Source of the DNA: an uncultured Candidatus Saccharibacteria bacterium
GTDB lineage: Bacteria > Patescibacteriota > Saccharimonadia > Saccharimonadales > UBA4665
Assembly: GCA_964499935.1 (NCBI GenBank)
Contig: CAZCMS010000001.1
Coordinates: 674,452-738,451 of the forward strand
Direction of reading: 5' to 3'
DNA: 64,000 bases
The notes below the pieces were generated by a model. That model made no database searches, had not been told where the DNA came from, and worked only from the letters and a program-made list of their open reading frames with translations. This document shows positions 1 to 64,000 of the stretch, piece by piece (the first letter of the stretch is position 1; each line of letters begins with the position of its first letter). The position numbers and the translations under genes were made by a program.

Positions 1-120
1 CTATCAGGGAAGGATATAACGATCACAAGACTAGCGCGAGGGCTGCCAATCGGCGTTGATCTAGAATACGCCGATCAAATTACACTTGGCAGGGCCCTAG
101 AGGGCCGTACGGCGCTATAA
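1..120 (+). CDS. recR: RecR recombination protein, C-terminal fragment (5' end outside window)
   Basis: Open frame from base 1 to TAA at 118-120 reads [39 protein letters not shown], the conserved RecR C-terminal pattern. Not in the ORF track because it lacks a start. Confidence 0.7.
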
Positions 121-136
121 CTGCTATAATATCCTC

Positions 137-1183
137 ATGACATATCCAGAAACCTCGCGCGTGACCGAACTTATTTATAACGCTCAGCATATTCTTATTA
201 TTCAAGCCGACAATCCAGACGCAGATAGCCTTGGAAGCGCCCTTGCACTCGAGGCTATCGTAGGGAATATGGGCAAAAAAACGTCACTCTATTGCTCGGT
301 GGACACCCCAACTTATTTACGATACATGGATGGCTGGGACCGAGTCGGCAAAGATATTCCAAATGATTTTGACCTTTCTATTATTGTTGACGCCTCCACC
401 ATGACGTTACTTGATGCATTTCAAGCACCAAATATACATGGCGTTATTGCAAGCAAGCCATGCATTGTACTCGATCATCATGAAATCACCGACAATCCTA
501 TTCCGTTTGCAACAACTACCATCAACGACGGGACACGTGCTTCTACTGGAGAGCTCCTATTTATTATCGGCAAAGAGAGTAATTGGCCATTTGACGTTAC
601 TGCATACGAGCACATAGCAAGCACTATCCTCGGCGACACCCAAGGACTCACTAACGAGCTCGCTACACCAGAAACCTATCGTGTAATGGCCGAACTGATT
701 GAACTTGGAGTAAACCGGCCAAAGCTCGAAGAAATTCGACGTGAATTTGGCAAGATGCCAGAAGTTATCTTTCGCTACAAAGCACAGTTAATACAGCGCA
801 CTGAACTTCATAACGATGGAAAAATAGCGATCGTTACCATACCTCAACAAGAAATTAACGACTATAGCCCGCTGTACAATCCGGCTCCACTTATTCAGAA
901 TGACATCCTGCAAACGGTTGGCGTGCAACTTGCTATTGTATTAAAACATTACGACAGCGGACGAGTGACCGCTGCAATACGCGCAAATCACGGCTATATC
1001 GTGGCGGGCGAGCTGGCACGGCATTTTGGCGGTGGCGGGCACAAATATGCCAGTGGCTTCAAAATTACCGACGGAAGACCAGTAAACGAGATAAAATCTG
1101 AGTGTATCGCTAAAGCCACCGAATTACTTGAAAACTTAAACCAGGAAGAATCTCATGAAGCTATACAACACTCTTACTCGTAA
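137..1183 (+). CDS. DHH/DHHA1-family phosphoesterase (NrnA-like)
   Basis: 348-aa ORF with DHH motif (LDHHEIT) and C-terminal DHHA1 GGGGH motif (HFGGGGHKYASGF). Confidence 0.8.
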   Translation: MTYPETSRVTELIYNAQHILIIQADNPDADSLGSALALEAIVGNMGKKTSLYCSVDTPTYLRYMDGWDRVGKDIPNDFDLSIIVDASTMTLLDAFQAPNIHGVIASKPCIVLDHHEITDNPIPFATTTINDGTRASTGELLFIIGKESNWPFDVTAYEHIASTILGDTQGLTNELATPETYRVMAELIELGVNRPKLEEIRREFGKMPEVIFRYKAQLIQRTELHNDGKIAIVTIPQQEINDYSPLYNPAPLIQNDILQTVGVQLAIVLKHYDSGRVTAAIRANHGYIVAGELARHFGGGGHKYASGFKITDGRPVNEIKSECIAKATELLENLNQEESHEAIQHSYS

Positions 1184-2579
1184 CATCGAAAAAGTTACCC
1201 CTCTACAGCCTAACGCACTCACAATCTATACCTGCGGACCGACAGTATATGATTATCCGCATATCGGTAATTGGTTTACTTTTATCCGATACGACTTACT
1301 GGTACGCACGGCAAAATTATCTGGACTTACGCCAACCTGGGTTATGAATATAACAGATGTTGGCCATTTAGTAAGTGACGCCGATGAAGGCGAAGATAAA
1401 TTACAAAAAGGTGCTCATCGCGAAGGAAAAACTGCATGGGATGTGGCAGAATACTACAGCACTTACTTTTTGGATGGACTAAAGCGACTTAATATAACCC
1501 AACCTAATTTTACGCCTAAGGCTACTGAGCATATTGCCGAGCAAATTGACATGATTCAGACCCTTGAAAGCAAAGGGTATGCATACGTAATTGACGATGG
1601 TGTGTATTATGATACGAGCAAATTCGAAGGCTATGCTGCATTTGCTCGTCTCGATCTTGACGATCTGCAAGCTGGCGCTCGCGTTGAATATAATACCCAA
1701 AAACGTAATCCGTCTGATTTTGCTCTTTGGAAGTTTAGTCCAAAAGATCAAACACGAGATATGGAGTGGGACAGTCCATGGGGAAAGGGGTTTCCTGGCT
1801 GGCATATAGAATGCTCGGCTATGGCCATGAAATACCTCGGCGAAACCATAGACGTCCACTCTGGTGGCATTGATCACGTCCCAGTGCATCACACAAATGA
1901 AATTGCCCAAAGCGAAGCAGCAACCGGGAAGCGGTTTGCAAACTACTGGATGCATGCCAACCATATAACTGTAAATGATGAAAAAATTAGCAAATCACTT
2001 GGTAATAGTATTACGCTTGAAGACATAGAAGAGAAGGGAATAAGCCTTGATGCATTTCGACTACATGTTCTAGAGTCCCATTATCGTAGCCAAAGTAAAT
2101 TTAGCTGGCAAAGCCTAGAAGCTGCACAAAACCGTCTACGGAACTGGCAAGCCGTCGCCGACCTTCGGTGGCAAGCCGTCGTACATGCACCTGGAGAGGA
2201 AATATCTCAACACGAAAAAACAGTAGAATCACTCCAATGGGGAATACGCACGTTTGTGGCAAGCCTGGAAAAAGACCTTGATACACCAAATGCGTTAAGA
2301 CAAATCGATGAGATATTCAATAAAGTGGCGGACACCTTGGTAAGCAAAACCTCCTCGCAGGTCCTCGTTTCATTCGTCGAAAAGATTGACCTCGCACTCG
2401 GCACAAAGCTATTGCAGAGCAAAGACATAACACCAGAGCAATATCAGACAATAGCCGAGCGCCAGCAAGCTCGAGATAATAAAGATTGGACAAAGTCCGA
2501 TAAATTACGTGATACATTGCTAGAGCAAGGAATTGAGCTTCAAGACACACCCAAAGGCGCTATTTGGCGACGGATTTGA
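1155..2579 (+). CDS. cysS: Cysteine--tRNA ligase
   Basis: 474 aa. Class-I HIGH-type motif (YPHIGN), KMSKS-type motif (KISKSLGN), and typical CysRS N-terminus MKLYNTLTR. Confidence 0.95.
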   Translation: MKLYNTLTRNIEKVTPLQPNALTIYTCGPTVYDYPHIGNWFTFIRYDLLVRTAKLSGLTPTWVMNITDVGHLVSDADEGEDKLQKGAHREGKTAWDVAEYYSTYFLDGLKRLNITQPNFTPKATEHIAEQIDMIQTLESKGYAYVIDDGVYYDTSKFEGYAAFARLDLDDLQAGARVEYNTQKRNPSDFALWKFSPKDQTRDMEWDSPWGKGFPGWHIECSAMAMKYLGETIDVHSGGIDHVPVHHTNEIAQSEAATGKRFANYWMHANHITVNDEKISKSLGNSITLEDIEEKGISLDAFRLHVLESHYRSQSKFSWQSLEAAQNRLRNWQAVADLRWQAVVHAPGEEISQHEKTVESLQWGIRTFVASLEKDLDTPNALRQIDEIFNKVADTLVSKTSSQVLVSFVEKIDLALGTKLLQSKDITPEQYQTIAERQQARDNKDWTKSDKLRDTLLEQGIELQDTPKGAIWRRI

Positions 2580-3699
2580 CAGGCTTAACGGATTTCTTGA
2601 GCTCTTTTGCCTCAGTCGCGTTGACTTTACCTCTTGATTGCAAATAATCTATAAGCAATACCCGCAAACAGCCTGCTACTGGAATCGCAACAAGTCCGCC
2701 CAGGATACCTGCCAGGTTAATACCGATAATCACAGAAGCAAAGACGAGTAGTGGAGACATATTTGTTGCGCTTGCCTGAATTCGCGGTTGCACAACGTAG
2801 TTTTCGATTTGTTGATATAAAATGTAATATGCCAAAATACCTATCGCAGCGACTGGAGATTCGATAAGCGCAACAAGCGTTACTACTGTGGCTCCGATGT
2901 AATGACCTATCATGGGTACGAGTCCACAAATAAACACAATCGCTGCTAACGCACCTGCATACGGCACGTGCAGTATAAGCATAGCTGGCAAAATCATAAC
3001 CGCAGCTATAAAGGCGAGTGTCACCTGGCCATTTACATATCCGCGCACTACTTTATACATGTCCTGCATTAAATACATGACGCGCTCTTTTTTATCAGAC
3101 GGCAATAGTCTCTTTCCATACGATATCCAGCGAGGCCCTTCTACAAGCATCATGAATGTTAGAACCAATACCGTGAGGACTGACACTATTCCACTCCCGA
3201 CTGTACTGACAGTTGTAACGGCAGTTGAGCCTGAATTCTTGACTGTATTTGATATTTCGTCAGAAACATTCTTGGTAGCATCTTCGAGATTATTATCTCT
3301 GATAAACTTACCTATAGCGCTGTCTTGATCTTGGAGATCGTTGACTAAGCCTGGAACAGCTTTCACAAAACTCGTAACCTGTCGTGCAGCCGGCGGTACA
3401 ACAAGCGCAATAAAACCAGAAAGCACAATTACAACTATCAGGAACGATATACTTGTCGCAAGCGTCCTGCTGCCACGTCGTTTACCAGGAAGGTGTTCAG
3501 CAATCCAATGTACTGGAGCGTTAAGCGCAATCGATAGGAAAAATGCTGTAAAAATAAGGATCAAAGCATGACTTACTTTATTAAGCGCAGCAAGCCCGAT
3601 AATCGTCAGAACAACCATAATCATAACGCGTATTACTGTTCGGTTTGATATAACGATCTCGACCGTTTGATGTTTCTGATTTTTGCCAAGGAACTTCAT
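2560..3699 (-). CDS. AI-2E family transporter (PerM/UPF0118)
   Basis: 379-aa polytopic membrane protein with an AI-2E-like layout and C-terminal conserved region (YVVQPRI...SPLLV). Confidence 0.75.
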   Translation of the reverse strand: MKFLGKNQKHQTVEIVISNRTVIRVMIMVVLTIIGLAALNKVSHALILIFTAFFLSIALNAPVHWIAEHLPGKRRGSRTLATSISFLIVVIVLSGFIALVVPPAARQVTSFVKAVPGLVNDLQDQDSAIGKFIRDNNLEDATKNVSDEISNTVKNSGSTAVTTVSTVGSGIVSVLTVLVLTFMMLVEGPRWISYGKRLLPSDKKERVMYLMQDMYKVVRGYVNGQVTLAFIAAVMILPAMLILHVPYAGALAAIVFICGLVPMIGHYIGATVVTLVALIESPVAAIGILAYYILYQQIENYVVQPRIQASATNMSPLLVFASVIIGINLAGILGGLVAIPVAGCLRVLLIDYLQSRGKVNATEAKELKKSVKPVKSVAK

Positions 3700-3717
3700 A
3701 CTTTATAGTATCCTTTA

Positions 3718-4890
3718 CTATTCTCTATCTTGCAACGCCGAAGCATAGACCGTTAGGATTTTTTCTCCGACAATAGGAGTATCGTATTGCTGTACATGTT
3801 CGCGCTGCGCTCTTCGCGCAGACATACGCAAATCGGGATTATTTACATGCTTTGCAATCAGGTAGGCAAATTCTTTGGTATTCTGTGGGTTAATAAGTTG
3901 GTCTTCCATACTATCCATTACTGTTCGATACCCAGGATTATCGCCAGCTATCACGGTACCTCGGCTGGCTGCCATTGCCTCCAATAAACTAATGCCAAAA
4001 CTTTCGCCACCCAGGCTAGGGAAAACTGCAATATCTGCTTTGTACAAAAATTCTACCTTGTCGGATTCTGCAACAAATCCAGTAAAGGCAACGTATTCTT
4101 CGAGCGCAGATGCGCGCACAAACTGCTCTAACTCAGTTCGCAATACACCTTTTCCGCCAATAGTAACGTGAAATACCTCATGCGCGAGGTTATGATCAAC
4201 CATATATTTAATTGCCTGCAAGAGCTGCATACCGCCTTTGCGTCCTACAAGACGACCAAGAAATACAATTTCTACCTTAGAATTTGCACTCGATTTTAAC
4301 GGTGTTAAAAATCGAGGTACGTCAATCATATTAGGTATGATTTGCGAGTCCACCTTATACGAGCTTTTCATAAATTTTTGGGCAGCAGACGAAACACTGA
4401 TCATCGCATCAAAACGCTTTAGCTGCCGTCGTACCCAAGCGCCTAATACATGTGTCGCGTAATGCACTAATTTTGTTTCTGGAAAAATATGAAACGTACC
4501 TACAACGGCCGTATTTTTACTGGCACGATTAATAATTCTTCCGGCCAAAAAAGGGCTATACGGCATCTGTATATGCAATATATCAAAGTTAGTCTTTTTT
4601 AAGAGTCGTGAAATTAATCTTGTATTACCTGGAAGGGGTGTGCCTCCGCTGTTACCGTTAAATCTAGTTTTTATTTTTTTGCTTAGCGAATGGACATTAT
4701 CAATTCCAATATCTTTTGTTGCACTTGTCAGATAGTGCACTTCGTGTCCTTGTCCCGTCAGCCAAGCGCCAAGTGTTTTTACGTATTGCTGCACGCCATC
4801 AGGCTTGTCTAGCGAATCATCTATCACTAAGCCTATAGTAAGTAACTTACGCTCTGTGCTCTTTGATTGCGTCAAGATATACTGCTTCAT
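3718..4890 (-). CDS. Glycosyltransferase family 4
   Basis: 390 aa with GT-B fold pattern and the conserved GT4 motif FPSLGGESFGISLLEAMA. Confidence 0.8.
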   Translation of the reverse strand: MKQYILTQSKSTERKLLTIGLVIDDSLDKPDGVQQYVKTLGAWLTGQGHEVHYLTSATKDIGIDNVHSLSKKIKTRFNGNSGGTPLPGNTRLISRLLKKTNFDILHIQMPYSPFLAGRIINRASKNTAVVGTFHIFPETKLVHYATHVLGAWVRRQLKRFDAMISVSSAAQKFMKSSYKVDSQIIPNMIDVPRFLTPLKSSANSKVEIVFLGRLVGRKGGMQLLQAIKYMVDHNLAHEVFHVTIGGKGVLRTELEQFVRASALEEYVAFTGFVAESDKVEFLYKADIAVFPSLGGESFGISLLEAMAASRGTVIAGDNPGYRTVMDSMEDQLINPQNTKEFAYLIAKHVNNPDLRMSARRAQREHVQQYDTPIVGEKILTVYASALQDRE

Positions 4891-5971
4891 ATTGTTTTAC
4901 AACGTTCGGGTAATCATACTGCTGAACATTTGCTTTTGCCCAAGCACACCATAAATCACGTAGGTCTCTTTCATTCAAGAGTAGGCCTAATCTATGGGCT
5001 AAATCATCAACTCGTTTTGGATTCACCAAAGAAATTGCACCGAGGCCTTTCATGACCGAAGCATAACCGGGGTTATTGCCAGCTACCGTCACTAGCCCAG
5101 AAGCCATTGCCTCTAGTAGTACAATGCCAAAACTTTCGCCATAAATTGCAGGGGCACAGAATAAGTCAGAAGTTTTTAATAATTCTTTCTTTTTTGATTC
5201 GGTAACATATCCCAAGAAAGTCACTTTATCATCAATACCAAGTTCAGTACTCATTGCTTCTAGTTTTTGGCGATCAACACCATCTCCAGCAATTGTCAAA
5301 ATAACATTTGGATCTTTTTCTGCTAATATTTTAAATGCCTTTAGAAGATAGGGTAGTCCTTTACGCTTTTCTAGTCGTCCAACATAAAAAATAGTCTTTT
5401 TCTTGCGTTCAGTGCGCTTTCGAGGAGCATGGAAATTATTTAAATCAATACCGTTAGGAACAATAGTTACCGGCGAGTCTGTCATTGTTCGTAAATATTC
5501 TGTTGCTGCCTCACTAACTGCCGTAAATTTATGCAAATATTTTAGAACAGACTTAGTATACGGTGTTACTACCTTGGCAAATGTACGGCTCACCATAGTC
5601 TCGGGGAGTTTTGCATGAAACGTTGCAACATTCGCACATGTCGAACGGCTCAAAATCTGACGACTTAGTATAGGAATCCACGGCTCATGAAAGTGCAGTA
5701 CGTCAAAATTTTCTTCTTCCAGCATTGCATCTATCTCGGCTCCGTTGACACTACCACCGATCTGCGAAGTAGTGTGAGTAGGGGACTTAAAATCTGCTGA
5801 AGTACCAAGATAAATTGTATTCTTGAAGCTTCTGTTTGTGCCTCGCATCTTAGGGGTAATGATCTTAACATCATGACCCAGATCAATCAGTCCAGCCTGT
5901 AACGCTTTTATACATTCCTGAACACCACCGCCCTTGTTTATATCATACGGGCATACTATACCGATTTTCAT
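4847..5971 (-). CDS. Glycosyltransferase family 4 (PimA-like)
   Basis: 374 aa. N-terminus MKIGIVCPY..GGVQ and motif GESFGIVLLEAMASG. Overlaps the downstream GT4 gene, suggesting an operon. Confidence 0.8.
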   Translation of the reverse strand: MKIGIVCPYDINKGGGVQECIKALQAGLIDLGHDVKIITPKMRGTNRSFKNTIYLGTSADFKSPTHTTSQIGGSVNGAEIDAMLEEENFDVLHFHEPWIPILSRQILSRSTCANVATFHAKLPETMVSRTFAKVVTPYTKSVLKYLHKFTAVSEAATEYLRTMTDSPVTIVPNGIDLNNFHAPRKRTERKKKTIFYVGRLEKRKGLPYLLKAFKILAEKDPNVILTIAGDGVDRQKLEAMSTELGIDDKVTFLGYVTESKKKELLKTSDLFCAPAIYGESFGIVLLEAMASGLVTVAGNNPGYASVMKGLGAISLVNPKRVDDLAHRLGLLLNERDLRDLWCAWAKANVQQYDYPNVVKQYEAVYLDAIKEHRA

Positions 5972-6006
5972 AATTACCTCCTAGTATACCATCCAAATAT
6001 ACATAT

Positions 6007-6939
6007 TTACTTTGGCTTTCTGGCAAGTTCACGTTTTAACTTCGGTGGAATCATAACAGACATGTCTTTTTTATCGCCCAAAATACTCGGGGTATGAGCG
6101 TGGGAATTCATTACTACTTGCGTGTAATCACTGAACACGACACGCATATGCTGCTCGACATTATAGTTATTGAAATAATGATCGTTACTCGCAGCAACAT
6201 GCCATACAGGAAGATCTATCTTGGTCCGGCAATTATCGAGGTCAAGAAATTCACTGGTAGTTGCCCAGTGGGTGCGAACATCGTTCGATTGCCATAGCTT
6301 TACTTCAAACTTCATCATTGCGTCGAAATCTGTAGTTTCCATACCCTCGATACGTTTCTTGCCGGCAGGCAAGCGCACATAGATATTCTTTATTACAAAC
6401 GAGTTAAGTCCTATATACCGAATAAGCCACGGTACAGGTCGGGCTGCGAATACACGAGTTGCCTTTACGAAGAATTTGCGCTGTCGTGGAGAGAACAAAA
6501 AGTCGTCCCGATGCATAAATCCAACAATACTAACCAGCAAATCCACTTTTTTAGCAAGCTCAGGATTGCGCTGTAACATACGTGTTGCAACAATAAAGCC
6601 ATACGAAATACCGACAATAGTAATGCGTCTACGCTTGTATTTCATCTTAACAAACGCAGCTAGATAGTCGGCCATGTCGTCCAGCGTGGGTTTTCGGCCA
6701 ATCTTGTACATGCTGTCCATGCCACCAAATCCAGGTAGATCGACCATGGTGACAGCACCGTAATCGTTAAGATTTTCTACTAACCCAAACCAGCGCTCCA
6801 ATAAAGCATGGTGCCCGTATACCAAAAGAATCTCGCGCTTTTTATTTTTGGGAGCAGGTACCCTTAACATACGTCCACGCATGCCATGAATATTGACATC
6901 CGCTACATAGTCAGCAAGATCTTGTTGTTTTTTACCCAT
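6007..6939 (-). CDS. Alpha/beta hydrolase
   Basis: 310 aa with a nucleophile elbow GISYG and alpha/beta-hydrolase-like spacing. Confidence 0.6.
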   Translation of the reverse strand: MGKKQQDLADYVADVNIHGMRGRMLRVPAPKNKKREILLVYGHHALLERWFGLVENLNDYGAVTMVDLPGFGGMDSMYKIGRKPTLDDMADYLAAFVKMKYKRRRITIVGISYGFIVATRMLQRNPELAKKVDLLVSIVGFMHRDDFLFSPRQRKFFVKATRVFAARPVPWLIRYIGLNSFVIKNIYVRLPAGKKRIEGMETTDFDAMMKFEVKLWQSNDVRTHWATTSEFLDLDNCRTKIDLPVWHVAASNDHYFNNYNVEQHMRVVFSDYTQVVMNSHAHTPSILGDKKDMSVMIPPKLKRELARKPK

Positions 6940-7014
6940 ATTTTCTACTTACGTTCAAGTCTACGATATGAATAGACGAGACGCAAGTTACATCATCCAC
7001 AACATACACGTTGT

Positions 7015-8217
7015 TTATTTACTTTTTAGGATTGTAACCTCGGTATAGGTATTCAGTAAATCGTGAACTTTTTTAGTTTCTGCTTCTACCGTTGTGTTAT
7101 GCAAAGATTTCGAAAGAGGTACTGCAGCTTGATCTAAGGGATACAGCGCTAAATTTTTGCGCGCCAGCAAGTTTCCGGCAGCCTTTTCTGACTGCGTCCA
7201 TTCATAGTGCATATACGTTGGCAAAAAACTAAGTTTGGTTATTTTTTTGGTCGCTATATCCATGTCCATCACAGCAATACCACCAATAAGTCCATTCAGC
7301 TCTTCTTGGGTACTCAAGAAGTTTCCTAGACTAAACCATGCAGTCATCTCATTGCCGTTGGTGCCTGTAATTTTCTTAACGGGCTGGAGCCAATGCGGAC
7401 CAGTGCCAATCACCACCGCTACTCCCTGATCGGCAAAATACTGCATCCACTGCTCTTGATCGCTGTCTTGACGAGAAGTATTTTCGTGACACCAATGCGC
7501 ACCAACAATAATTACATCTGCTTGTTCGCGTGCAGCTTTTAACTGCGTATCTGTTAATGATTTATTAAGTGTATTAAGCTCGTACGATGAAAAATTATTA
7601 TCATTGGAGCACTTTGTATACGAAAGAAATGCAAATTTTACACCTTTATTCTCAAATACGCTGATTTTGTTTTGCTCCTCAGCGGAGCGTGCCGTACCTG
7701 CCACTGCCAGTGTATCAAGTCCATCCCATGTATCTCGAGTTTCTACAATACCAGTACGACCCCTATCGTTACTATGGTTATTAGCCAAATTAATGACATT
7801 ACAGCCAAGTTGATTCAAGTTTTGTGCAAATACCGGCGGAGCGTTAAATGTAGGATATCCTGAAACACCTAAACTTTTTGCACTCGGTGATTCTTGGTTA
7901 CAAAAAGAAATATCACGATCTTTAAGATATGTTTCAACATGAGTAAACATTGGCAGGTAGTCATATCCAGCTGAAGTTTTAGCAGCCTGGTTAACTGTAT
8001 CGTGAGGCAACATGTCACCAGTAGCAATTATTCGAATAGTCGACTTTTCTTGCTTGGGAGCAGCTTTTACCGGCTGTTGGGATACGTTTGGCGCTGGCTC
8101 ATTTTTTTGGGACGCATATATGTATCCACCAACTCCAACCACCAACAATACTAAGGCTACACCTAGGAATAATTTTTTTCGTGATTTGTTTTTTCTGTTA
8201 CTCATTCGATTTCGCAT
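7015..8217 (-). CDS. CapA-family (PGA_cap) metallophosphatase-like envelope protein
   Basis: 400 aa with an N-terminal TM anchor and motifs IIATGDMLPHD, ANNHSNDRG, GAHWCHE. Confidence 0.75.
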   Translation of the reverse strand: MRNRMSNRKNKSRKKLFLGVALVLLVVGVGGYIYASQKNEPAPNVSQQPVKAAPKQEKSTIRIIATGDMLPHDTVNQAAKTSAGYDYLPMFTHVETYLKDRDISFCNQESPSAKSLGVSGYPTFNAPPVFAQNLNQLGCNVINLANNHSNDRGRTGIVETRDTWDGLDTLAVAGTARSAEEQNKISVFENKGVKFAFLSYTKCSNDNNFSSYELNTLNKSLTDTQLKAAREQADVIIVGAHWCHENTSRQDSDQEQWMQYFADQGVAVVIGTGPHWLQPVKKITGTNGNEMTAWFSLGNFLSTQEELNGLIGGIAVMDMDIATKKITKLSFLPTYMHYEWTQSEKAAGNLLARKNLALYPLDQAAVPLSKSLHNTTVEAETKKVHDLLNTYTEVTILKSK

Positions 8218-8279
8218 ACGCCTATCGTATCACACGCGTTATGTACCATAAGCGTATATCGCTGCTATACTATACATCT

Positions 8280-9056
8280 ATGAAGAAGAAAATTATTATC
8301 GTCGCTGTTATTGCTGTACTTATTGGGGTAGGCGGAGCATTTTTCATAAAATCCAGAGGCATCAGCGAGGAGTCCTCGCAACAAAAATCATACACTCAAA
8401 GTAACAAAACTACAGACAAGAAACAGGCACCAGAATTTAATAAAACACAGTTTTCAACAACTGATCCGGCAAGTTTATGGGTAGTGGTTAATAAACAACA
8501 TCCACTCAATCCCCAAACATACAATCCAGATGATCTTGTGCTCCCTAATGTCTCTCTGCGCATTCCGGGTGCTGCACAAATGAAAATGCGCAAAGAGGCT
8601 GCCACAGCGATTGAGCAAATGTTCCAGGACGCAAAATCAGCTGGCCTTAATTTGCAGATTACCACTGCTCACAGAGGTTATGCCTACCAAAAAACGTTAT
8701 ACGATGGCTACGTCGCCGAACAAGGCAAAAGCGTCGCCGATACACAAAGCGCTCGTCCAGGCTACAGCGAACACCAGTCAGGCTGGGCAGCAGATATACG
8801 CCCAGAAAGCGGAAAGTGTTATCTAGAAGCGTGCTTTGGCGACATGGAAGAAGGGAAATGGCTTGCCGAAAATGCACATTCATATGGCTTCATTCTGCGC
8901 TATCCGCAAGGCAAGACAGATATCACTGGTTACACATACGAGCCTTGGCATTTTCGTTATGTAGGCAAAGAATTAGCTGCAGAAATGAAAAAGCAGAACA
9001 TCCTTACACTTGAAGAATTTTTCGGTCTTGGTCCAGCACCAGATTACGGGCAGTAG
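8280..9056 (+). CDS. D-alanyl-D-alanine carboxypeptidase, VanY/M15B family
   Basis: Motifs SEHQSGWAADI and EPWHFRYVG. Start moved to the internal ATG at 8280 (MKKKIIIVAV, signal/TM) because the track start at 8088 overlaps the CapA gene. Confidence 0.85.
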   Translation: MKKKIIIVAVIAVLIGVGGAFFIKSRGISEESSQQKSYTQSNKTTDKKQAPEFNKTQFSTTDPASLWVVVNKQHPLNPQTYNPDDLVLPNVSLRIPGAAQMKMRKEAATAIEQMFQDAKSAGLNLQITTAHRGYAYQKTLYDGYVAEQGKSVADTQSARPGYSEHQSGWAADIRPESGKCYLEACFGDMEEGKWLAENAHSYGFILRYPQGKTDITGYTYEPWHFRYVGKELAAEMKKQNILTLEEFFGLGPAPDYGQ

Positions 9057-9058
9057 AA

Positions 9059-9979
9059 ATGAAGTTTAAAAGCAATGCACCCAACCGCAAGTCCTATCGT
9101 AAAGTAACGAGCATTTTGATTTTGATGGTCCTGGTCGGATTTGGAGTATGGTTTTTTACTATACGCAGCAACAATACCTCAGCAGATAGCCAAAGCTCAT
9201 CAGCTAAATCAGACGTAACGACGCAAGAGGAGAAAAAGAAAGTACCTAAAACAGTTGTCGATACGGCTCTTGAGACAAAAATAAAAGATTGGGTCGCCAC
9301 TCGACCAGCCTCGTACTCTATAGAACTTACAGAACTTGAAAGAAGCGACAAGACCTTAGACTTGCGCACGGCCAGCTACAACGCGGACAAATCCATGGTA
9401 CCTGCTAGCACCTATAAAGTCCTACTCGCATATGCAGCACTTCACGAAATAGAGCAGGGCACGTATACACTTCAATCCCAAACGCGATCTGGGCAAACAA
9501 TAGAGACATGCCTTAACTTAATGATCGTAAAGTCAGATAACGATTGTGGCAGAGCGATAGGATTTTTATTAGGCTGGAAACACGTAAACGAGCTGCTCAA
9601 ACAGAAAGGACTTACTAGTACCGACTTCGATAACTACACCACAGGAAGCGATGAGCCTGTAGGAGAAAAATACACGACCGCTCATGATACGCAGATTATT
9701 TTAACTTCTCTATACTCAGGTAAATTATTGAATACCGTACACACAGACTTGCTACTAGGGCTTATGAAGAAGCAGATCTGGAAAGAGCGAATTGTTACTG
9801 GCATACCAGAAGGAGTCGTAGTTGCGAGTAAGCCGGGCTGGTTACCTGGAGTTCAAACCGATATAGCAATTGTATATGGCGCTCACAGCACTTATGCGCT
9901 CAGTATCCACTCTACAGAAAGCAGAGCAGCACCACTCGCTGAGTTATCTAAAATAATATACGACTACCTAAATAGCTAA
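9059..9979 (+). CDS. Class A beta-lactamase-fold serine hydrolase
   Basis: SxxK (STYK), SDN (KSDND) and KTG-like (KPG) motifs in the correct order, plus an N-terminal TM anchor. Confidence 0.7.
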   Translation: MKFKSNAPNRKSYRKVTSILILMVLVGFGVWFFTIRSNNTSADSQSSSAKSDVTTQEEKKKVPKTVVDTALETKIKDWVATRPASYSIELTELERSDKTLDLRTASYNADKSMVPASTYKVLLAYAALHEIEQGTYTLQSQTRSGQTIETCLNLMIVKSDNDCGRAIGFLLGWKHVNELLKQKGLTSTDFDNYTTGSDEPVGEKYTTAHDTQIILTSLYSGKLLNTVHTDLLLGLMKKQIWKERIVTGIPEGVVVASKPGWLPGVQTDIAIVYGAHSTYALSIHSTESRAAPLAELSKIIYDYLNS

Positions 9980-10016
9980 TTTGTACATTAAACTTGATTT
10001 GCTTTTGCTTTTTGGA

Positions 10017-10045
10017 TTGAAATTTTAACCATAAAACGCTACAAT
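10017..10045 (+). promoter_or_regulatory. Sigma70-like promoter for tRNA-Gln
   Basis: TTGAAA (10017-10022) and TACAAT (10040-10045) with a 17-nt spacer, about 18 nt upstream of the tRNA. Confidence 0.5.
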
Positions 10046-10062
10046 AGGCGAGTTATCACTGA

Positions 10063-10137
10063 TGGGACGTGGCCAAGTGGTAAGGCACCTGGTTTTGGTC
10101 CAGGCATTCGGGGGTTCGAATCCCTCCGTCCCAGCCA
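10063..10137 (+). tRNA. tRNA-Gln (anticodon UUG), CCA encoded
   Basis: Hand-folded cloverleaf. Acceptor TGGGACG/CGTCCCA, anticodon stem CCTGG/CCAGG with loop TTTTGGT, T arm GGGGG-TTCGAAT-CCCTC, then discriminator G and CCA. Confidence 0.85.
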
Positions 10138-10149
10138 AGTTGAAGCATA

Positions 10150-10180
10150 AAAAAGGACCTCCATAAAGGTCCTTTTGTTC
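10150..10180. terminator. Bidirectional rho-independent terminator
   Basis: AAAGGACC-loop-GGTCCTTT hairpin flanked by an A-run and a T-run, directly after the tRNA. Confidence 0.55.
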
Positions 10181-10193
10181 TACTTACTGTAAT

Positions 10194-10507
10194 TTATAAA
10201 TTCTCAAGTGGTATACCAGTTTTCTCGGATACCTTACGTGCCCAAGTAATAAGTTTTTCTATTTGATTATCGCGAGCTGCAAGTTCAGTTTCATATTTAT
10301 CGATCCGTCCGATGAAACCATCTATGGTATTGAGGAGGCGGTTATGGGGATTCTTTGAGCTCAGTTATATCCTGCTCAATTTTATTAAATCTTCCGTCGA
10401 CTTGATACATAAAAGCCTGAATCAAGCCAACGATTTCTTCGGTTTGCTTTTGCAGCAGGGTATTTAGTGTATCATCAAGCTCTTCTTGGGCTGACGTAAT
10501 TACTCAT
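10194..10507 (-). pseudogene. Frameshifted small coiled-coil gene
   Basis: Two adjacent minus-strand frames read ..EELDDTLNTLLQKQTEEIVGLIQAFMYQVDGRFNKIEQDITELKE and NPHNRLLNTIDGFIGRIDKYETELAARDNQIEKLITWARKVSEKTGIPLENL-stop. They join only through a frameshift, and there is no clean start. Confidence 0.3.
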
Positions 10508-10541
10508 AACCAATATTATACCACTTATAAATTATCTGATT

Positions 10542-10569
10542 GGGGGTTCGAATCTCTCATACCCAGCCA
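10542..10569 (+). repeat. Duplicated 3' fragment of a tRNA-Gln-like gene (att-type scar)
   Basis: GGGGGTTCGAATCTCTCATACCCAGCCA matches the tRNA 3' end GGGGGTTCGAATCCCTCCGTCCCAGCCA (10111-10137) with a few substitutions. No 5' half is present. Confidence 0.65.
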
Positions 10570-10736
10570 GATGCGACAGTTTGAGATGAGGCCCATATGG
10601 GTGTCATTTGTTTTGCGTGCTCTTAGCGAGAGCATTTACCTGCCGTGCATAGCAGGTAAAATAACTACTACTAAAAGATAGGGATGCTTACTTTTTACTC
10701 TCCCTTTATATATACTTACGTATAGAGAGAAGAACC

Positions 10737-11522
10737 ATGGAAAGCAGCAGTATGGGCGATCAGAAAATAACAGGTCAACAACAAAGAGTATTACAGCTCC
10801 TCTTTAAATTTCGTTTTGTATCAACAGTATCATTAGCTATGGTTATGGGCATTAGAAAAGCTAGCACTTATGAAGCATTAGAGCAATTAGTAGCAAAAGG
10901 ATTAGTGACAAAGGTATATAAGCCAGAGTATCGGATAGATAGAAGGCCTGGATATTATTACTTAAATAAAGTCGGTGTTACGGCAGTACGAAAACTCATG
11001 GACGTGAAGGAGTCTGTAGTGCACGCCCTATACAAGAACGATGAGATGACCGACGACTTTATCTTGCACTGCATGAAAATCACAGACTGCTACGTAGGTA
11101 TTATGAAGCATCTTCCTGAGGGCTCGGACATCTTTTCCAAAAGTGAAATCAATCGCTTTAAGGAGCTTCCTAGGAACTGCCCGGATCTCTACGTACGTAC
11201 ATCCGACGGCAAAGAAGCTATTATAGTAATTGCAGACGATAAACCTGGCTACATTATCCGCAAACGTTTTGACGAGATCGTCAGCCATAGCGAAGAAGAG
11301 GGCTGGCCAAATGGAAAGTACCCACATGTTTGTTTTGTATTAAAAGATGAACGAGCTAAGTTTAGTTTTTTATATAACGCTCATAAGAAACTAGAAGACA
11401 TGGGCATGGAAGAAGATGAGTTGTCGGTACTAGCTACAAGCCTCTTGTCATCTGGCAATAACAATACGCACATATGGGCGAAGCCATACGCGCCAAAGCG
11501 TTCGGTTTCTTTGCTCGAGTAG
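10737..11522 (+). CDS. Replication-relaxation family protein (winged-helix)
   Basis: 261 aa. The N-terminal pattern QQRVLQLLFKFRFVSTVSLAMVMG...YEALEQLVAKGLV is typical of replication-relaxation/wHTH proteins of mobile elements. Confidence 0.5.
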   Translation: MESSSMGDQKITGQQQRVLQLLFKFRFVSTVSLAMVMGIRKASTYEALEQLVAKGLVTKVYKPEYRIDRRPGYYYLNKVGVTAVRKLMDVKESVVHALYKNDEMTDDFILHCMKITDCYVGIMKHLPEGSDIFSKSEINRFKELPRNCPDLYVRTSDGKEAIIVIADDKPGYIIRKRFDEIVSHSEEEGWPNGKYPHVCFVLKDERAKFSFLYNAHKKLEDMGMEEDELSVLATSLLSSGNNNTHIWAKPYAPKRSVSLLE

Positions 11523-11596
11523 CTTAAGGTTGTACTCGGGATTAAAAATATAAGGTAGATTTTATAAAGAAAGATGAGGATCTTACTAAGCTTCTC

Positions 11597-11690
11597 GACC
11601 GACAGATGCTCAGTGCAGAGAGGTGGCAATGAAAGATCTTCATCAGCGCTTTCATGTGTCACGATTATTGGCACGATTTTGGCACGATTA
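11597..11690 (+). repeat. Dispersed repeat copy 1 (possible tyrosine-recombinase 3' remnant)
   Basis: GACCGACA..GAGAGGTGGCAATGAAAGATCTTCATCAGCGCTTTCATGTGTCACGATTATTGGCACGATTTTGGCACGATT recurs at 16228-16439. Confidence 0.6.
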
Positions 11691-11839
11691 CTTACGGGCA
11701 CTCACTATGGCTACGGCCAGGCAGTAGAGGTGTCGTTTGCTGGTGAAACTATAATATATAAGCCTGAGAAGTGAAACGCGTATACAGTGTCTCATTTGTA
11801 GCATTTTAATCAGTAATATAAAAAGCTATAATCTGGTAC

Positions 11840-12853
11840 ATGACAGGAGCGCCTAAAAAGCCTTTGAATTTATTTATTGATACTAATGTTTTATTAGGAT
11901 TTTACCGTTTCACTGAGGATGACCTCGATAGACTTAGCCAGCTAGAGGATCTAATCGTAAAAACAAAAGATATAAGTCTTTTTGTCACGGAGCAGCAGAT
12001 TGATGAATTCCATAGAAATCGTGACGGTGTCATAGCTCAAGCGTTAAAGGAAGTAAGGTCTGAGATTGTAATCCCCAAGTTGTTTTCTGGACACCCTAAA
12101 TACCGTGAGATAACGAATGCATCCAGGGAGTTACGGAACAATATAGCGATGCTTAAGAGCGACACGCTTGAAGGGGCTCTACGGCAAGACTTGAAAGCAG
12201 ATAAAATTATCATGAGATTACTCTCATCTGCAATAAAAACCACACCAGCGTTTATAAAGGCAGCTAAGATCCGAATGGATATAGGTAATCCGCCCGGTAA
12301 GAATGGATCACTTGGGGATGCAATAAATTGGGAAATATTACTAGCGAATATTCCTTCGAGTGAAGATATACATATAATCTCCGTCGATAGTGATTATCGT
12401 TCACCGTTGGGTGATTATAATCTTAATACATTTTTGGAAAATGAATGGATTGATAAAAAGGGTGCAAAAGCGTACCTTTACGGCTCATTAAATGGCTTCT
12501 TTAGTCAACACTTTGCGGACATAAAATTAATTGATGAATATATCAAGGATAGTCTAATTGCTCAACTGGGTGAATCAAGTAATTTTGATCAGGCTAGGTC
12601 AATTATTAGAAAACTGCAAAGAATTGGTGGTTTATCTGAAGATCAAGTAAAGCGTCTTATGGTAGCCTCGACTACTAACGATCAAGTTTATGGAGCACAT
12701 AAGTATAGCCCGACTATTATCGGAGATAGGCTCTGGGGTATGATTAAACCTTATTGGAGTAGTCTTAGCGACATTGAGCAAGAGATATGGATTGATCATT
12801 TCCCTGATGAGCAGATGCGTGAGCGAGAAGAGAATCTTGAGCCTCCATTTTAA
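11840..12853 (+). CDS. PIN-like domain protein (DUF4935-like)
   Basis: 337 aa. N-terminus LFIDTNVLLGFY is the first acidic PIN motif. Later D/E-rich conserved positions (ISVDSDY) also fit. Confidence 0.5.
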   Translation: MTGAPKKPLNLFIDTNVLLGFYRFTEDDLDRLSQLEDLIVKTKDISLFVTEQQIDEFHRNRDGVIAQALKEVRSEIVIPKLFSGHPKYREITNASRELRNNIAMLKSDTLEGALRQDLKADKIIMRLLSSAIKTTPAFIKAAKIRMDIGNPPGKNGSLGDAINWEILLANIPSSEDIHIISVDSDYRSPLGDYNLNTFLENEWIDKKGAKAYLYGSLNGFFSQHFADIKLIDEYIKDSLIAQLGESSNFDQARSIIRKLQRIGGLSEDQVKRLMVASTTNDQVYGAHKYSPTIIGDRLWGMIKPYWSSLSDIEQEIWIDHFPDEQMREREENLEPPF

Positions 12854-13039
12854 GAGCTGGAATGTTGCTGGTGGTTCGTGACCCGTATGGGGAGCTGGGA
12901 CTTAGACAAGGCAACCCTGACGACTTAAGTCAGTAGTAGGTTGCCGAATTCGGTCTTCAGTCTCATGCCCGAAACACTTCTCGGCGCATAGTTTGAAGTG
13001 CGCTGTCCGGCCTCCCGAGCCAAGTCGCAATTAGACAAA

Positions 13040-13070
13040 GTTAGAGCCGTGAAAATGTTTCTAACTTTTT
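13040..13070 (+). terminator. Putative rho-independent terminator
   Basis: GTTAGA-14 nt-TCTAAC hairpin followed by TTTTT. It closes the GC-rich structured spacer 12860-13075. Confidence 0.4.
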
Positions 13071-13107
13071 GTATGCACAGAATTGAACCAATGTTACTAT
13101 TAACTTT

Positions 13108-13542
13108 ATGAATATAAACCCCCGCTTAGAAGAAATTGACGACTCACTTTACCGAGTTGCCGTACGGGCACTAATTGTATCTGACAACAAAATGTTGGCA
13201 GTAAAAGAAGTAGACGGGGGCGACTGGTGGGCTATCCCTGGAGGTGGCGTAGATTATGGCGAGTCTCTGAAAAATTGCCTATTGCGGGAGATCAAAGAAG
13301 AAATCGGCGTTCTGAGTGATTCCGTACTGAGCGACTTCCAAATCATTCACTACAACATCGGGAAAGTTGTAAATGGCGTTCCTCGAATGAACATATTCTT
13401 CAAAGCAGTCGTACCTCAGGACGAGATCGTGAGAACAGACCACATTGAAGAGTGGGGATGGTTCACGAAAGATGAGTTCATGGAGTTAGACATGAATCCT
13501 TCGTATGATAAAGCTGAGCTAGCTAAGATTATTTTTGCCTGA
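13108..13542 (+). CDS. NUDIX hydrolase
   Basis: 144 aa with a complete Nudix box: GGGVDYGESLKNCLLREIKEEIGV. Confidence 0.85.
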   Translation: MNINPRLEEIDDSLYRVAVRALIVSDNKMLAVKEVDGGDWWAIPGGGVDYGESLKNCLLREIKEEIGVLSDSVLSDFQIIHYNIGKVVNGVPRMNIFFKAVVPQDEIVRTDHIEEWGWFTKDEFMELDMNPSYDKAELAKIIFA

Positions 13543-13573
13543 TATATCTGCGTATACGGAATCTAGCTTTATT

Positions 13574-13604
13574 ACGGCTATTACTTCCTCTATCGTTGTA
13601 AGCC
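13574..13604 (+). repeat. Cassette-junction repeat, partial copy A
   Basis: ACGGCTATTACTTCCTCTATCGTTGTAAGCC aligns to copies at 14276 and 15251. Confidence 0.6.
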
Positions 13605-13618
13605 ATTAAGCTTATGCT

Positions 13619-13647
13619 TAAAGACTTCTTTGGAAGTCTTTTGTTTT
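13619..13647 (+). terminator. Rho-independent terminator
   Basis: AAAGACTTC-TTTG-GAAGTCTTT hairpin followed by TGTTTT. Confidence 0.6.
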
Positions 13648-13705
13648 GGCAAGAAAACAGGGGTGATGATTACAAAATAAGGCTTGTTTCTGCTATAATA
13701 GTTAT

Positions 13706-14257
13706 ATGCAAGATATAGATTCAGCCAGCAAAGACCGAGCCATAAAACTATTTGATAGTGCTGAGCTTGCATCGTTTGAAGTTGGAACAACGAAAGGTTT
13801 GCAGCAAATTCACAATTATCTCTTTGGCGGTTTATACGACTTTGCTGGCAAGATTCGATCCAAAAATATCAGCAAGGGGGGCTTCACCTTTGCGTCTGCC
13901 ATTTATCTAGTAAATGGTTTGGCCGAAATAGACAAAATGCCAGAAGCAACCTTTGAAGAGATTATTAAAAAGTATGTTGAGATGAATATAGCTCACCCTT
14001 TCATGGAGGGGAGCGGCCGCAGTACGCGCATCTGTTTAGACTTAATTTTGAAAAAAAACCTCAAGCAATGTATCGATTGGCAAAAAATAGACAAGAATGA
14101 TTATATGAATGCGATGCAGCGCAGCCCGGTCAACGATTTAGAGATTCGCGAACTACTACGTACTGGCCTCACGGACAAGATAGACGACCGAGAAGTATTC
14201 ATGAAAGGCATAGATCAGTCATACTACTACGAAGAGTCGGATGACTACAAAGGCTAA
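13706..14257 (+). CDS. Fic-domain protein, single-domain (class III-like)
   Basis: 183 aa. Fic motif [12 protein letters not shown]. The C-terminal SYYYEE sits where the class III inhibitory SxxxEG helix is found. Confidence 0.8.
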
Positions 14258-14275
14258 GTAGCCTCCTGCTTGGCT

Positions 14276-14335
14276 GCGGTTATAACTTCCTTTATCATTG
14301 CGAGCTAAAGTTAGAACCAAAATTACAGAGATGAG
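14276..14335 (+). repeat. Cassette-junction repeat, copy B
   Basis: GCGGTTATAACTTCCTTTATCATTGCGAGCTAAAGTTAGAACCAAAATTACAGAGATGAG is highly similar to 15251-15310. Confidence 0.7.
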
Positions 14336-14428
14336 AGTCTATATCTTCATTATGGGGTATGATTAATTCATGACGAATGCAGTTGATAATAACAGTTGGG
14401 GCTTATGGCAGCCTAAAGAACTCGCAAG

Positions 14429-15217
14429 GTGCCGAGAACTAAGGTTATGATGACTAAAAAAATAAAACCTGAAGCAATCACCAAAAAGAGCATAAAGCTG
14501 CAGAACCACTTAGGGTTGGCTGCAAGCATGTTAATCACCACTTTTATAATACTCAAAGTCTATGCAGTGGCTGGCTGGGATGCCACAACGGCTCGAGGCT
14601 TAATTGCAGCGACTGGCACAACCAACGTTGTAGTAGGTAGTCTCATTGCATCACTGCCAATCATATACTGGTCACTATTCATATTTGCATTACCTAGAAT
14701 CGAAAGAAAGCTAGAATTAAAAAGCAAAACCTCAGTTGAAAAATACGCAATCCTTACCCACTCATGGCCGATAATACTATTAATGTTTATTGTACCGCTT
14801 TTTATATTGCTCGCCGGACTAGCTCTCCTGACTCTAATAATTATAGACAATATTTTAACCAATAAGCGAAAGAGCAGAAATAGCGACATAAATTATGTAT
14901 CTAAATTTGAGGCTAATACAATTATGCTATCGTCGATTGCGCTTGTAATATTTACGAGCCTAGGAGTGCCCTGGCTCCCAGCGCAAGCAATAGATATTCC
15001 CGATGACGGAGTACAGGTAGGCTATGTCCTGAATAGCGGAAGTCGTTATTCAGAAGTCTTGTTAGAAAAACACCGTAAGCTCGTACGAGTCAGCATAGAC
15101 CGGACGGACTCTGCTAAGTATTGCAATGTTTCATCACATTGGGTGGAGCGTACCATTATTCAGGCTATTGATTATAAGCCAAAGTATCCTAGCTGTGCGG
15201 AAACTAAAAGTAAATAG
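14429..15217 (+). CDS. Hypothetical membrane protein
   Basis: 262-aa ORF with about 5 predicted hydrophobic helices and a soluble C-terminal domain. No recognisable family. Confidence 0.5.
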   Translation: MPRTKVMMTKKIKPEAITKKSIKLQNHLGLAASMLITTFIILKVYAVAGWDATTARGLIAATGTTNVVVGSLIASLPIIYWSLFIFALPRIERKLELKSKTSVEKYAILTHSWPIILLMFIVPLFILLAGLALLTLIIIDNILTNKRKSRNSDINYVSKFEANTIMLSSIALVIFTSLGVPWLPAQAIDIPDDGVQVGYVLNSGSRYSEVLLEKHRKLVRVSIDRTDSAKYCNVSSHWVERTIIQAIDYKPKYPSCAETKSK

Positions 15218-15250
15218 TTCGGCCACAAAGCTGCTAAATCTCGTTTTATC

Positions 15251-15310
15251 GCAGCCATAACTTCCTCTATCGTTGTGAGCTAAAGTTAGGACTAAAATTA
15301 CAGAGACGAG
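15251..15310 (+). repeat. Cassette-junction repeat, copy C
   Basis: GCAGCCATAACTTCCTCTATCGTTGTGAGCTAAAGTTAGGACTAAAATTACAGAGACGAG. Confidence 0.7.
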
Positions 15311-15381
15311 GATCTTTGTTTTTGTTTTTAAGGGGGTTAGAATAGAAACTACTATAACTCAACTCGTTGTATAATAAGCGT

Positions 15382-15987
15382 ATGACAGACTACTCTAAAA
15401 AGGGGCATTATTACATTCAAGAGCCTCGTTTCGAGCTCAGGTATCTCATGCCCTTATTACCAAAAGATGCGCATATGCTAGATATGGGCGCAGGCAATGG
15501 GAATAACACAAAACTCTTCCTCGAAAGAGGTTACAAAGTAACTGCAGTAGAGCCTAATCCAGCTGCTTTAAAAATTCTAAAAGAACTACAGAACAATTAC
15601 CCTGATCAGCTGCGAATAGTTAAGGATTCAGTTGATACATATAAGCCAAAACAAAAATTTGATGTGGTGATTTGTTGTATGGTCGTTCATTTCATGAAAG
15701 ATCACCAATCGGGAACTAAGGCCATCCAAGACATCCAATCATGGACTAAGCTTGGTGGCATCAACCTACTTACTGGCTATATGAGCAATCAGCCCTTATC
15801 AAAAGACTATTCGTTTTTGCTTAAGCCAAATGAATTATCAGAACTGTACGCCAGATGGAATCCCCTCTGGTATCAAGAAAGCTTCAGACTGACATGGAAC
15901 CGTATCTATAGCCTCAAAGACCTCCCGCGCCTAATACTAGGTAAGCGAGGTTTTAAGGCAGCAAGAATCATTGCCCAAAAAGCCTAA
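15382..15987 (+). CDS. Class I SAM-dependent methyltransferase (TehB-like)
   Basis: SAM motif I: LDMGAGNGNNT. Start set at ATG 15382 because TATAAT at 15370-15375 lies inside the longer track ORF. Confidence 0.75.
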   Translation: MTDYSKKGHYYIQEPRFELRYLMPLLPKDAHMLDMGAGNGNNTKLFLERGYKVTAVEPNPAALKILKELQNNYPDQLRIVKDSVDTYKPKQKFDVVICCMVVHFMKDHQSGTKAIQDIQSWTKLGGINLLTGYMSNQPLSKDYSFLLKPNELSELYARWNPLWYQESFRLTWNRIYSLKDLPRLILGKRGFKAARIIAQKA

Positions 15988-16227
15988 AGCAGTAGTACTA
16001 AATATTGCACCAAATCCAAAGAGTGGCGAAATTATTCGTATCATTCATGTAGGTTAATCGTATCATAGTGATACGATTATGGTTTTAACAGTCACAAAGC
16101 TTCGGAGCGCTAACTAAGGGCAGCGATTATACTAAAAATATTGTCAATTTACTGCTTACCGACTCTAACGTCAAACAGAGACGAAAGTTACAGGCAAGGA
16201 TGGCTCAGGATATTTGCTAAGTTCCTT

Positions 16228-16439
16228 GACCGACAAACGCTTGATACAGAGAGGTGGCAGTGAAAGATATCACTACTCTTAGTATCATCTGGTAGCGCAT
16301 GCTACAAGTCAAAATATTAAAGTCGAGAGTCTCTCGATCGTTCGAGTACAAATTATAGAGATCGTTTGATACATAACACCAGCGATCTTCATCATCGCTT
16401 TCACGTGTCACGATTGTTGGCACGATTTTGGCACGATTT
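16228..16439 (+). repeat. Dispersed repeat copy 2, interrupted by a 118-bp insert (16269-16386)
   Basis: Same left (GACCGACAAACGCTTGATACAGAGAGGTGGCAGTGAAAGAT) and right (CTTCATCATCGCTTTCACGTGTCACGATTGTTGGCACGATTTTGGCACGATT) halves as copy 1, separated by extra sequence. Confidence 0.6.
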
Positions 16440-16506
16440 AATTAACTTTTCGTTAAAAACACTGTAAAAGATTAATTTTTAACGTAAAGTATGCTATAAT
16501 AAGCAT

Positions 16507-17391
16507 ATGATAAATCAGATCACGAAAGATAGAATAGCTGCATTAAGGGCTCAGTATGAAGAGCTTATTCAAACATATCCCGACGCTGTTCGCGAGATTG
16601 CTATTTCTGAGATACCGGAAATGGTTTACAACTCTAACGCTATCGAAAATAGTACTTTGACACTTGAAGATACTGAAGATATCCTACTCCGCGACACTAT
16701 TCGCAAAGATCAAGATATCCGTGAAGTATACGAAGCCAAGAATCTTGCCAAAGTAACCGAACACTTGCTAGAGAATCCTAGTGAACCGCTCGATACTGGA
16801 TTGATCTTATTCCTACACAGGATGCTCCTTACCCAAATAAATGATGACTGGGCTGGCAAGTTCCGGCACGGTAAGCAGTGGGTGCGTATCGGTGCGCATA
16901 TTGGTGCTAATCCAGATTTTGTACAAGGACTAATGTCCGAACTTGTCGCAAGGTACAATAGCGATAATAATTTGTATTTCTTGGATGCAATAGCTTGGTT
17001 TCATGCAGAATTCGAAACCATACACCCATTTCCAGATGGCAATGGTCGCATTGGTCGTGTACTAATAAACCAACAGCTGATGCAGCTGGGGTATCCTCCA
17101 ATTATTGTACCCAACAAGGGTAAGCGCACGTATTACTACCCAGCTTTTGATCCATACCGCATAGATGGAAAATACGATGAATTTACTGCTTTATTCGCCA
17201 GTCTTTTGATTGAGTCATTGTATCGTCGCATAACTATACTGTCGTCTAAGAAAATTATCAGATTGTCCGAATGGTCAAAGAATAATAATGCCAACGTTAA
17301 TATAACAAGCAACAAAGCTCGTCGTGGCACAATACCAGCATTTCGTATGCGTAACAAGTGGATGATTTCTGCCAATTATAAAGAACAATAG
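16507..17391 (+). CDS. Fic-family protein (class II-like, N-terminal inhibitory motif)
   Basis: 294 aa with canonical Fic motif HPFPDGNGRIGR and upstream SNAIEN, which matches the (S/T)xxxE(G/N) inhibitory motif. Confidence 0.85.
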   Translation: MINQITKDRIAALRAQYEELIQTYPDAVREIAISEIPEMVYNSNAIENSTLTLEDTEDILLRDTIRKDQDIREVYEAKNLAKVTEHLLENPSEPLDTGLILFLHRMLLTQINDDWAGKFRHGKQWVRIGAHIGANPDFVQGLMSELVARYNSDNNLYFLDAIAWFHAEFETIHPFPDGNGRIGRVLINQQLMQLGYPPIIVPNKGKRTYYYPAFDPYRIDGKYDEFTALFASLLIESLYRRITILSSKKIIRLSEWSKNNNANVNITSNKARRGTIPAFRMRNKWMISANYKEQ

Positions 17392-17458
17392 CACTTGATA
17401 ATCCAGCGATAGATCTATCATGGATAACATTTTCGAATCGCTACGAGCATAACTTTGT

Positions 17459-17489
17459 ACTTCGATTTTTCTCCCAGAAAAGTCGAAGT
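17459..17489. terminator. Bidirectional terminator hairpin between convergent genes
   Basis: ACTTCGATTTTTC / GAAAAGTCGAAGT arms (one mismatch) with a 5-nt loop. Confidence 0.5.
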
Positions 17490-17490
17490 C

Positions 17491-20106
17491 TCACCTGAGC
17501 GAACTGAGCTCGGACAACTTCTCATCTTTCTTGTTGCTCAGGTGATTCTTTTTCGGTTTTTGCGCTGCACGTTTTTTCTCAACAAGCACTAGGTCTTGCT
17601 CCACGGGCGTAGTGATTCTGACTTGCGTTTGCTCTTGTAGCGTTTTAGCATACAGCAAACGAGAAGATTCTATAGCACGCTGACTGGTGTCCCTGTCGCC
17701 ATCGTCATCAACGACCACAGTCATACCTGACATTGACTCCTGTGAGTGTACTGCCGCTATGCGAATATAGTATGCGTAGGCTGGCAGGTTTGCTATCTCG
17801 CCTTGCTCAATGAAAGGACTAAAGAGTGGCAGTACGTATCTTTCATCGGCAGGGCTACCTGACCTAAAGCAAATGACCGTACCAACATTTGCCAGAATAA
17901 TATCGACAAGGCGCTGCTGGTCTTGCTGACTGGTAGACTGCTCGGCCATGGTGAGAAATAGTTTGTATTTTCGTGCTTCACTCAGCATCTGCACAAAACT
18001 CATGGTGGCAAAGTTCTGGAACTCATCAACGTAAAGATAGAATGGTACACGGTCATCCTGTCCAATCCGTGCTCGTCTCAGTGCTGCGGTCTGGAGTTTT
18101 GCCAGTATGGTCGTGCCGAATAGTGTTGAGGTGTCCTCACCGAGTAAACCTTTTGAAAAATTACAGATTAATATCTTCCGACTGGCAAGAATATCTTCGA
18201 AGTCTATCGTCGATTTAGGTTGCTCCAGTACCCGCTTTGCAGATCCAGAAAACAAGAAACGGCCAATTTTAGCAGTGATACCCGCTGCCATCTTGACTCG
18301 CTGGAATTCACCAGCCTTACCAAGTTCATTATCCCAAAAGTCCTTCAGGTGCTTATCTTCCAGATCCTTAACAACCTTACGTCGGAACTTCGTGTCATTG
18401 AGCAGCTCAAAGATAGTGAATAACGTCGACCCTTCAAGTGTGAGCGCAGTCTGTATCGCGTTACGCAGTACATACTCTATACGGTGACCGCCTGAGTCAT
18501 CTTCGGAAAATATCTTACGTAGCACAGAGATAGTCGCCTCGGTTACAAGATCCTTTTCGCGGAGCAGGTCATCGCCCTCAATACCATCAGGAAGCTCAAG
18601 TAGATTAACACCGATGGGATGCATCAAGTCGTCTGGATTCATATAGATTACATCTGGGATACGAGATTCAGGAATATAGCGCAGTAATCGCTCGGCAAGA
18701 TCACCGTGAGGGTCAAGCACCGCTACGCCGTTACCATTCTGAATATCCTGCAATATGCTATAGAACAGCATGGTTGTCTTACCGTTACCCGTACCACCAA
18801 TAACATAGACATGTCGTTCACGCTCAGCCTCAGTCAGCCCTATTGGTGTAACCACTCCGTGATGATGACTCTCTCCCAGTAGCACCGCGAGTTGCTGGCC
18901 AGATTTCAGCGATACAGGTGCTGGAAGCGTACGACTCAGTGAGCTCGCTACATTGTCTGTTTTGCTCATACGCCGAGAGGGTACGTGATACAACGCGGCC
19001 AACTCTGCAACAGACAGTACCGAAGATCTCTTTTGGAAGAGCGATGGCAAGCGACTATAGCTCAGTGTATGGTTGAGCCGATGAATCACGGGTAGTCGCT
19101 TCTTAGCCTTCAGTTCCTGGTATGGCGGCACGCTCAGCCCATCGAGGCTAGATTGGATAGCTTGTCGATGTTCTTTGGAATGGGGGCTAGTAATAAGCAA
19201 ACGAACATCTGTCCGAAACAACGGTCGACTCACTTTTTGGTGCATGGTCTGCATCAGTTCTAGTTCAAAAGCACTGAGTGTTCGAGCTGGTCGATCACGT
19301 AAGGAGGCCGGCAACTGCTGCCGAAGTTGTTTTTGTTTACTATCGTAATAATTTTTATGGCCATACGTCGTGCCCATATAGACTTCAGACGTCAGACTCG
19401 TCATGCCATTAAGGCTACTCGCAAAGAACCGAGAAACATGCCCTATGAGTGGCATCTGCCAACTACTTATTTCACTGAGGATGTTTTCGTTACCTAAGAT
19501 TTTATGTGTCAAGGTGTTCGCTTCGCGCAAACGCACCGGTCGAGTAACTAACTGTAAGGTAATCGATTCGTCGTCCTCAAGTTTAGTCATAGCACCCATA
19601 ACATAACCCAGGGGATCATGACCTTCAAATAATGAGGTCAATGTAAGTGGCATGACGTAGTGTCCAGACTGCTTAAACACCGTAGTATCGCTATGCTGCT
19701 GAGGTTGTTCGACCACGGTGCGGACTTTCGCATCTGGTACATAGCTTGTCAGCATTTTGTGGAGTACTTTTACGTACTTTGCTTCGCAGGCGATACGGTA
19801 GCGAATGCCCTCTGCTTTAGTTGAGGCTATCTCAAAACTCACGTGCGGTTCACGTCCGATCAGTCGCTCACGCAAGGTGCGAGACGAACGCAACCCATGA
19901 AAAACAGTGAAGAGCTGTTCGGTTGCCTCAGGTGTCTTTTCAATCGAGGCTGGTGGTGTCATTTCAAGCCAGACTAATTCTCGATTCAGTAAATACCGCC
20001 AATGGAGCACCCAAAGGATCATACGCATAAGTAGTACGGCGACAATGAGAGCAACCACAATGCCAACTACTATTGGCCAGTAATGAGTAATGGCGCTGGT
20101 GTCCAT
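17491..20106 (-). CDS. Type IV secretion coupling protein (TraG/TraD/VirD4-like ATPase)
   Basis: 871 aa with N-terminal TM helices, Walker A GGTGNGKTT and Walker B-like FYLYVDEFQNF. Confidence 0.8.
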   Translation of the reverse strand: MDTSAITHYWPIVVGIVVALIVAVLLMRMILWVLHWRYLLNRELVWLEMTPPASIEKTPEATEQLFTVFHGLRSSRTLRERLIGREPHVSFEIASTKAEGIRYRIACEAKYVKVLHKMLTSYVPDAKVRTVVEQPQQHSDTTVFKQSGHYVMPLTLTSLFEGHDPLGYVMGAMTKLEDDESITLQLVTRPVRLREANTLTHKILGNENILSEISSWQMPLIGHVSRFFASSLNGMTSLTSEVYMGTTYGHKNYYDSKQKQLRQQLPASLRDRPARTLSAFELELMQTMHQKVSRPLFRTDVRLLITSPHSKEHRQAIQSSLDGLSVPPYQELKAKKRLPVIHRLNHTLSYSRLPSLFQKRSSVLSVAELAALYHVPSRRMSKTDNVASSLSRTLPAPVSLKSGQQLAVLLGESHHHGVVTPIGLTEAERERHVYVIGGTGNGKTTMLFYSILQDIQNGNGVAVLDPHGDLAERLLRYIPESRIPDVIYMNPDDLMHPIGVNLLELPDGIEGDDLLREKDLVTEATISVLRKIFSEDDSGGHRIEYVLRNAIQTALTLEGSTLFTIFELLNDTKFRRKVVKDLEDKHLKDFWDNELGKAGEFQRVKMAAGITAKIGRFLFSGSAKRVLEQPKSTIDFEDILASRKILICNFSKGLLGEDTSTLFGTTILAKLQTAALRRARIGQDDRVPFYLYVDEFQNFATMSFVQMLSEARKYKLFLTMAEQSTSQQDQQRLVDIILANVGTVICFRSGSPADERYVLPLFSPFIEQGEIANLPAYAYYIRIAAVHSQESMSGMTVVVDDDGDRDTSQRAIESSRLLYAKTLQEQTQVRITTPVEQDLVLVEKKRAAQKPKKNHLSNKKDEKLSELSSLR

Positions 20107-20657
20107 AGTGGTGCTCCTATTTTACTGTGGATGAAATTGTAGTATGCAGCGGAATCTTTGCTGAAGGTGCGAGTGCTCACGATATTGAGACCTTTGACGT
20201 TCATTTCAGATATTGTCCATGCACCCGTGACAGCATCTACATCAAAGACGTAGGCAACATGCCCAAACTCACCACGATCACTTTGAAAGACTGCGCCGAC
20301 TCGTGGAGTGTGGTTCACCTCATATCCATCAGCTCTCGCCCGATCATCCCACGTATTCGCATTACCCCAAGTCGCTGGAATAGGACTACCCGCCCAGAGA
20401 CGCATCGCAAACGACCAGTACGTACAGTTACCCCAAGCGTACGTATTACCTGGTACTTCTGGTCCCATATAAAAACCTTGCGTGGCTGCTGCTTCGGCAT
20501 TTGGAGTGGCAGCCAGAAACGATAGCGCTTCCTCGCCCAGTGCTAACACCGACATAAAGGGCAGGCTTACAATCACCACCAGACTTACGACAACTGCTGC
20601 GATGTACTTACGTGTACCACCAGAGTTCATTAAGGTGACGACGAGACCTGTATTCAC
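20070..20657 (-). CDS. CHAP-domain peptidoglycan hydrolase
   Basis: 195 aa with an N-terminal TM/signal, catalytic Cys context GNCTYWS and His context GHVAYV. GTG start overlaps the VirB4 stop (GTGA). Confidence 0.75.
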   Translation of the reverse strand: MNTGLVVTLMNSGGTRKYIAAVVVSLVVIVSLPFMSVLALGEEALSFLAATPNAEAAATQGFYMGPEVPGNTYAWGNCTYWSFAMRLWAGSPIPATWGNANTWDDRARADGYEVNHTPRVGAVFQSDRGEFGHVAYVFDVDAVTGAWTISEMNVKGLNIVSTRTFSKDSAAYYNFIHSKIGAPLWTPAPLLITGQ

Positions 20658-22387
20658 GAATAGAGCTCCGCAGGATTGGTAGTAATGAGCGGATGTTCTT
20701 TCGGTGAGGCCACCACTTGCACTGCAACGTGATGCTGATCGGCAATAATCAGGGCATCACCTCGATCACAAGTAAGCAGGAACTGTTTCTCGTATTCACT
20801 CAGATTAAATTCGCTAACAACGTTTTTAATCGTGGTCGTATCTTGACGCATGAGAATACGAAGTGCACTTTGCGATGCAATGGCTCGTCCATAATCAGAT
20901 CTTAGAAAGTCATTGGCTTGCTGAGATATGATCGACACACCGAGGTAGTACTTGCGAGCACGACGCACGAGGCCTGACACAAATCGTGCAGACTCTTCAT
21001 GCTCAAGCAACATCCAACCCTCATCAATAATGAGGAGGCGCTTTTCGGGATTAGCTTTGACTTGGTTTTGTGTGAAATTCGAGATGATCAACATCATGAT
21101 TTGACGCAAGCTTTCGGGCAAGTCTTTAATATCGAAGATAACAAGACGGTTATCGAGTTGAATATTGGTATGCGCGTTAAAGACACTTGAAAGACTACCG
21201 GAGATATATTTCTCCAAGCGTTCACAGAGTTTGATCTGTCCAAGGCTGTGAAGTTCGGCATAGAAATCTTCAAGCAATGGCATCTGGTCTTTGTGTTTTT
21301 TATAGACTTTGAGGATGGCCTTATCTACCGCAGCTTTCTCGCGGGAACTAAGGCCTTCCGCCATCAACCCAATCACTTCAGTTAAGTCTTGAGCGTGTTC
21401 AGATAGGTCGTCGCCTTTATGAAAGGTGGTCGCAAGATCAAAGGGGTTAATCTTCTCGCTGCTTTTGGCTGACAATTTAATGTACGTGCCGTTGACCGAC
21501 TCAGCGAGCCGTTTATATTCACGCTCGGGATCAATCACAATTACTTTTGTGCCTTGCATAAGCTGACGGAGTATCTCAACCTTGGTTGTGTAGCTTTTAC
21601 CTGAGCCACTCTGGGCAAACACAATTGAATTGGCGTTATGGAGACTAAACCGATCAAGGATAACAAGACTATTGTTAGATTTGTTGACGCCATACAAGAT
21701 ACCAGACTCTTGCACGAGCTCACTACTCATGAACGGAAAGGTCAGTGCAGCCGAGCTACTATCCAAATTTCGTTTCTGAGCTAACTGATCTTCTCCTCGT
21801 GGCAAAATTGACTGCAAAGCCTCAAGCTGTTGGTAGCGAGCGATCTTGCTATAAAACAAGCGTGCCGATAAAGTCGCTTCAAGTAGTTTCGTAATCTTGT
21901 TGAGTTCCTCTAGGCTATCTGCGCGAAGACAGACGTAGATACTCATCTGAAACAGTTTTTCTTGGCCACGTTGGATTTTATCTCGCAGTTCAATTGCTGA
22001 TTCAAGTGGGTCGGTAATTTCGCTGCCGACAATCTTACCAGCCCGCATCATGGCGCGCTTGGTTGATTCAAGCTCAGTAATCTTACGATGCAACTTTGGC
22101 AGTGCAAGGAGCGCGTTCACTTCGTGTACATGATAGGAAATATCGCAGTCGTGGTTGAAGTTGATAATACTGTCCATCCAGCCAGAATTTGCTACGAACG
22201 GATAACCGGCGATGAACAGGGTACGGATATAAACGCCGTCAAGGCAGAGATAGTCTGCCTGCTCCTCCAGACCAGCATAGCTCAGTACATCAACGGCATC
22301 TTGCTCACCAAAGGCCAGAACTCGTTCTTTGGCCTTCTGCTGTCGTTGCTCGCGCTTCTTTGCAACTTTTTGTATAACTTGCTGCAT
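20654..22387 (-). CDS. virB4: VirB4/TrbE-like T4SS ATPase
   Basis: Walker A AQSGSGKSY and Walker B LLIIDEGW. Start set at the internal ATG (MQQVIQK) behind GGGAGGA, directly after the upstream gene stop. Confidence 0.85.
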   Translation of the reverse strand: MQQVIQKVAKKREQRQQKAKERVLAFGEQDAVDVLSYAGLEEQADYLCLDGVYIRTLFIAGYPFVANSGWMDSIINFNHDCDISYHVHEVNALLALPKLHRKITELESTKRAMMRAGKIVGSEITDPLESAIELRDKIQRGQEKLFQMSIYVCLRADSLEELNKITKLLEATLSARLFYSKIARYQQLEALQSILPRGEDQLAQKRNLDSSSAALTFPFMSSELVQESGILYGVNKSNNSLVILDRFSLHNANSIVFAQSGSGKSYTTKVEILRQLMQGTKVIVIDPEREYKRLAESVNGTYIKLSAKSSEKINPFDLATTFHKGDDLSEHAQDLTEVIGLMAEGLSSREKAAVDKAILKVYKKHKDQMPLLEDFYAELHSLGQIKLCERLEKYISGSLSSVFNAHTNIQLDNRLVIFDIKDLPESLRQIMMLIISNFTQNQVKANPEKRLLIIDEGWMLLEHEESARFVSGLVRRARKYYLGVSIISQQANDFLRSDYGRAIASQSALRILMRQDTTTIKNVVSEFNLSEYEKQFLLTCDRGDALIIADQHHVAVQVVASPKEHPLITTNPAELYS

Positions 22388-22388
22388 A

Positions 22389-23048
22389 CTACAATCCTCC
22401 CTCAGCCTGTACGAGTGCAGTGTGCATAAGCTGCAGAGCTTGCTCAGTGAGTGGCTGTAGCTTAGCTTGCGATGGATTATAGAAACTATAGAACAGATCA
22501 AGAATTTCGAGACTCGATAGCTGGCGAGTATGCATGCCGACGCGGGTCATACCTTTACTGACAATGTCGAGCTTGAGCGATAGCTGTTCCTTCACCAGTT
22601 CAAAGTTTGCTTTGCTATTACCAACATAGGGCACAATAACGTAGAAATGACGGGTTAGTATCTTGTTATTCGTAATGAGGGAACGAATAAACTCATCGTA
22701 GTATTCGAGCTGCGAACGGTAGATAGCTTCCGGCTCATTGTCTTTGCGAAGCGCCACATCGGCCAGATATTTATCCATATCAATTTCACGGGTGCGAATC
22801 AGAATCTGTAAACTACTGCCAACCGAGTTCAAGAAGCTCTCATAGGTATCAATAATCGCGTCCTGTTCGTCTTCACTCCTGAGTTCAAAGTTGAGTGATG
22901 ATACCTGTAGTACCGCCCGGTACTGGTGACGGGGTAACATAAGGATACCGTCACGTACCCCTTGAATATCTACCTGGCTACGACTTGACGCTTTGGCTTT
23001 CGACTTCTGTAAAGCGAACATGGAGGCCTCCTTTCTTGGTTGTTTCAT
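22389..23048 (-). CDS. T4SS-associated hypothetical protein (resembles the N-terminal domain of Gram-positive VirB4 homologues)
   Basis: 219 aa in the T4SS operon. The pattern DIQGVRDGILML..YRAVLQVSSLNFELRSEDEQ recalls VirB4/TcpF-type N-termini. No ATPase motifs. Confidence 0.4.
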   Translation of the reverse strand: MKQPRKEASMFALQKSKAKASSRSQVDIQGVRDGILMLPRHQYRAVLQVSSLNFELRSEDEQDAIIDTYESFLNSVGSSLQILIRTREIDMDKYLADVALRKDNEPEAIYRSQLEYYDEFIRSLITNNKILTRHFYVIVPYVGNSKANFELVKEQLSLKLDIVSKGMTRVGMHTRQLSSLEILDLFYSFYNPSQAKLQPLTEQALQLMHTALVQAEGGL

Positions 23049-23499
23049 ATCTTACGCCAGCTTCGGGGTTGTTGAGCGCCGACAGGATTTTGCTTGATAC
23101 ATGAAGTGGCAATCGGTCAGGTACGGCTGCGACTACCTCTAGGCTTTCTTCCTTCAGTTCCGTACCTGTCTCGACCTCACGGTAATCTTGCCGCAACTGA
23201 GTGGTATTTTTGTTCCATATATAGAGCTGAGGTCTCAGGTTGTATCGGAGAATGATCAGGAGCCAACTGGCCAAAATCTTGCCACGAATACGAATCGTCA
23301 AGATCAGACAGATGACCGCTACTATCGTCATAAGAATATATTTGTAGATAGTGCCTGCCATCATGGGCGGAGGTAAAACGTACAATCCAACACTGACAAA
23401 GATCGGGACAACGAGCAGTACTATTTGCGAAAAGCCAAGGCTGCCAATGATCCGATCCTCAATAGTCGTCACTTGCGCGGGAACAACAGTTACTTTCAT
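22978..23499 (-). CDS. PrgI/VirB3-like small membrane protein
   Basis: 173 aa. N-terminus MKVTVVPAQVTTIEDRIIGSLGFSQIVLL followed by two TM helices, as in PrgI-family proteins. Confidence 0.5.
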   Translation of the reverse strand: MKVTVVPAQVTTIEDRIIGSLGFSQIVLLVVPIFVSVGLYVLPPPMMAGTIYKYILMTIVAVICLILTIRIRGKILASWLLIILRYNLRPQLYIWNKNTTQLRQDYREVETGTELKEESLEVVAAVPDRLPLHVSSKILSALNNPEAGVRYETTKKGGLHVRFTEVESQSVKS

Positions 23500-24989
23500 A
23501 TTTTCTCTCCTTTCTTAGTGGTATTTACTTTTGTTTTCATATCCTCGACAGCAGCACTGCGCGATGTGGGCTCCGATGCCTCGTACGTTGATCCTGTTTT
23601 TTGAGACACGCCTTTTGGCGTTGGCTTTGCGTTATAGGCCATCTGAGCAGTACCCCGTTTATTTTCAGCACTTTGCGACTGTCCTGTTCGTATCGCCTGA
23701 TTTTCAACACCTGGCTGTATCCACTTTTTCTTCGCCGTATCTGCCTTGGAGCTTACTGCTGTGGCTGCTGCTTTGCCACCACCAGCAATGTAACTGACAC
23801 CGTTCATAAACTGGCCACCAAGCTTGCGAGCATTGCGCGATCCAAGACTGACGTAGCTAAATTGCATCATGACACCCTGTGTACGAAGTAATGCCATGAC
23901 CGTGGCGAGCCCTACGATCATCGCCAAAAGCGTATCTGGCGCCTGATTACTATTCACGGCTGACATACCTGTAAACAATGAGGCTGCCAGTTGCAGGATC
24001 ACCACATGCACGAACAGGACGAATATTGTTGAGAGATACGTCTTCGCTGCTGTCTCCGAGAAATCTCGAAAGCCAGGCACGAGCCAGAGAAGCACCACCA
24101 GTGGCGATAGTACCGCACCAATAAACAATGTCACCAAACGACCGACGTAATAGACCAACAGTATGACCGTAAAGATCAGAAATGCCATCATCATGAGCAG
24201 GGCAGCAACTCCCTGACCTCCAGATTCTTTAACGACGCTCGTAAGTATTTGCCATACCGACGAACTACCTGACAGTTTACCGACGGCCTGGATAAGCACG
24301 TTGGACAGCTCAATAATCCCATCAATCAGGAACAGCGACGTGTTAATCAGCAGGAATATGAGCCCAACTCTCGGAAGAAGGTGCTTAAACTCTATCTCGT
24401 CAAATCCAAAGCTCGCAGCACTCATGACATGTAATCCGATCAGCGCCAGTATCACCACAAACAGCGCATTCGCAATCGCCACCATGCCAAGCCACAGATT
24501 AAACACACTTTGGTTGTCCGCCATCAGCGGCGTTGCTTTCGTAAAGAAGTCTAATGCTGCCAGAAATGGCGAGGCCACTGCTTGAATAATGTTATTTAAG
24601 AACCCAGTGACAGCCTTAATCAAAATGTCGACAAGTCCGTTGCTGACGCTATTTGGTGGTATTGCCTGTAAACTCGGCAAACTACTTTGCTGTGTCGCCG
24701 TGTTATGCCCATAGGCATTCACTAGAATCGACGTCAGTGTTACTGCTGCAAGGACTATCACCATGCCGATCAATGCACTTTTTAGCACATGCTTAGCATG
24801 CTCCATCTGTTCAGGCCTACCGGCACTGGTCATATACATATAGCCCGAGTTCACAATGAAGAACGTACAGACAATGCCAGCTAACGCCGCAAAGAGTCGA
24901 ACAGTCGGCGTTACCCAATCTCTTACAACACTAACGGCACTCGATGCATCAGCAAAGAAAGATAGGTGGATGAGAAGTATGTCACTCAT
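23496..24989 (-). CDS. VirB6/TrbL-like polytopic T4SS channel protein with N-terminal pilin-like segment
   Basis: 497 aa with about 8 TM helices and a Lys/Thr-rich C-terminal tail. N-terminal segment SGYMYMTSAGRPEQMEHAKHVL is similar to the upstream pilin-like gene. Confidence 0.55.
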   Translation of the reverse strand: MSDILLIHLSFFADASSAVSVVRDWVTPTVRLFAALAGIVCTFFIVNSGYMYMTSAGRPEQMEHAKHVLKSALIGMVIVLAAVTLTSILVNAYGHNTATQQSSLPSLQAIPPNSVSNGLVDILIKAVTGFLNNIIQAVASPFLAALDFFTKATPLMADNQSVFNLWLGMVAIANALFVVILALIGLHVMSAASFGFDEIEFKHLLPRVGLIFLLINTSLFLIDGIIELSNVLIQAVGKLSGSSSVWQILTSVVKESGGQGVAALLMMMAFLIFTVILLVYYVGRLVTLFIGAVLSPLVVLLWLVPGFRDFSETAAKTYLSTIFVLFVHVVILQLAASLFTGMSAVNSNQAPDTLLAMIVGLATVMALLRTQGVMMQFSYVSLGSRNARKLGGQFMNGVSYIAGGGKAAATAVSSKADTAKKKWIQPGVENQAIRTGQSQSAENKRGTAQMAYNAKPTPKGVSQKTGSTYEASEPTSRSAAVEDMKTKVNTTKKGEKI

Positions 24990-25009
24990 GGCCGAGGCCT
25001 ACCTATCTC

Positions 25010-25354
25010 TTAGCTGCCCCCAAAGGCATTAGTTGCCAGTGTTGCCACGATATTACTGATGACAAAAGCAGCAATCACGATAGCTAAGCCGATAGCCGAC
25101 CAAGTGAGGGTACGTTTTGCCTTATCTAGCTGCTCAGGATTACCCGAACTTGTGATGTAGGTAAATCCGCCGACCACAAAAAAACCGGTCGCAATGAGAC
25201 CGGCCAAACCTGCAAGCGCTTGAATCACGCCTCGGACAAAGTTTTGAACTTGTCCTATATCTCCCCCGGCAGCAAACGCCGGGGCACTCACCGCTAACGG
25301 CATCCCCAACGCCACAAATGCTGCGACAAAAAGTTGTTGTTTATGCTTCTGCAA
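25010..25354 (-). CDS. VirB2/TrbC-like pilin
   Basis: Signal-like N-terminus ending AFAA, then two hydrophobic helices around TYITSSGNPEQLDKAKRTL. TTG start chosen behind GGAGGA; the track ATG at 25432 lacks an RBS. Confidence 0.5.
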   Translation of the reverse strand: MQKHKQQLFVAAFVALGMPLAVSAPAFAAGGDIGQVQNFVRGVIQALAGLAGLIATGFFVVGGFTYITSSGNPEQLDKAKRTLTWSAIGLAIVIAAFVISNIVATLATNAFGGS

Positions 25355-25676
25355 CTTGTTTTCCTCCACTAAATAGTTGATACAAGGGAAATGTATCACA
25401 CTTGTAAAGCCATAAATACAGCTTAAGCGCAATCATAAAAACATAACAATTATTATCAACAGGTGCGAAAACATTGACTATTTTACAATATACTTTTTTG
25501 CATTTTTATCGAAAGATGTCTTAATTTAATAATTATTTAATAATCTAGCTCCAGTTGGTGCTATGGTTGCCACCCCTATATTTAGAATAAGCCCAGAGAA
25601 GATAAATGAGCCTGCAACCCTACTTCAACGTATCTTATAAACCATGTAACTTTGCCTGCATCAAGGACTGTCTAGG

Positions 25677-26666
25677 CTACTGTAATTCGGCTTTAAGTAT
25701 TCTTGCTAAAGCATTCATACTATTAAATTCATAGAATGCAAGGTATGCCAGCGCAAGTTTTCTGGCGTCAGTCTTACGAAGACTGACGCCTTTGCCAATA
25801 GAACTAATAAGGATAGCGTTTGCAAGCATCCGGCCAGTTCGCTTATTGCCGTCTTCAAAAGCCTGCAGGTATGGAACAAGAGTCAACGCTAGCTGTGCAC
25901 GAACAAAAGGGTTTTTTGTACGGCTGATAATAGAGAGTATTGTTTCCATATTTTCTCTCAACAGAAGGGGATTGGCGAGTGGCTCATAATTGCTTGCACT
26001 AATTCTAACGATCTTTTTTCGGATCCCGGCATCGATTCCGAGATTGCGACCAATAATCCTATGGAGCTCTTCAACGGAACTGAAAGCGATACGGTCTGTA
26101 AATAATTCATGGTTCTCAACAATGAATGCAATAGTATCTTTATGATTGAGTATCATCTGAGTCTCAAACTCAGTTCGATTTTTTGCCTTAATACCCTCAA
26201 CAAGAAGGAGTTGAGTATCGAGCAATGTGTAGGTGTTGCCTTCAAGCGCAGATGATTTCCATGAGAGCTCTATCGTCAGGTGTTCTAGTTCTTTTGCCGA
26301 CATTTTATTGCCTGTTGTTAGTTCGGTGACTTTGCTATAGTCACTGAAAAGATTATCAAGCTGCTGGCCTGATAATGAGTCCAGCCAAGTAATAAAGGCA
26401 TGACGGAATATACTTTGTGGACGATTCTCGTCTTCTAGAAGTTTATCGGCTATCATCGCGTGCATAACGGCTTCGTAGCTAGGACTATAGCTGGGACTAT
26501 TATTTGTGCCACTCTTACTAATAAGCCCAATGTCAGTAAGCCTCGCGAGTGCCCTCTGAATAGAGCGAATATCTACGTCTGGTAGATGCTTGCTGATTTC
26601 GGATGATGTCGTATCACCATTGAGTAAGTACAAGAGTACATACGAAGTTCTTTTGGTTATGTTCAT
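25677..26666 (-). CDS. Fic/Doc-family protein with N-terminal winged-helix domain, degenerate active site
   Basis: 329 aa with a wHTH N-terminus and inhibitory-type motif SSALEG. The active-site region QAFEDGNKRTGR is Doc-like (NKR) with Gln in place of the catalytic His. Confidence 0.7.
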   Translation of the reverse strand: MNITKRTSYVLLYLLNGDTTSSEISKHLPDVDIRSIQRALARLTDIGLISKSGTNNSPSYSPSYEAVMHAMIADKLLEDENRPQSIFRHAFITWLDSLSGQQLDNLFSDYSKVTELTTGNKMSAKELEHLTIELSWKSSALEGNTYTLLDTQLLLVEGIKAKNRTEFETQMILNHKDTIAFIVENHELFTDRIAFSSVEELHRIIGRNLGIDAGIRKKIVRISASNYEPLANPLLLRENMETILSIISRTKNPFVRAQLALTLVPYLQAFEDGNKRTGRMLANAILISSIGKGVSLRKTDARKLALAYLAFYEFNSMNALARILKAELQ

Positions 26667-26995
26667 ACGACAATTTTAGCATTTATTTTTATATTTTACG
26701 CATTTTTGTCGTATCCAAAGAGATTTTAACAGCTGTAACGAACATGTCTCGAGCAATAGCAGTAGGTAGGCACGCCTTTAGTGCTGTTTTGTATTTTTCT
26801 TGCGCTCTTCCTTTACGATTACTGGCTCTCAACTAGTAGCACATTTTATATTGAAACTCTTTTGCGCCCCACTTAGAATCGATAGATACCCTAAGTTGTT
26901 CTTAAATACTTCAAAATAGACTTTATATGACTAAATGGACGAGCGGTTTACTTTATACCAAAAACCACTCGCTTTGGGCATTCGAATTCCATATT

Positions 26996-27706
26996 CTAAT
27001 CGATTCTATTGAGTATCCCTCCGTAATTATAAGGCGTAAACTTATCCCCGATAAAAATGGGGTAGGCGGGGCTACCAACATTCATGGCGTCAGCGAGCTC
27101 AGGATCAAGTGGCTTGAATGCTTTGAGTATTTTAGTATCTAGCCCGAGACAATCTCTGTCCCTAAGCGTCATACGGTACATAAATTTGTAACGCTCAACC
27201 TCTGGATATTTGTTAAATTCTCTCTGTTTAGTAAGCGACGTTATTTTCTCACGCCACAATGCAACATTATTTAGTTCACTCTGCATACTGATCTCAACAG
27301 AGATGCAATTGGGAGCATATTTATTCATGCATTCGTAATCTGCAACAATCACACGCTTGAGACCAAGAAATCCTGAAACTGCAAATAACCACTGCTGTGC
27401 ACTTCCGCCAACAAAGCTGCAGTCGTTGCCCGGACACCATGTATTGTGAAAATCCAATATCAGGTCATATCGTTGACTCATTTCCATCAATTCAGCTGCC
27501 CGTCTCTCCTCAAGCACCTTACTATTAGCGTCACCAGGAAAAGATCGATTCAGATCTTGTCCCGTAAAACGAATATCTGCACTTACGGCTTGTTCGTTTG
27601 CGATAACCGAATCAATCCCTTCAATTGGTTTTCTGAGTAGAGACTCAACGAGTTCGATGCCAAGTGTTTCGTTGCCGTGCATTCCGCCAATTATTAGTAT
27701 TCTCAT
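26996..27706 (-). CDS. Succinylglutamate desuccinylase/aspartoacylase-family zinc hydrolase
   Basis: 236 aa. N-terminus MRILIIGGMHGNETLG is the family zinc-binding signature. Confidence 0.75.
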   Translation of the reverse strand: MRILIIGGMHGNETLGIELVESLLRKPIEGIDSVIANEQAVSADIRFTGQDLNRSFPGDANSKVLEERRAAELMEMSQRYDLILDFHNTWCPGNDCSFVGGSAQQWLFAVSGFLGLKRVIVADYECMNKYAPNCISVEISMQSELNNVALWREKITSLTKQREFNKYPEVERYKFMYRMTLRDRDCLGLDTKILKAFKPLDPELADAMNVGSPAYPIFIGDKFTPYNYGGILNRID

Positions 27707-28371
27707 ACCCGTTCTCCTCGTTGAATGATGATGAAATCCCTGCCATCAGGTACTTGCCGATCATCACTTCTGAAAATACGAGCGTCATCTCCGAAGTCTC
27801 GCTCGGCTGCCCTTACCATCGCTTTGTTGACTGTTCGATATGCCAAAACTTCGCAATCAAGTTCGTTCATCAAGTCAGTAACCATGTCCTTGAAGTTAGA
27901 AAGGTTTCCGGCTGCTCGAACTGTTTTATCAGCGAAGATATCATCAAGCCAAGCTATTTCTTGCTCGCCAAACTGCGCCATCAGCCACGAAGACATAACA
28001 GGTACATCACTGTACTTTTCATCCGCGATACGTCGAGCATTAGCGCGCCAGGTAATTACTGCTAGTGACATTTCACCAGCACTCGTTACTTCCCTGTACC
28101 AAGCCGTTGGTCTTGTCTGTTCTAGTTCTGCAAAACGTGCAACCAATTCATCTGGTTCATACGCCGGTTGTGCAGGTGCGTACTCACATGTTCTACAAAC
28201 TTGGCCTATAGCTAGTCGCGAAAGGCCACCTGGACAACGCTGCGGTAATTGTTTATCGGCGCATTTACTAACTTCATACCAAGGCTCGCCCGCAAAGGCT
28301 ACTTGGTACGGCTTCACAAGTTCAGTGAAGTCTTGTTGAGTAGGGGTGTAAAATTCTTGAGTTATATTCAT
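27703..28371 (-). CDS. Hypothetical protein, possibly GNAT-like with a 4-Cys insertion
   Basis: 222 aa, 4-bp overlap with the downstream deacylase gene. Contains FAGEPWYE, a C-x8-C...C-x2-C cluster and a C-terminal AYRTVNKAMVRAAE pattern. Confidence 0.35.
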   Translation of the reverse strand: MNITQEFYTPTQQDFTELVKPYQVAFAGEPWYEVSKCADKQLPQRCPGGLSRLAIGQVCRTCEYAPAQPAYEPDELVARFAELEQTRPTAWYREVTSAGEMSLAVITWRANARRIADEKYSDVPVMSSWLMAQFGEQEIAWLDDIFADKTVRAAGNLSNFKDMVTDLMNELDCEVLAYRTVNKAMVRAAERDFGDDARIFRSDDRQVPDGRDFIIIQRGERV

Positions 28372-28399
28372 GTTATTTCCTTGTAATTTTATTGCTATA

Positions 28400-28427
28400 C
28401 CAAAAACGCCAGCATCGTGCTGGCGTT
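28400..28427 (-). terminator. Rho-independent terminator
   Basis: AACGCCAGCA-CGA-TGCTGGCGTT followed by TTTTT on the minus strand, downstream of the TrpR-like gene. Confidence 0.65.
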
Positions 28428-28448
28428 CATCTTGGTATCTAAAACGAC

Positions 28449-28775
28449 TCAGTCACGAGCTGGCGATAAATGGGCATGACGAGCATCAATAACAGTAATA
28501 GCCTTTTTGTAACCACCAGCTCCAGATTGCAGCCAATCACTAATTCTGGCAATCGTCCGACTACTCAACGAAGTTTTACGAGCAATATTCGTGTAGGTTT
28601 CTTTTTTACTAAGCATACGTGCAGCTTCAAGACGAGCAGCAATCTCTGTGATTTCTTTCTCGGTCAGAACATCAGTTAATAGCGCTTGCATGTCTGTAAT
28701 CGAGTTAATAGAAGTTAACACCTCAGATAGCTGGAGTGGCATGTCTTTATTCCATTGGTCTACACACTTATTCAT
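28449..28775 (-). CDS. TrpR-related YerC/YecD-family DNA-binding protein
   Basis: 108 aa. LLTEKEITEIAARLEAARML...SLSSRTIARISDWL is the YerC/YecD HTH pattern. Confidence 0.8.
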   Translation of the reverse strand: MNKCVDQWNKDMPLQLSEVLTSINSITDMQALLTDVLTEKEITEIAARLEAARMLSKKETYTNIARKTSLSSRTIARISDWLQSGAGGYKKAITVIDARHAHLSPARD

Positions 28776-28912
28776 ACTATTACTTTACCAAAGTAAAGTG
28801 CTATTGTCAACAGAGCATCACAATACTACTAAGATATGTAAGTGAGCACACATCAAGCAACACGAGTCAATTTATTGACCTCTGTAACGATTACTGGCAT
28901 AGTGTACGCAGC

Positions 28913-29905
28913 ATGACACAAAAAGAAGTATTTGTTAACTGGATGACAGAAGAAGACCATGCCGAAGCACTAGTGATTGACAAACACTTTGACGGCCCAG
29001 AATTTGCCAATCTTGATTATGAACAAAGACTCGACATAGCCACTGCAGCTGCGCACGAAGAGCTACTTAGTAGCCACAAACCACTGCACCAAGCAGAACG
29101 TGTAGGCCATCAGGTAATGAGAGACTCGGCTCGCTGGCTACTCTACCGAGGTGCTCATATTTTTGATGAATTCCCGGCATTATCAGAGAATGAGCAAAAG
29201 TTTACACAAGCAACTCAGCAGGCACAGAAGGACCACGAGATGATTAAATTCGATGTGCCAGTTACTATATATGCGACACTTGAAGCCCTGCGTAGGCATC
29301 GTGAAAGAAACGGGCAAGCTGCGTATAACCCCGTAGAGGTAGAGAGAGACCTATCGATCATAGCGCTAATCAATAGCATCGATACCGCGATCGAGGGATC
29401 TGATGCTTTAACAATTGAGAGCGACCCAACAACATCAGAGACCATATTCAACACATCCTTATTTATGGGCACAGAGATTTATAGAGGTTCTTTTAGACGA
29501 AAAATTACCCCAGACAGCAAAGAGTACGACATAACAATCCACGAGAAATTATCTGAAGACGAACAAAAGTTTGCGGACAAAGCTCGCCTTGCACTACTCG
29601 GAACCATGATAGCACCACCGTTTTTACGTCGTTACAAAATTACGCTAAATTCTGATAATACATTAGACGCCGTGAAACAATATCCACGCAAAGGGCAACT
29701 TCACGAACTCCCCATGGAATCATTCTATGATGCTATGTATCTTGCAGACGGAATAATCTTTAGTGGCATCAAAAAAGACCGTCTTATAGAACAGGAAATT
29801 AACGCACAACCACACGAGGCTCAACTTAATGGTACGGGAAATGTTGCCCCTATCTGCACACACCCTTGGTCACCAATCCCAGAATTACGCCCCACTGCGC
29901 AATAA
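28913..29905 (+). CDS. Hypothetical protein
   Basis: Long ORF. Start moved to the internal ATG (MTQKEVF) because the upstream part overlaps the divergent gene and promoter region. Confidence 0.45.
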   Translation: MTQKEVFVNWMTEEDHAEALVIDKHFDGPEFANLDYEQRLDIATAAAHEELLSSHKPLHQAERVGHQVMRDSARWLLYRGAHIFDEFPALSENEQKFTQATQQAQKDHEMIKFDVPVTIYATLEALRRHRERNGQAAYNPVEVERDLSIIALINSIDTAIEGSDALTIESDPTTSETIFNTSLFMGTEIYRGSFRRKITPDSKEYDITIHEKLSEDEQKFADKARLALLGTMIAPPFLRRYKITLNSDNTLDAVKQYPRKGQLHELPMESFYDAMYLADGIIFSGIKKDRLIEQEINAQPHEAQLNGTGNVAPICTHPWSPIPELRPTAQ

Positions 29906-30071
29906 ACCTAACTGCAAGGAATGTAAAAGTATTAACGCTAATCGTAAATAATGGAATTGATGTAGTTCACGAATATTATATCGGAAGCGGGTTAGTGTCT
30001 ATATGTCAGCTTGCAGCTAGCGGAAATACATAAAATTTTCAGGAAAAGCCTTTTGTTATAATAGAAAAAAT

Positions 30072-30680
30072 ATGAAACGAAAAATAATTCTTATTGGAGG
30101 TATGCCTACGGCAGGTAAAACAACTATTGCTCGTCAGGTTGCAGAGCATTTTCAGCTTCCTTGTTTATCTGGCGACCAAATTAGGGTTATCATGCAATCA
30201 GTAGCAGACAGAGAAAAATACCCATTATTATTTTGCGCCGACGATTTTACTGCTGAAGAATTTCTAGCAAAATACAGCGCCGAAGAGATTGCAGAAATGG
30301 AATACAACCAAGGGTACGAAGCGTGGCAAGGGGTAAGATACTTTATTGAGCATGATTGGGTATGGAGAAAAGGATGCGTGATCGAAGGAGTATCAGTATT
30401 ACCGCCCTTGATACATGAGATAGATGCAAATAAGTGCGACGTAAAAGTGGTGTTTTTATCCGATAGCAATCACGATCGTATACGTCATGTGGTATATAAT
30501 CGTGGTTTATACGATGATGCGAAGCTATATAGTGATAATGTGAAAGACAAAGAAGTCGAGTGGGTAAAATTATTCGACAAAAAACTCAGAGAAGACGCTT
30601 CTAATGCGGGATACTCAGTAATCGAGATGAGCAAAGATAAATCTGATATAGAGAAAGTCCTTTCAGCGCTCTCTCGATAA
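30072..30680 (+). CDS. P-loop NTPase/kinase-like protein
   Basis: 202 aa with Walker A GGMPTAGKTT at the N-terminus. Confidence 0.6.
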   Translation: MKRKIILIGGMPTAGKTTIARQVAEHFQLPCLSGDQIRVIMQSVADREKYPLLFCADDFTAEEFLAKYSAEEIAEMEYNQGYEAWQGVRYFIEHDWVWRKGCVIEGVSVLPPLIHEIDANKCDVKVVFLSDSNHDRIRHVVYNRGLYDDAKLYSDNVKDKEVEWVKLFDKKLREDASNAGYSVIEMSKDKSDIEKVLSALSR

Positions 30681-30702
30681 ATTACGTCTATCGGTTTTCC
30701 AT

Positions 30703-30759
30703 TGCAGTTTCGTCGTTTACGACTCGTCAGTATAGCTTATATGTAATCTATAGACTGCT
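30703..30759 (-). ncRNA. Type III hammerhead ribozyme (copy 4, divergent helices)
   Basis: The minus strand reads GCAGU-C/UAUAG-12 nt-CUAUA/CUGACGA/GUCG-UAAA-CGAC/GAA/ACUGC. All core positions, G10.1-C11.1, A15.1-U16.1 and a GUC cleavage triplet are present. Confidence 0.8.
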
Positions 30760-30903
30760 AGGGAAGGGGTGTGATAGCCAAAAGGCTATTGATTCACACT
30801 CCCTCCCGGAGTTTTACTGGTTAACTCCACCAGAATCGATTTGCACGAATCGTGCCACCCTTCGATTAAAAGGTGTTACCTGAATTGACCGTAAACGATC
30901 AGA

Positions 30904-31146
30904 TCAGCCGTTCATCACCTTGGTGGTGACTTGAACAACCGAGTTGGGTTCGAGAACCTCATCCAGCTGGGCCTCACGACCGTTCACCTGGACCATCAGA
31001 CCTTGCTTGACCCTAACGTTCGCACAAGCGAGCGCATTAGCAACGGTCATGTCAGACGCATAGTCCAACTGATGGAGATCACCACCGAGCACAGCAACCT
31101 GCACCCAGCTCGGAGCTTCCTCGGCCACAACGATATCCGTAGACAT
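30904..31146 (-). CDS. Ubiquitin-like beta-grasp protein (ThiS/MoaD-like), C-terminal Gly
   Basis: 80 aa. VQVNGREAQLDEVLEPNSVVQV resembles ThiS/MoaD. Ends KVMNG-stop. GAGGAG RBS. Last gene of the E2-JAB-E1 operon. Confidence 0.65.
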   Translation of the reverse strand: MSTDIVVAEEAPSWVQVAVLGGDLHQLDYASDMTVANALACANVRVKQGLMVQVNGREAQLDEVLEPNSVVQVTTKVMNG

Positions 31147-31173
31147 ATCTACTTCACTACTCCTCTGTATTGA

Positions 31174-31842
31174 TCAGCGACTGAACAATTGTGCTTCTCG
31201 CACATGTACATCGATGTACGACTTGAGCTCCATATCTCGCGCAAATCGTGTCAACTGAGCAATCATGTGCCCAGCCAATACTACCGGCGGATGGATCACG
31301 GTACGCGCTGCGCACGGCAAAGGCGCACCCTCTCCATCAGGAAAAAGCCAATCCTTCTCGTAGGTGTCCACCGCATCCATATCCAGAGGGTTCAGCGCAA
31401 GCAATGTCATTTGCTCGCCACCAATCCGACCGTCAAGGTACAAAGGAACATCCGGGTTGAACTTGACTGACCCCCAAATATCGCATCGAGCCTGCATACT
31501 GTCTACACCGCTGATGACAACACCGCTGAGCGGGGTTTCTGCTGTCACAAATTCCTGGTGTGGAACAATGCTGCACTCAGACTCTCTGTAAGACTCCAGC
31601 ATTTCTGCTGCAGCCTCCACCTTGGGCCTACCAACATCGGTGCGGGAATAGATCAACTGCGCTGGCACATTGTGCGGCTCCACATAGTCCAAGTCCCACA
31701 AATGCAGCTCGCCACGAAGGCCGAGCTTCACCAACGGGAGCACCACAGCGCTACCGATTCCGCCGACACCAATCACATGGACAGGCCAGGTGAACTTACT
31801 CGGGTCGAAGATATCCGTCTGACCAGAATAGTCAGCAATCAC
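31174..31842 (-). CDS. ThiF/MoeB-type E1-like adenylating enzyme
   Basis: Rossmann motif IGVGGIGS, plus DLDYVEPHN and GVDSMQAR motifs. GTG start 7 nt after the JAB stop and behind GAGGTGA; the longer track ORF overlaps the JAB gene. Confidence 0.8.
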   Translation of the reverse strand: MIADYSGQTDIFDPSKFTWPVHVIGVGGIGSAVVLPLVKLGLRGELHLWDLDYVEPHNVPAQLIYSRTDVGRPKVEAAAEMLESYRESECSIVPHQEFVTAETPLSGVVISGVDSMQARCDIWGSVKFNPDVPLYLDGRIGGEQMTLLALNPLDMDAVDTYEKDWLFPDGEGAPLPCAARTVIHPPVVLAGHMIAQLTRFARDMELKSYIDVHVREAQLFSR

Positions 31843-31849
31843 AATTACT

Positions 31850-32479
31850 TCACCTCTCGATCTGAAGATTCGTAGGGTCGTATGGTACCGCATCAGCTGA
31901 AGCGCGAGGCTCCAAAGGAACGGTACGAAGTCGCCCAAAAAAACCCATCCCCTGGCTACGCACCTTGAGACGAATCTCGTCGGCGGTGCTGTCAAGCAAG
32001 CCTTCGTCGAACACTGTCACAATCTCGGGTATCACATCAATCTCGACCCGAAAAGGCTCGAAAATGTCCAAGCGACAGCGAAACTCGCCACGCTTGTTGA
32101 CAACCAGACTGATCAGCCAATCTCCAGGCCAGCGCTCAATATTCGCCGTATCGGTAGGGGAGAAATAGGACTCCATATTGACATGACTATGCCACTGGAA
32201 CTTGATAGATCCAGGATTCCCCGTACCGCTCAGCACCATCTCGTGAATGAAATGGGTCAGTGCATCATGGTCCACCTCAGCGTGTCCGGGCGAAGCCACT
32301 TGGTCCAAAATGAACACATCCTTCACACGGATGATGTCATCACGCACCTCCACCAAGCCAAATCCGTTGATCTCGGTCGGGCAATTGATGACGTATGCCA
32401 TCATCTTCTGCCAATCCTGAAACGAAATCTGCACTCGGGGGATACGAATCACTGCGGGGCCTGCCAAATTGACCGACAT
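31850..32479 (-). CDS. JAB/MPN (JAMM) metallopeptidase
   Basis: 209 aa with upstream Glu (TEINGFG) and the full JAMM motif HSHVNMESYFSPTD (HxHx7SxxD). Confidence 0.85.
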   Translation of the reverse strand: MSVNLAGPAVIRIPRVQISFQDWQKMMAYVINCPTEINGFGLVEVRDDIIRVKDVFILDQVASPGHAEVDHDALTHFIHEMVLSGTGNPGSIKFQWHSHVNMESYFSPTDTANIERWPGDWLISLVVNKRGEFRCRLDIFEPFRVEIDVIPEIVTVFDEGLLDSTADEIRLKVRSQGMGFFGRLRTVPLEPRASADAVPYDPTNLQIER

Positions 32480-33925
32480 CTACTTCATCTCCTCTTTATA
32501 CACGTGGAATGCTTGCAAAACATCTTTCTGATGCTCGGGGTTAACCGAACATAGACATTCAACTATCAAAGCCATCGCCTCAACATACTGCGCCTTGGCA
32601 AGGTGTTCATTGACGACTCTCTCCCGATTACCAAAACAAAACGCTCCGGTAGAGAGTCGATATACCGGGTAGCCACCTCTCCAGCTGCTCTTCACACCTG
32701 ACCGTAGCTCTTTTGCCGTTACCGTCAAGGTGTCGGCGCCAAGATCTACCTGCCAATCACCCAGGTCGTACGCTACCCCACTGTATTCATTGATGGCTCG
32801 CACGATGAGACGGATGCGATTGTTCACAACCTGCACTGCCAAAACTCCAGGCAGAGACATGATGCGATCAAATTCACCTCCAATATTCATCTCGAACAGT
32901 TGCTCGTTGGTTTCTTCGATAGCTCGCTCCAGGATCTGCTGCTGACTCGTCAAGTCATTTATCTCACCTTGCTGGCTTTTAACTTGCTCAGCGAGTGATC
33001 GCAAGACCTCGCGACCCCGCTTTACTGCCAAAACAACTTGCTTATGAGCCTCGATTCGATTCTTTTGCGCACTTTCTTGTCGCATTTCTACGTATACTGC
33101 ACGAGCACTATTAGGCGAGCTGGCATACGTCCGACTCACAGCAGGCCGCACCTCCGACGTTGAGTCTCCTCCCCCAACCAGAACATCTACTGGATTATGT
33201 CCATAGAAGTCAGGGGGCACCCACTCATCAGGTGGCGTCCACTCATCCCTTGGCTGGTGTTGCACGTCTCTTGCGCCTGGCTCCATCCTGGCTTGAAGTG
33301 GAGGATCCCAGCGAAGCAATAGCCCGCTCACAATCATGCTCAACCACCAAAAGGGGCCAAACATAAGCGTGACAACAAAGGGCCACACGTATCGCCAGGG
33401 CAAATCTGCCAATCGATGCTGCTGCTGTTCGTCCCGAAGATCAACCATATAGGCTATCAACGTTACTAGGCTAAAGAGCAGCCACATAACCAACAGTCCT
33501 GGATCAAAATACACAGCCGTTATAAAAGGCTTGAGACTGCTTTTTGTAAGGCCTAGCTTTAGTGGCTCACCTGTCTTGGCGACTTGCTTCAGCTGCCTAA
33601 GTTCCTTGGAATCTGAATCGAAAGGCTCCTCCTTATTGAGCTTGGCACTCAAATCCTGAAGACTCAAGACTTGTGTTGCCATCTGCATGCGTTTGCCACG
33701 TGTTTCTTCACTGACATCTTTTACATGCTCTTTGTTAGAGAGCATGATTTGAGCCAGTTTTTGGTTATTTCCCACGTTGTGGTTGGTGACCAAAACAATA
33801 CCGCCAGCGATAGCGATAGCAATCACACTCAATACGAGCGCAGCAATAAACATCAACGCTATCGATTCTCCGATATTGCGATCGATGAAGGTACCAAATC
33901 GCAACGGTGTCTCACGACGCGTCAT
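32480..33925 (-). CDS. Membrane-anchored coiled-coil protein with putative E2 (UBC-like) C-terminal domain
   Basis: 481 aa with TM helices near residues 20-45, 145-165 and 180-205, a Pro/Trp-rich linker, and a heptad-like region. The C-terminus has a four-strand pattern, then YPVYRLSTGAFCFGN (resembling HPN-x-G-x-IC-L of E2s) and a helix. Its stop directly abuts the JAB start. Confidence 0.45.
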   Translation of the reverse strand: MTRRETPLRFGTFIDRNIGESIALMFIAALVLSVIAIAIAGGIVLVTNHNVGNNQKLAQIMLSNKEHVKDVSEETRGKRMQMATQVLSLQDLSAKLNKEEPFDSDSKELRQLKQVAKTGEPLKLGLTKSSLKPFITAVYFDPGLLVMWLLFSLVTLIAYMVDLRDEQQQHRLADLPWRYVWPFVVTLMFGPFWWLSMIVSGLLLRWDPPLQARMEPGARDVQHQPRDEWTPPDEWVPPDFYGHNPVDVLVGGGDSTSEVRPAVSRTYASSPNSARAVYVEMRQESAQKNRIEAHKQVVLAVKRGREVLRSLAEQVKSQQGEINDLTSQQQILERAIEETNEQLFEMNIGGEFDRIMSLPGVLAVQVVNNRIRLIVRAINEYSGVAYDLGDWQVDLGADTLTVTAKELRSGVKSSWRGGYPVYRLSTGAFCFGNRERVVNEHLAKAQYVEAMALIVECLCSVNPEHQKDVLQAFHVYKEEMK

Positions 33926-33944
33926 CAGAATTCTCCCTTGTATA

Positions 33945-33994
33945 GTTTACTTCCAGTTTCAAATCTCGCTAAAGGTCTAAAACTGGAAGTAAAC
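33945..33994. repeat. Perfect 15-bp inverted repeat (cassette A 5' hairpin)
   Basis: GTTTACTTCCAGTTT (33945-33959) and AAACTGGAAGTAAAC (33980-33994), about 20 nt upstream of the operon start codon. Confidence 0.8.
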
Positions 33995-34217
33995 CGCATA
34001 CACAATTCAGGTAAATTATTAAAATACAAAGACACAATATCAACCATAAAAGGTCAATCTTACTCCTTGAATCTTATATTTAAATATAAGCACAAAATAT
34101 ACATTTAGTCAATTAGGTCGTATGATGAAACTATTCACCAATAGACGCCTTGAAATAAAATATACATACATAGGTATTAACTTTGGATAAATTAAGATTT
34201 ATAGGATAATACAGTCA

Positions 34218-35678
34218 ATGACAGGATCATTAGAGTATGATATTCCGACAGTTCTCATTACGGGATTAATCTTTGGCGTTGACGTTATTATTCGACTTGC
34301 GCTACTTTTCTATATTCCACGCAATCGGAAACCGACCTCAGCAATAGCGTGGCTGTTTGCAATTGTTGTTATTCCCATCTTTGCGACTATTCTTTTCTTC
34401 GTCATCGGTCGCCGAAGCCTATCCAAGCAACGTATAGCCAAACAAGTCCATATCAACGAACTCTACCAACGCTACAATCGCGGACTGCGACGATCCCAGC
34501 TCAACAGCAATGTTCCAGAAAAATATACCGCAGCAGCAAAACTGAGCGAAGAACTCGCATACTTGGCGCCAACAGGACACAACAATATCAATCTTATAGG
34601 TGGCTACAACACAATCATCGAACATATGACGGCTGCAGTATCAAGAGCAGAAAAATACATATACCTCGAATTTTTTGCGATGGCGCTCGATAAAACCACG
34701 GAACCATTTTTTGTCGCACTAGAGGACGCCAGAAAAAGGGGAGTAGAGGTATACGTACTTTTTGACTATCTCGGGTCACGCAAATACCCCAGATACAGAG
34801 CGATGAAAAAACGCTTGACTGCAATGGGAGTAGAGTGGCATTCAATGTTAAGAATTAGCATACTGCCGGGTAAATATAACCGTCCGGATCTCCGTAATCA
34901 CCGCAAAATCCTCGTTATAGACAACACTGATGCCTATCTTGGCTCTCTCAACCTTATTGACAAGACGTACCATCGCAGAGATGATATTAGTTACGCTGAG
35001 CTGACCGCCCACCTCGAAGGACCAGTAGTCAATGAGGCTGCAGCCGTGTTTGCGAGCGACTGGTATGCCGAAACAGATACAGTATTACATCACTTTACAA
35101 CGAATTCACAAAAACACCCCAAAGGAACATCCGTTGCTCAGATGTTGCCAAGCGGGCCCGGCTACCCATACCGCAACAACCTGAAGGTATTTGTAGAAGC
35201 TTTGCACGCTGCAAAGAAATCAATTTACATATCAAGTCCATATTTTGTGCCAGATGAATCATTGCTCGCAGCATTAACATCTGCTGCTATTCGTGGAGTA
35301 CGTGTTTGTGTGTTGAACTCCGAAGCCATGGATCAGTGGATGGTAGGGCACGCTCAAAGATCATACTATGAACAACTTATGGAATCGGGAATAGAAATTT
35401 GGCTATACAAAAAACCACAATTACTACATTCAAAATACATGATAATTGATGATGATTTGGGCATCATTGGCTCCAGCAACCTAGACATCCGCTCGTTTGA
35501 ACTTAACCTCGAAAGTAGCGTAGTATTTTACGATACAAAAGTAGCCAAAAAGCTCACAAAGCATTTTTTAAGCGACATTAATAACAGCCGGCAAATAGAG
35601 CTTACAAGTTGGCGCAAGCGCCCACGTCGCAAACAGTTCCTTGATAGCATTGCACGGCTTACTTCGGCACTACAATAA
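34218..35678 (+). CDS. cls: Cardiolipin synthase
   Basis: 486 aa with two N-terminal TM helices and two PLD HKD motifs (HRKILVID, HSKYMIIDD). Confidence 0.9.
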   Translation: MTGSLEYDIPTVLITGLIFGVDVIIRLALLFYIPRNRKPTSAIAWLFAIVVIPIFATILFFVIGRRSLSKQRIAKQVHINELYQRYNRGLRRSQLNSNVPEKYTAAAKLSEELAYLAPTGHNNINLIGGYNTIIEHMTAAVSRAEKYIYLEFFAMALDKTTEPFFVALEDARKRGVEVYVLFDYLGSRKYPRYRAMKKRLTAMGVEWHSMLRISILPGKYNRPDLRNHRKILVIDNTDAYLGSLNLIDKTYHRRDDISYAELTAHLEGPVVNEAAAVFASDWYAETDTVLHHFTTNSQKHPKGTSVAQMLPSGPGYPYRNNLKVFVEALHAAKKSIYISSPYFVPDESLLAALTSAAIRGVRVCVLNSEAMDQWMVGHAQRSYYEQLMESGIEIWLYKKPQLLHSKYMIIDDDLGIIGSSNLDIRSFELNLESSVVFYDTKVAKKLTKHFLSDINNSRQIELTSWRKRPRRKQFLDSIARLTSALQ

Positions 35679-35711
35679 GCACTTCGTCATATTACACGCG
35701 TAACAATATAT

Positions 35712-36614
35712 TTATGATCTATCGATACTGACTTTTGGCAATATATCAAGTGGTTGCTGATTCATGATAAGCTCCAACCCAGTATTTATAACTCGGCGTA
35801 CATTGTGCATCTGGAACGCAATATCATCTTCAAGCGGAATAGGCCCGTCAACACTGCGTGGCGAAATATATAGACCATGGGCAGCATCCTTTACTACAGG
35901 TGTGCGTTGTCGCAACATACTAGCTTCTTCCGCAGGTAGCGTAGCATGCCACTCATCATGCCAACCCTTTACGCAGTCTGGTGACCCTGTATTCCAATCG
36001 TGTTCGGGAGCAAATAGACCAGCCTGGCCTTGCGCAACTCTTTCGCGCAGTCGTGCACCCAAACTTTCTGCATTGTTCATATCTTTGAAATATTGAGGAT
36101 CAATATCTGCAAAACTTTCGGTATACTCGCTGTAATCCAACGCACCCTCAGGTAATGCAACAACTCTCATCAAACTATTATCCATGAAGCGCTTTGCGAT
36201 CGATTGTGGCTGAGCAATAGTAGAACGAGGCGAAGGTAGCGGTGGAGCAATCGAAACCAGCCCCACTGGTCGCTCATCCGCATGACGCTCCATAACATTC
36301 ATTGCTGCAACAGTCCCAATACAGTGCGGTATCAATAGCACAGGAGAAGCTTCGGGAAGGGTAGCTATATCATCCTCAAGGACCGTAGCCTGAAGACTTG
36401 GGTGTCTTATTTTTTGCACACCGTCTCTGTCTAGATACATACCCTCAATTACTGAATACCCCAGTTCACGCCGTGACAATTCCTGAGCCAGAAGTCGAAG
36501 AATAATTGTTGACTGCATGCCTCCACCGCCACCAGCAACCAAATACACATGAGGCATCTCACGCTCTGTTGCGTTCATTTGATGAAGATGTTCTTGAGGC
36601 CCTAATTCAGTCAT
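35712..36614 (-). CDS. Hypothetical protein (possible alpha/beta-fold)
   Basis: 300-aa ORF with no clear catalytic motif. Somewhat GC-richer than its neighbours. Confidence 0.4.
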   Translation of the reverse strand: MTELGPQEHLHQMNATEREMPHVYLVAGGGGGMQSTIILRLLAQELSRRELGYSVIEGMYLDRDGVQKIRHPSLQATVLEDDIATLPEASPVLLIPHCIGTVAAMNVMERHADERPVGLVSIAPPLPSPRSTIAQPQSIAKRFMDNSLMRVVALPEGALDYSEYTESFADIDPQYFKDMNNAESLGARLRERVAQGQAGLFAPEHDWNTGSPDCVKGWHDEWHATLPAEEASMLRQRTPVVKDAAHGLYISPRSVDGPIPLEDDIAFQMHNVRRVINTGLELIMNQQPLDILPKVSIDRS

Positions 36615-36702
36615 ATGTGGAACATTAATTTTATCTTAAAAAGTAATTTATGCATTATAGAACATTGTGAGTTGAAAGTCCAAATGCTATAGTGACTCCA
36701 AT

Positions 36703-37305
36703 ATGAGCAACGCGATAATTGTCCACGGCAAACCACAAAAAACAACTTATTTTGATCGCAGCGTGCCGTCATCAAGTAACTCAATATGGATACCTTGGCT
36801 TCAAAAAGAGTTGCTGTGTCTTAATATACCTACGCAAACACCAGAAATGCTCAATGCTTGGCAACCAGATTACCAGATATGGTCAAAAGAATTTGAACGT
36901 CACGACATTACACCTGACACACTGCTTATAGGTCACAGTATCGGGGGTGGGTTTATTACACAATGGATTAGCCAACATCCTGACGTAACTGTGGGCAATG
37001 TGTTTTTGGTTGCGCCATCGTTTGGAGATAAATTTAATATCACGCCTCGACTAGAGTACCCTACCACAAACGGTTTTTTCGAATTTGACCTTGACCCAAA
37101 CCTACTTGAACGTGTGAAGAGTCTGACTATTTTTCACTCAGACGATGACAGAGAAAGGGTAGCCACCACTGTCGAACATATCCGAGAAACCTTGCCTGCA
37201 ATCGAATATCGAGAATTTCATAACTATGGACATTTTCGTGGCAAAAGAGACATGCCAAGCGATGAGTTCCCGGAACTTCTAGAAGCAATCACGGCAAAGC
37301 TTTAA
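36703..37305 (+). CDS. YdeN/RBBP9-like serine hydrolase
   Basis: 200 aa. N-terminus IIVHGKP and nucleophile motif GHSIGG, with size typical of the family. Confidence 0.7.
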   Translation: MSNAIIVHGKPQKTTYFDRSVPSSSNSIWIPWLQKELLCLNIPTQTPEMLNAWQPDYQIWSKEFERHDITPDTLLIGHSIGGGFITQWISQHPDVTVGNVFLVAPSFGDKFNITPRLEYPTTNGFFEFDLDPNLLERVKSLTIFHSDDDRERVATTVEHIRETLPAIEYREFHNYGHFRGKRDMPSDEFPELLEAITAKL

Positions 37306-37364
37306 AGCATAAAAGCGTCAGAGCTTTAGTGCGTGATATGTAGATATACTCGTCAAAACCTTGA

Positions 37365-38381
37365 TTACAGAGGCGACTTATTGCGTCGCTTTCTAAGTAT
37401 GAACAGTGTCACGATCGAAATAACTGCCAAAAGGAGCACGGAAATACTACCGACCACAAGCATCAATGGGGCACCTTTAGATTCCGAAGCGCCTGCAGTT
37501 CTTGCGACGGCTTCTGCAACCGCATCAGGCAGAACGTTAAACTCGCCCAGATGCACTCTTGGTGATACTACTCCGGAAGCAGGATCAGTTACTTCAAGCT
37601 CTGCGTGATGCTTCCCTGAAGGCAATCCAGACACGCTGACTGACCAATTTCCGCTTGAATCAGATCGAGTCTTAAACATTTTGGGTTCTGAAAAAACATA
37701 CACAGTAACATCAACGTTCGGTGTTGTCTTTCCCTTCAACTCAAAGGATTCAGTTTTAGTGAACTCAGGTAACTTATCAGGAGTAGAGGGATCATGTTTC
37801 TGGTTATTGAATGAAACGTCACTCACCGCGGGAGGAGTCTGTTGCGTCGCTACATTTGTGGCTGTCGTAGCTGAAGGGGAATTTGATGGCGTAGCTCTTT
37901 TGGGTGGTGCAGCAGATTGCTTATTTGATGAAGTGCTCGGGGCTGCAGGAGCATGAACGGCCCTAGGGTCTGTAAATGTAACTTTTACTGATAATACCGG
38001 CACTTCAGGCCCACCATTTGGGTCTGAGATGATGGTGATAGTTTTTTCACCAGGGACTGAAGATCGTATCGTAAAAGTTCCCGTACCGCTCGACCCAGGT
38101 CCACCAACACGATCTGGGCTAATTGTCGCGCCCCCAGTTATTTGTGCGCCCATAGGCACCCCTAATTCTTCTGTCGTGTAGTCAGACCAGTCGTTAGTAA
38201 CCCATACCTTCAGGACAATCGTACTCACGCCATCTGCAGGTGCAGATGTCGCAGATAGGGTAGGTTTATAAATCCTGTTATAGCCTGCTCCTGCATTTGT
38301 ATGTCTTGTGGATACTAAAGCGAATACACTAACTGCAATTAAACTGAGAACAATGAAAACAACGGATATATTTTTAATCAT
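37365..38381 (-). CDS. Surface protein with Ig-like segments, Pro/Ser/Thr linker and C-terminal TM anchor
   Basis: 338 aa with an N-terminal signal/TM, a low-complexity APAAPSTSSNKQSAAPP linker, and a C-terminal hydrophobic helix plus RKRRNK. Confidence 0.5.
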   Translation of the reverse strand: MIKNISVVFIVLSLIAVSVFALVSTRHTNAGAGYNRIYKPTLSATSAPADGVSTIVLKVWVTNDWSDYTTEELGVPMGAQITGGATISPDRVGGPGSSGTGTFTIRSSVPGEKTITIISDPNGGPEVPVLSVKVTFTDPRAVHAPAAPSTSSNKQSAAPPKRATPSNSPSATTATNVATQQTPPAVSDVSFNNQKHDPSTPDKLPEFTKTESFELKGKTTPNVDVTVYVFSEPKMFKTRSDSSGNWSVSVSGLPSGKHHAELEVTDPASGVVSPRVHLGEFNVLPDAVAEAVARTAGASESKGAPLMLVVGSISVLLLAVISIVTLFILRKRRNKSPL

Positions 38382-38536
38382 TTTTTATTTTATTATTATT
38401 CTAATGATTATTATAAATAACCCTCTTTTCCGTGTCAAATCAACATCACGTAAGCCTACGTGAAGTAGAATTTAGTCCTGCTAGAAAACCTAAAGTTTTA
38501 TTGCTTTTGGCATAAACCTTTAGGTTGATCTTAGCG

Positions 38537-39109
38537 CTAAAATTCTGCTGAGTCGCGCAAAAATTGAGTGAATGACTCATACTTAATTACAGCCATACCA
38601 ACCTTTTGCGCCCCCTCGCAGTAGTCGTATTGGTCGTCAATCATGACACACTCATCAAGCCGTACGCCGAGTCGATCTGCAGTAATTTCGTACGCTTGAG
38701 CACTAGGCTTTGCAAAACCAATATCCCCCGATTCAACCACGACATCAAAATAACGAGGTAGCTCTTTACTAGTGAAATGCCTGGAAAGGCCGTGTTTCGC
38801 AACGTTACTTAGAAGGCCGATTTTGTAATTTGTTTTGAGTTCTTCGATATATTCTAGGAGGGCCGTGTTCTTGATTTGTCCTTCACGCAGTTTATTAACG
38901 TATTCTTCAGAACTCATGCCGAGCAGGGCAGCAGCTTGCTGTTGATACTCAACAGGCTCCAATGTGCCGTCAACCACCTTATCAACGAGTACTATAATCT
39001 TATCAGCCAATTCTGGGTCAGTCTTCTTGAGTTCAGCAAGCATCCTTGCAAGCGCGTCTTCTACAAGCACCCCGTAGCAGTCGAAAATAAGAGCTTTGAT
39101 CATATGCAA
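38537..39109 (-). CDS. HAD-family hydrolase
   Basis: HAD motif I (LIFDCYGVL), motif II/III pattern (LLSN; MIDD). Confidence 0.75.
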   Translation of the reverse strand: MHMIKALIFDCYGVLVEDALARMLAELKKTDPELADKIIVLVDKVVDGTLEPVEYQQQAAALLGMSSEEYVNKLREGQIKNTALLEYIEELKTNYKIGLLSNVAKHGLSRHFTSKELPRYFDVVVESGDIGFAKPSAQAYEITADRLGVRLDECVMIDDQYDYCEGAQKVGMAVIKYESFTQFLRDSAEF

Positions 39110-39193
39110 TTAGTATACCCCACCCCGCACCCATCACCTCTTTGCACGCAAGGAAATATTTACATAAACATATATTTATGATATAATGTAAGG

Positions 39194-39703
39194 ATGCTAG
39201 CATTCATTACTGGTGATCCAGGGGCAGGCAAAACCGCATGCCACGATATACTCCAAGAAAGAGGATACACTAGTTTTGATATCGATAGAGACGGCCTTGC
39301 GTCACCTATTAATATAGACACCGGAGAAATCACCGACACGATAGGTGATACAGCGGAGTGGCATAACCGACATGACTGGGGTCTCAACCCAGAAAAAATC
39401 GATGAAATTAAAATCGCAACAGATGATGAGATAGCATTTGTCTGCGGTACTGTCACTGATGATGGTAGATTATGGCATACGTTTGATAAACATTTTGCTC
39501 TCTACGCCGACGAAGCGACCATACTTCATCGCCTCATAACACGCCCAAATAACCCATTTGGAAAATCCCCCGCAGAAAGAGAACTCGTTATCGAAAATCG
39601 TCCAAGACGGAGAGAGTTATATCAAAAGCTAGGTGCAATACCTATCGACGCCACACAGCCTAAAGAAGCTATGGTCGACGAGATTCTTTCGCGCTTGACA
39701 TAA
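39194..39703 (+). CDS. P-loop kinase-like protein
   Basis: 169 aa with Walker A GDPGAGKTA at the N-terminus. Confidence 0.55.
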   Translation: MLAFITGDPGAGKTACHDILQERGYTSFDIDRDGLASPINIDTGEITDTIGDTAEWHNRHDWGLNPEKIDEIKIATDDEIAFVCGTVTDDGRLWHTFDKHFALYADEATILHRLITRPNNPFGKSPAERELVIENRPRRRELYQKLGAIPIDATQPKEAMVDEILSRLT

Positions 39704-39887
39704 TTTTTCTGGGCACAGGCATTACTTGCAACTGATATAATAATTCAATTAACCAAAATCTCTGGATCCTGAGTCACTACAAATACCCGTGAAACTATTC
39801 GGTGCAGTATTCAATTTTCTGGTCTGTACCACTCTTGATTTTGCTCGTTTTCAGTGGCTCATACTTTGCGAAAAAAATTCCATCGAA

Positions 39888-40202
39888 CTAACGTGATTGT
39901 GTATATTTTTCTGTGATTTTTTCATATCCGTATCTACGAATTTCATTGATAACATCAGCAGGGGAATCTGGCATATTGTGATCGCTAAACACATACACCT
40001 TTCGGTAGGGGAGCCTTGGGTCATGTCGTGACACAATTGCTTCTGCAAGCTCAGTTGCAAGCTGCAATTCTACCGCCCGGTCAGATAGTAGCCATACATT
40101 AGTTCGAAGCGTATAGGAAATTGCGATCTTGAATTCACCCCTCTTTGTAGCTACTAAAAATTTAGCTGAGTTACCAGAATGGTCTATGCGAGTTACTTTC
40201 AT
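39888..40202 (-). CDS. Hypothetical protein
   Basis: 104-aa ORF. Its start ATG lies 2 nt after the stop of a small upstream ORF. Confidence 0.4.
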   Translation of the reverse strand: MKVTRIDHSGNSAKFLVATKRGEFKIAISYTLRTNVWLLSDRAVELQLATELAEAIVSRHDPRLPYRKVYVFSDHNMPDSPADVINEIRRYGYEKITEKYTQSR

Positions 40203-40204
40203 AT

Positions 40205-40339
40205 TTACTTATCACCAGCTATTGTTCGTTTTTCATGTACTGCATTCTTACGGGCAATTTTGCGCGCCTTTTCGTATTGTGCACGTTTTGCGGTAATTTT
40301 TTGAAGTCTGTTCTGTTTCATTTTATCTCGTTTTTTCAT
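40205..40339 (-). CDS. Small basic protein (44 aa), hypothetical
   Basis: Hand translation gives MKKRDKMKQNRLQKITAKRAQYEKARKIARKNAVHEKRTIAGDK-stop. Below the ORF-track length cutoff. Confidence 0.3.
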   Translation of the reverse strand: MKKRDKMKQNRLQKITAKRAQYEKARKIARKNAVHEKRTIAGDK

Positions 40340-40530
40340 GATATACATAAAATTATAATACAAACACGAAAAGACTGTCTTTCATTTCTATCTGTAGTTA
40401 CAAAATTGACAGTGGTCATTTATTATTTTAATAATATCAATCCCTCAATGAGTGCTACGCCATCAGTAATATTATTCACAGCCAATCACTTCTATCCTCT
40501 TTATACTAATACGTGTGAAAGGAGAAGTAT

Positions 40531-40665
40531 ATGAAGGGTAAAATGGACAAAATGAGTGGCAAAGCTAAAAAAACCGCAGGAAAAATCACCGATGATAAAG
40601 AGCTAGAAGCTAGAGGTAAAATGCAAGAAACCGCAGGAAAAGTTAAAGAAAAAACAGTTCGTTGA
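40531..40665 (+). CDS. CsbD-family stress protein (44 aa)
   Basis: Hand translation gives MKGKMDKMSGKAKKTAGKITDDKELEARGKMQETAGKVKEKTVR, behind RBS GGAGAAG. Typical CsbD repeat pattern. Below the ORF-track cutoff. Confidence 0.7.
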   Translation: MKGKMDKMSGKAKKTAGKITDDKELEARGKMQETAGKVKEKTVR

Positions 40666-40755
40666 CGAAAATTCAATTTTCTTGTATGATGTTACCTACG
40701 CAATGTAGATAGTAATCCGTTGCCGTATCTTGATAAGCAAAACATAGTTCGTATG

Positions 40756-40805
40756 AAGCGAGGGACAATGATAAAATCCACCGATTTTATAACTGTCCCT
40801 CGCTT
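40756..40805. repeat. Nested inverted repeat (cassette B 5' hairpin)
   Basis: 12-bp perfect arms AAGCGAGGGACA / TGTCCCTCGCTT enclosing a second stem ATAAAAT / ATTTTAT. Confidence 0.75.
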
Positions 40806-40864
40806 TGTGCAATACGTGCACACCAGCATTATGCTGAAAATCGAGGCAAAACCAAGGAATTGCT

Positions 40865-41251
40865 ATGCTGACAGTAGACAGACAGGAAACGGCAGAGGTA
40901 GCACATACGTGTGGCCTGACCGGTGACGCGAGTCTCATGATTCGCCTCGAGAGCGATGAGGTTCACAAGGAGCGACTGCAAGCTATGCTTCCGACGCTGC
41001 TGACCAAAGACGTTGCTCGACAGCTGAGTAGGGAAGTCTCGATCAATCGTCCTTGCGACCCGAGGAGGACGCCCAAAAATAGGAGTGGAGATCGATCAAT
41101 ATCGGTCAGTGTCGCTGGAGTTCAAGTCTCGCTACATATTGAAGTAACGACGCGGAAGCCTCAGGACTTCGAACCTTTCATTTGGGCAACGCGTGAGTTG
41201 TTGGTGCCGATTCTCGCGGGTCAGCTGACCGTATATAAGAAAATGCTCTAG
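40865..41251 (+). CDS. Hypothetical protein (GC-rich cassette B)
   Basis: 128-aa ORF with RBS AAGGAA 5 nt upstream. Higher G+C than the flanks. No recognisable family. Confidence 0.5.
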   Translation: MLTVDRQETAEVAHTCGLTGDASLMIRLESDEVHKERLQAMLPTLLTKDVARQLSREVSINRPCDPRRTPKNRSGDRSISVSVAGVQVSLHIEVTTRKPQDFEPFIWATRELLVPILAGQLTVYKKML

Positions 41252-41313
41252 TCAATAACAGAAGTAACCCAGTGGCGAAAGTGACTCGCAACAGCATATT
41301 CACGCTCAGCTCG

Positions 41314-41340
41314 CACCGTCTGGTGTCTGTTTTCGTGTTT
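41314..41340 (+). terminator. Short terminator-like hairpin plus GT-rich tract
   Basis: CACC-GTCT-GGTG followed by TCTGTTTTCGTGTTTT. Confidence 0.4.
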
Positions 41341-41354
41341 TGTTTTGCTTGTCA

Positions 41355-41414
41355 TTTTCGCTCTACAAATTAAATAGTTGTACTGATGAGTCCTCAGGAG
41401 GACGAAAGCGAAAG
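41355..41414 (+). ncRNA. Type III hammerhead ribozyme (copy 1)
   Basis: UUUUCGCU-C/UACAA-9 nt-UUGUA/CUGAUGA/GUCC-UCAGGA-GGAC/GAA/AGCGAAAG. An 8-bp helix III, 5-bp helix I and 4-bp helix II, with every invariant core base present. Confidence 0.85.
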
Positions 41415-41494
41415 AATCTTTACAGCGCCAGCTGCCTTGCCGTGCTATAATCCTAAACGATTATAATTCATAAACTCTAATCTAAGGAGAAAAA

Positions 41495-41728
41495 ATGGCA
41501 GATAGAGAATCGGCACCAAACAAACAAGAAGCTCAAAGAACAGGGGAACAACTCGTAGGACCTCTTGCTGTAGCTCGACAATTTTCAGACTATGGCGAAG
41601 ACACCTTACGAATACTCGATGGTAACGGACAGCTAAAAATCGGCGGCATTGGCACAGAATATCACGACGCAGTGGAAGCAATAGTTGCAGCTGCAAACCA
41701 GGGCCTAGAACAAGACCAAAGCCAGTAA
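41495..41728 (+). CDS. Hypothetical protein (77 aa)
   Basis: ORF behind RBS TAAGGAGA and a TTGCCG..TATAAT promoter-like sequence. Confidence 0.5.
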   Translation: MADRESAPNKQEAQRTGEQLVGPLAVARQFSDYGEDTLRILDGNGQLKIGGIGTEYHDAVEAIVAAANQGLEQDQSQ

Positions 41729-41807
41729 CCACCTCTCTAATTATGCCTAGATGAACGCCTGTATTTGCGCACTAACCCTGTTAAGCTTATAGCTAGACGC
41801 TGAAACC

Positions 41808-42734
41808 ATGAGTAAACACAAACATACATTCCCCATCACAGCTCTTATAATTGCTGCAATTTTATGGGGCGCTAATACGGTGTTTATCAAAATTGGTGTT
41901 GAATCTATTCCGGTACCCGTATTTATGTCTATGCGCTTTCTAGCAGTCGGGCTTATTTTGCTGCCATTTGCAATTCGTACCTGGAAACCGCTCAAGCAAA
42001 AGGATTTTTTATTACTATGCTTGTCATCTCTGTTCTACATCACGTTTAGTGTTACGGCGCTTAACATTGGGTTAACTAAAACCACCGCTATCAACACTTC
42101 AATTATCTGGCTACTAAGCCCCTTGCTTTTATTTATACTCTCAACATCCTTTCTGAAGGAAAGAATTAATATACGCACATTTGTCGGCATATGTATTGCT
42201 CTTGCAGGTGCGCTTGTGATTATCGGCGAACCATGGTCACTGCACTCAGGTAATATGGAGGAGATTGTAGGAAATTTATTAATTGTCATATCTGTATTTT
42301 GTAATGTGATTAGTACGATTATCTGTAAGCCAATTGCAAAACGAGTAGGCTCGTATCAGTTGACATTTATGAATTTTGCTCCAGGCATAGTACCAATATT
42401 GCTATATTCCATAACACAACTACGCAAGTTGGAGATAGACACAATCACAAGCGCAAGCTGGAACGCACTCGTTGCCAGTATTATTGCGGTGATTATTGCT
42501 AATCTACTTTTCTTCTATGCATTACGATACAAAGATGCCAGCGAGGTAGGCATTTATCAGTATCTCGATACCGTAGCAACAATCGTTGTGGCGTATTTTT
42601 TACTGTCAGAAACTCCAACAGCAAAATTTGCGCTTGGAGCAACACTTGTATGTGCCGGGGTCTATGTGGCTGAGTTTTATCAAAGTAGTAAATTACAAAA
42701 ACTACTTTATAAAAATACCGGCAATAACCATTAA
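41808..42734 (+). CDS. DMT-superfamily (EamA-like) transporter
   Basis: 308 aa with 10 hydrophobic segments in two EamA-like halves. Confidence 0.75.
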   Translation: MSKHKHTFPITALIIAAILWGANTVFIKIGVESIPVPVFMSMRFLAVGLILLPFAIRTWKPLKQKDFLLLCLSSLFYITFSVTALNIGLTKTTAINTSIIWLLSPLLLFILSTSFLKERINIRTFVGICIALAGALVIIGEPWSLHSGNMEEIVGNLLIVISVFCNVISTIICKPIAKRVGSYQLTFMNFAPGIVPILLYSITQLRKLEIDTITSASWNALVASIIAVIIANLLFFYALRYKDASEVGIYQYLDTVATIVVAYFLLSETPTAKFALGATLVCAGVYVAEFYQSSKLQKLLYKNTGNNH

Positions 42735-42762
42735 ATAATCGTAAATTTGCTACTATATACAC

Positions 42763-43452
42763 ATGGGGAGGAAACAGAACAATATACGTGCATTGTCACC
42801 GAATATATTGATTATTATCGGCACTATAATTGTTCTTGTTGTACTTGCAATGATTTACTCAACCGAAAAATCCAACAAACCACTTGGTCAAGCCGATAAC
42901 TCAATCACGATTCCATGGGTGCCAAATACTGTAAAAAGATGGGAAAAACCTATCGTCGACATGTCTAAAAAATACAATGTTGACCCTAACCTGATTGCGA
43001 TCATCATGACAATAGAATCAGGCGGGTACACCAAAGCTCTCAGCGAAGCTGATGCAGTAGGGCTCATGCAGATTACTCCGCCAACTGCACAGGATATTTC
43101 GCAAAAGTTCCTCAAAAAGAGCATCAAAAAATATAAGCTTGAAGATCCATTTGCAAACATTGAATTTGGAGCAGCCTATCTAGCTTATTTGCGCGACGAA
43201 TTTGGCACAGACCAACAAGGCCCTAGCTGGGACTACACTGCAGAACTCGTTGCAGCAGGCTACAATGGTGGGCCAGGCGCAGCCAATAAACTCGAGCAAG
43301 GAAAGGGTTTAACCGATACACAAACAGTAGTGTACTCACGTGATGTCCTAAACATGTGGCGAGAGCGCAATGCAGAGACAAGCCCAACCTTTGAACGCTG
43401 GAAAGAGCGAGGCGGATCAGAACTTCTGGAAAAGGCAGCTTCGCAAAATTAG
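42763..43452 (+). CDS. Lytic transglycosylase (SLT domain)
   Basis: N-terminal TM anchor. Catalytic region IMTIESGG and GLMQITPPTA, then AYNGGPG. Confidence 0.8.
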   Translation: MGRKQNNIRALSPNILIIIGTIIVLVVLAMIYSTEKSNKPLGQADNSITIPWVPNTVKRWEKPIVDMSKKYNVDPNLIAIIMTIESGGYTKALSEADAVGLMQITPPTAQDISQKFLKKSIKKYKLEDPFANIEFGAAYLAYLRDEFGTDQQGPSWDYTAELVAAGYNGGPGAANKLEQGKGLTDTQTVVYSRDVLNMWRERNAETSPTFERWKERGGSELLEKAASQN

Positions 43453-43488
43453 CAGATTGTGTAATTACGGGCAGCGCTATATAGTACA

Positions 43489-44151
43489 TTGTGCACTATG
43501 AAACAGCAGGCACAACACATGTCCAAGTACATAAAAAAATATCGAATACTGCTTTCGACTATAGCAACTTTATTTCTCCTGGGGCTACTCTTACTTGTGT
43601 GGATATCGTACACAATTAATACGAATAAAAAATACGTACTAGAACCAGATACCAATAAGCACAGCAAAGTAGGTATTGTATTAGGTGCTGGCATTACAAA
43701 AGACGGGAAACCTTTTAGGGAACTACAGTCCCGACTTGATACAGCAGCAGATGCATTACATAAAGGTAACGTCGATAAATTAATACTTTCGGGTGATAAT
43801 CGATTCCCAAACTACAGCGAACCAGATGCTATGATTCGATATTTAAACGAAAAGAAAAATATCTCTAAAGATGTTTTGCAGCCAGATTATGCAGGGCGCA
43901 GCACCTATGAATCATGTGAACGAGCATCAAAAGTTTTTAAACTAAAAGAAACCATTATATTTTCTGCACGCTCCCATTTGCCACGAGCGATATATCTTTG
44001 TCGCCATTTCGACGTACAAGCGTACGGTATACCCAGTAAAGCCGAAGCAAACAACAGTACTCGCAGAGAAATACTCGCAGGCATAAAAGCAGTACTGAAC
44101 GTTAATGTACGGGGCGAACCTACAATTCTAGGCGATCCTATTTTGCTCTAA
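43489..44151 (+). CDS. SanA/YdcF (DUF218) family protein
   Basis: 220 aa. IVLGAGITKDGKP...LILSGDN is the DUF218 pattern after a TM anchor. Confidence 0.75.
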   Translation: MCTMKQQAQHMSKYIKKYRILLSTIATLFLLGLLLLVWISYTINTNKKYVLEPDTNKHSKVGIVLGAGITKDGKPFRELQSRLDTAADALHKGNVDKLILSGDNRFPNYSEPDAMIRYLNEKKNISKDVLQPDYAGRSTYESCERASKVFKLKETIIFSARSHLPRAIYLCRHFDVQAYGIPSKAEANNSTRREILAGIKAVLNVNVRGEPTILGDPILL

Positions 44152-44152
44152 G

Positions 44153-46357
44153 CTACATCATTTGCTGCAAAATGCGCACTAGGCTTTGCACATCTGGAAC
44201 TTGGTAATGTGCATCTGAATATCCAGGTCCCACTTTTATTGTGAAAGCATTTTCTGGCAATACCTGAAACATATCTTCATCAGTATAATCATCACCAGCA
44301 CACAGTATAAAGTCGGGTTCAAAATCCTTTACTATATCTTCGGCGACAAACCCCTTACTAATTGAGCGCGGTTTAATTTCTATGATTTTTTCTCCGGAAT
44401 ATACTTGCGCATCCGTGCCAGCAAGTACAGTCTGCAAGTCTCGCTTAAGGTTAAGATTTCGCACATACGCAAGTTCCGTCGGCACATTACGATAATGCCA
44501 TACTATCGAAAAATCCTTTTCCTCAATTTCAGCGCCAGCAGTTCTTTCGGCATACTGGAGTAGTAGTTCTAGGATAATTTCTTTGTAGTCTACAAAATTG
44601 GTAGTGACGTTTTTCCATTCCTTATCGTATTTCGTCCACGCCCCGTGCTCGGCGACCAACACCACAGGCATATTTCCAAACCAACTTTCGAGCGCCACGC
44701 GGGATCTGCCACTTACAATGCATACCTTTGTATTATCTTTCTCGGCAATAGCACGAAGCATACGCTTCAATACAATAGACGGCTTAGCTTTCACAGGATC
44801 AGGACTCGATACAAAATCACGAATAGTTCCATCATAGTCCAGAATCAATAAGCGTCTTTTTGCAGCCTTAAATGATTTAGTAATATCGCGGACTGTTTGG
44901 TTATCTATTATTTTTTTATATTGTTTTAATTGGTATTTCTTAATCTCGATCAGTTGTTCGAGAAAATCTTCGGCCCATCGCTGTACCGTATACATGGCAA
45001 TTCGTTGCTGCATACTGGCAAGGCGCTGCCTCTTTTCTTTGGCAGGCATAGATAGAGCTTGCGTAATAGCATCTTTGATCGAACATATGTCATTAGGGTT
45101 TACCTTTATGGCTTCAGGCAATTCGTCTATCGCGCCAGCTAATTCGCTCAAGATTAACACGCCATTATCAGTCTTTGATGCTACATATTCTTTTGCAACC
45201 AGATTCATACCATCTCGTAATGGAGTAACGAGCGCCACATCAGCACTCGCATATAATCCTACGACTTGAGGCAACGGTAAGTTTTTGAATTGATACGAAA
45301 TTGGGCTCCAGTCAACGGTGCCATACTCCCCATTAATTCTGCCTATTGTTTGCTCAATAGTATCTCGCAACTCTTTATATGTCTGCACTTCGGTTCGGGA
45401 GGGTACTGCGACCATAACTAGCACAATATTCTTATGTAGCTTAGGGTTTTCGCGCAGCAATACATCATACGCTTGAAGTCGCTGCATAATACCTTTAGTG
45501 TAATCAAGTCTATCAACAGAAATAATAATTTTTTGCTTTTGATACGTTTCCTTAATTTTTTCTACTTCGTTAGTTACTGCTTTGGTGTGTAGTAATTTCC
45601 TAAATTTCGCGTAATCAATGCCGATAGGGAATGCGTCAGTCAACATTGTTCTGCCTTTGTATTCGAGCATCCCGTAATTACTTTTTACACCCAGCATGCG
45701 CAAACAACTACTCAAAAAATGTCGCGCATAATCGTATATATGGAACCCTAGCAGATCTGCACCTAGCATACCTTCTAATATCTCGCGTCGCTCAGGCAAT
45801 AATCGAAATATTTCGTACGACGGGAAAGGAATATGCAAGAAAAAACCTATCGAAGCACCAGGCAACTGTGCCCGCAACATGCCTGGCAAAATAAGAAAAT
45901 GATAATCGTGCACCCATATTGTTGCTTGAGGGTCTGCGCACTTTACAACCGCTTTTGCAAACAACTCATTTGCACATTTGTACGCCTGCCAATATTCCTC
46001 GTTATGTTTTGCCGATTCCTGAAAGTAGTGGAATAGGGGCCACAGAGTATCATTAGCATATCCTTCATAAAATGACGCTACCAATTCGGCGTTAAGATAT
46101 ACTGGCACACAATTATACTTTTTCAATTTTTTTGAGATTGTGATTTTGTCTGCCGACGTTAATTCCTCTGAAACAATTCCAGGCCAACCAATCCATAGCG
46201 ACTCTTCGGTATTACCCAATGAGGACATCGCCGTCGCCAAGCCACCTGAACTTTCAGAAAATTGCAATGTACCATTTTCTTTTTTCACCGTTACCGGCAG
46301 CCTGTTTGAAACAACGATAAATTTATACTTGCTCACAATATTCCGCCTCTGTATCAT
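44153..46357 (-). CDS. Bifunctional trehalose-6-phosphate synthase / trehalose-phosphatase
   Basis: 734 aa. OtsA-like N-terminus (VVSNRLPV, VHDYHFLILP) fused to an OtsB-like HAD C-terminus (LILDYDGTI, GDDYTDEDMF). Confidence 0.9.
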   Translation of the reverse strand: MIQRRNIVSKYKFIVVSNRLPVTVKKENGTLQFSESSGGLATAMSSLGNTEESLWIGWPGIVSEELTSADKITISKKLKKYNCVPVYLNAELVASFYEGYANDTLWPLFHYFQESAKHNEEYWQAYKCANELFAKAVVKCADPQATIWVHDYHFLILPGMLRAQLPGASIGFFLHIPFPSYEIFRLLPERREILEGMLGADLLGFHIYDYARHFLSSCLRMLGVKSNYGMLEYKGRTMLTDAFPIGIDYAKFRKLLHTKAVTNEVEKIKETYQKQKIIISVDRLDYTKGIMQRLQAYDVLLRENPKLHKNIVLVMVAVPSRTEVQTYKELRDTIEQTIGRINGEYGTVDWSPISYQFKNLPLPQVVGLYASADVALVTPLRDGMNLVAKEYVASKTDNGVLILSELAGAIDELPEAIKVNPNDICSIKDAITQALSMPAKEKRQRLASMQQRIAMYTVQRWAEDFLEQLIEIKKYQLKQYKKIIDNQTVRDITKSFKAAKRRLLILDYDGTIRDFVSSPDPVKAKPSIVLKRMLRAIAEKDNTKVCIVSGRSRVALESWFGNMPVVLVAEHGAWTKYDKEWKNVTTNFVDYKEIILELLLQYAERTAGAEIEEKDFSIVWHYRNVPTELAYVRNLNLKRDLQTVLAGTDAQVYSGEKIIEIKPRSISKGFVAEDIVKDFEPDFILCAGDDYTDEDMFQVLPENAFTIKVGPGYSDAHYQVPDVQSLVRILQQMM

Positions 46358-46466
46358 AGTATGCCTCCTAGAGCATATGTACTGTAAAAAACCTCACATA
46401 CGTAACGCCAGTTGATACTAAGCAAAGAAACCATGTATTATACAAATATTTCATGAGGAGGTATCC

Positions 46467-47162
46467 ATGAGTGGCCAAGAAGGTAGTCAAGAACGAGCAG
46501 CCATTATCGAAGCAATGAGAAAAGAAGCAGAGATTAAGCTTGGTCGATTCGCTCAGCACGAAGCCTACCTTGATGGGCTGCAAGAACACTATGGCTTCAA
46601 TCTGGACGTTGCGCATGCCCTATACGGCGACACGTTGCTTCACCCCGACTACGGAGGGGTAGTAGCCCATCGATGGGGAGAATTACTTGGCGCTATCTCA
46701 GATAATCCTGGGAAGCCTCTCGTTGTTCTTGACAAGCAAGTGGCAGGCATTCAAAATCGCCACACAATTGCAGATTCACGACATGTAAACCCAGATTTTA
46801 GTGACCGCTATTTTGCAATTGGTATACCTAATGTAACTCTTGACGATTTTTTCTATAAGACTACTGAGGAGGCTACTCTTATCGGCCTAAGATACGACCA
46901 GTTACTGCAAGTTGGGACTCCAGCAAAAGACTATCGGAGGCAACTCACTACCCCTGCTGAAGATGAATCTCCAGAGCTTCTAATTCTAGGTTACCGCGGT
47001 CGCCCCGTAGTTAAACCACAGATCGACTTCATGTCTCAGCAGCTTACAGTTGTATATAATCCGAGCGACAAAGAACTTTTGGATCTTGCCACAGATAGTT
47101 CACTATTCAGCATCTTTGATTGGAGGGATGCGCTTAGGACCCCTGGAGCTACAACCAACTAG
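46467..47162 (+). CDS. Hypothetical protein
   Basis: 231-aa ORF behind RBS GAGGAGG. No recognisable family. Confidence 0.5.
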   Translation: MSGQEGSQERAAIIEAMRKEAEIKLGRFAQHEAYLDGLQEHYGFNLDVAHALYGDTLLHPDYGGVVAHRWGELLGAISDNPGKPLVVLDKQVAGIQNRHTIADSRHVNPDFSDRYFAIGIPNVTLDDFFYKTTEEATLIGLRYDQLLQVGTPAKDYRRQLTTPAEDESPELLILGYRGRPVVKPQIDFMSQQLTVVYNPSDKELLDLATDSSLFSIFDWRDALRTPGATTN

Positions 47163-47220
47163 TTGTATTTTTTGACCAAAAACTGAGATAATAGAGTTCT
47201 TACCTGAAAGGCAACTTATA

Positions 47221-48399
47221 ATGCACCCGAAACCTAAAAAGTCCCTTACAAAAACCCAGTCATACAACGCACTTATGAACGACGTACAACGACCATCAAC
47301 AGGGCGCAAACGCTACAATCAACCCGAGCCCGTAGAGCCACAAGTAGAGGAGAAAAAAAAGCGAAAATTTACATGGAAAAAGCTACTCCTCATACTTATT
47401 CTTTTAATTACTATTCCGTTATTAATAATCGGATTTTGGAATCTACGTAACTTCTCGAATGCTACTTCAAAACTTTTTGGCACCAGCAATGCCCTCGGTA
47501 TACTGGCACAAACTCCACCCGACAGTGACAACGGTCGGACAAATATATTACTCGTAGGATACTCGGCAGATGACCCCAACCATGGAGGTGCAACCCTTAC
47601 AGACTCCATTATGATACTGAGTCTCAATAAAGACAAAAAATCAGGCTATATGCTCAGTGTTCCTCGCGATCTCTACGTTACTATCCCCGGAGAAGGGCGA
47701 GCTAAGATTAACGAAGCATATCAAGACGGTGAACGCTCGAGCTTTAATGAGGCAGGGTACACACCCGGCGGTATTGGATTACTGGAAAAAACTATCCATC
47801 AATCACTTGGCGTGGAAATTCATAATTACGCACTGATCGATTACGCAGCAGTGAGGGAAATCGTCGACGCACTAGGCGGAATTACGGTCAATATTCAAAG
47901 TCCAGATGAACGCGGTATTTACGACCCTAATTTTCAACCACAAGAGGGCGGACCTTTGCAGCTTTCAAATGGGCCACAAAAAATTGACGGACAAACAGCA
48001 CTGCGCCTCACCAGAGCACGTGGAGCAACCTATGGCTCATACGGCTTTCCTCAATCCGACTTCAACCGCACCCAAAACCAGCAGCTAGTACTTACTGCGA
48101 TCAAAAGCGAACTGGATTGGAAACTTGTGTTAGATCCACGAACGAACGGAAAAATATTTAGTGCAATCGGCGATAACGTTCAAACTGATGTAAAACTTTC
48201 AGAAGTAATTCCATTGTATAGGATGTTCACAAGCGTACCTTCTGATCAATTACAGTCGATCGGACTTAATAAAATTAACGATCAGGAGTTGCTTCGTGGC
48301 TACAGAACCCCATACGGCCAGTCCGCCTTAGTGCCAATAGCCGGAATTAAGAATTTCGAAGACATCCAGGCAGCAATACAGCAACTCAACCAACAGTAA
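47221..48399 (+). CDS. LytR-CpsA-Psr (LCP) family protein
   Basis: TM anchor followed by NILLVGYSADD...TDSIMILSL...SVPRDLYV, the LCP core pattern. Confidence 0.85.
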   Translation: MHPKPKKSLTKTQSYNALMNDVQRPSTGRKRYNQPEPVEPQVEEKKKRKFTWKKLLLILILLITIPLLIIGFWNLRNFSNATSKLFGTSNALGILAQTPPDSDNGRTNILLVGYSADDPNHGGATLTDSIMILSLNKDKKSGYMLSVPRDLYVTIPGEGRAKINEAYQDGERSSFNEAGYTPGGIGLLEKTIHQSLGVEIHNYALIDYAAVREIVDALGGITVNIQSPDERGIYDPNFQPQEGGPLQLSNGPQKIDGQTALRLTRARGATYGSYGFPQSDFNRTQNQQLVLTAIKSELDWKLVLDPRTNGKIFSAIGDNVQTDVKLSEVIPLYRMFTSVPSDQLQSIGLNKINDQELLRGYRTPYGQSALVPIAGIKNFEDIQAAIQQLNQQ

Positions 48400-48407
48400 C
48401 TCTATAA

Positions 48408-49193
48408 TTAGAAGTCGTATAGTTTTTCATTGTATGACTCAAGCACTAACTTGCCGTCTTGACCAAGGTCGGGCATACCTCTATATACGGTTATACCGCA
48501 GTTAACCGGTTTATAATTCTCATCAAGCTCCAGGAATTCACTTACACCTAACCGCTCAATATTAGCTCTCATGGCAAGAATATTCAGATGATGTGTCATC
48601 ATAAAAACATTTTGGCCAACGTAATCACGTGTCATTGTACCTAAAATTGATCTGTTACGCTCGCGTACATCCGGTACACTTTCGCCTTGTGGGTAACGAT
48701 ACCAATACGGGCCTTCTTGATCACGTAATGCATCTTGTTCTGGGTGAAGAGTACGGAAAATTCTCCAGTCACTGTACAACAAAGCCAAGCCGTGCTCTTG
48801 CTCACGCAGTCTTTCATCTTCCACAACCTTGACCTCGCCAAACTCCGGCCAGCCAATAGCAATGCCTGCGAGCGTTTGGTACACACGATCATACGGAGAT
48901 GCAAGTACAACGTCAGGCAATGCGATACGCTCTTTTAGTCGCGCACCCGTCACTTCAGCTTGCCTTTTACCCAACTCGGTAATTCCTGTTGCATGATCAC
49001 CGTTTCCCAAGACCAAATCGTCACGCTCAAGAAGCCCACGGGCAAGCGCACGGGCAGTTTCGGGATCTACTTTACGTTCTTCAAAAGCTTTTTTAAATTC
49101 AAGATACTGAGGGTCGGCTTCCTTTTTTGCCTTAAGACGGTTATAGCTTGATTCTGCATGTCTGCCAATTGTTATAGTATTCGGCCATTTCAC
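48408..49193 (-). CDS. Histidine phosphatase (phosphoglycerate mutase-like) family protein
   Basis: N-terminal RHAES (RHG-type) motif and a downstream His region (MTHH). Confidence 0.75.
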   Translation of the reverse strand: MKWPNTITIGRHAESSYNRLKAKKEADPQYLEFKKAFEERKVDPETARALARGLLERDDLVLGNGDHATGITELGKRQAEVTGARLKERIALPDVVLASPYDRVYQTLAGIAIGWPEFGEVKVVEDERLREQEHGLALLYSDWRIFRTLHPEQDALRDQEGPYWYRYPQGESVPDVRERNRSILGTMTRDYVGQNVFMMTHHLNILAMRANIERLGVSEFLELDENYKPVNCGITVYRGMPDLGQDGKLVLESYNEKLYDF

Positions 49194-49269
49194 CTCGAAG
49201 TCCTCCAGTTACACCGTCCATTGTAATGCATAAATTGCAATGTTTACAACTTATTTTAAAGTATATATT

Positions 49270-50364
49270 TTATGCTTTTACAGGTTTGGTGGCACTGGTT
49301 TTTGCATCCAGTTTATTAACTTTGAGATATGTTTGAATGGTTGTGACTATAAGAATCATTAACACCGGACCAATAACAATACCCAAGAAACCGAACATAG
49401 CCAAACCTGCAAAGACAGAAACAAGCATCAAGGCCGAATCAAGCCGTGCCTCTTTGGGCACCAAACGCGGGCGAAGAACATTATCAATATTAGTCACCAC
49501 AATTATATGGCCAAGAACAACCAGTAAGCCTCCCCAGATGTTACCAAACAGCATCATAACTATCCCAATCGGAATAGTTATGATTCCGCTGCCAAGCGGT
49601 ATCATCGACAACAAGCTCAGTACAAGAACAAACACGAAAAACGCCTGGTGCATGCCTGCGATATAAATAGTCAAAGCCCCGAACACACCTTGACATATTG
49701 CAATAATAAATTGGCCTCCTACTGTTCCGCGTACCATTGCAGCGGTTTTTTTGATATAAAGTTCCGAAGCCTCTTCGCCAAGTGGATTGAGATTCTTAAA
49801 TAGTGCAACGATTTTCTCGTAGTTAATTAGCAACGATAAGAATACATAGATAAATATTATAGAACTTGTAATCAAGCCAAACACACTAGTCAGTGAACTA
49901 GTCATAAAACTCAATAAGCCACCGCCAATGTTATGCGCAAGATCGGTAAGCCCATTGGTAATGGAGCTCTGTGTAACTTGATAATCGACAAACGGAATTG
50001 CTTCTAAAATGTCATTAATAAAATCTATACCCTGGTCACCAAGCTTGCTTACATCAGTTTGACTTAACGTATCACCAATATAGCCGGCTAAATGAGAAAG
50101 TTGCGCCACACACAGCAATACAATAATCACCACAGGCACCACAACAGCCAACAATGCAATTATTAGAGTCAGTGATGCAGCACTACCGCGTGACATTTTC
50201 TTTAGCAGTCTTTTATACACTGGTGAAAATGTATAGCCAATAACTCCGGCGAGCACAAACATCGTAAAATAATCACGTAAAAAATATGCACCAAATAACA
50301 AAGCAATAATTGTCGCAATACTCAACGCCTTTTTCTGTGACTGAGTAACTGATTTTCCTGTCAT
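49270..50364 (-). CDS. AI-2E family transporter (second copy)
   Basis: 364-aa polytopic membrane protein with an AI-2E-like C-terminal region (NVLRPRLV...SALMLV). Confidence 0.75.
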   Translation of the reverse strand: MTGKSVTQSQKKALSIATIIALLFGAYFLRDYFTMFVLAGVIGYTFSPVYKRLLKKMSRGSAASLTLIIALLAVVVPVVIIVLLCVAQLSHLAGYIGDTLSQTDVSKLGDQGIDFINDILEAIPFVDYQVTQSSITNGLTDLAHNIGGGLLSFMTSSLTSVFGLITSSIIFIYVFLSLLINYEKIVALFKNLNPLGEEASELYIKKTAAMVRGTVGGQFIIAICQGVFGALTIYIAGMHQAFFVFVLVLSLLSMIPLGSGIITIPIGIVMMLFGNIWGGLLVVLGHIIVVTNIDNVLRPRLVPKEARLDSALMLVSVFAGLAMFGFLGIVIGPVLMILIVTTIQTYLKVNKLDAKTSATKPVKA

Positions 50365-50458
50365 TACTGAACTCCTATTATTACTGGTAAGCTTACTGGA
50401 TTGTGTAAAAAAATACTAGTGACTAGCTTTCGTGCACACTCTGTATATAATTAAGCTT

Positions 50459-51238
50459 ATGATAGCAGGAGAGTTTGTTTTACCTGTAACGTATGATCTT
50501 GTCGCTACACTCTTATTTGCGGCAACAGGTGCGTTACTCGCAGTAAAAAGAGGCTACGACACACTTGGCGTGGGTCTTATCGCAATTGTCAGTGGTGCAG
50601 GTGGTGGTATATTGCGTGATGCAATTTTTCTTAACATTCAGCCTGCATTTATTACAAACTGGCGATATATCGTTGCGGTAGTTATAGGACTTGCTCTTGT
50701 GTTGATGGCACGCTCGCTTTTGAACACCAAGCTTGTAGGTGTCCTCATTATCTTAGTTGACGCGGTCGGTATTGGCATGTACGGAGTATTCGGTGCCCAA
50801 AAAGCCCTGGCGTTTGGACTCAGTATTTTTGCAGCAATCATCGTTGGTGTCGTTGCAGCTACTGGCGGTAGTTTGCTTCGTGATACTATTATGAGCCAAG
50901 ACCCTAAGAATCTTCTGCCCGGTCAACTGTACGGCATCCTGGCTGTATTTGGTGTATTACTATTTTTGATACTCCACTTGCACGTTGACATACCTGCTCA
51001 TACAGCTGCATGGGTAGTCATCGCTATAACCTTTATCATCCGCTTACTCGCTATAAAGTTTGATTGGCGCACAAAAGCGGTTATTGAAATGACCGATCCG
51101 AGCGAAATACTTATCAATCAAATGAAGCCAATTCCACAAAGCATACTAGAATCACAGCAAAAAATTATTCGCTATCGTCAAGCCCACGACATAACAGGCA
51201 ATCATCATGACCAAAAAAACACCAAGCACAAGCAGTAG
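50459..51238 (+). CDS. TRIC-type cation channel family protein (UPF0126)
   Basis: Two internal repeats with Gly-rich helices (GAGGGILRD / ATGGSLLRD). ATG 50459 chosen; TATATAAT sits just upstream. Confidence 0.7.
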
Positions 51239-52031
51239 ACTCGATCGCATAGACACATTTGTGCTTGCAGGAGTCATGACAATCCTCGTTACACGAGCCT
51301 TTTTGGCTGCAACAGGGTATCCGCAAATAGGCGACGATTCATTTCATATTGCACACGTATTATTTGGTGGCGCATTTCTGACAGTTGCATTTCTTATCCT
51401 TTTGCTCGTTGAGACACCTAATAAATTATTCGCAAGCCTACTAGGTGGCGTTGGGTTCGGATTATTTATCGATGAGGTCGGAAAATTTGTTACACAAGAC
51501 AATGATTATTTTTATGAACCTGCAGTGGGCATAATATACGTTTCGTTTCTGTTGATATGGTTTGTGGGCAGATTGCTGATTGTCCGCCACGAGAAAAAAC
51601 CCTTTCTATCTCCAGCTGAGTGGCCAGATAAGCAGTGGATGAGACAACTTATTATTTTATGGTCTATCACGCAGATTATTGCCGGAGTAATTACTCTTGG
51701 ATTTGTACTCACCGAGGGTATTAGTACGGCAAACAACGTACTTCAGATTACACTTCTGGGTATTGCAAGTGGCATCATATATTCTGCTGCGATCGCACGA
51801 GGAATATATCAATACTTCACCAACAAAATTAATGCTGCAGCCCACACCATCCGTGGTGCAACATTATTTTGCATCGTGGCATTGTATCCGTTTTTATATT
51901 TTGAATATCCACTTGAAGCAACTTTTGGATTACTACCAACACTCCTGGTAGTCGTTGGCTTATCAGAGGTTTCGGTAATAAGTATTCTTAAAAAACTTAT
52001 ACTTAAAACCCACAAACAACACATCGACTGA
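51207..52031 (+). CDS. Hypothetical membrane protein
   Basis: 274-aa ORF with about 7 hydrophobic segments. Confidence 0.5.
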
Positions 52032-52062
52032 TATACTGTACATATTATAAGAGGGGGATTTT

Positions 52063-52659
52063 ATGTTTACACTACCAGATCTAGAGTATAACTATGACGC
52101 ACTCGGCAAATATATCAGTAAAGATATTATGGAACTGCATCATAGCAAGCACCATCAAACATACGTTGATAAGCTGAATGCTGCTATCGAAACAACGTCA
52201 GAACTACAAGATAAAACCCTGGTTGAGTTAATCGCGAATCTTGATGCAGTGCCAGAAAATATTCGCACAGCAGTACGCAATCATGGTGGCGGACATTATA
52301 ACCACACCGAATTTTGGAAATACATGTCACCAAACGGTGGTGGCGAACCCACTGGTACACTTGGCGAAGCGCTCAAAGAAAAATACGGCAGCTATCAGGC
52401 ATTCATCGACCAGTTTACTGCAAATGCCTTAGGAGTATTTGGTAGTGGTTGGGTATGGCTGCAGCCCGATCTTGCAATTGTCACGACACCCAATCAAGAC
52501 TCACCAATCATGACAGGCGATCACGCGCCAATTCTTGGGCTTGATGTCTGGGAGCACGCATATTACTTAGACTACACGTACAAACGAGCAGACTACATAC
52601 AAGCTTGGTGGAATACTGTTAACTGGGACTACGTTGCAAGTCGCTTTGAAGGCCAGTAA
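52063..52659 (+). CDS. sodA: Fe/Mn superoxide dismutase
   Basis: [10 protein letters not shown] and [11 protein letters not shown] metal-ligand motifs, 198 aa. Confidence 0.95.
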
Positions 52660-53570
52660 TGAGCGAACACCCAAAACCTATTATTGTCCTAAAAAACCTC
52701 ACCAAGACATACGGCACTAGTCGTGGTGTATCTAATCTGCAATTAGAAGTTACCCCTGGTTCTGTCTTTGGATTTCTCGGGCCTAATGGCGCTGGCAAAA
52801 GCACGACGATTAATATGCTCCTTAATTTTACCCACCCAACAAGTGGAAGCATCCATATATTTGGCAAAAATAACGATACGCACGGACTTGAAATTCGGAA
52901 AGATGTTGGCTTTTTAGCCAGTGACATGGCGCTCGACGGCAATCTAACTGGCTGGCAACAACTAGAATATCACGGCAAATTGCGTGGTGATTACGATAAA
53001 TCCTATGTGACCGAACTTGCCAAACGCTTGCATTGCGATCTATCCAAAAAAATCAAAACTCTCTCCAGAGGCAACCATCAAAAGGTAGCACTTATTTCTG
53101 CCTTTATGCACAAACCAAAGCTTTTAATTTTAGATGAACCAACAAGCGGACTTGATCCGCTAATTCAAGCAGAGTTTAATAAGATTATTCTTGAACACAA
53201 AGCTGCCGGCAGAACGACGTTTATATCATCTCATGTCTTGAGTGAAGTTCAGGAGCTCTGCGATCGCGTTGCATTTATTCGGGAAGGGAAGATCATTGCC
53301 GACACCACGATGGACGAGCTTGCCAACGCTTCGCCTAAGGAGGTTGAGATTGAGTGCAAAGATAAGACATTGCTTGATCGCTTACAGCGATTGTCAGGCG
53401 TAGATAAGGTTACCAAAGATAAAGATCGCATCACATTTACATACACTGGGACACCTAACGACCTGACGCATCTAATTGGCATGTACGATCTGACAGATCT
53501 TGCTATTCGTGAAGCCGAACTTGAAACGGTATTTATGAAATATTACGAAAACAGTAGCGAGGAACAATAA
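52659..53570 (+). CDS. ABC transporter ATP-binding protein
   Basis: Walker A GPNGAGKST, signature LSRGNHQ, Walker B LLILDEPTSGLD. Confidence 0.9.
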   Translation: MSEHPKPIIVLKNLTKTYGTSRGVSNLQLEVTPGSVFGFLGPNGAGKSTTINMLLNFTHPTSGSIHIFGKNNDTHGLEIRKDVGFLASDMALDGNLTGWQQLEYHGKLRGDYDKSYVTELAKRLHCDLSKKIKTLSRGNHQKVALISAFMHKPKLLILDEPTSGLDPLIQAEFNKIILEHKAAGRTTFISSHVLSEVQELCDRVAFIREGKIIADTTMDELANASPKEVEIECKDKTLLDRLQRLSGVDKVTKDKDRITFTYTGTPNDLTHLIGMYDLTDLAIREAELETVFMKYYENSSEEQ

Positions 53571-54364
53571 TGCTTGGGTCAATTTTCACAAAATCTATTT
53601 TTGAACGTAAAACCTCAACGCTTGTGTGGACTATTGTCTTTGTATTATACGTTGCTCTGATCGTTGGCCTATTTCCCGCACTGAAAGAATCGTTTGGAAA
53701 GGCACTACAAAACGTCCCCGAGTCAATGCAAAGCCTTTTAGGTAATGCCAGCGACTACCAAAATATCAACGGGTATTTGGATATACAAGTAATCGCACAG
53801 ATCGTATTCCTCACCCTTATTTTGGGTATTATGCTCGGCACGAGCATGCTCGCAGGCGACGAAAAATCCGGCACCCTACACACACTACTAGCTCAGCCTG
53901 TCAGTCGCACAAAAGTCTATACTCAGAAATTTATTGCGCTGGCACTGCTGCTGGCAGTAAGTTGCATCATTGGAATCGCAGCTGGAGTTGCATTAGGAGC
54001 ACTTTTAGTTGGCGAATGGAATAATGTTGACCTTGGACGAACAATGCAGGGTATTTTCATGGTATGGCTGCTGACGCTCGCTTTTGCAACGCTTGCGTAT
54101 GTTATCGGCGCTATAACTGGAAGTAGAGGCATTGCGGGTATCGTGGCAGGTTTGTATGCATTTGGCGGATACATGATTACGACTCTTGCGTCATCGGCTA
54201 GCGCACTTAATACACTCAATACCTTTTCACCGTTCCATTATTTTAACCAGCCAAGTGTTATAAAAACAGGCTTAGACGTAGGTAATATTGCAGTATTAAG
54301 CATAGCCACGATAATTATGTTCGTAATCGGACTTATTATCTTTAGACGACGAAATATTTACTAA
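53570..54364 (+). CDS. ABC-2 type transporter permease
   Basis: 264 aa with 6 TM segments, translationally coupled (ATG overlaps the stop) to the ATPase gene. Confidence 0.7.
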   Translation: MLGSIFTKSIFERKTSTLVWTIVFVLYVALIVGLFPALKESFGKALQNVPESMQSLLGNASDYQNINGYLDIQVIAQIVFLTLILGIMLGTSMLAGDEKSGTLHTLLAQPVSRTKVYTQKFIALALLLAVSCIIGIAAGVALGALLVGEWNNVDLGRTMQGIFMVWLLTLAFATLAYVIGAITGSRGIAGIVAGLYAFGGYMITTLASSASALNTLNTFSPFHYFNQPSVIKTGLDVGNIAVLSIATIIMFVIGLIIFRRRNIY

Positions 54365-54379
54365 ACGCTAGCACTCGGT

Positions 54380-54480
54380 AAAGTTTATCTGTGGCATCAA
54401 GGAGAGTTAGGCGGAGTGCAACCAGGCGAGCCTATAAGCGAGCCTGCGTGTAACGCTCTCCTTGGTGCACAGATAAACTT
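54380..54480. repeat. Long imperfect inverted repeat between convergent genes
   Basis: Arms AAGTTTATCTGTGGCATCAAGGAGAG / CTCTCCTTGGTGCACAGATAAACTT around a GC-rich insert of about 50 nt that itself contains CAGGC..GCCTG. Confidence 0.6.
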
Positions 54481-54502
54481 CCTCCATCTAATGTAACGTT
54501 TG

Positions 54503-55447
54503 TTAAATATATTTGCGTTTTTGAGCGTACAAAAAGGCAAATACCCCAGGGATGATCGGCAACCAATACGACACCAGCCTATAGCTCAGTGCAACCGCTA
54601 ACGCAACACTACTGTCAATACCATAAGCAATGAGCACCGCGGTTAATCCTGCTTCGGCACCCACAACACCGCCAGGAGTTGGCGTTACCGTCGCTGCAAA
54701 CACGCCACCCGTCAACACTATCAATGCCGTAGCCATATGCAAGTCAACTTCGAAAGCACGCATAGCCAAAAAGAGTGCAACTGCGTGAAATGTAGTATTC
54801 AACATGGCGCATATAATTGCGCGCATGACCGCTAGTTTGCGTGTGCGATATAAGACGACTGTTCTAGCAACCTGATGGAAGAATGAGCTGATTTTCCCAA
54901 TTGGTTTTGTACGTTGTAATAACACAACGATCACCAATGCAATAGCGCCTACCACAGAAAAATAGAGCAATATCTTTTCAAGGCTCCATACTTCATTAGG
55001 CAGTATGCTGTTCCCAAAAATATTCAATGCAATAAAGCACAAAATTGCGTGTCCGATCAATCCAATGCCCGTATTCATCGCTACCACTCCTGATGCGCGG
55101 GCAAGTGTATGCTTTTGATGATATAAAAAATCAATAAACAGACTAATACCGCCCACACCAGCAGGGACTAATCGATTTATAAACATCCCGGCATATTGCA
55201 CTACAGCAATACGTGTATATGGAATTGAAGTAAATATTAACTGCTTATACGTTAGTGCAGCACACAAGACCGCAGCCATTATTGAGCATAAAGCGAGGAA
55301 AAGTAAGGTAAAATCAGCATCAGCAATAGCATTCAAGCTACCATGAAACGCACTTAGTTGTGGTGCCAGCACATACACAGCCAGTACCAAAACCACCAAT
55401 AATAATATGTTGCGCCAATTTGTTGATACTTTTTGTTTCTGTTTCAT
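54503..55447 (-). CDS. Lysylphosphatidylglycerol-synthase-TM-region-like (UPF0104) membrane protein
   Basis: 314 aa with 8 TM segments and the family-typical NRLVPAGVGG and PTPGGVVGAE motifs. Confidence 0.65.
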   Translation of the reverse strand: MKQKQKVSTNWRNILLLVVLVLAVYVLAPQLSAFHGSLNAIADADFTLLFLALCSIMAAVLCAALTYKQLIFTSIPYTRIAVVQYAGMFINRLVPAGVGGISLFIDFLYHQKHTLARASGVVAMNTGIGLIGHAILCFIALNIFGNSILPNEVWSLEKILLYFSVVGAIALVIVVLLQRTKPIGKISSFFHQVARTVVLYRTRKLAVMRAIICAMLNTTFHAVALFLAMRAFEVDLHMATALIVLTGGVFAATVTPTPGGVVGAEAGLTAVLIAYGIDSSVALAVALSYRLVSYWLPIIPGVFAFLYAQKRKYI

Positions 55448-55593
55448 GGAGTTAGTTAGGTTGTTGCTATTGATTATACATTCTTCTTACCATAATTAAT
55501 CATAAATTGACTAATATATAAATTAATACTATGATAAAATACCCTGTTGAATCTACATTCCAGTGGTGTACCTTGACAATCAGACAGTTATAG

Positions 55594-55653
55594 ACACGAG
55601 ATAAGATAGTGCTTCTTTAATTATTTTTTAAACAGCGCTACCTTATCTTGTGT
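55594..55653. repeat. Long inverted repeat (cassette C 5' hairpin)
   Basis: ACACGAGATAAG...CTTATCTTGTGT arms (one G-T pair) with partially paired extension. Related in sequence to 62157-62212. Confidence 0.7.
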
Positions 55654-55737
55654 CCTATGTGCAAAGAAAACATAGAACCGAAGTGTGCCCTAAGGGCATA
55701 CAACTGGCAAATAGTCAGAGATTAGGGGAAAGATAGT

Positions 55738-56205
55738 ATGCTGTCGTGTGATTGCCAGAAGGATAAGAGAGTTCACTACCCCAAGCCCAGTATGTGCGAC
55801 TCCCTGGCTCATGTCCTGTCAAAAGGTCACGTCATGGACGTGAAATACAGGAAGCGCATTGTATTGCTTCGTGGTAGCGAAGCCCCTTTTGCGGAGACCG
55901 TCGTCAACCTGAGTTATGCTGACGAGGGAATCTTCAAAGAACCCAGGTGGTATCTCGACCGTGACCCCAGCTTGACACCTGAAGGCGTGATCGCAGTTCG
56001 CGTGGAACGTGTTACAGAGATGAAGCTCTGCATTCCTTCTATGAGTAGGAATTTTGTAACGACCGTGCTGCCTGAGCCCAGTCGCGTATCACCTACGTTC
56101 TTCATCGATGGAACGTTGTGTCGCAATGGCGCTCGGCCTACCACCGTTCGAGATCGATACGGGAACGAGCACAAGTACGACCCCAAAAAGATGCGGGTCG
56201 TCTAG
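55738..56205 (+). CDS. Hypothetical protein (GC-rich cassette C)
   Basis: 155-aa ORF behind RBS AGGGGAAAG. GC-rich, with no recognisable family. Confidence 0.5.
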   Translation: MLSCDCQKDKRVHYPKPSMCDSLAHVLSKGHVMDVKYRKRIVLLRGSEAPFAETVVNLSYADEGIFKEPRWYLDRDPSLTPEGVIAVRVERVTEMKLCIPSMSRNFVTTVLPEPSRVSPTFFIDGTLCRNGARPTTVRDRYGNEHKYDPKKMRVV

Positions 56206-56290
56206 CTCTCCTAGCAGAGTTCGAGCAGCCCATTTCTCAAAATCACCAACCAGAAAGGATCCTCGAGCGAACTAGCAACAGACATAACTT

Positions 56291-56310
56291 CACGGTCTTT
56301 CCGTGTTTTC
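56291..56310 (+). terminator. Rho-independent terminator-like hairpin
   Basis: CACGG-TCTTT-CCGTG followed by TTTTC. Confidence 0.5.
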
Positions 56311-56341
56311 TTATACCCTACTGTACTGTCTGTTTGTCATG

Positions 56342-56399
56342 TTTCGCTCTGCAAATAAAAGAGTTGTACTGATGAGTCCTAGAGAGGACGAAAGCGATA
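56342..56399 (+). ncRNA. Type III hammerhead ribozyme (copy 2)
   Basis: UCGCU-C/UGCAA-9 nt-UUGUA/CUGAUGA/GUCC-UAGAGA-GGAC/GAA/AGCGA. Helix I has a G-U where copy 1 has A-U. Confidence 0.8.
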
Positions 56400-56461
56400 A
56401 CATATATCAAGACCAGACTATTCTTGCTGCTTATGCTATATTAAGTGTAGGTAACATTGGA

Positions 56462-57352
56462 ATGGGAAAGAAATATCTACTTTTTGTCGTAAGCTTTGTC
56501 GTGGCAACCACGGCTCTCATAACGACCCTTATACTCAACAGAGACAGTATTGCACTACTTAACCCCGAGGGCAAGATTGCAGGTCATCAGTATGATTTAC
56601 TCATGTTTGCTGTCGGACTCAGTCTTATAGTTATTATTCCTGTTTTTATACTCGCATTTTATGTTCTTTGGAAATACAACGAAAACAACAAAAAAGTTCA
56701 GTACACCCCCTTATGGGATCATAATCACAGACTAGAACTTCTCTGGTGGGGCGTTCCTATTGTATTAGTAGTGATTCTGGCAGTCATTACATTTAAAAGT
56801 TCACACGATCTCGACCCTTACAAAGCAATTCAGTCCAACAAAGAACCTGTCACTATTCAAGTGATTGCGCTCGAATGGAAATGGCTATTTATCTACCCTG
56901 AGCAAAAGATTGCTACCGTCAATCACATTACTATTCCCGAAAATCGACCAATCAACTTTAGAATCACCGCCGACGCACCAATGAACTCATTTTGGATACC
57001 AAAGCTTGGCGGACAAGTCTATGCTATGTCAGGTATGGAAACCAAACTACATCTTATGGCGGATAAACCCGGAACATACAAAGGCGTCGCTGCTAATCTA
57101 AGCGGAGAAGGGCATGCAGGCATGAAATTTACTGTAGACTCAGTATCTGATGGAGATTTTGGTACATGGATAAATACCGTTAGGCAAAGTCAGGATTTTC
57201 TAGACACAAAGACGTATGAAGAACTCGCCAAGAAGAGCAAAAACAACCCTAAAGCCTATTACTCCCAAGTCCAACCTACACTTTACAATGATATTTTAAA
57301 TAAATATATGCCGGCAAAATCCGAGCAAGAAGATAATCACAAAGGACACTAA
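56462..57352 (+). CDS. cyoA: Quinol oxidase subunit II
   Basis: Two N-terminal TM helices and a cupredoxin domain. The CuA Cys ligands are absent (ANLSGEGHAGMKF), as in quinol oxidases. Start moved to ATG 56462 because the longer track ORF runs through the ribozyme. Confidence 0.8.
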   Translation: MGKKYLLFVVSFVVATTALITTLILNRDSIALLNPEGKIAGHQYDLLMFAVGLSLIVIIPVFILAFYVLWKYNENNKKVQYTPLWDHNHRLELLWWGVPIVLVVILAVITFKSSHDLDPYKAIQSNKEPVTIQVIALEWKWLFIYPEQKIATVNHITIPENRPINFRITADAPMNSFWIPKLGGQVYAMSGMETKLHLMADKPGTYKGVAANLSGEGHAGMKFTVDSVSDGDFGTWINTVRQSQDFLDTKTYEELAKKSKNNPKAYYSQVQPTLYNDILNKYMPAKSEQEDNHKGH

Positions 57353-57361
57353 GAGGTAGCT

Positions 57362-59320
57362 ATGCTAGGAAGACTTACATTAGATGCGATACCACACGAT
57401 ATAGTGGTACTGGGAGCAGGGTTGTCGATGATTGGCATGGGCCTCACTGCCGTAGCGATTGTAACGTATCTAAAAAAATGGAAATGGCTCTGGAAAAACT
57501 GGCTCACCTCGCTCGACCCAAAGAAAATTGGCATTATGTATGCAGTAGTTGCAGGCCTCATGCTCCTTCGTGGCGCTGCCGATGCATTTATGATGCGCAT
57601 ACAACAGGTTGTAGGAGTAGGTGATTCACAAGGCTTTTTATCCTCCGATCACTTCCAACAAGTCTTTTCGGCCCACGGTACTATCATGATTTTCTTTGTA
57701 GCTATGGGTTTTATATTTGCCCTTATGAACCTTATCGTACCACTTCAGATTGGCGCACGAGATGTTGCATTTCCGTTCTTAAATTCGGTTAGTTTCTGGC
57801 TGTTTGTAGCAGGTATGGCCCTTATGAATTTGTCGCTCATTGTTGGTGAATTTTCGGCAGCTGGCTGGCTGGCATATCCGCCGTTATCAGGGCTGGAATA
57901 CAGTCCTGGCGTAGGCGTCGATTATTGGATATGGGCATTACAGATCGCAGGTATTGGTAGCTTGCTTTCTGGGGTTAACTTCTTTGCCACTATTATTAAA
58001 ATGCGCGCACCTGGTATGACACTTATGAAAATGCCGATTTTTGTCTGGAGTGTACTTGGGAGCGTTATTCTTATCATGGCTGCATTCCCAATCTTAACTG
58101 CAACACTTGCAATGCTCTCCTTGGATCGCTTAATGGGTATGCATTTCTTCACCTCGGACTTAGGGGGCAATCCTATGCTATACGTTAACCTTATATGGGC
58201 CTGGGGACACCCTGAGGTATACATTCTTATACTTCCACTGTTCGGCGTTTTTTCAGAAATTGTTGCCACATTCTCTCGCAAACGCTTGTTTGGCTATACC
58301 TCGATGGTTGTAGCGCTCATGGCAATTACATTCTTATCGTTCACTGTATGGCTCCACCACTTCTTCACCATGGGAGGAGGTGCGAATGTGAATGCATTCT
58401 TTGGCATAATGACCATGATTATTGCCATACCAACAGGAGTGAAAGTCTTTAATTGGCTCTTTACTATGTACCGCGGACGAGTACAATTCAAAACACCAAT
58501 GCTGTGGTTTATGGGTTTTGTTACCACCTTTACTATTGGTGGTGTAACCGGCGTACTTATGTCGGTGCCAGCAATCGATTTCCAGATGCACAACAGCCTC
58601 TTTTTGGTCGCACATTTCCACAATATGATCATTGGTGGAGTAGTGTTTGGCATCTTTGCTGCACTTACGTATTGGTGGCCGAAGTTCACTGGATTCACGC
58701 TCAATGAAAGAATTGGCACCTACGCATTTTGGTGCTGGGAAATCGGTTTCTTGCTCGCATTCTTGCCTCTGTATGCGCTTGGTATGATGGGCGCCACCCG
58801 ACGGCTTGATCACTACGATGCGTCATTAGGTTGGCAATGGCTGTTTATTGTAGCAGCAGTAGGTGTAGTAGTTATTGGAATGGGCATTGCATTACAGCTT
58901 TGGCAAATTACATATAGTATTCTAAAACGAAACGAAAACAGAGTAGGCAATGATCCATGGAATGGTCGCACGCTCGAATGGGCAACTACCTCGCCTCCAC
59001 AGCATTACAATTTCCCGGTCACACCCAAAGTTTCAACCCGTGATGCATGGTGGGAGATAAAGCACAGCAAAAACAAACCTCATAAAACCAGTGAGGATAT
59101 TATTATGCCAAATAATACAGGGGCAGGGGTGTTTATTGCAGGATTCAGCCTCGTAATCGGTTTTGCGCTCATTTGGCATATCTGGTGGCTGGCAATTGTG
59201 GGACTTATTGGTGGGCTTGCAACAGTGATAATCAGACTATCCAACGACGATATCGAACACGTAATTCCTGCAAAAGAGATTGCGCATGAAGAAGCAGCGA
59301 TCAAGGGGGCAAAGGCATGA
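57362..59320 (+). CDS. cyoB: Heme-copper quinol oxidase subunit I
   Basis: 652 aa with conserved [10 protein letters not shown] and HHFFTMG motifs. Confidence 0.95.
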
Positions 59321-59907
59321 GTAATCACATGGATCATAACCATCAGCAAGCAACCACAGAAAAATCCTTGTTTGGCTTCTGGACCTACCTAATGACCGAC
59401 TTGATACTCTTTGCGACACTCTTTGCTACCTACGTCGTACTTCGCAATAATACGTACGACGGACCATCGGGCAAAGATATTTTTGACATGCCGTTTGTAC
59501 TAACTGAAACGATGATATTGTTGGCTAGCAGCTTTACAATTGGTATCGCTATGCTTGCTGCATACAAAAACCAGGTACGCACTGCACTTGGCTTCCTCTT
59601 CATAACCTTCTTGCTTGGTGCTGCGTTCTTGGGAATGGAATTATATGAATTCCAGCACCTTGTACACGAAGGCTATGGCTGGAAGGCAAGCGCATTCCTG
59701 TCGGCGTTCTTTACGCTTGTAGGTACACACGGACTGCACATTCTTGCAGGTCTTATTTGGTCGGTTGTTTTGATGGTGCAAATTGCTAAACGAAAACTCA
59801 CCGTTCATACAACCCGACGCCTTGCACTCTTTAGCTTGTTTTGGCATTTCTTAGATATCGTATGGATATTTATTTTTACCATCGTTTACTTACAGGGGGT
59901 ACTGTAA
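59317..59907 (+). CDS. cyoC: Quinol oxidase subunit III
   Basis: 196 aa with 5 TM helices and [10 protein letters not shown] near the C-terminus. Overlaps cyoB by 4 nt. Confidence 0.9.
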
Positions 59908-60287
59908 TGAGTAAAAACAATACTACACAACAAAACGCTCAATACCACGGCAGTGTACACACCTATATTATAGGTTTTGTTGGCTCGGTGATCTTTACGC
60001 TTGCTGCATATTATATGGTGGTCAGCGAACGCTTTAGCTACACTACCGCGCTTACAGCAATCACTATTCTTGCGGTTGCACAATTGCTCATACAATTAGT
60101 ATTCTTCTTGCACCTTGGTAAAGAGTCAAAACCACGCTGGAATGCGATGGTATTTTCATTCATGCTACTCGTTGTTGGTATCGTAGTAATTGGCTCAATA
60201 TGGGTTATGAATAATCTGCATTACAACATGATGCCATCGCAAGAAATAGACAAAAAGATGGAGTACGAAAGCCAAAAAGGCTTCTAG
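59907..60287 (+). CDS. cyoD: Quinol oxidase subunit IV
   Basis: 126 aa with 3 TM helices. The internal ATG overlaps the cyoC stop (TAATG). Confidence 0.75.
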   Translation: MSKNNTTQQNAQYHGSVHTYIIGFVGSVIFTLAAYYMVVSERFSYTTALTAITILAVAQLLIQLVFFLHLGKESKPRWNAMVFSFMLLVVGIVVIGSIWVMNNLHYNMMPSQEIDKKMEYESQKGF

Positions 60288-60292
60288 CAAGC

Positions 60293-61156
60293 ATGTTGCG
60301 TCTGCGAGAATATTATTTATTAACCAAGCCTGGTATTATTCGTGGCAACCTTATGACCGCTGCTGCTGGGTTCTTTTTTGCTAGCCAAGGAAACTTTGAT
60401 TGGTGGCTAGGCGCAGCGGTCTTATCAGGAACTGCGCTCGTCATTGCATCGGGGTGTGTTTTCAATAACTACCTTGATCGTGGTATTGACAAAAAAATGG
60501 CACGCACCCAGGGTAGAGTGCTCGTAACAGGTGCTATCTCTGCAAAAGCTGCGCTAACATTTGCCACAACTTTAGCCACTATCGGATTCGTAATATTGGC
60601 ACTGTACACAAATTACCTTACTGTTTTTATAGGCATAGTTGGGATTGTAGATTACGTTATTTTATATGGCTACGCCAAGCGCCACTCTGTCCACAGTACA
60701 CTCATTGGCGGAGTTTCTGGGTCTACAGCGCTGGTGGCAGGATATGTTGCTGTTACAGGCAGTCTTGATGTCGTAGCGCTGTTACTGTTTCTAATCATGG
60801 CGTTTTGGCAGATGCCACATTTTTATGCGATTGGCGTGTATCGAAAAAAAGATTACACTGCAGCCGGCTTACCTATTTTACCTGTAAAAAAGGGTGTTCT
60901 AGATACTAAAAGACAAACGCTTGTCTATATTATCGGCTACATTATCACTGCTGGTCTGCTTGGTGTATTGGGCTATACCGGCTATACATATCTTCTCATC
61001 ATGACCGCACTTGGGCTGTGGTGGCTTATTGTCGCACTGCAAGGATTCAAGCCTAAAACCGATGACATAAAGTGGGGTCATAAGATATTTGGTATATCGC
61101 TTTTGATACTTATGGCGTTCTCTTTGCTGATTTCACTCGATTGGCTGCTGCCATAA
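60293..61156 (+). CDS. cyoE: Protoheme IX farnesyltransferase (heme O synthase)
   Basis: 287 aa UbiA-family protein. Motifs NNYLDRGIDKKMARTQGR and WQMPHF. Confidence 0.9.
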   Translation: MLRLREYYLLTKPGIIRGNLMTAAAGFFFASQGNFDWWLGAAVLSGTALVIASGCVFNNYLDRGIDKKMARTQGRVLVTGAISAKAALTFATTLATIGFVILALYTNYLTVFIGIVGIVDYVILYGYAKRHSVHSTLIGGVSGSTALVAGYVAVTGSLDVVALLLFLIMAFWQMPHFYAIGVYRKKDYTAAGLPILPVKKGVLDTKRQTLVYIIGYIITAGLLGVLGYTGYTYLLIMTALGLWWLIVALQGFKPKTDDIKWGHKIFGISLLILMAFSLLISLDWLLP

Positions 61157-61168
61157 TAGTCTTGTTTT

Positions 61169-61225
61169 TTTCGCTTTCGTCCTCTCTAGGACTCATCAGT
61201 ACAACTAAATATTTGTAGAGCGAAT
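61169..61225 (-). ncRNA. Type III hammerhead ribozyme (copy 3)
   Basis: The minus strand reads AUUCGCU-C/UACAA-8 nt-UUGUA/CUGAUGA/GUCC-UAGAGA-GGAC/GAA/AGCGAA. It lies 13 nt from the cyoE stop on the opposite strand. Confidence 0.85.
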
Positions 61226-61243
61226 ATGACAAACAGACAAAAG

Positions 61244-61263
61244 AAAAACACACGGAAACCGTG
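61244..61263 (-). terminator. Rho-independent terminator-like hairpin
   Basis: Minus strand CACGG-TTT-CCGTG followed by TGTTTTT, downstream of the 61323-62078 gene. Confidence 0.5.
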
Positions 61264-61322
61264 CGAATTAGAGAAAGCCTAGCGTCATACTCGCAGTAAC
61301 GCATATTGCTAAACCCAAAGAG

Positions 61323-62078
61323 TCAGCGAACCGTGTATAGATAGGGCTGTACGCTATAAGGCGTCGTAACGATAGCTTCGCTATCGTTCCAGCCAACATA
61401 TTGCCTCAGTGCGCTCATCACCGTATCGTGATGTGCGATTCGATCGTGCTCTCGATTAGCGACAATCCACACGTCGCGACCAGAGATCCTCACAGAACGG
61501 ATAGCCCCTGTGTCCGCCAAAAGCAAGCGCAAGCGCACCCACCCAAGACCACCGGCCTCGTACTGCACATTCGGCGCAATCTCCGAAGCCATGTCGGGGC
61601 CGAGCTCCAGGGAAAACCGGTACTGTCTCGTGTAACCCGAGAACAACGAACCAGGGTAGTCGACCCAGCTGATACTCCGAGCGACCTCAGAGACCTCTGC
61701 CTTCGTATAACAGTACGACTGTGTCGGTTGCTGTGGCAGTCGATCCATAATCAAGAGCGCGTTGACGCGATCAGCGATCGCACGAAGATACTCAAGTGCT
61801 TCTTCGCACTCGAATACATCGTTCGCAATCGTTACGCGGAGCGCTTGTGCGTTGACTTCGATCGTGTCGACGTGAGCAAGCTCCTTGAAGAGCATACGAA
61901 CAAACATCAACGGCTGGCGATCCATGAGAGCCATATGAGCCGGATCCTGCATATCGACACGCCGAATCTTACACGGCGTACTGTCGGGCGGAAAAATTCC
62001 CTGAGGAACGAAAAAACTCACCTCATTTCTGGCAATCTCGATCAGAATCTTCACGGTATTATTGGTCATAACAGACAT
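61323..62078 (-). CDS. Hypothetical protein (GC-rich cassette D)
   Basis: ORF with start set at the internal ATG (MSVMTNN) behind GGAGAAAG. GC-rich, with no recognisable family. Confidence 0.5.
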   Translation of the reverse strand: MSVMTNNTVKILIEIARNEVSFFVPQGIFPPDSTPCKIRRVDMQDPAHMALMDRQPLMFVRMLFKELAHVDTIEVNAQALRVTIANDVFECEEALEYLRAIADRVNALLIMDRLPQQPTQSYCYTKAEVSEVARSISWVDYPGSLFSGYTRQYRFSLELGPDMASEIAPNVQYEAGGLGWVRLRLLLADTGAIRSVRISGRDVWIVANREHDRIAHHDTVMSALRQYVGWNDSEAIVTTPYSVQPYLYTVR

Positions 62079-62156
62079 ACTGTTCTTTCTCCAAACCTGT
62101 GGCACAATACCCTCCTACAACTGTAGGAGCTGTGTTTTTCTGTAACACATCACAAG

Positions 62157-62212
62157 ATAAGGTATCGTCACTTAAGTTAATTATCATAAAAACTTAAGCA
62201 GCCATACCTTAC
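62157..62212. repeat. Long inverted repeat (cassette D 5' hairpin)
   Basis: AAGGTAT / ATACCTT and CTTAAGT / ACTTAAG arms. On the minus strand, ACGAGGTAAGGTAT...GATACCTTATCTTGTG parallels cassette C. Confidence 0.7.
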
Positions 62213-62347
62213 CTCGTATTGGTGCTATCTGATTGTCAATATACATTCTTGGAGTTACCTCAACAAAGAATATGTATATTATATACTATAATAAATGTAA
62301 CAGCAAAAAAGCGTGTACTTTATATTCATAAGCGCTATAATATAGAT

Positions 62348-62599
62348 ATGATCTTAGTACTTCACATCACTATTGCGCTCGCAAGCATCATATACACCTC
62401 CATGACATATATTTCACCAACGAAAGGCAAGGTTCAAACCTCATCCGGCCTAGCTGCATTAACACTACTAACAGGCACTGTGCTCGTTATCAGCACACAC
62501 AGTGCTCTACTGCAGGCATGCGCTACCGGAGTCACTTATCTCGCTATAGTATCGGTAGGCATTATTGCAGCGGACCGTAAACTCAAACGTTCTCATTAG
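62348..62599 (+). CDS. Small hypothetical membrane protein (83 aa)
   Basis: Internal ATG directly after TATAAT. Three hydrophobic segments. Confidence 0.4.
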   Translation: MILVLHITIALASIIYTSMTYISPTKGKVQTSSGLAALTLLTGTVLVISTHSALLQACATGVTYLAIVSVGIIAADRKLKRSH

Positions 62600-62816
62600 A
62601 ACTTGCATAAAATACCTATCTCTATCACCTGCGGTAAAAAAGATACGCATTCTATACGCTCAATATAGGGAAAAACGACAAGCAGGCACAAATACACAGA
62701 GAGAAAACACACCAGGATAGGCGAGAATCAAACATGTTATCATGCCTACTTGTTGCTTGCCCTAGCAACGAGCAACCTTTTGCACAAAGGTTAGCCAAAG
62801 CTAATACCAAGGACGA

Positions 62817-63290
62817 TCAGCTCAAGCTGATGGCGATTCCCTGACCACCCAGGAGGAGACGCTGGTAAAGACCTTGCTGCGACTCATCGCCACGCGTCGT
62901 GATACCCGTAGTCGACTTGACGTCTTCGCCAACCTGCTGCAGAAGCCCCATATAGAGCCACGCCTGCACCACGAAATAGGCATTCTCGAAAGGGATAGCG
63001 AACTCGCCGATAGAGACATATACCTCCGCGACAAACTCGGTCTCCATAATGACCAACGAGAAATCACGCGAATCAGACACAGACTGATCGGACATGTTCG
63101 GGGAGCAGTCATGCGAAATGCAGTGCAATTCGTTGGCGAGCCCCTCAGCAATCTCGGAGAAAACCTCCTCCAAACGATCCTTCGTAAACCGACCCGAGGC
63201 CGACGTAGACAGCTTGATCGAAACCTCACCACCATGACCAAACTTGATGGTGGTCTCCGCGAAAACCTGCTCCGGTACCGAAGTAGACAT
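62817..63290 (-). CDS. Hypothetical acidic protein (GC-rich cassette E)
   Basis: 157-aa ORF behind the strong RBS GGGAGGAGAG. Competing frames on both strands lack an RBS. Confidence 0.55.
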   Translation of the reverse strand: MSTSVPEQVFAETTIKFGHGGEVSIKLSTSASGRFTKDRLEEVFSEIAEGLANELHCISHDCSPNMSDQSVSDSRDFSLVIMETEFVAEVYVSIGEFAIPFENAYFVVQAWLYMGLLQQVGEDVKSTTGITTRGDESQQGLYQRLLLGGQGIAISLS

Positions 63291-63372
63291 ATGTTCTCTC
63301 CTCCCTATAAGGGAATCGTTTCTCCATTACCACCCAAATGGGCGCCAGATTCTTGTGTTTTTCGTACTGCTA

Positions 63373-63427
63373 CACGAGAATGAGGAAAGAACCCAGAAAA
63401 CTTGCTGAATTTTTTCCTCGTCTCGTG
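63373..63427. repeat. Long inverted repeat (cassette E 5' hairpin)
   Basis: CACGAGAATGAGGAAA / TTTCCTCGTCTCGTG arms with a loop of about 24 nt, 83 nt upstream of the 63290 start. Confidence 0.7.
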
Positions 63428-63781
63428 CAGGCTATTATATACCTGCTTGTCAAAATACGTCTTTGGAGTTGCCTCAACAAAGATTAAACATAATTTTATA
63501 ACTTTAATAGTGTTGTGTCAAGTATATTTTAGGGATCTCTTGAGGCTCTTGCTCTCTTTCGGTTTTGTTATATATAGCACCTAAACATTGCATTATTAAC
63601 ATTTTTATGATATAATTTATGCACTTTGTAGAGTGTTGTGGCATTGGCTCATTACTCCGAAGTACATTAACAGATCTCTGTCTATTGAGTTAGGCTACCG
63701 TTTTGGCCGGCAACATATATATGATCGAACTTTTCATTGTATGTATTTTGCCCGCCAAAACAACAAAGGAGCAGTGGCGAC

Positions 63782-64000
63782 ATGGTAACGACCGATACGA
63801 CCCGTCTGGGTGAGTTCGACACCAAGCAGGTAGCGGATTTGCGCACCCAGCGTCGTCGAAGCATCGACAATGCTGCACGCACCATCACCAGCAATATCCC
63901 GGGAGTCATTGGGGTATGCCTCTTCGGCGATCACGTTCGAGACGTCGACAAGGACACCAGCACCATCGACCTGGTCGTCATCAGCGATGCGATTCACGAG
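63782..64000 (+). CDS. Nucleotidyltransferase-domain protein (MNT-like), N-terminal part, runs off the window
   Basis: ATG behind AAGGAG. Translation MVTTDTTRLGEF...GVIGVCLFGDHVRDVDKDTSTIDLVVISD fits the minimal NTase pattern G..lFGS.aRG....SDiDl.v. Absent from the ORF track because no stop lies in the window. Confidence 0.6.
   Translation, partial: MVTTDTTRLGEFDTKQVADLRTQRRRSIDNAARTITSNIPGVIGVCLFGDHVRDVDKDTSTIDLVVISDAIHE

Follow-up and report, generated by a model that had tools for sequence, protein, structure and literature searches.

The window analysed here is a 64,000-nt stretch of DNA from an uncultured Candidatus Saccharibacteria bacterium. Directly upstream of cyoA it carries a self-contained gene cassette, of which positions 55507 to 56399 make up one complete copy (cassette C), with all parts on the forward strand. 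The cassette opens with a promoter that scored 10/12 in a promoter scan (TTGACT, a 17-nt spacer and TATGAT; 55507 to 55535) and that is homologous to the promoter in loci L074 and L075. It is followed by a 13-nt box, IR-L (TTGACAATCAGAC; 55573 to 55585), identified by box pairing and covariation as the reverse complement of a second box, IR-R, and by a long 5'-UTR hairpin (55594 to 55653) whose base, GAGATAAGA / CCTTATCTT, is conserved while its apex varies; the hairpin folds with a dG of -25.7 kcal/mol (z = -8.3 versus shuffled sequences). The cargo is an orphan open reading frame (ORF) of 155 aa (55738 to 56205) with AGGGGA just upstream of its start, and its GC content is about 53%, compared to about 35 to 42% in the flanks. 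Downstream of the cargo, a terminator scan and folding picked out a small GC stem-loop followed by a T-run (56291 to 56305), which would act as a weak terminator or a 3' protective hairpin. IR-R (GTCTGTTTGTCAT; 56328 to 56340), recovered by box pairing and by folding of the full transcript, precedes a type III hammerhead ribozyme (56342 to 56399) identified from a match to Rfam family RF00008, its fold and covariation, with cleavage predicted after C56349. A probable extended -10 element of cyoA's own promoter, TGCTATATT, lies 3' of the ribozyme (56434 to 56442), and the true cyoA coding sequence of 296 aa runs from an ATG at 56462 to 57352.

A previous sequence-only reading of this region had listed the hairpin, the orphan gene, the terminator hairpin, the hammerhead and the cyoA start, and each of these was found where that reading had placed it. 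The observation is real, and its interpretation of the region is supported. The cassette promoter and the two inverted boxes had been missed, as had the mobility of the unit, its replaceable cargo and the true spacing within the cyoA promoter.

The ORF supplied for cyoA (56303 to 57352, 349 aa) starts upstream of the gene proper and, as had been pointed out, reads straight through the ribozyme, with a translation that includes ...KRVVLMSPREDES... To locate the true start, we relied on 5,184 CyoA homologues, the close ones of which are 296 to 300 aa long, begin with MGKKYL or MGKRYL, and cover at most 85% of the 349-aa ORF. The 53 residues encoded upstream (56303 to 56461, forward strand, spanning IR-R and the hammerhead) are not conserved, as they would have to be for the earlier reading to be refuted by its own criterion, and P0001 (99% identical, 337 aa, beginning MFRSANKRVVLMSPREDES) is the only listed homologue with an extension. 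Because the homologues start at MGKKYL, we regard the 53-residue extension as a gene-calling artefact, and because P0001 alone carries it, the same over-call must have been made in a public assembly. The earlier reading had warned that automated annotation would hide the ribozyme inside a coding sequence. One proposed element did not hold up: the promoter-like TTGCTG..TATATT ahead of cyoA has a spacer of just 7 nt and is therefore not a -35/-10 pair. On sequence grounds the extended -10 TGCTATATT is a more plausible candidate for the cyoA promoter element, and it is kept upstream of cyoA in L074, where the hammerhead body is absent.

A hammerhead core is defined by C3 U4 G5 A6 N7 G8 A9, G12 A13 A14, the A15.1-U16.1 pair and H17 at the cleavage site. 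In cassette C this core is complete, with CUGAUGA at 56369 to 56375, GAAA at 56390 to 56393, U56348-A56393 as A15.1-U16.1, and C56349 as C17. The covariance-model search that had been suggested recovered the ribozyme over the whole RF00008 model (1 to 54 of 54) at 37.2 bits (E = 2e-4), below the Rfam gathering score of 48.5 bits; the hammerheads of the window surface only under an E-value threshold. The other three window copies (44.4, 30.8 and 24.1 bits) and the hammerheads of relatives in the 12 loci scanned likewise fall below the gathering score, and at gathering thresholds the sole Rfam hit across the entire window is a tRNA. With scores of 24 to 44 bits against a curated threshold of 48.5, these ribozymes are therefore missed by Rfam-based annotation.

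Several lines of evidence point to a genuine hammerhead despite these scores. The core pattern occurs at four sites in the window, compared to 0.06 expected, and the canonical three-way junction is the minimum free energy (MFE) fold at all four. Across 42 relatives the catalytic core columns are invariant, and 96.8% of helix cells are paired, compared to at most 44% when the partners are slid. Stem I shows compensatory double changes at six of its seven pairs in these relatives, stem II co-varies (GUCC/GGAC, GUUC/GAAC, GUCU/AGAC) in an independent metagenome set whose selection did not depend on stem II, and stem III, an open helix, has a TCGTT/AACGA variant. In its full core, the three helices around it, the open stem III and the co-varying stems I to III, the ribozyme resembles the type III hammerheads of RF00008. 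It differs from them as a lineage-specific subfamily with a near-invariant stem II (GUCC-AAAA-GGAC) and a fixed 13-nt box 2 to 3 nt upstream, and the stem I and stem II loops of the window copies are unlike those of the family majority. We conclude that the ribozyme is real as sequence and structure and is predicted to cleave itself.

The four hammerheads of the window belong to a set of at least six cassettes. Cassette B (40662 to 41413, forward strand) has the promoter TTGACG-17-TATGAT at 40662 to 40690, IR-L TTGATAAGCAAAA at 40730 to 40742, a hairpin at 40750 to 40816, an ORF of 128 aa (40865 to 41251), IR-R TTTTGCTTGTCAT at 41343 to 41355 and a hammerhead at 41358 to 41411. Cassette D lies on the reverse strand (61169 to 62260), convergent on the 3' end of cyoE, and consists of IR-L (62227 to 62239), a hairpin (62146 to 62215), an ORF of 251 aa (61323 to 62078), a small hairpin (about 61250 to 61265), IR-R (61226 to 61238) and a hammerhead (61171 to 61223). 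Cassette A (30702 to 33992, reverse strand) is a multi-gene unit with a different hammerhead subtype: a hairpin (33945 to 33992) is followed by a 481-aa ORF, JAB, ThiF/E1 and Ubl genes, and the 44.4-bit hammerhead (30702 to 30760). Cassette E (62675 to 63453, reverse strand), in which IR-L (63441 to 63453) and IR-R (62675 to 62687) enclose an ORF of 157 aa (62817 to 63290), has no hammerhead, and its ortholog in L078 lacks one as well. A sixth, cassette F (63588 to 64000, forward strand), is cut by the window end and was read by eye as a promoter-like TTGCAT-17-TATAAT, a leader hairpin, a divergent box, a hairpin at 63703 to 63758 and an ORF from 63783.

The reading of these units as cassettes was upheld, and the family reaches far outside the window. 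The same ribozyme was found at 73 genome loci, nearly all in Saccharibacteria and several per genome, and at 29 further loci in metagenomes. Their common layout is a near-consensus sigma-70 promoter, the 13-nt box TTGACAAGCAGAC, a long hairpin, one GC-rich ORF, a small hairpin, the reverse complement of the box, and the hammerhead. In most cassettes the promoter (ATTGACA-N17-TAtaAT) and the long hairpin (base CACAAGRTGAG/CTCATCTTGTG) keep the same positions, and many retain the small 3' hairpin as tcacggNNNccgtg plus ttttc. The TTGACA within IR-L was considered as the cassette -35 and rejected, since it has no suitably spaced -10 and a proper promoter sits 38 to 66 nt upstream. Where cassettes with homologous cargo lie in unrelated flanks, their similarity spans exactly the -35 box to the last hammerhead base. 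The transferred unit thus reaches about 70 nt to the left of IR-L, promoter included, and about 60 nt to the right of IR-R, covering the whole hammerhead, so the boxes are not terminal.

The cassettes sit among chromosomal genes such as cyoABCDE, an LPG-synthase-like gene, SOD and ABC transporter genes, with no prophage or integrase context. A phage origin is unsupported, with 1, 1 and 0 matches in 2.9 million viral contigs. Of the nearest downstream genes, 34 are convergent with the cassette and 23 co-directional, and tandem head-to-tail arrays occur with about 15 to 30 nt between a hammerhead and the next promoter. No target-site duplication was evident at the two junction pairs inspected (L045 and L049, with no empty site for comparison). 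The ribozyme is absent from cassette E, from its L078 ortholog and from the slot-C copy of L074, and is therefore dispensable, at least for cassette retention. In the literature searched, hammerheads and Saccharibacteria were co-mentioned in a single, unrelated paper, and the best-ranked matches did not pair the ribozyme with Patescibacteria, TM7 or Nanosynbacter.

Cargo is very diverse: the 47 cassettes compared encode 30 protein clusters, the largest of which matches the Tad4 anti-Thoeris family. At the slot before cyoA, three lineages related to one another have unrelated ORFs of 155 aa (the window), 122 aa (L074) and 146 aa (L078) between homologous flanks. Between the window and L074 the breakpoints of the cargo swap fall within the span bounded by the boxes, following the hairpin and preceding the 3' stem-loop. 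Two other readings of this slot were set aside. The L075/L076 locus might have been an empty docking site of promoter plus hammerhead; compared by eye with L074, it appears to have lost everything from shortly ahead of IR-L as far as the CUGAUGAG box, which left a dead hammerhead half. Nor is the L074 cassette truncated exactly at the cleavage site, as its homology to the window continues about 6 nt past that site. The 155-aa protein of cassette C has no Pfam, PADLOC or PHROG match and, among 5.8 billion proteins, matches only itself. Four other matches from an exhaustive HMMER search of a 1.8-billion-protein representative library were long repetitive proteins with junk Pfam matches, and the sole one aligned pairwise, P0124, gave an E value of about 3e-4 per repeat. 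We consider these matches repeat artefacts, and so the orphan status stands. The structure prediction for this protein was unusable (pLDDT 31, pTM 0.19).

The two boxes co-vary. Among 34 distinct IR-L/IR-R combinations, pairing holds in 95.6% of cells and double changes occur at 6 of 12 pairs, values that none of 500 shuffles reached; IR-L itself was found in 26 of 30 independently selected loci. Mismatches in the sense orientation are more often G.U (21) than A.C (9), a modest bias (p about 0.04) among phylogenetically related loci. In the folded full transcript of cassette C the IR-L:IR-R helix has a probability of 0.895, and 32 of the 47 full transcripts include it in their MFE fold, although a perfect 12-nt inverted repeat is predicted to pair whatever its function. 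The box sequences are also highly conserved, which could reflect a protein that recognizes them, on DNA or RNA, just as well as simple pairing.

In one relative the long hairpin takes part in a match to RAGATH-10 (RF03147; name defined in PMC11061315). The L052 leader matches this motif above threshold (56.1 versus 41.2 bits), with the 3' arm of the long hairpin forming the outer helix of the model. It is the sole match at the gathering threshold among the 12 loci scanned, and the window cassettes give none even at E <= 10. No link between RAGATH-10 and a promoter-to-hammerhead cassette was found in the literature searched. We hypothesize that in the RAGATH-10-type subset the 3' arm pairs with the ribosome-binding region. 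Taken generally, such duplexes are no better than those of shuffled arms (means of -11.2 and -10.9 kcal/mol), and that of cassette C is -10.5 kcal/mol.

Taken together, we think it probable that 55507 to 56399 is a modular, horizontally exchanged expression cassette of a kind common among Saccharibacteria (TM7), whose transcript is processed by the hammerhead and whose ends are paired through the boxes. Transcription from the cassette promoter would pass the weak 3' hairpin and enter the hammerhead, which, judging from its intact core and covariation, would cleave after C56349. Cleavage would fix the 3' end of the cassette mRNA 9 nt past IR-R, leaving a 2',3'-cyclic phosphate there. It would also cut read-through RNA off from the downstream genes, which are those of the separately promoted cyo operon in this case and the convergent cyoE in the case of cassette D. 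Covariation and the G.U bias suggest that IR-L and IR-R pair in RNA and close the mRNA into a stem-bounded loop, and the long hairpin would be a leader element that probably governs stability or ribosome access. The most likely division of labour is that the ribozyme sets the mRNA 3' end and uncouples this mRNA from the neighbouring genes, with the boxes pairing the mRNA ends. The small hairpin and T-run may end most transcripts ahead of IR-R and the hammerhead.

A different explanation, which we consider unlikely but worth weighing, is that the boxes, together with the long hairpin, function at the DNA level. The cassettes would then be non-autonomous mobile elements, akin to mobile insertion cassettes or integron cassettes, moved in trans by a recombinase or transposase that recognizes TTGACAAGCAGAC and/or the hairpin, and the hammerhead would be merely an accessory module for transcript processing. 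Homologous cargo in unrelated flanks, head-to-tail arrays, diverse cargo whose composition is unlike the host's, as in integron arrays, boxes nearly invariant across distant genomes, and a hairpin with an attC-like combination of conserved base and variable apex are all consistent with this view. However, the boxes lie inside the transferred unit, the two inspected junction pairs showed no evident target-site duplication, and sense-strand mismatches favour G.U over A.C. Moreover, the breakpoints of the window/L074 cargo replacement lie in the interval between the boxes, past the hairpin and ahead of the 3' stem-loop, the hairpin base is unlike attC core sites, and a non-systematic look identified no recombinase.

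Somewhat less probable still is a broader reading in which the ribozyme and the co-varying boxes take part in mobility or circularization, beyond mRNA processing. The family would then be a previously unrecognised ribozyme-delimited, integron-like cassette system through which Saccharibacteria may share a pool of accessory, defence and anti-defence genes, the unit beginning exactly at the -35 box and ending with the final base of the hammerhead; unit-length RNA freed between successive array hammerheads may serve as an example of the mechanism. A specifically retrozyme-like version, in which such RNA (hammerhead body, next promoter and cassette, with 5'-OH and 2',3'-cyclic phosphate ends) is circularized and copied into DNA, strikes us as quite improbable. 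The ribozyme does have the type III topology typical of circular RNA replicons and retrozymes, the boundaries from -35 to hammerhead end are those expected for a circular permutation of an inter-hammerhead RNA, and arrays leave only about 15 to 30 nt between a hammerhead and the following promoter. Yet most copies, cassette C included, stand alone and have just one hammerhead, no reverse transcriptase turned up beside the cassettes, and Perreault et al. found no circular or spliced products at prophage hammerhead clusters (PMC3088659). Finally, that the hammerhead processes the cyoA leader, or that the 349-aa ORF is a true N-terminally extended CyoA, is barely credible: the ribozyme lies 62 nt 5' of the cyoA ATG, the more distant relative L078 likewise has a cassette and hammerhead directly before cyoA, and an ORF through the ribozyme exists and was used by one public gene call, but the extension is missing from the listed homologues except the over-called, near-identical P0001, in L074 to L076 the cyoA promoter region is the same but no hammerhead adjoins it, and elsewhere the same hammerhead closes cassettes that share neither cargo nor surroundings, where the gene it faces is more often convergent. 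The hammerhead is part of the cassette, not of cyoA.

Among known systems, the closest precedents for the cassette family are the prophage hammerheads that flank variable genes and the RAGATH-10 motif. An integron cassette consists of an ORF that lacks a promoter of its own and relies on one in the platform, beside intI and attI, with an attC carrying RYYYAAC / GTTRRRY core sites at its 3' end. The Saccharibacteria cassettes resemble it in carrying one, rarely several, genes, in their diverse and often orphan cargo, conserved lineage-specific flanks, head-to-tail arrays and non-host composition, and in gain, loss and replacement at fixed slots. Unlike it, each has its own promoter and is ended by a ribozyme, copies are mostly single and dispersed, there is no attC core, the sole long hairpin lies 5' of the ORF, and neither an integrase nor attI came up in the non-systematic look. 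In contrast to non-autonomous transposons bounded by terminal inverted repeats (MITEs or mobile insertion cassettes), the inverted repeats are not at the unit termini. Retrozymes have hammerheads at both unit ends and yield a circular RNA; cassette C has a single hammerhead, tandem arrays occurring elsewhere. Phage morons are autonomous promoter-gene-terminator units of foreign composition; cassette C is likewise an autonomous transcription unit of deviant GC between unrelated genes, but it lies outside a prophage, and morons have no counterpart to its conserved leader, its end boxes or its ribozyme. The clustered prophage hammerheads that flank single variable genes, such as ardA in Agrobacterium tumefaciens, and that were proposed to cut transcripts into single-gene mRNAs (Perreault et al. 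2011, PMC3088659), are similar in placing hammerheads beside individual genes of changing identity. Those units include an anti-restriction gene, much as the largest cargo cluster here matches the Tad4 anti-Thoeris family. The Saccharibacteria cassettes, by contrast, lie on the chromosome amid housekeeping genes and hardly occur in viral contigs; each has its own promoter, a conserved structured leader and co-varying end boxes, and its extent is set by the -35 box on one side and the end of the ribozyme on the other.

Hundreds of bacterial hammerheads were catalogued in 2011, yet their biological role has stayed unclear, and this family offers a concrete setting in which to ask about it. It can be analysed comparatively, with the same flanks around many cargoes and copies with and without the ribozyme, in a phylum that, as indicated in PMC10633639, has lately become genetically tractable. 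It places RAGATH-10, an Rfam motif of unknown function, inside a defined transcription unit, and it exposes a systematic annotation problem in which ribozymes stay below Rfam thresholds and gene callers extend neighbouring ORFs through them. A strong promoter, a structured leader and an insulator predicted to cleave itself would together be a natural analogue of synthetic ribozyme insulators. For the Saccharibacteria themselves, an episymbiotic lineage with reduced genomes, the cassettes make up a reservoir of rapidly evolving genes that includes orphans as well as defence and anti-defence functions.

Directly upstream of cyoA lies a compact unit, cassette C (55507-56399, +), in which an orphan gene is enclosed by a promoter and a ribozyme. 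Read 5' to 3' on the plus strand, it comprises a promoter (55507-55535), a 13-nt box termed IR-L (55573-55585), a 60-nt long hairpin (55594-55653; -25.7 kcal/mol, z = -8.3 against dinucleotide shuffles), a 155-amino-acid (aa) cargo open reading frame (ORF) preceded by AGGGGA (55738-56205), a 5-bp GC stem followed by a T-run (56291-56305), a second box, IR-R (56328-56340), and a type III hammerhead (56342-56399). The sequence-only reading had proposed the hairpin, orphan gene, terminator and ribozyme, and re-reading, folding, a terminator scan (which also found the GC stem) and Rfam placed all of them exactly where it had put them; its overall interpretation was supported and is extended here. 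The 155-aa protein had no relatives among 5.8 billion clustered proteins, and single-sequence structure prediction gave no usable model. When 1.8 billion representatives were scanned exhaustively with HMMER, the candidate homologues obtained were rejected as repeat artefacts.

The hammerhead matches the whole Rfam type III model at 37.2 bits (E = 2e-4), with an intact core (CUGAUGA, GAAA, A15.1-U16.1 and C17) and a minimum-energy fold that is the canonical three-way junction. A default Rfam scan of the window reported one tRNA and nothing else, because this falls short of the 48.5-bit gathering score. Four sites in the window carry the core pattern (30702-30760, -; 41358-41411, +; 56342-56399, +; 61171-61223, -), compared to 0.06 expected. 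Across 42 distinct relatives, hammerhead pairs are standard in 96.8% of cases, as against no more than 44% with the partners shifted along, and stem I carries compensatory double changes at six of its seven pairs. Since our first search pattern had fixed stem II, its covariation was judged on a separate metagenome set selected on IR-R and the ribozyme 5' half only. There stem II covaries (GUCC/GGAC, GUUC/GAAC, GUCU/AGAC and one long insertion), and the GAAA box is present downstream except in two false positives and one locus where the contig ends earlier.

The first reading had also held that the annotated cyoA ORF is extended too far upstream. A search with that 349-aa ORF returned 5184 CyoA homologues, the best-named of which are from Patescibacteria. 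Close homologues are 296 to 300 aa long, begin MGKKYL or MGKRYL without the upstream extension, and align with no more than 85% of the query. The sole exception (P0001; 337 aa, 99% identical) starts MFRSANKRVVLMSPREDES and is the same gene-finder over-call, so that the predicted hiding of the ribozyme inside a coding sequence has occurred in a public assembly. These N termini place the true start of cyoA at 56462. The proposed promoter-like TTGCTG..TATATT did not hold up: its spacing is only 7 nt, and it therefore forms no -35/-10 pair. An extended -10 element, TGCTATATT (56434-56442), is kept upstream of cyoA in a relative.

To define the wider family, we scanned one genome per species with the stem II/III half of the cassette C hammerhead. 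This yielded 73 loci, almost all in Saccharibacteria (TM7) metagenome-assembled genomes (MAGs) and often several per genome; cassettes were nearly absent from the 2.9 million viral contigs searched. With the Patescibacteria among the CyoA homologues, this distribution makes a Saccharibacterium the most probable source of the window. Two 1.0- to 1.4-kb contigs from a 'Spirochaetia' MAG (JARKOY010000047.1 and JARKOY010000058.1) carry typical Saccharibacteria-type cassettes and are probably mis-binned. Alignment of the loci revealed a conserved unit far larger than the ribozyme: a promoter close to consensus (ATTGACA-N17-TAtaAT, in many cases TGnTATAAT), a small hairpin, the IR-L box TTGACAAGCAGAC, a long hairpin with conserved base CACAAGRTGAG/CTCATCTTGTG and variable apex, a single cargo ORF of 85 to 306 aa, a small 3' stem-loop (tcacggNNNccgtg) with a T/C-rich tail, IR-R (GTCTGCTTGTCAT, the reverse complement of the IR-L box), and a hammerhead starting 2 to 3 nt past IR-R.

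The two boxes change in concert. Over 34 distinct combinations, 95.6% of cells pair, with double changes at 6 of 12 positions (for example CAGGT/ACCTG; CAAAA/TTTTG in cassette B; AATCAGG/CCTGATT in locus L046), and the observed pairing values were reached in none of 500 shuffles. IR-L lay 450 to 1100 nt upstream in 26 of 30 loci of the independent metagenome set. When whole transcripts of 500 to 1100 nt were folded, an IR-L:IR-R helix appeared in the minimum free energy structure of 32 of 47 cassettes (P = 0.895 for cassette C and 0.859 for cassette D), a helix that a 12-nt inverted repeat gives almost automatically. We read the boxes as pairing the two ends of the cassette mRNA. They could also act at the DNA level; single-sided differences on the sense strand favor G.U over A.C (21 versus 9, p about 0.04), a bias that is only indicative given that the loci are related.

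Cargo varies far more than its packaging, the longest ORFs of 47 cassettes falling into 30 unrelated clusters. The largest cluster comprises eight cassettes (L035, L045, L048, L049, L051, L052, L061 and L068), and two representatives, L049 and L048, match Tad4 (Pfam PF25186; E = 4e-32 and 6.5e-24), a phage inhibitor of type I Thoeris, which here means phage anti-defense genes in chromosomal cassettes of an episymbiont. Among the remaining cargo are a DUF2807 adhesin-head-like protein, small membrane proteins and numerous orphans, with hits to four PHROG families. Cassettes with homologous cargo sit in flanks that are mutually dissimilar, even at the protein level; L045 and L049, for instance, share 85% identity over 700 nt between dissimilar flanks. 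In pairwise alignments similarity runs from the -35 box to the last hammerhead base (GAAAGCGAA), implying that the exchanged unit spans promoter to ribozyme. Cassettes may move by homologous exchange via the conserved flanks, by a recombinase or by an RNA route. Head-to-tail arrays of three (L064) and two (L037) cassettes also occur, with 77 to 102 nt from hammerhead end to following IR-L. In the third L064 hammerhead (about 2240-2300, minus-strand coordinates) U replaces C3 (UUGAUGAG), and stem II is wholly different yet compensated (GCUG/CAGC); this copy would be either inactive or dependent on a matching G8 change, which is absent.

The window holds further cassettes. Cassette A (30702-33992, -) is multigenic, encoding Prok-JAB-like, ThiF/E1-like (weak PADLOC E1-E2/BilD matches), 80-aa ubiquitin-like and 481-aa proteins, the last with no Pfam matches; a long hairpin precedes it, and the hammerhead at its end (44.4 bits) is of another subtype (CUGACGAG, with GUCG/CGAC as stem II). 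The unit looks like a defense operon of the Bil type, with ubiquitin-like conjugation, in ribozyme-ended cassette packaging. The -35 box of cassette B (40662-41413, +), TTGACG at 40662-40667, overlaps without a spacer the stop codon of a small upstream gene that looks CsbD-like by eye. Cassette D (61169-62260, -) adjoins the 3' end of cyoE. Cassette F (+) begins at about 63588 and is included only in part; its cargo (63783-64000, +) begins MVTTDTTRLGEFDTKQVADLRTQRRRSIDNAARTITSNIPGVIGVCLFGDHVRDVDKDTSTIDLVVISD, runs off the window end and, by eye, looks like a minimal nucleotidyltransferase (compare HEPN-MNT toxin-antitoxin pairs). Separately, a perfect 11-bp GC-rich hairpin at 25764-25790 (+; GGCGTCAGTCT TACGA AGACTGACGCC) scored 33 bits as the frameshift element weev_FSE, under threshold, and is probably just a terminator-like stem.

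Three syntenic relatives, found via CyoA and the cassette D protein, record the history of these slots. In L074 (CyoA 83% identical) a cassette follows the same LPG-synthase-like gene as in the window and is homologous to cassette C in promoter, IR-L, long hairpin, 3' stem-loop and IR-R; its cargo is an unrelated 122-aa ORF, its hammerhead is absent from stem I on, and a 728-aa trehalose synthase/phosphatase gene separates it from cyoA. L075/L076 (80%) retain the promoter and a dead 3' hammerhead half. Comparison of window 55448-56461 with L074 4797-8000 and L075 5524-8000 showed that a 720- to 728-aa trehalose-6-phosphate synthase/phosphatase fusion gene lies between cassette slot and cyoA in L074 to L076 and is absent there in the window and L078. 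L078 (66%), like the window, has a cassette with an intact hammerhead (stem III compensated, TCGTT/AACGA) directly upstream of cyoA; its cargo, a 146-aa ORF, is the third in this slot and unrelated to the other two. Past its cyoE are three tandem cassettes, two of them orthologous to D (53% identity, hammerhead present) and E (37%, hammerhead absent). Cassette E (62675-63453, -) and its L078 ortholog (8835-9627, +) both keep IR-L, IR-R and a similar tail (ttttccct.t...atagaa) without a hammerhead, so a state lacking the ribozyme can last across a split as deep as 66% CyoA identity. This comparison implies that the cyo-flanking slots are old, that cassettes are both gained and lost there, that slot C cargo has been replaced repeatedly, and that cargo proteins evolve faster than CyoA.

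What the ribozyme does can be approached from its surroundings. In pairwise alignments it moves together with the cassette upstream of it. A crude ORF-based count gave 34 cases in which the closest gene downstream is convergent and 23 in which it is co-directional. The cyoA promoter sits 3' of the ribozyme and is also conserved at loci that have no ribozyme there. Cleavage after C17 would end the cassette mRNA 9 nt past IR-R and leave nearly all of the ribozyme attached to the downstream RNA. The best-supported interpretation is that the ribozyme would self-process and insulate an autonomous accessory-gene transcript whose mRNA ends are paired. The leader may add a further layer. In L052 an Rfam RAGATH-10 match (56.1 bits, threshold 41.2; 991-1069, +) overlaps the long-hairpin 3' arm and ribosome-binding region, its outer helix joining CCUCAUCUUG in that arm to GGAUGAGGAG adjoining the start codon, which suggests alternative folds, the hairpin or a sequestered ribosome-binding site. 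L052 alone among 12 loci scanned reached the gathering threshold. Cassette C has comparable complementarity (CCUUAUCUU against GAGAUUAGG; -10.5 kcal/mol for the longer 3' arm with the Shine-Dalgarno region) and no RAGATH-10 match in the Rfam scan. Family-wide, pairing of hairpin 3' arm and ribosome-binding region was no better than in shuffles, and the two-fold leader is therefore a lead rather than a result.

A full-text literature search found nothing relevant pairing hammerheads with Saccharibacteria, Patescibacteria, TM7 or Nanosynbacter among the matches listed. The nearest precedent is the hammerhead-flanked genes of Perreault et al. (2011; PMC3088659), who described bacterial hammerheads by the hundred, many of them close to prophage integrases. 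They often flank a single gene, the identity of which varies; the anti-restriction gene ardA is among those flanked. The authors proposed that hammerheads cut long transcripts down to gene-length mRNAs, and detected neither circular nor spliced products. New relative to that work are a setting in Saccharibacteria outside prophages, a defined unit that brings its own promoter and structured leader, end boxes that co-vary, evidence from comparative alignments that promoter to ribozyme is the unit exchanged, and cargo replacement at conserved slots.

Follow-up and report, generated by a model that had tools for sequence, protein, structure and literature searches.

Type III Hammerhead Ribozymes on Both Sides of a cyoABCDE Operon as Probable 3′-Terminal Elements of Accessory-Gene Cassettes

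Organization of the cyoABCDE Locus

The window (the whole 64-kb stretch of DNA that was analyzed) contains a cyoABCDE operon at 56462–61156 on the plus strand, in which cyoA (COX2/COX_ARM) and cyoE (UbiA) were assigned from Pfam domains. The operon lies between two type III hammerhead ribozymes, copy 2 (56343–56399, +) and copy 3 (61169–61224, −), which are inverted and face the operon, as the initial annotation had described. Copy 2 ends at 56399, 63 nt before the cyoA ATG at 56462, and the 3′ end of copy 3 at 61169 is located 13 nt past the end of the cyoE stop codon at 61156. The hammerheads had also been described as near-identical inverted repeats of about 110 bp. This was true of arms of 39 nt with 97% identity (56362–56400 and 61168–61206), whereas the similarity extended to about 96–109 nt only if indels were allowed. 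The description of a GC-rich cassette reading toward cyo on each side was borne out, since the GC content of the ORFs at 55738–56205 (+) and 61323–62105 (−) is 0.53 vs. 0.437 for the window.

An extended −10 promoter-like motif for cyoA, TGCTATATT, was read from the sequence 3′ of copy 2 (56434–56442, +). The 40 nt around this motif are 88% identical in the related genome L002; the motif also occurs in L204, and a similar one, TGCTATAGT, is found in L126.

Hammerhead Ribozymes of the Window

Two further hammerheads, at 41357–41413 (+, copy 1) and 30702–30759 (−), bring the number in the window to four. A motif scan of the window with the pattern CTGATGAG-N4-30-CGAAA gave matches at 41383, 56369 and 61175/61169 (−); the number expected by chance was 0.02 and 0 of 100 shuffled sequences reached 4. 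Comparison with Rfam family RF00008 (type III) gave 37.2 bits and E = 2.5e-5 for copy 2 (56342–56399, +) and 28.9 bits for copy 3 (61175–61219, −). Because both scores are under the gathering score of 48.5, the default Rfam scan was silent on these copies, and standard annotation misses them. A covariance model was made in this analysis from 115 related hammerheads, and the three copies found by the motif obtained 50.4 bits (copy 2), 61.3 bits (copy 3) and 53.5 bits; the model also detected the fourth copy at 44.4 bits.

In copy 2, with the core CUGAUGA...GAAA and a GUCC/GGAC stem II, stem III is formed by 56343–56348 with 56392–56397 and the stem I hairpin occupies 56350–56368. Its centroid fold contains stems II and III, and the predicted cleavage site is after C56349. 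The minimum-energy fold of copy 3 is a three-way junction with predicted cleavage after C61218 on the minus strand. The fourth hammerhead, with stem II GUCG/CGAC, ends a GC-rich operon of four genes (33925–30904, −). Every core position is intact in the window hammerheads, and the sole core variant seen, CUGACGA at position 7, was present in this fourth copy and in the related genome L001; position 7 of the hammerhead is known to vary. Copies 2 and 3 have an identical stem II loop, UAGAGA, and their L002 counterparts differ. As in other members of RF00008, the core CUGANGA...GAAA is enclosed by three helices, of which stem III is open and stems I and II end in loops; the cleavage triplet is CUC. 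The difference, besides the low Rfam scores, is a short stem I of 5–7 bp, whose loop in the window copies is A/U-rich and 8 to 9 nt long.

The fold agrees with covariation. Among the 115 related hammerheads, 95.3% of cells were paired vs. 68% after shuffling, the covariation score was 0.745 vs. 0.19, and double changes were found in 11 of 13 variable pairs; L204 adds a covarying stem II, GUUC/GAAC. An intact catalytic core together with covarying stems I and III, found in more than 100 copies, indicates that selection acts on the fold and not on sequence identity alone. Judging by the conservation of the motif, the window ribozymes may be active.

Structure of the Cassettes

Each hammerhead next to cyo closes a cassette, and the four cassettes of the window (A–D) have common 5′ and 3′ ends but not common ORFs. 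Cassette B, upstream of cyoA, begins with a promoter-like site, TTGACT-17-TATGAT (55507–55535, +; 10/12 matches); L002 and L204 show conservation at the corresponding position. It is followed by a structured leader (55542–55676, +) without an Rfam match, consisting of the P1 hairpin (55542–55566), the 5′ strand of a closing helix, UUGACAAUCAGACAGU (55573–55588), the long P3 hairpin (55595–55652), in which covariation was found, and a small P4 hairpin. The payload ORF (55738–56205, +; 155 aa, GC 0.528) belongs to no known family. A homologue was not detectable at the equivalent L002 site (BLASTP E = 1.4), and there is weak similarity to the L204 ORF B2 (30% identity, E = 5e-4). In the trailer, a U-rich tract comes directly after a terminator-like hairpin, CACGGUCUUUCCGUG (56291–56305, +), which is kept in cassette C, L002 and L204. 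The closing helix has its 3′ strand, ACUGUCUGUUUGUCA (56325–56339, +), about 3 nt 5′ of stem III. This helix is present in the minimum-energy and centroid folds of the 815-nt cassette RNA, which is more stably folded than shuffled sequence (z = −6.9, 20 shuffles).

Cassette C, on the cyoE side, is located on the minus strand. Its putative promoter, TTGCUG-17-TATAAT (62306–62278), was read by eye; the −35 element matches in just 3/6 positions and the site was not listed by the promoter scan. The promoter-like site and leader together span 62119–62306 (−), with the P1 hairpin, the closing-helix 5′ strand (62239–62225), P3 and P4 in the same order. The orphan payload ORF (61323–62078, −; GC 0.53) has the codon-position pattern of a coding gene and encodes 251 aa from ATG 62078 or 260 aa from GTG 62105; a search against 1.84 billion representatives returned only the protein itself. 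The trailer (61227–61265, −) includes the terminator-like hairpin (61265–61249) and the closing-helix 3′ strand (61240–61227). Cassette D (62612–63521, −) comprises a promoter (63521–63493), a leader, a 157-aa ORF (62817–63290), a trailer and a degenerate hammerhead with a lost core at about 62612–62680. Cassette A (40690–41413, +) contains a 128-aa ORF (40865–41251) and ends with hammerhead copy 1; its closing helix is formed by UUGAUAAGCAAAACA with UGUUUUGCUUGUCA.

Hammerhead Loci in Other Genomes

The genome survey of hammerheads used one fixed stem II sequence as the query, and the predominance of Patescibacteria in it is therefore qualitative: among the matches listed, the genomic copies were almost all type III and about 70% of them were in Patescibacteria. 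Viral contigs with the same stem II pattern carried mostly type I hammerheads. In other genomes, more than 100 unrelated ORFs were followed by a hammerhead with this stem II type, and about 15 to 20 of these loci also had the leader/closing-strand module (both among the matches listed). Most of the 127 hammerheads among these matches had the end of a same-strand ORF within about 200 nt upstream. Of 95 downstream genes surveyed, 52 shared the strand of the ribozyme and 43 were convergent. Because of the same-strand ORF upstream and the unbiased orientation downstream, the ribozyme can be attributed to the upstream gene.

The closing helix was evaluated by comparing the 24 nt 5′ of stem III with distant upstream sites at a score of at least 24, which corresponds to approximately 12 Watson–Crick pairs with an internal mismatch permitted. 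It was found in 21 of 119 loci vs. 1 and 1 in two controls and was clearly seen in about a fifth to a quarter of the loci surveyed, in both cases among the matches listed. The partner nearly always lay in the 400 nt before the ORF began, and its sequence varied by locus. For the window hammerheads, the leader partner of the strand immediately 5′ of the cleavage site is 0.6–1 kb away. In some trailers, the closing strand finds its partner locally instead, about 90 nt upstream. The mismatches (11 G·U vs. 9 A·C) give no basis for distinguishing an RNA helix from inverted repeats in DNA. In the P3 hairpin, 17 of 20 pairs show compensatory changes, and G·U pairs are frequent and A·C pairs few in its conserved stem base; to judge from this covariation, the leader functions as RNA.

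Helices that join a leader to the 3′ end are known from fold-back mRNAs such as that of hok (tac/fbi pairing) and from the processing stems of rRNA, where they control stability, processing or translation. The long-range helix of the cassettes is similar in this respect, but there is no antisense RNA partner and no toxin signature, the payloads are orphans of 100–260 aa, and the 3′ end would be made by the ribozyme and not by exonuclease trimming or RNase III.

Comparison of the cyo Flanks in Related Genomes

The bracketed operon was found in four collinear genomes (the window, L001, L002 and L204), in which the cassette ORFs have diverged or been replaced. Between the window and L002, the cassette B leader is 72–85% identical, and the trailer, hammerhead and cyoA promoter are 65–88% identical, whereas the ORF between leader and trailer is at the random level (25–55%). 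In the same comparison, the cyo genes differ at 55–57% of their third codon positions, and the flanks are more conserved than synonymous sites. Upstream of cyoA there is one cassette each in the window, L001 and L002 and two in L204.

In L126, the region between the LPG-synthase gene and cyoA holds a cassette with a promoter, P1, the closing helix and a tentative ORF, which ends with a classical intrinsic terminator, GGCUGCUGGUAGGCAGC-UUUUUUAUUUUU, in the place of the hammerhead. L124 likewise has the closing-strand pair followed by an intrinsic terminator. On the other side of the operon in L126, a small membrane-protein gene directly follows cyoE, and in the window cassette C lies in between. 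Among more distant cyo operons, a hammerhead adjoined cyoA in none of 68 and followed cyoE in 1 of 39, where its core was mutated. The bracket is specific to a small clade, probably because both intergenic flanks of cyo are cassette sites there, and it would not be a property of cyo operons in general.

Interpretation of the Bracket

All these characteristics allow us to consider it probable that the two hammerheads are the 3′-terminal elements of two separate accessory-gene cassettes, of a type that is frequent in Saccharibacteria-like bacteria, which form a clade-specific bracket and not a device of cyo. Several other explanations were weighed.

Single-gene units with conserved ends and diverse, mostly unknown payloads are known as integron cassettes and phage morons, and type III hammerheads are found in retrozymes and viroid-like circular RNAs, which are units of approximately 0.7–1.1 kb of strongly folded RNA with the ends held. 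The cassettes resemble the former in a unit number that varies at a fixed site, in a base composition unlike that of the host and, as for morons, in a promoter and terminator of their own, and they resemble the latter in ribozyme type, unit size and folding. It is conceivable that hammerheads process the RNA to unit length and that the helix holds the ends for ligation, or that the RNA is copied back into DNA. Tandem cassettes that each finish with a hammerhead (L204, L002 and many surveyed arrays), the closing helix, the stable fold of cassette B RNA, the change in cassette number and payload at fixed sites and the maintained GC excess of the payloads would fit such mobility. We nevertheless regard it as unlikely. 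A cassette with its own promoter would have a 5′ triphosphate and not a ligatable 5′-OH, no reverse transcriptase or integrase was noticed among the ORFs inspected or scanned beside the cassettes, and the window contains no duplicated payloads; orthologous payloads occupy syntenic sites and diverge like genes. In addition, no attC-type site or phage context was seen and the ends are RNA elements; in contrast to retrozymes, the units are protein-coding, have a single 3′ ribozyme at stable syntenic sites and give no evidence of circles. Circular or spliced products of clustered bacterial hammerheads were sought by Perreault et al. (2011, PMC3088659) and none were found.

The insulator role proposed in the initial annotation stands in part. 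The hammerheads are located exactly at the cassette/operon boundaries and follow terminator-like hairpins, and the L126 terminator occupies the same place; it is thus reasonable that they end the cassette transcript or keep it apart from the sequence that follows. That the ribozymes were selected against sense and antisense read-through into the respiratory operon is quite improbable, although the cyo-facing bracket is retained in four genomes while payloads change, the cyoE-side ribozyme abuts the cyoE stop codon in L002 and L204, and the ribozymes lie beside the conserved cyoA promoter region. Against a role dedicated to cyo are the 68 distant operons mentioned above and the same hammerhead type after unrelated genes with unbiased neighbor orientation, in part within the same module. 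Moreover, self-cleavage cuts the transcript but leaves RNA polymerase running, and synthesis of antisense or read-through RNA would continue; cyoA, for its part, is preceded by a conserved promoter-like motif that lies 3′ of the ribozyme. Persistence of the bracket despite payload turnover could still reflect selection linked to cyo that was unseen here.

RiboJ is reportedly a synthetic ribozyme insulator in the 5′ UTR of the gene that it serves (Lou et al. are said to have described it in 2012). Like RiboJ, a type III hammerhead at a unit boundary would cut upstream RNA and leave a folded ribozyme with a 5′-OH on the downstream RNA. Copy 2 is on the cyoA strand 63 nt upstream, the body of a type III hammerhead stays on the 3′ product, and the median gap to same-strand downstream ORFs is 71 nt among the surveyed matches listed, so copy 2 might trim read-through RNA and give cyoA mRNA a standardized or stabilized start. 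This is very doubtful, as copy 3 and the 43 of 95 surveyed ribozymes noted above face a convergent gene, the closing helix and conserved trailer bind the ribozyme to the upstream unit, the extended −10 motif lies between ribozyme and cyoA, and the terminator in L126 would abolish read-through.

We give still less credence to selfish or relic hammerheads and flanks that persist mainly as portable homology for cassette swaps by homologous recombination, with self-cleavage of no cellular role. Payloads are indeed swapped between flanks that are more conserved than synonymous sites, and degenerate hammerheads remain in cassette D, L002 (7809–7863) and L126 (15009–15061), but the intact core and the covariation of stems I and III and of P3 argue against a relic. 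Finally, the suggestion that the inverted repeats recombine and flip the 4.8-kb cyo segment is extremely improbable: the shared UAGAGA loop gives a weak hint of gene conversion, but the four genomes are collinear, the longest near-uninterrupted repeat is 39 nt, no invertase is nearby, a flip would part cyoA from the conserved context of its promoter only with a crossover outside that context and would bring no obvious gain, and the contigs from two other sequencing runs that stop within the cyoE-side hammerhead can be explained by a break of the assembly at the short repeat.

Proposed Function of the Cassettes

Each cassette would be its own transcription unit with a sigma-70-type promoter, a structured leader (P1, the conserved strand UUGACAAGCAG, P3 and P4), a Shine–Dalgarno site, one GC-rich, fast-evolving orphan ORF and a trailer in which a small hairpin and its U-tract precede the strand CUGCUUGUCA and, about 2–3 nt beyond it, the type III hammerhead. 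Cassette B would be transcribed rightward into the cyoA flank and cassette C leftward into the cyoE flank. Polymerase passing the weak hairpin/U-tract would transcribe the ribozyme, which would fold and cleave after C17. The cassette mRNA would then end in a 2′,3′-cyclic phosphate about 10 nt past the helix formed between its leader and its 3′ end, and the ribozyme body would remain on the downstream RNA with a 5′-OH start. In the window, this downstream RNA would be cyo mRNA next to cyoA and antisense RNA next to cyoE. Most transcripts could also end at the hairpin/U-tract, and the ribozyme would then be rarely made and at best a fail-safe.

Clustered bacterial and prophage hammerheads beside single genes or small non-conserved ORFs were already described by Perreault et al. 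(2011, PMC3088659) and reviewed by de la Pena et al. (2017, PMC6155905), with the suggestion that they cut long transcripts into gene-length mRNAs and the statement that the function was open. The loci described here are similar, with hammerheads close together beside short, non-constant ORFs. However, they are chromosomal and syntenic across relatives, without a recognizable prophage; every unit starts from a promoter of its own, and the units have in common a conserved structured leader and a helix between leader and trailer beside the cleavage site; the ribozyme is interchangeable with an intrinsic terminator; and the genomic copies have the type and host distribution given above. The closing helix, the conserved leader, the terminator swap, the GC excess and the apparent predominance in Patescibacteria seem new. 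If the ribozymes cleave in vivo, as we infer, the result would be a defined, end-paired cassette mRNA that is probably nuclease-resistant and physically uncoupled from the downstream RNA, which may stabilize the message and benefit the cell.

Hammerhead Ribozymes in the Window

The core pattern CTGATGAG-gap-CGAAA was matched at positions 41383(+), 56369(+) and 61175(−) of the window, where 0.02 matches would be expected by chance; in 100 shuffles, four matches were never reached. The corresponding hammerheads (copies 1 to 3) are located at 41357–41413(+), 56343–56399(+) and 61169–61224(−), the last two flanking the cyoABCDE operon (56462–61156, +). The Rfam type III model RF00008 scored 37.2 bits at 56342–56399(+) and 28.9 bits at 61175–61219(−). 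The gathering score of this model (48.5 bits) was thus not reached by the window hammerheads, and for this reason a default Rfam scan reports only tRNA and both hits are seen with E-value thresholds only. The low scores originate from divergent stems and loops, and the core is not responsible for them. As read from the sequence, copies 2 and 3 consist of the 5' strand of stem III (UUCGCU), the cleavage nucleotide C, the stem I hairpin (UACAA...UUGUA), the core CUGAUGA, stem II (GUCC-loop-GGAC), GAAA and the 3' strand of stem III (GCGA(A)). The motif pattern, the Rfam type III matches and the direct reading agree that the hammerheads placed at the cyo flanks in the initial annotation are real. 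Their spacing was also reproduced exactly: copy 2 ends 63 nt before the cyoA ATG (56462), and copy 3 lies 13 nt beyond the cyoE stop (61156). The inverted repeat, given there as about 110 bp, comprises 39 nt at 97% identity and, with indels, extends to about 100 nt.

The catalytic core (C3 U4 G5 A6 N7 G8 A9...G12 A13 A14) is complete in all four window copies as CUGAUGA or CUGACGA with GAAA, and the A15.1–U16.1 pair is present in all four and invariant in 115/115 relatives. As the NUH cleavage triplet, copies 1 to 3 carry CUC and the fourth copy carries GUC. The fourth hammerhead (30702–30759, −) was found at 44 bits using the covariance model R1, built from an alignment of 115 copies, which gave 50–61 bits for the three known ones. 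Folded alone, three of the four copies adopt the three-way junction as their minimum-energy structure; in copy 2, stems II and III are retained in the centroid fold. The type III topology (loops on stems I and II, an open stem III) is supported by covariation. By their core, topology, covariation and cleavage triplet, the window copies fit the type III hammerhead family and are predicted to be self-cleaving.

Conservation of the Fold and Survey of Related Hammerheads

The covariation alignment comprised 115 distinct hammerhead copies, with stem II fixed by the search pattern. Paired states occupied 95.3% of its cells versus 68% in shuffles, and the covariation score was 0.745 versus 0.19 in shuffles and 0.06–0.10 when partners were slid by one to three columns, which lowered pairing to 33–42%. 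Helix I was 98% paired with double changes in six of seven pairs, and helix III was 89% paired with double changes in five of six. Covariation in stem II was visible only outside the search pattern, namely as GUUC/GAAC in the syntenic relative L204 (NCBI GCA_040960395.1) and as GUCG/CGAC in the window copy at 30702.

A survey of one genome per species, with the core and the GUCC/GGAC stem II fixed, returned at least 118 loci, and nearly all of the genome loci among the matches listed were of type III. Patescibacteria groups made up about 70% of 80 genome titles by our own count; this share is qualitative, since stem II was fixed in the search and the share was counted among the matches listed. 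The strict pattern had no match in viral contigs. A looser pattern gave at least 120 loci there, chiefly phage hammerheads of type I (102 of 130), and the cassette leader described below was present in none of the viral-contig loci with the same stem II pattern.

Among the matches listed, a same-strand ORF of 60 to 500 aa preceded most hammerheads, its end lying no more than about 200 nt upstream, and 106 of 127 such ORFs were singletons. Few of the 106 upstream ORFs scanned against Pfam were matched (16 families in all, each by one or two ORFs). Among the matches listed, the next downstream gene shared the strand of the ribozyme in 52 cases and was convergent in 43, which indicates that the ribozyme goes with the upstream gene. 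The hammerheads are clustered: four are located in the 64-kb window, three and a relic within 8 kb in the syntenic contig L002, and three within 6 kb in L204. In Parcubacteria-type loci (L069, L057, L113, L062, L043 and others), tandem arrays of two or three hammerheads in about 1 kb were observed, with ORFs of 60–140 aa between the hammerheads and a conserved GUUCUUUGA-like sequence after many of the ribozymes.

Organization of the Cassettes

The hammerheads of cassettes A (40690–41413, +), B (cyoA side, +) and C (cyoE side, −) are located 120–165 nt 3' of a same-strand ORF. The GC content of these ORFs is 0.53–0.54 versus 0.437 for the window, in agreement with the GC-rich cassettes noted earlier beside cyo. 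Cassette D (62612–63521, −) has the same ends as the other units and a decayed hammerhead. Alignment of the window units revealed that the 5' and 3' ends are common to them and the ORFs are not. Degenerate hammerheads with mutated cores were also seen at cassette or gene 3' ends at 62612–62680(−) in the window, 7809–7863(+) in L002 and 15009–15061(−) in the more distant cyo locus L126, in the latter two directly after the FAD-oxidase gene.

A promoter scan placed sigma-70-type promoters at 55507–55535 (+, cassette B) and 63521–63493 (−, cassette D), and a promoter of the same type, TTGCTG-17-TATAAT, was read by us in cassette C. A structured leader is located at 55542–55676(+), 62119–62270(−) and 63375–63480(−). 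It contains, in this order, a hairpin P1, a strand UUGACAAGCAG (or variants), a long hairpin P3 with the conserved 3' arm (C)CUYAUCUUGUG/CCUCAUCUUGUG, and a small hairpin P4; the Shine–Dalgarno site and the ORF follow. The trailer contains a hairpin of 5–7 bp followed by a U-tract, terminator-like by score (56291–56305 and 61265–61249), and a strand CUGYUUGUCA, with the hammerhead about 2–3 nt further. The TTGACA of the closing strand was considered as a −35 box and rejected, as no consistent −10 box follows it and a better promoter is located about 60 nt upstream.

Judging by locus titles, the same leader is present in about 20 loci of other Saccharibacteria/Saccharimonadales. RNAalifold analysis of 20 leaders showed compensatory changes in 17 of 20 pairs of P3, with G.U frequent and A.C few in the conserved stem base, which points to an RNA structure of the sense strand. 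Rfam 15 contained no match to the cassette leader, and the leader can be considered a candidate new cis-regulatory RNA motif.

A Predicted Helix between Leader and Trailer

In cassette B, the leader strand UUGACAAUCAGACAGU (55573–55588) is complementary to the trailer strand ACUGUCUGUUUGUCA (56325–56339), which precedes the hammerhead. The corresponding pairs are UUGAUAAGCAAAACA with UGUUUUGCUUGUCA in cassette A and UUGACAAGCAGG with CCUGCUUGUC in cassette D, the partners changing together between cassettes. This closing helix is part of both the minimum-energy and the centroid folds of the 815-nt cassette B RNA, which folds much better than shuffled sequences (z = −6.9, 20 shuffles only).

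A search for such helices without a motif was performed on 119 hammerhead loci, the best Watson–Crick helix being sought between the 24 nt 5' of stem III and the region 150–2500 nt upstream. A score of at least 24 was reached in 21 loci versus one in the parallel-strand control and one in the downstream control. In the top-scoring loci, the sequence of the partner varies widely and its position is almost always within 400 nt 5' of the ORF start; two partners deviate, one lying 51 nt into the assigned ORF and the other right at the ORF start. A predicted transcript-closing helix next to the cleavage site is thus a recurrent feature, clear in only about one fifth to one quarter of the loci.

The closing strands were considered as terminal inverted repeats of a DNA transposon, and this was rejected, since they are flanked externally by the conserved promoter and P1 at one end and by the hammerhead at the other, and since the leader shows covariation of the RNA type. 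The mismatches in the helices (11 G.U versus 9 A.C) are by themselves compatible with inverted repeats at the DNA level. An RNA helix is favoured by the same arrangement of promoter, P1 and ribozyme, by the neighbouring leader helix, which is clearly an RNA structure, and by the retention of the closing helix in cassettes with terminator ends. In some Saccharibacteria loci (L015, L035, L055, L114, L119, L120 and others), a local partner 85–99 nt upstream forms about 20 bp with the strand that precedes the hammerhead. Such local pairing of the trailer replaces that with the leader and might serve as a structural switch.

Payload ORFs

The GC-rich payload ORFs of the window (40865–41251, 55738–56205, 61323–62105 and 62817–63290; ORFs A to D) had no match in Pfam, PHROGs or PADLOC. 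Homologue searches returned two proteins each for ORFs C and D. A profile search of 1.84 billion representatives found only the payload family itself and two weak matches in long proteins, with eight matched stretches each, which were discounted. The homologue and profile searches recovered hardly anything beyond these families. ORF C was modelled by AlphaFold with a pLDDT of 45. In 87 loci among L003–L120, the ORFs upstream of hammerheads were GC-richer than the rest of their own locus (median 8.3 points, 85% positive), and the GC3 of such ORFs was 0.57–0.67 versus about 0.45–0.49 for cyoB.

Comparison with Related cyo Loci

Three syntenic contigs were reached via homologues of the payloads: L001 (about 97% identical proteins), L002 and L204. 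In all of them, cyo is bracketed by convergent hammerheads and collinear with the window, and the cyoE-side ribozyme abuts the cyoE stop codon in L002 and L204. Between the window and L002, the identity is 66% for CyoA, 81% for CyoB and 79% for CyoE, and 55–57% of the third codon positions of the cyo genes differ. Conservation is high in the constant parts: the leaders are 72–85% identical, and the trailer, hammerhead and cyoA promoter region 65–88%. It is not seen in the payloads. A counterpart of ORF B was not detectable in L002 (E = 1.4), and the match in L204 was only 30%. ORF C has 52% identity to its L002 counterpart, and L204 carries an unrelated 127-aa ORF in its place; for ORF D, the identity is 71% with L204 and 39% with L002. 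Substitutions in orthologous payloads peak at third codon positions, which indicates coding genes evolving faster than their neighbours. In addition, the GC excess persists in orthologues of the cyo clade that have diverged to 39–71% identity and is thus maintained.

The number of cassettes varies, with two in tandem upstream of cyoA in L204, and their neighbours include cyo, an LPG-synthase-type gene, an FAD oxidase gene and ABC transporter genes. PHROGs gave no significant match for the payloads and no integrase was seen adjoining the cassettes; prophage or integrase context was absent at the cassette loci examined, and neither attC sites nor an integron integrase were noticed in the ORFs inspected around the cassettes. 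Clusters of bacterial hammerheads on the flanks of single genes or of small non-conserved ORFs, mainly within prophages, have been reported before, their role being stated as unknown (Perreault et al. 2011, PMC3088659; de la Pena et al. 2017, PMC6155905). Like the clusters of Perreault et al. (2011), the window loci contain several hammerheads, each located by a short ORF of non-conserved identity; unlike the mostly prophage-borne clusters (PMC3088659, PMC6155905), the window cassettes have no recognisable prophage or integrase context.

A metagenome scan with CyoA yielded 80 loci at 45–60% identity (861 kb), in which R1 detected only two hammerheads. No hammerhead was located upstream of cyoA in the 68 loci with at least 400 nt of upstream sequence. 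Among the 39 loci with cyoE and at least 400 nt downstream, one hammerhead followed cyoE, namely that of L126, the core of which is mutated to UUAAUGA. For cyo itself, the outcome is mostly negative: the bracket is a local consequence of cassette insertion and not a property of cyo operons or of respiratory-operon control. The proposal that the hammerheads insulate cyo holds insofar as they are boundary elements, and fails as a design belonging to cyo. It also leaves aside that the polymerase is not stopped by cleavage of the RNA. No support was obtained for inversion of the cyo segment, in view of the collinearity of all four genomes, the short identity tract and the lack of an adjacent recombinase. 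Near-identical contigs are present in the communities SRR30535871, SRR8931241 and SRR8931242. The Logan contigs L202 (SRR8931242) and L203 (SRR8931241), assembled independently from near-identical strains, break off right within the hammerhead on the cyoE side. Such ends would agree with an assembly break at the short inverted repeat, and they make short-read contigs uninformative on inversion.

Between the LPG-synthase-type gene and cyoA, L126 contains a cassette with a promoter, P1 and a closing helix of 18–19 bp; an ORF of about 94 aa read there from the sequence is tentative, its translation not being clean at the coordinates used. This cassette ends with a textbook intrinsic terminator (GGCUGCUGGUAGGCAGC then UUUUUUAUUUUU) where others carry a hammerhead. 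In another locus, L124, the same pair of closing strands is also followed by an intrinsic terminator. A gene for a small membrane protein was observed at about 62345–62599(+) in the window and at 14765–15010(+) in L126. It directly follows cyoE in L126, but is located beyond cassette C in the window, which implies that cassette C was inserted or was lost in L126. This gene may be an unrecognised accessory gene of the cyo locus.

The Fourth Hammerhead and Other Repeats

The fourth hammerhead (30702–30759, −) ends a GC-rich four-gene operon (30702–34217, −), whose leader differs from that of the other cassettes. The operon encodes an unknown membrane protein of 481 aa (32480–33925, −), a JAB-domain protein (31850–32479, −), a ThiF/E1-like protein with PADLOC BilD and E1–E2 matches (31174–31995, −) and an 80-aa ORF without family match, read as ubiquitin-like from its sequence (30904–31146, −). 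By its predicted products, this gene set resembles the Bil-type ubiquitin-like defence systems. Since the payloads are fast-evolving orphans and a hammerhead ends a Bil-like operon, the cassettes may mark an accessory, conflict-related gene pool of these epibionts. The window also contains direct repeats of 44–66 nt with 80–95% identity, about 4.7 kb (11583–11689/16214–16438) and about 1 kb (13560–15322) apart; the repeats of the 11583–16438 region are unrelated to the hammerhead cassettes.

Proposed Role of the Hammerheads

The hammerhead is most likely the element that forms the 3' end of the cassette mRNA. The strongest argument for this role is the natural exchange of the hammerhead for an intrinsic terminator. 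Cleavage is predicted after C17 (C56349 in copy 2 and C61218 in copy 3) and would leave the cassette mRNA with a 2',3'-cyclic phosphate about 10 nt past the helix that ties its 3' end to the leader, the body of the ribozyme staying on the downstream RNA. With paired ends and a cyclic phosphate, the mRNA would plausibly be protected and decoupled from its neighbours, and its level would be expected to depend on the closing helix. The upstream hairpin with its U-tract may already terminate part of the transcripts, in which case the ribozyme would handle the read-through. The anatomy points to 3'-end formation and transcript uncoupling over replication or ligand regulation.

The question of what the hundreds of bacterial genomic hammerheads are for dates back to 2010–2011 (PMC3088659, PMC6155905). 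A literature search pairing the hammerhead with Saccharibacteria, Patescibacteria or the candidate phyla radiation found nothing relevant. Several features appear to be undescribed in the literature searched, namely the predominance of Patescibacteria among the listed genome matches, the conserved promoter–leader module, the leader–trailer helix by the cleavage site, the interchange with terminators and the maintained GC excess of the payloads. As a tentative overall reading, which we consider possible rather than probable, Saccharibacteria and perhaps other Patescibacteria would possess an undescribed class of exchangeable cassettes defined by their RNA, in which GC-rich orphan payloads turn over and the mRNA is closed by leader and trailer, its 3' end being formed by a type III hammerhead for which an intrinsic terminator can stand in.

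Cultivation and transformation are now possible for a few Saccharibacteria. If the above reading of the cassettes is true, the hammerhead would have a cellular job, the formation of the 3' ends of dedicated closed-loop accessory mRNAs, and a testable answer would be available on the role of bacterial genomic hammerheads.

Follow-up and report, generated by a model that had tools for sequence, protein, structure and literature searches.

Hammerhead ribozymes, complementary ends and changing cargo in a candidate cassette family of Saccharibacteria

Genes of variable identity lie next to hammerhead ribozymes in prophages and in bacterial genomes (Perreault et al. 2011, PMC3088659; de la Pena review, PMC6155905). 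A proposed role of the prophage hammerheads is the cutting of transcripts into gene-length mRNAs (PMC3088659, PMC6155905), and the function of the hundreds of hammerheads in bacterial genomes has been called largely elusive (PMC6765202). Our literature search found no paper linking hammerheads to Saccharibacteria or other Patescibacteria.

Here we describe cassette D, a hammerhead-bearing unit in a 64-kb stretch of Saccharibacteria DNA (hereafter the window, meaning the whole stretch analysed). With a probability of roughly 60%, we favor the reading that cassette D is a member of a lineage-wide Saccharibacteria family of self-contained transcription units, in which a ribozyme-processed, end-protected mRNA chassis carries cargo that is swapped by homologous recombination. 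The cassette family would have relatives elsewhere in Patescibacteria.

Anatomy of cassette D and its sister units

The window contains six units (A–F) of cassette D's design, dispersed over 30–64 kb and on both strands (Table 1). They sit between housekeeping genes (the cyo operon, LPG synthase and FAD oxidase) with no phage genes near, and each has a single hammerhead and its own promoter-like site. The features that the initial annotation placed in cassette D are present, but its end at 62212 was too short, as the unit reaches ~62306 and takes in the 5′ arm, the hairpin H0 and the promoter. The two best sigma-70 matches in a consensus scan of 55.3–64 kb are the equivalent sites of cassette E (63493-63521, 11/12) and cassette C (55507-55535, 10/12); the putative cassette D promoter is absent from the scan list because its −35 box is weak. 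We also considered TTGACAATCAGA as a −35 box but rejected it: it complements the 3′ arm, and there are better promoters further upstream. H0 is common to cassette E (CTTTGTTGAGGCAACTCCAAAG) and many Saccharibacteria leaders, with a variable loop, and the H2 motif UGUGU-loop-ACACA is likewise seen again in other Saccharibacteria leaders. The small GC-rich hairpin downstream of the cassette D ORF has a counterpart in cassette C (56291-56305), also called terminator-like by the consensus scan.

Table 1. Coordinates of cassette D and of the other units in the window
Unit	Feature	Position	Strand	Remarks
D	Whole unit	about 61169-62306	minus	Order: promoter, H0, 5′ arm, H1, H2, H3, SD, ORF, terminator-like hairpin, 3′ arm, hammerhead
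D	Putative promoter, TTGCTG - 17 nt - TATAAT	62278..62306	minus	Read from sequence
D	H0, 5′-terminal hairpin, AUUCUUUGUUGAGG..ACUCCAAGAAU	62245..62271	minus	Present in MFE and centroid folds
D	5′ arm, UGACAAUCAGAUAG	62225..62238	minus	Complementary to 3′ arm 61227-61240
D	H1, long leader hairpin, ACGAGGTAAGGTAT...ATACCTTATCTTGT	62152-62217	minus	Homologous to cassette C H1
D	H2 (UGUGUU..AACACA) and H3 (CUCCUAC..GUAGGAG), leader hairpins	62112..62149	minus	Sequence and MFE
D	Shine-Dalgarno (SD) region, GGAGAAAG	62085..62092	minus	ATG at 62078 starts 6 nt downstream
D	Cargo ORF, 251 aa, orphan	61323..62078	minus	GC 0.53, GC3 0.60
D	Small GC-rich hairpin CGCACGGUUUCCGUGUG, then U-rich tract	61249..61265	minus	Terminator-like per consensus scan
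D	3′ arm, UUGUCUGUUUGUCA	61227..61240	minus	Complement of 5′ arm; stem III begins 2 nt after its end
D	Type III hammerhead	61169..61225	minus	Core CUGAUGA...GAAA intact; predicted cleavage after C61218
A	Unit with four GC-rich genes (481 aa; JAB 209 aa; ThiF/E1 273 aa; Ubl-like 80 aa)	30704..34100	minus	
A	Arms, 12-bp	34003-34014 / 30876-30887	minus	
A	Divergent hammerhead, CUGACGAG	30704-30758	minus	Fourth hammerhead of the window
B	Whole unit	40662..41413	plus	5′ arm 40731-40744, H1, 128-aa ORF 40865-41251, 3′ arm 41341-41354, hammerhead 41355-41413
C	Sister unit	55507..56399	plus	Promoter, 5′ arm 55574-55588, 155-aa ORF 55738-56205
C	3′ arm; hammerhead	56325-56339; 56341-56399	plus	
C	H1, ACGAGATAAGATAG...CTACCTTATCTTGT	55596-55651	plus	
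E	Whole unit	62640..63521	minus	Promoter 63493-63521, H0 63461-63482, 5′ arm 63438-63451, H1 63373-63427
E	157-aa ORF; 3′ arm; decayed hammerhead	62817-63290; 62677-62690; 	minus	
F	Unit cut by window end	63590..64000	plus	H0 63623-63663, 5′ arm 63670-63682, nucleotidyltransferase-like ORF from 63782

Formal alignment bears out the initial annotation's view that cassettes C and D share their ends around unrelated genes. The two H1 hairpins are homologous, and at the 3′ end CACGG-loop-CCGTG, GTCTGTTTGTCAT and the hammerhead all align; the hammerheads match at 36/36 bases (BLASTN, E = 3e-15), and the genes in between show no homology (BLASTP, E = 16). Cassette D also carries, as first described, the third copy of a 28-nt hammerhead core that occurs at 41383, 56369 and 61172 in the window and in 0 of 100 shuffles. 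Cassette F, whose remainder is seen in L004, has no intact hammerhead, and the cassette E hammerhead is degenerate in all three species compared (that of the window, L003 and L255), which nonetheless keep the cassette E arms. Thus, the ribozyme is dispensable for some units at least.

Database searches confirm that the 251-aa protein of cassette D is an orphan. It has no Pfam or PADLOC match; a search of 5.8 billion proteins gave just two relatives, at 97% and 53% identity, and a profile search of 1.84 billion representatives returned no further credible relative. Structure gave no route to its function, as the AlphaFold2 model (pLDDT 47.5) was too poor for a fold search. The ORF is under purifying selection (dN/dS of 0.27 against the L003 ortholog), with a dN about three times that of cyoB. 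Cargo genes have a GC3 of 0.52–0.67, compared with 0.34–0.48 in housekeeping genes. ORFs 5′ of the hammerhead matches listed in other genomes are similarly GC-enriched, and about 85% lack a Pfam match; the 127 such ORFs form 115 clusters, almost all mutually unrelated. A small number of cargoes have matches in phage or defence families. The recognisable ones (a Ubl/E1/JAB system, a nucleotidyltransferase, Csx16, Band-7 and NUDIX) suggest conflict or defence, and the cargo may broadly serve such a role.

RNA elements at the cassette ends

The cassette D hammerhead folds as a type III ribozyme, with three helices (stem I of 5 bp, stem II of 5 bp and an open stem III of 6 bp) and a non-G residue, C, at position 17. 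Its catalytic core contains every expected residue (C3-U4-G5-A6-N7-G8-A9, G12-A13-A14 and A15.1-U16.1) as CUGAUGA ... GAAA. The core is likewise complete in cassettes B and C, and in cassette A it reads CUGACGA. The Rfam Hammerhead_3 model scores cassette C at 37.2 bits (E = 2.9e-5) and cassette D at 28.9 bits (E = 0.0065); no match in the window reaches the Rfam gathering score of 48.5 bits (RF00008), a shortfall that in C and D comes from stem and loop lengths and not from the core. The single hammerhead sits at the 3′ end of the unit, and no core motif is found at the 5′ end. A genome scan with the hammerhead pattern located more than 118 loci, the majority of them from Saccharibacteria and other Patescibacteria. 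Among the pattern matches listed, 114 of 137 have the full type III fold, position 17 is never G, and stem I occurs in 81 different sequences and stem III in 80. The cassette hammerheads are predicted to cleave themselves in vivo. A metagenome scan for the end sequences, a check suggested in the initial annotation, had a small yield: a 3′-end pattern gave 12 matches, five of them genuine cassettes.

Covariation across 20 leaders backs the H1 hairpin. RNAalifold predicts 22 pairs in this set, 19 of them with compensatory changes, and 93.2% of cells are paired, versus 69.4% in shuffles (0/500) and 33–52% in slid controls. On the sense strand of H1, G.U pairs are frequent.

The 3′ motif GTCTGCTTGTCAT lies directly against hammerhead stem III. 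Its reverse complement is TTGACAAGCAGA, and the pair predicts a 5′–3′ panhandle. In cassette D the arms form 10/11 Watson-Crick pairs with one U.U, plus two G.U pairs. This panhandle is the weakest of the units: the pairing is present in the MFE and centroid folds of the unprocessed transcript and absent from the MFE of the processed form. The MFE structures of processed B, C and E contain the panhandle, which is 14 bp long in B, and the whole cassette C transcript (fold z = −5.55) has it in both MFE and centroid. Arm sequences vary among loci, with complementarity kept, and reach 24 nt in L074, 25 nt in L107, 22 nt in L003-X, 16 nt in L013, 17 nt in L080 and 13 nt in L114; the 3′ arm always ends 0–5 nt from stem III. 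In a leader-restricted cognate-rank test of 86 cassettes, 28% have their own leader within the top 5% of partners for the 3′ arm (Wilcoxon p = 1e-5). Complementarity was also scored across the full 2.4 kb upstream under a lenient, symmetric wobble scheme; this test, which is without power, put 5/106 loci at z ≥ 3. In cassettes C and D the terminator-like hairpin and U-tract lie just 5′ of the 3′ arm and, if efficient, would leave most transcripts without arm and ribozyme. Beyond what the initial annotation noted, the ends read as elements of the RNA: the leader has a covarying hairpin, and a predicted 5′–3′ panhandle adjoins the hammerhead. This design is found throughout Saccharibacteria.

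Our preferred mechanism would run as follows. A sigma-70-type promoter would produce an RNA that starts with the terminal hairpin H0, continues with the 5′ arm and the conserved structured leader (H1, H2, H3 and SD), and encodes a GC-rich, fast-evolving, lineage-restricted protein. The last parts of the RNA would be a 3′ arm able to pair with the 5′ arm and, immediately after it, the type III hammerhead. By removing itself, the hammerhead would leave a 2′,3′-cyclic phosphate a few nucleotides past the 3′ arm, and pairing of the arms would close the mRNA into a panhandle. We infer two effects, a message with defined, exonuclease-protected ends and insulation from neighbours, which would keep cassette D from antisense read-through into cyoE and cassette C from the cyo operon. 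In the DNA, the conserved stretches (promoter, leader and hammerhead) would be homology patches. Homologous recombination between these patches would replace the cargo, so that the units would be exchangeable cassettes that encode no recombinase themselves.

Cargo turnover and alternative readings

The initial annotation took conserved ends with a swapped cargo as the sign of a cassette, a view strengthened by cargo replacement at orthologous loci. In L003, a related species with a CyoB 80% identical, the orthologous C locus keeps the leader and 3′ end around an unrelated ORF; here the ends are more conserved than the ORFs, and the swap junctions lie inside the arms. Between L016 and L017 the cargo is replaced within conserved ends, the replaced segment starting directly after the 5′ arm. 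At the position of cassette D, L255 has an unrelated 127-aa cargo. Relatives also differ in the presence or absence of cassettes, and L255 has a cassette F homologue at a different intergenic site. Finally, the L016 hammerhead is chimeric and has a C.C mismatch in stem III, which would fit a junction within the conserved core.

An autonomous mobile module, by contrast, is not supported. No integrase, transposase or reverse transcriptase is among the Pfam matches listed for 48 window ORFs, no invertase is listed in the 64-kb window, and no integrase family is among the Pfam matches of cassette ORFs. Alignment of filled and empty sites revealed no target-site duplication and no clean junctions, the intergenic sequences simply differing, and cassettes C, D and E are syntenic across species. 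The units might still be DNA mobile elements (MITE- or IS-like, or invertible segments) that use the arms as terminal inverted repeats and an enzyme encoded elsewhere in the genome, which we consider unlikely. Inverted repeats of 11–25 bp surround the cargo in all six window units, the segment replaced between L016 and L017 begins at the edge of an arm, and two relatives carry F-type cassettes at different intergenic sites, all as such elements would have it. The count of G.U versus A.C pairs in the arms (12:2 when biased; 7:3 when unbiased, not significant) cannot tell RNA from DNA, so the arms could act as DNA inverted repeats. However, conservation reaches outside the arms to the promoter, H0 and hammerhead, the junctions between cassette C and its L003 counterpart fall inside the arms, and all independent assemblies show one orientation. 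The arms also differ between copies A–F in one genome, so a single enzyme could not recognise them all, and the fixed position of the 3′ arm relative to stem III indicates an RNA role. Of the hallmarks of IS elements and MITEs, the units have terminal inverted repeats; a cognate transposase, near-identical repeats and target-site duplications were not found.

It is improbable that the units derive from phages, as morons or remnants of prophage modules whose hammerheads cut long transcripts into single-gene mRNAs. Such an origin would fit the known prophage hammerheads beside variable, non-conserved genes (PMC3088659, PMC6155905), the abundance of the same core pattern in viral contigs, the few cargoes with matches to phage or defence families, and the moron-like combination of atypical composition and own promoter. 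It fits poorly with units that lie amid housekeeping genes, away from phage genes and syntenic across species, and that have one hammerhead and one promoter each in place of a polycistronic array. Moreover, none of the 126 viral hammerhead matches listed has the Saccharibacteria 3′ arm, and there is no GC rise upstream of them.

We give very little credence to the idea that the transcript is itself the mobile or functional entity, whether as a viroid- or retrozyme-like RNA undergoing circularisation or reverse transcription after hammerhead cleavage, or as an unusually stable RNA for export. The unit size of about 0.8–1.1 kb with one ORF, the unusually stable whole-RNA fold of cassette C, and a panhandle joining ends of which one would bear a 2′,3′-cyclic phosphate would suit such an RNA. 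With a single hammerhead per unit, however, the 5′ end would be a triphosphate and not a ligatable 5′-OH, and no reverse transcriptase is listed in the window. The promoter sequence, which is not transcribed, is also conserved between copies, and the L016 junction falls within the hammerhead core, beyond the cleavage site on its 3′ side, which is unexpected with processed RNA as the intermediate. In a further reading, the units are ordinary genes, paralogous or acquired horizontally, whose regulatory UTRs are alike because of duplication. This would explain the common leader and trailer of C and D and the vertical inheritance of D and E orthologs at the same loci, but it is equally hard to credit given unrelated cargoes without homologs in well-sampled donor groups, ends more conserved than ORFs, and an architecture with covarying helices that recurs around unrelated cargo in many Saccharibacteria genomes. 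Comparison with the hallmarks of known systems and the counter-evidence together disfavour the integron, transposon, prophage, retrozyme and plain-duplication readings.

Relation to known systems

A broader and more tentative extension of the preferred reading is that Saccharibacteria, and possibly Patescibacteria widely, have a gene-cassette system that works without an integrase and rests on a standard RNA chassis, whose ends double as protected termini and as homology arms for conflict or defence genes swapped between loci and genomes. If true, a large class of bacterial hammerheads would gain a concrete biological role. The ribozyme is here a fixed part of a repeated unit with a testable RNA architecture and clear cargo turnover, which makes that role directly testable, and Saccharibacteria include cultivable, transformable members for such tests. 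The GC-rich orphan genes of these ultra-small epibiotic bacteria would represent a large, distinct and rapidly turning-over compartment, and both the leader and the panhandle are candidates for new RNA families.

Like integron cassettes, the units carry unrelated single genes within conserved hairpin-forming ends, vary between strains and gather in numbers at hot-spot loci. However, neither an IntI integrase nor attI/attC core sites were found for them. Integron cassettes are promoterless and form a tandem array read in one orientation from Pc, whereas the units described here have their own promoters, are dispersed in both orientations, and have hairpins that covary as sense-strand RNA. Phage morons are likewise autonomous units of promoter, gene and 3′ end, with deviant composition, inserted between genes that are adjacent in relatives. 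Unlike morons, the cassettes do not reside in phage, share a structured leader, and have a 3′ end that goes beyond an intrinsic terminator to combine a ribozyme with long-range pairing.

Long-range pairing is also known in other RNAs. The 5′ and 3′ UTRs pair in the B. subtilis hbs and S. aureus icaR mRNAs, and long-range processing stems flank rRNAs; these pairings span hundreds to thousands of nucleotides and alter nuclease access or translation. Cassettes similarly have complementary sequences on both sides of a functional RNA. In hbs, icaR and rRNA, the pairing belongs to single conserved genes, whereas in the cassettes it is predicted to be portable and coupled to a self-cleaving ribozyme. 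Retrozymes and viroid-like RNAs share with the cassettes a type III hammerhead, a unit of about 1 kb and ends joined by base pairing. Those RNAs need two hammerheads or multimeric transcripts to circularise, together with reverse transcriptases; cassettes have one hammerhead, a DNA-encoded promoter and no listed reverse transcriptase, and are delimited neither by two hammerheads nor by tandem repeats.

The hammerhead modules of prophages resemble the cassettes in placing canonical hammerheads beside small, non-conserved ORFs of changing identity. The cassettes differ in being chromosomal, among housekeeping genes, with one 3′ hammerhead and their own promoter in place of a multi-ribozyme prophage setting. 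They are further set apart by covarying leader hairpins, a predicted panhandle abutting stem III, GC-enriched cargo, documented cargo replacement at orthologous loci, and hammerhead matches concentrated in Saccharibacteria and other Patescibacteria. Rather than being a wholly new kind of unit, the cassettes extend the known association of hammerheads with variable genes.

Organization of cassette D and the related units of the window

Cassette D is one of six units of like design in the window (A–F). The initial annotation had recognized its 5′ hairpin, gene and hammerhead, all of which are present, but the unit is longer than then stated. As proposed there, the leader hairpin H1 of D (ACGAGGTAAGGTAT...ATACCTTATCTTGT) aligns with that of its plus-strand sister, cassette C (ACGAGATAAGATAG...CTACCTTATCTTGT, 55596–55651), the alignment of the 3′ ends runs from a small CACGG-loop-CCGTG hairpin through GTCTGTTTGTCAT into the hammerhead, and the cargo proteins in between are unrelated. 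In 55–64 kb, the E and C leaders are each directly preceded by one of the two best sigma-70 consensus matches. A D motif considered as a −35 box was rejected as such, because it is reverse-complementary to the 3′ motif.

Features of cassette D and locations of related cassettes in the window
Feature	Position	Strand
Putative promoter TTGCTG-17-TATAAT (D)	62278–62306	minus
Terminal hairpin H0 (D)	62245–62271	minus
5′ arm UGACAAUCAGAUAG (D)	62225–62238	minus
Long hairpin H1 (D)	62152–62217	minus
Hairpins H2 and H3 (D)	62112–62149	minus
Shine-Dalgarno sequence, SD (D)	62085–62092	minus
251-aa ORF (D)	61323–62078	minus
Terminator-like hairpin (D)	61249–61265	minus
3′ arm UUGUCUGUUUGUCA (D)	61227–61240	minus
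Hammerhead, predicted cut after C61218 (D)	61169–61225	minus
Cassette A, ubiquitin-like/E1/JAB set	30.7–34.1 kb (30704–34100)	minus
Cassette B	40.7–41.4 kb	
Cassette E	62.6–63.5 kb	
Cassette F, nucleotidyltransferase-like	from 63.6 kb	

Cassette A encodes a 481-aa membrane-anchored protein, a JAB peptidase, a ThiF/E1 enzyme with PADLOC E1-E2/BilD matches, and an 80-aa ubiquitin-like protein: a bacterial ubiquitination-like set on a D-type chassis, closed by a divergent hammerhead. An E1 45% identical to that of cassette A (locus L091, 7030–7734) is likewise followed by a hammerhead. A gene for an 83-aa conserved membrane protein lies between D and E (62348–62599, plus); it directly follows cyoE in L257 (5880–6131) and is absent from L255. 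Elsewhere, a type IV secretion-like cluster (17494–25432, minus; GC 0.45–0.51, a little higher than in the remaining window) encodes TraG P-loop, HerA/DUF87 and AAA_10 ATPases, TrbC/VirB2-type pilins and CHAP, and the other ORFs scanned include Fic, PIN and SLT genes.

Hammerheads, leader and predicted panhandle

The window holds three copies of the 28-nt hammerhead core, as first counted (0 of 100 shuffles), and a fourth, divergent hammerhead (CUGACGAG, 30704–30758) that closes a four-gene GC-rich block. The C and D hammerheads share 36/36 identities (BLASTN). Their Rfam Hammerhead_3 scores (37.2 and 28.9 bits) fall short of the gathering score, 48.5; nonetheless, both have the full catalytic core and the three stems, and their cleavage position is a C. 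Among 137 matches to the pattern CTGATGAGTCC-N3-8-GGACGAAA, 114 adopt the full type III fold, with 81 distinct stems I and 80 distinct stems III, and position 17 is never G.

We aligned the leaders of 20 cassettes, for which RNAalifold predicted 22 pairs in H1, 19 of them with compensatory changes. Paired cells amounted to 93.2%, compared with 69.4% in shuffles (0/500) and 33–52% when the partner was slid. The many G·U pairs on the sense strand favor an RNA structure formed by that strand.

In RNAfold predictions of the whole C and D transcripts (MFE and centroid), the arms form a long-range helix around the ORF, the panhandle, and the hammerhead folds apart; the C transcript folds much better than shuffles (z = −5.55). 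Arm complementarity is kept between loci while arm sequence changes entirely, with lengths of 25 nt (L107), 24 nt (L074), 22 nt (cassette X of L003), 17 nt (L080), 16 nt (L013) and 13 nt (L114). In clear cases the 3′ arm ends 0–5 nt from stem III. For 28% of 86 cassettes, the own leader was within the best 5% of partners for the 3′ arm (Wilcoxon p = 1e-5). An unbiased count of G·U versus A·C in the arms gave 7:3, which is not significant, so the arms may have a DNA-level role. The E hammerhead (62640–62700) is decayed alike in L003 (9590–9660) and L255 (6690–6760), and both arms are kept in all three; the panhandle thus seems to be maintained without the ribozyme.

A pyrimidine-rich tract separates the small 3′ hairpin from the 3′ arm (56291–56315 in C, 61239–61265 in D). 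Part of it pairs with the SD region in the C MFE (UAGGG/CCCUA, AAGA/UCUU), and this predicted fold hints at a 3′-UTR anti-SD interaction; the pairing is inconsistent in B, D and E.

Cargo genes and their turnover

Cargo genes have a GC3 of 0.52–0.67, versus 0.34–0.48 in adjacent housekeeping genes. Neither Pfam nor PADLOC has a match for the D protein. Among 5.8 billion proteins it has two relatives, 97% and 53% identical, to which an exhaustive profile search, run on 1.84 billion representatives, added no credible one; its structure model is poor (pLDDT 47.5). D is a real gene, given a dN/dS of ∼0.27 against its L003 ortholog; its dN is 0.43, roughly threefold the cyoB value of 0.15.

At the C locus, the window and L003 (CyoB 80% identical) share leaders and 3′ ends at ∼85–90% identity around unrelated ORFs. 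Likewise, L016 and L017 have the upstream gene, promoter, H0, 5′ arm, hammerhead core and downstream flank in common, and all sequence between these parts is unrelated. The L016 hammerhead (1500–1580) has a C·C mismatch in stem III (5′ strand UUCCC, 3′ strand GCGAA), as expected with a junction in the conserved ribozyme core, and looks like a chimera from a cargo swap.

In the interval from cyoE to the FAD oxidase gene, the window carries D, the 83-aa gene, E and F; L003 carries D′ (53%), E′ and the different cassette X; L255 (CyoE 86%) has the D position filled by an unrelated cargo of 127 aa, whose hammerhead is intact and covarying, and also carries E″ (71%); and L257 has a single small cassette whose hammerhead is decayed. 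Across the FAD oxidase gene from this interval, L255 has a further cassette whose leader, arms, trailer and protein (40% identity) are homologous to those of F. These F-type nucleotidyltransferase cassettes (L255 9400–10260; window 63590–64000; L004 7560–8560) have identical arms (TTAACAGATCTCTGTC/GACAGAGAACTGT) and an incomplete hammerhead-like sequence, UGAUCGUCGUUAAGACGAAAA, in the trailer. Cargo-less hammerhead remnants occur in L003 (7790–7860, directly past the FAD oxidase gene, G12→A) and L257 (6160–6230, stem I and core deleted), and resemble scars left by cassettes that were lost or decayed.

The proposal of conserved ends with swapped cargo is thus borne out at the C locus and in L016 versus L017, but its extension to a mobile module is not: no integrase, transposase or reverse transcriptase is listed among the 48 other window ORFs, and comparing filled with empty sites revealed no target-site duplication. 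Homologous recombination between the conserved ends offers the simplest explanation of cargo turnover.

Distribution, proposed function and known hammerheads

Scanning one genome per species with the core pattern gave more than 118 loci, overwhelmingly Saccharibacteria and other Patescibacteria among the matches listed. The window itself very probably derives from a Saccharibacterium, as homologs of CyoE bear Saccharibacteria names. The ORF upstream is mostly 100–250 aa, with GC above its locus. The 127 upstream proteins form 115 clusters, only ∼15% have a Pfam match, and recognizable cargoes are few (Band-7, NUDIX, ThiF/E1, DinG, Csx16, phage GP88). The pattern is also common on viral contigs, where the Saccharibacteria 3′ arm and the upstream GC rise were each found in 0 of 126 matches listed. 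Roughly a dozen contigs of low GC that are labelled Gammaproteobacteria (including L013, L074, L053, L051, L061, L078 and L117) carry the same hammerhead, GC-rich upstream ORFs and 16–24-nt panhandles; either these bins are misassigned or the design reaches beyond Patescibacteria. In non-Saccharibacteria Patescibacteria (L007, L009, L014, L027, L098, L101, L102, L115, L121), a conserved GTTCTTTGA-like motif often lies 3–12 nt past the hammerhead, in several loci followed by an SD and start codon, placing the ribozyme between genes of one transcript.

The best-supported reading of the D-type unit is a ribozyme-terminated, panhandle-forming mRNA chassis with hypervariable cargo. In this reading, the 3′ terminus would be defined by the hammerhead, which would also insulate the unit from downstream sequence (convergent cyoE for D; cyoA, 50 nt on, for C), and the transcript ends would be shielded by H0 and the panhandle. 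We propose these roles from what is established in other bacteria about 5′ stem-loops, ends with a cyclic phosphate and pairing between UTRs. Weak points of the chassis reading are the sub-threshold hammerhead scores, the terminator-like hairpin upstream of the 3′ arm, the lack of a working hammerhead in E and F, and the D panhandle, which has a U·U mismatch and is missing from the MFE of the processed RNA.

In the literature searched, we found no link of hammerheads or other small ribozymes to Saccharibacteria, TM7, Patescibacteria or the candidate phyla radiation, and no description of a chromosomal promoter-bearing unit, a covarying leader, a panhandle against stem III, GC-rich orphan cargo or documented cargo swaps. 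Hammerheads beside variable, non-conserved small genes have been known since 2011, mainly from prophages, with a suggested role in transcript processing (PMC3088659, PMC6155905). What they do is still regarded as an open question (PMC6765202). Given this known association, the D-type unit, for all the features without a found description, is not categorically new.
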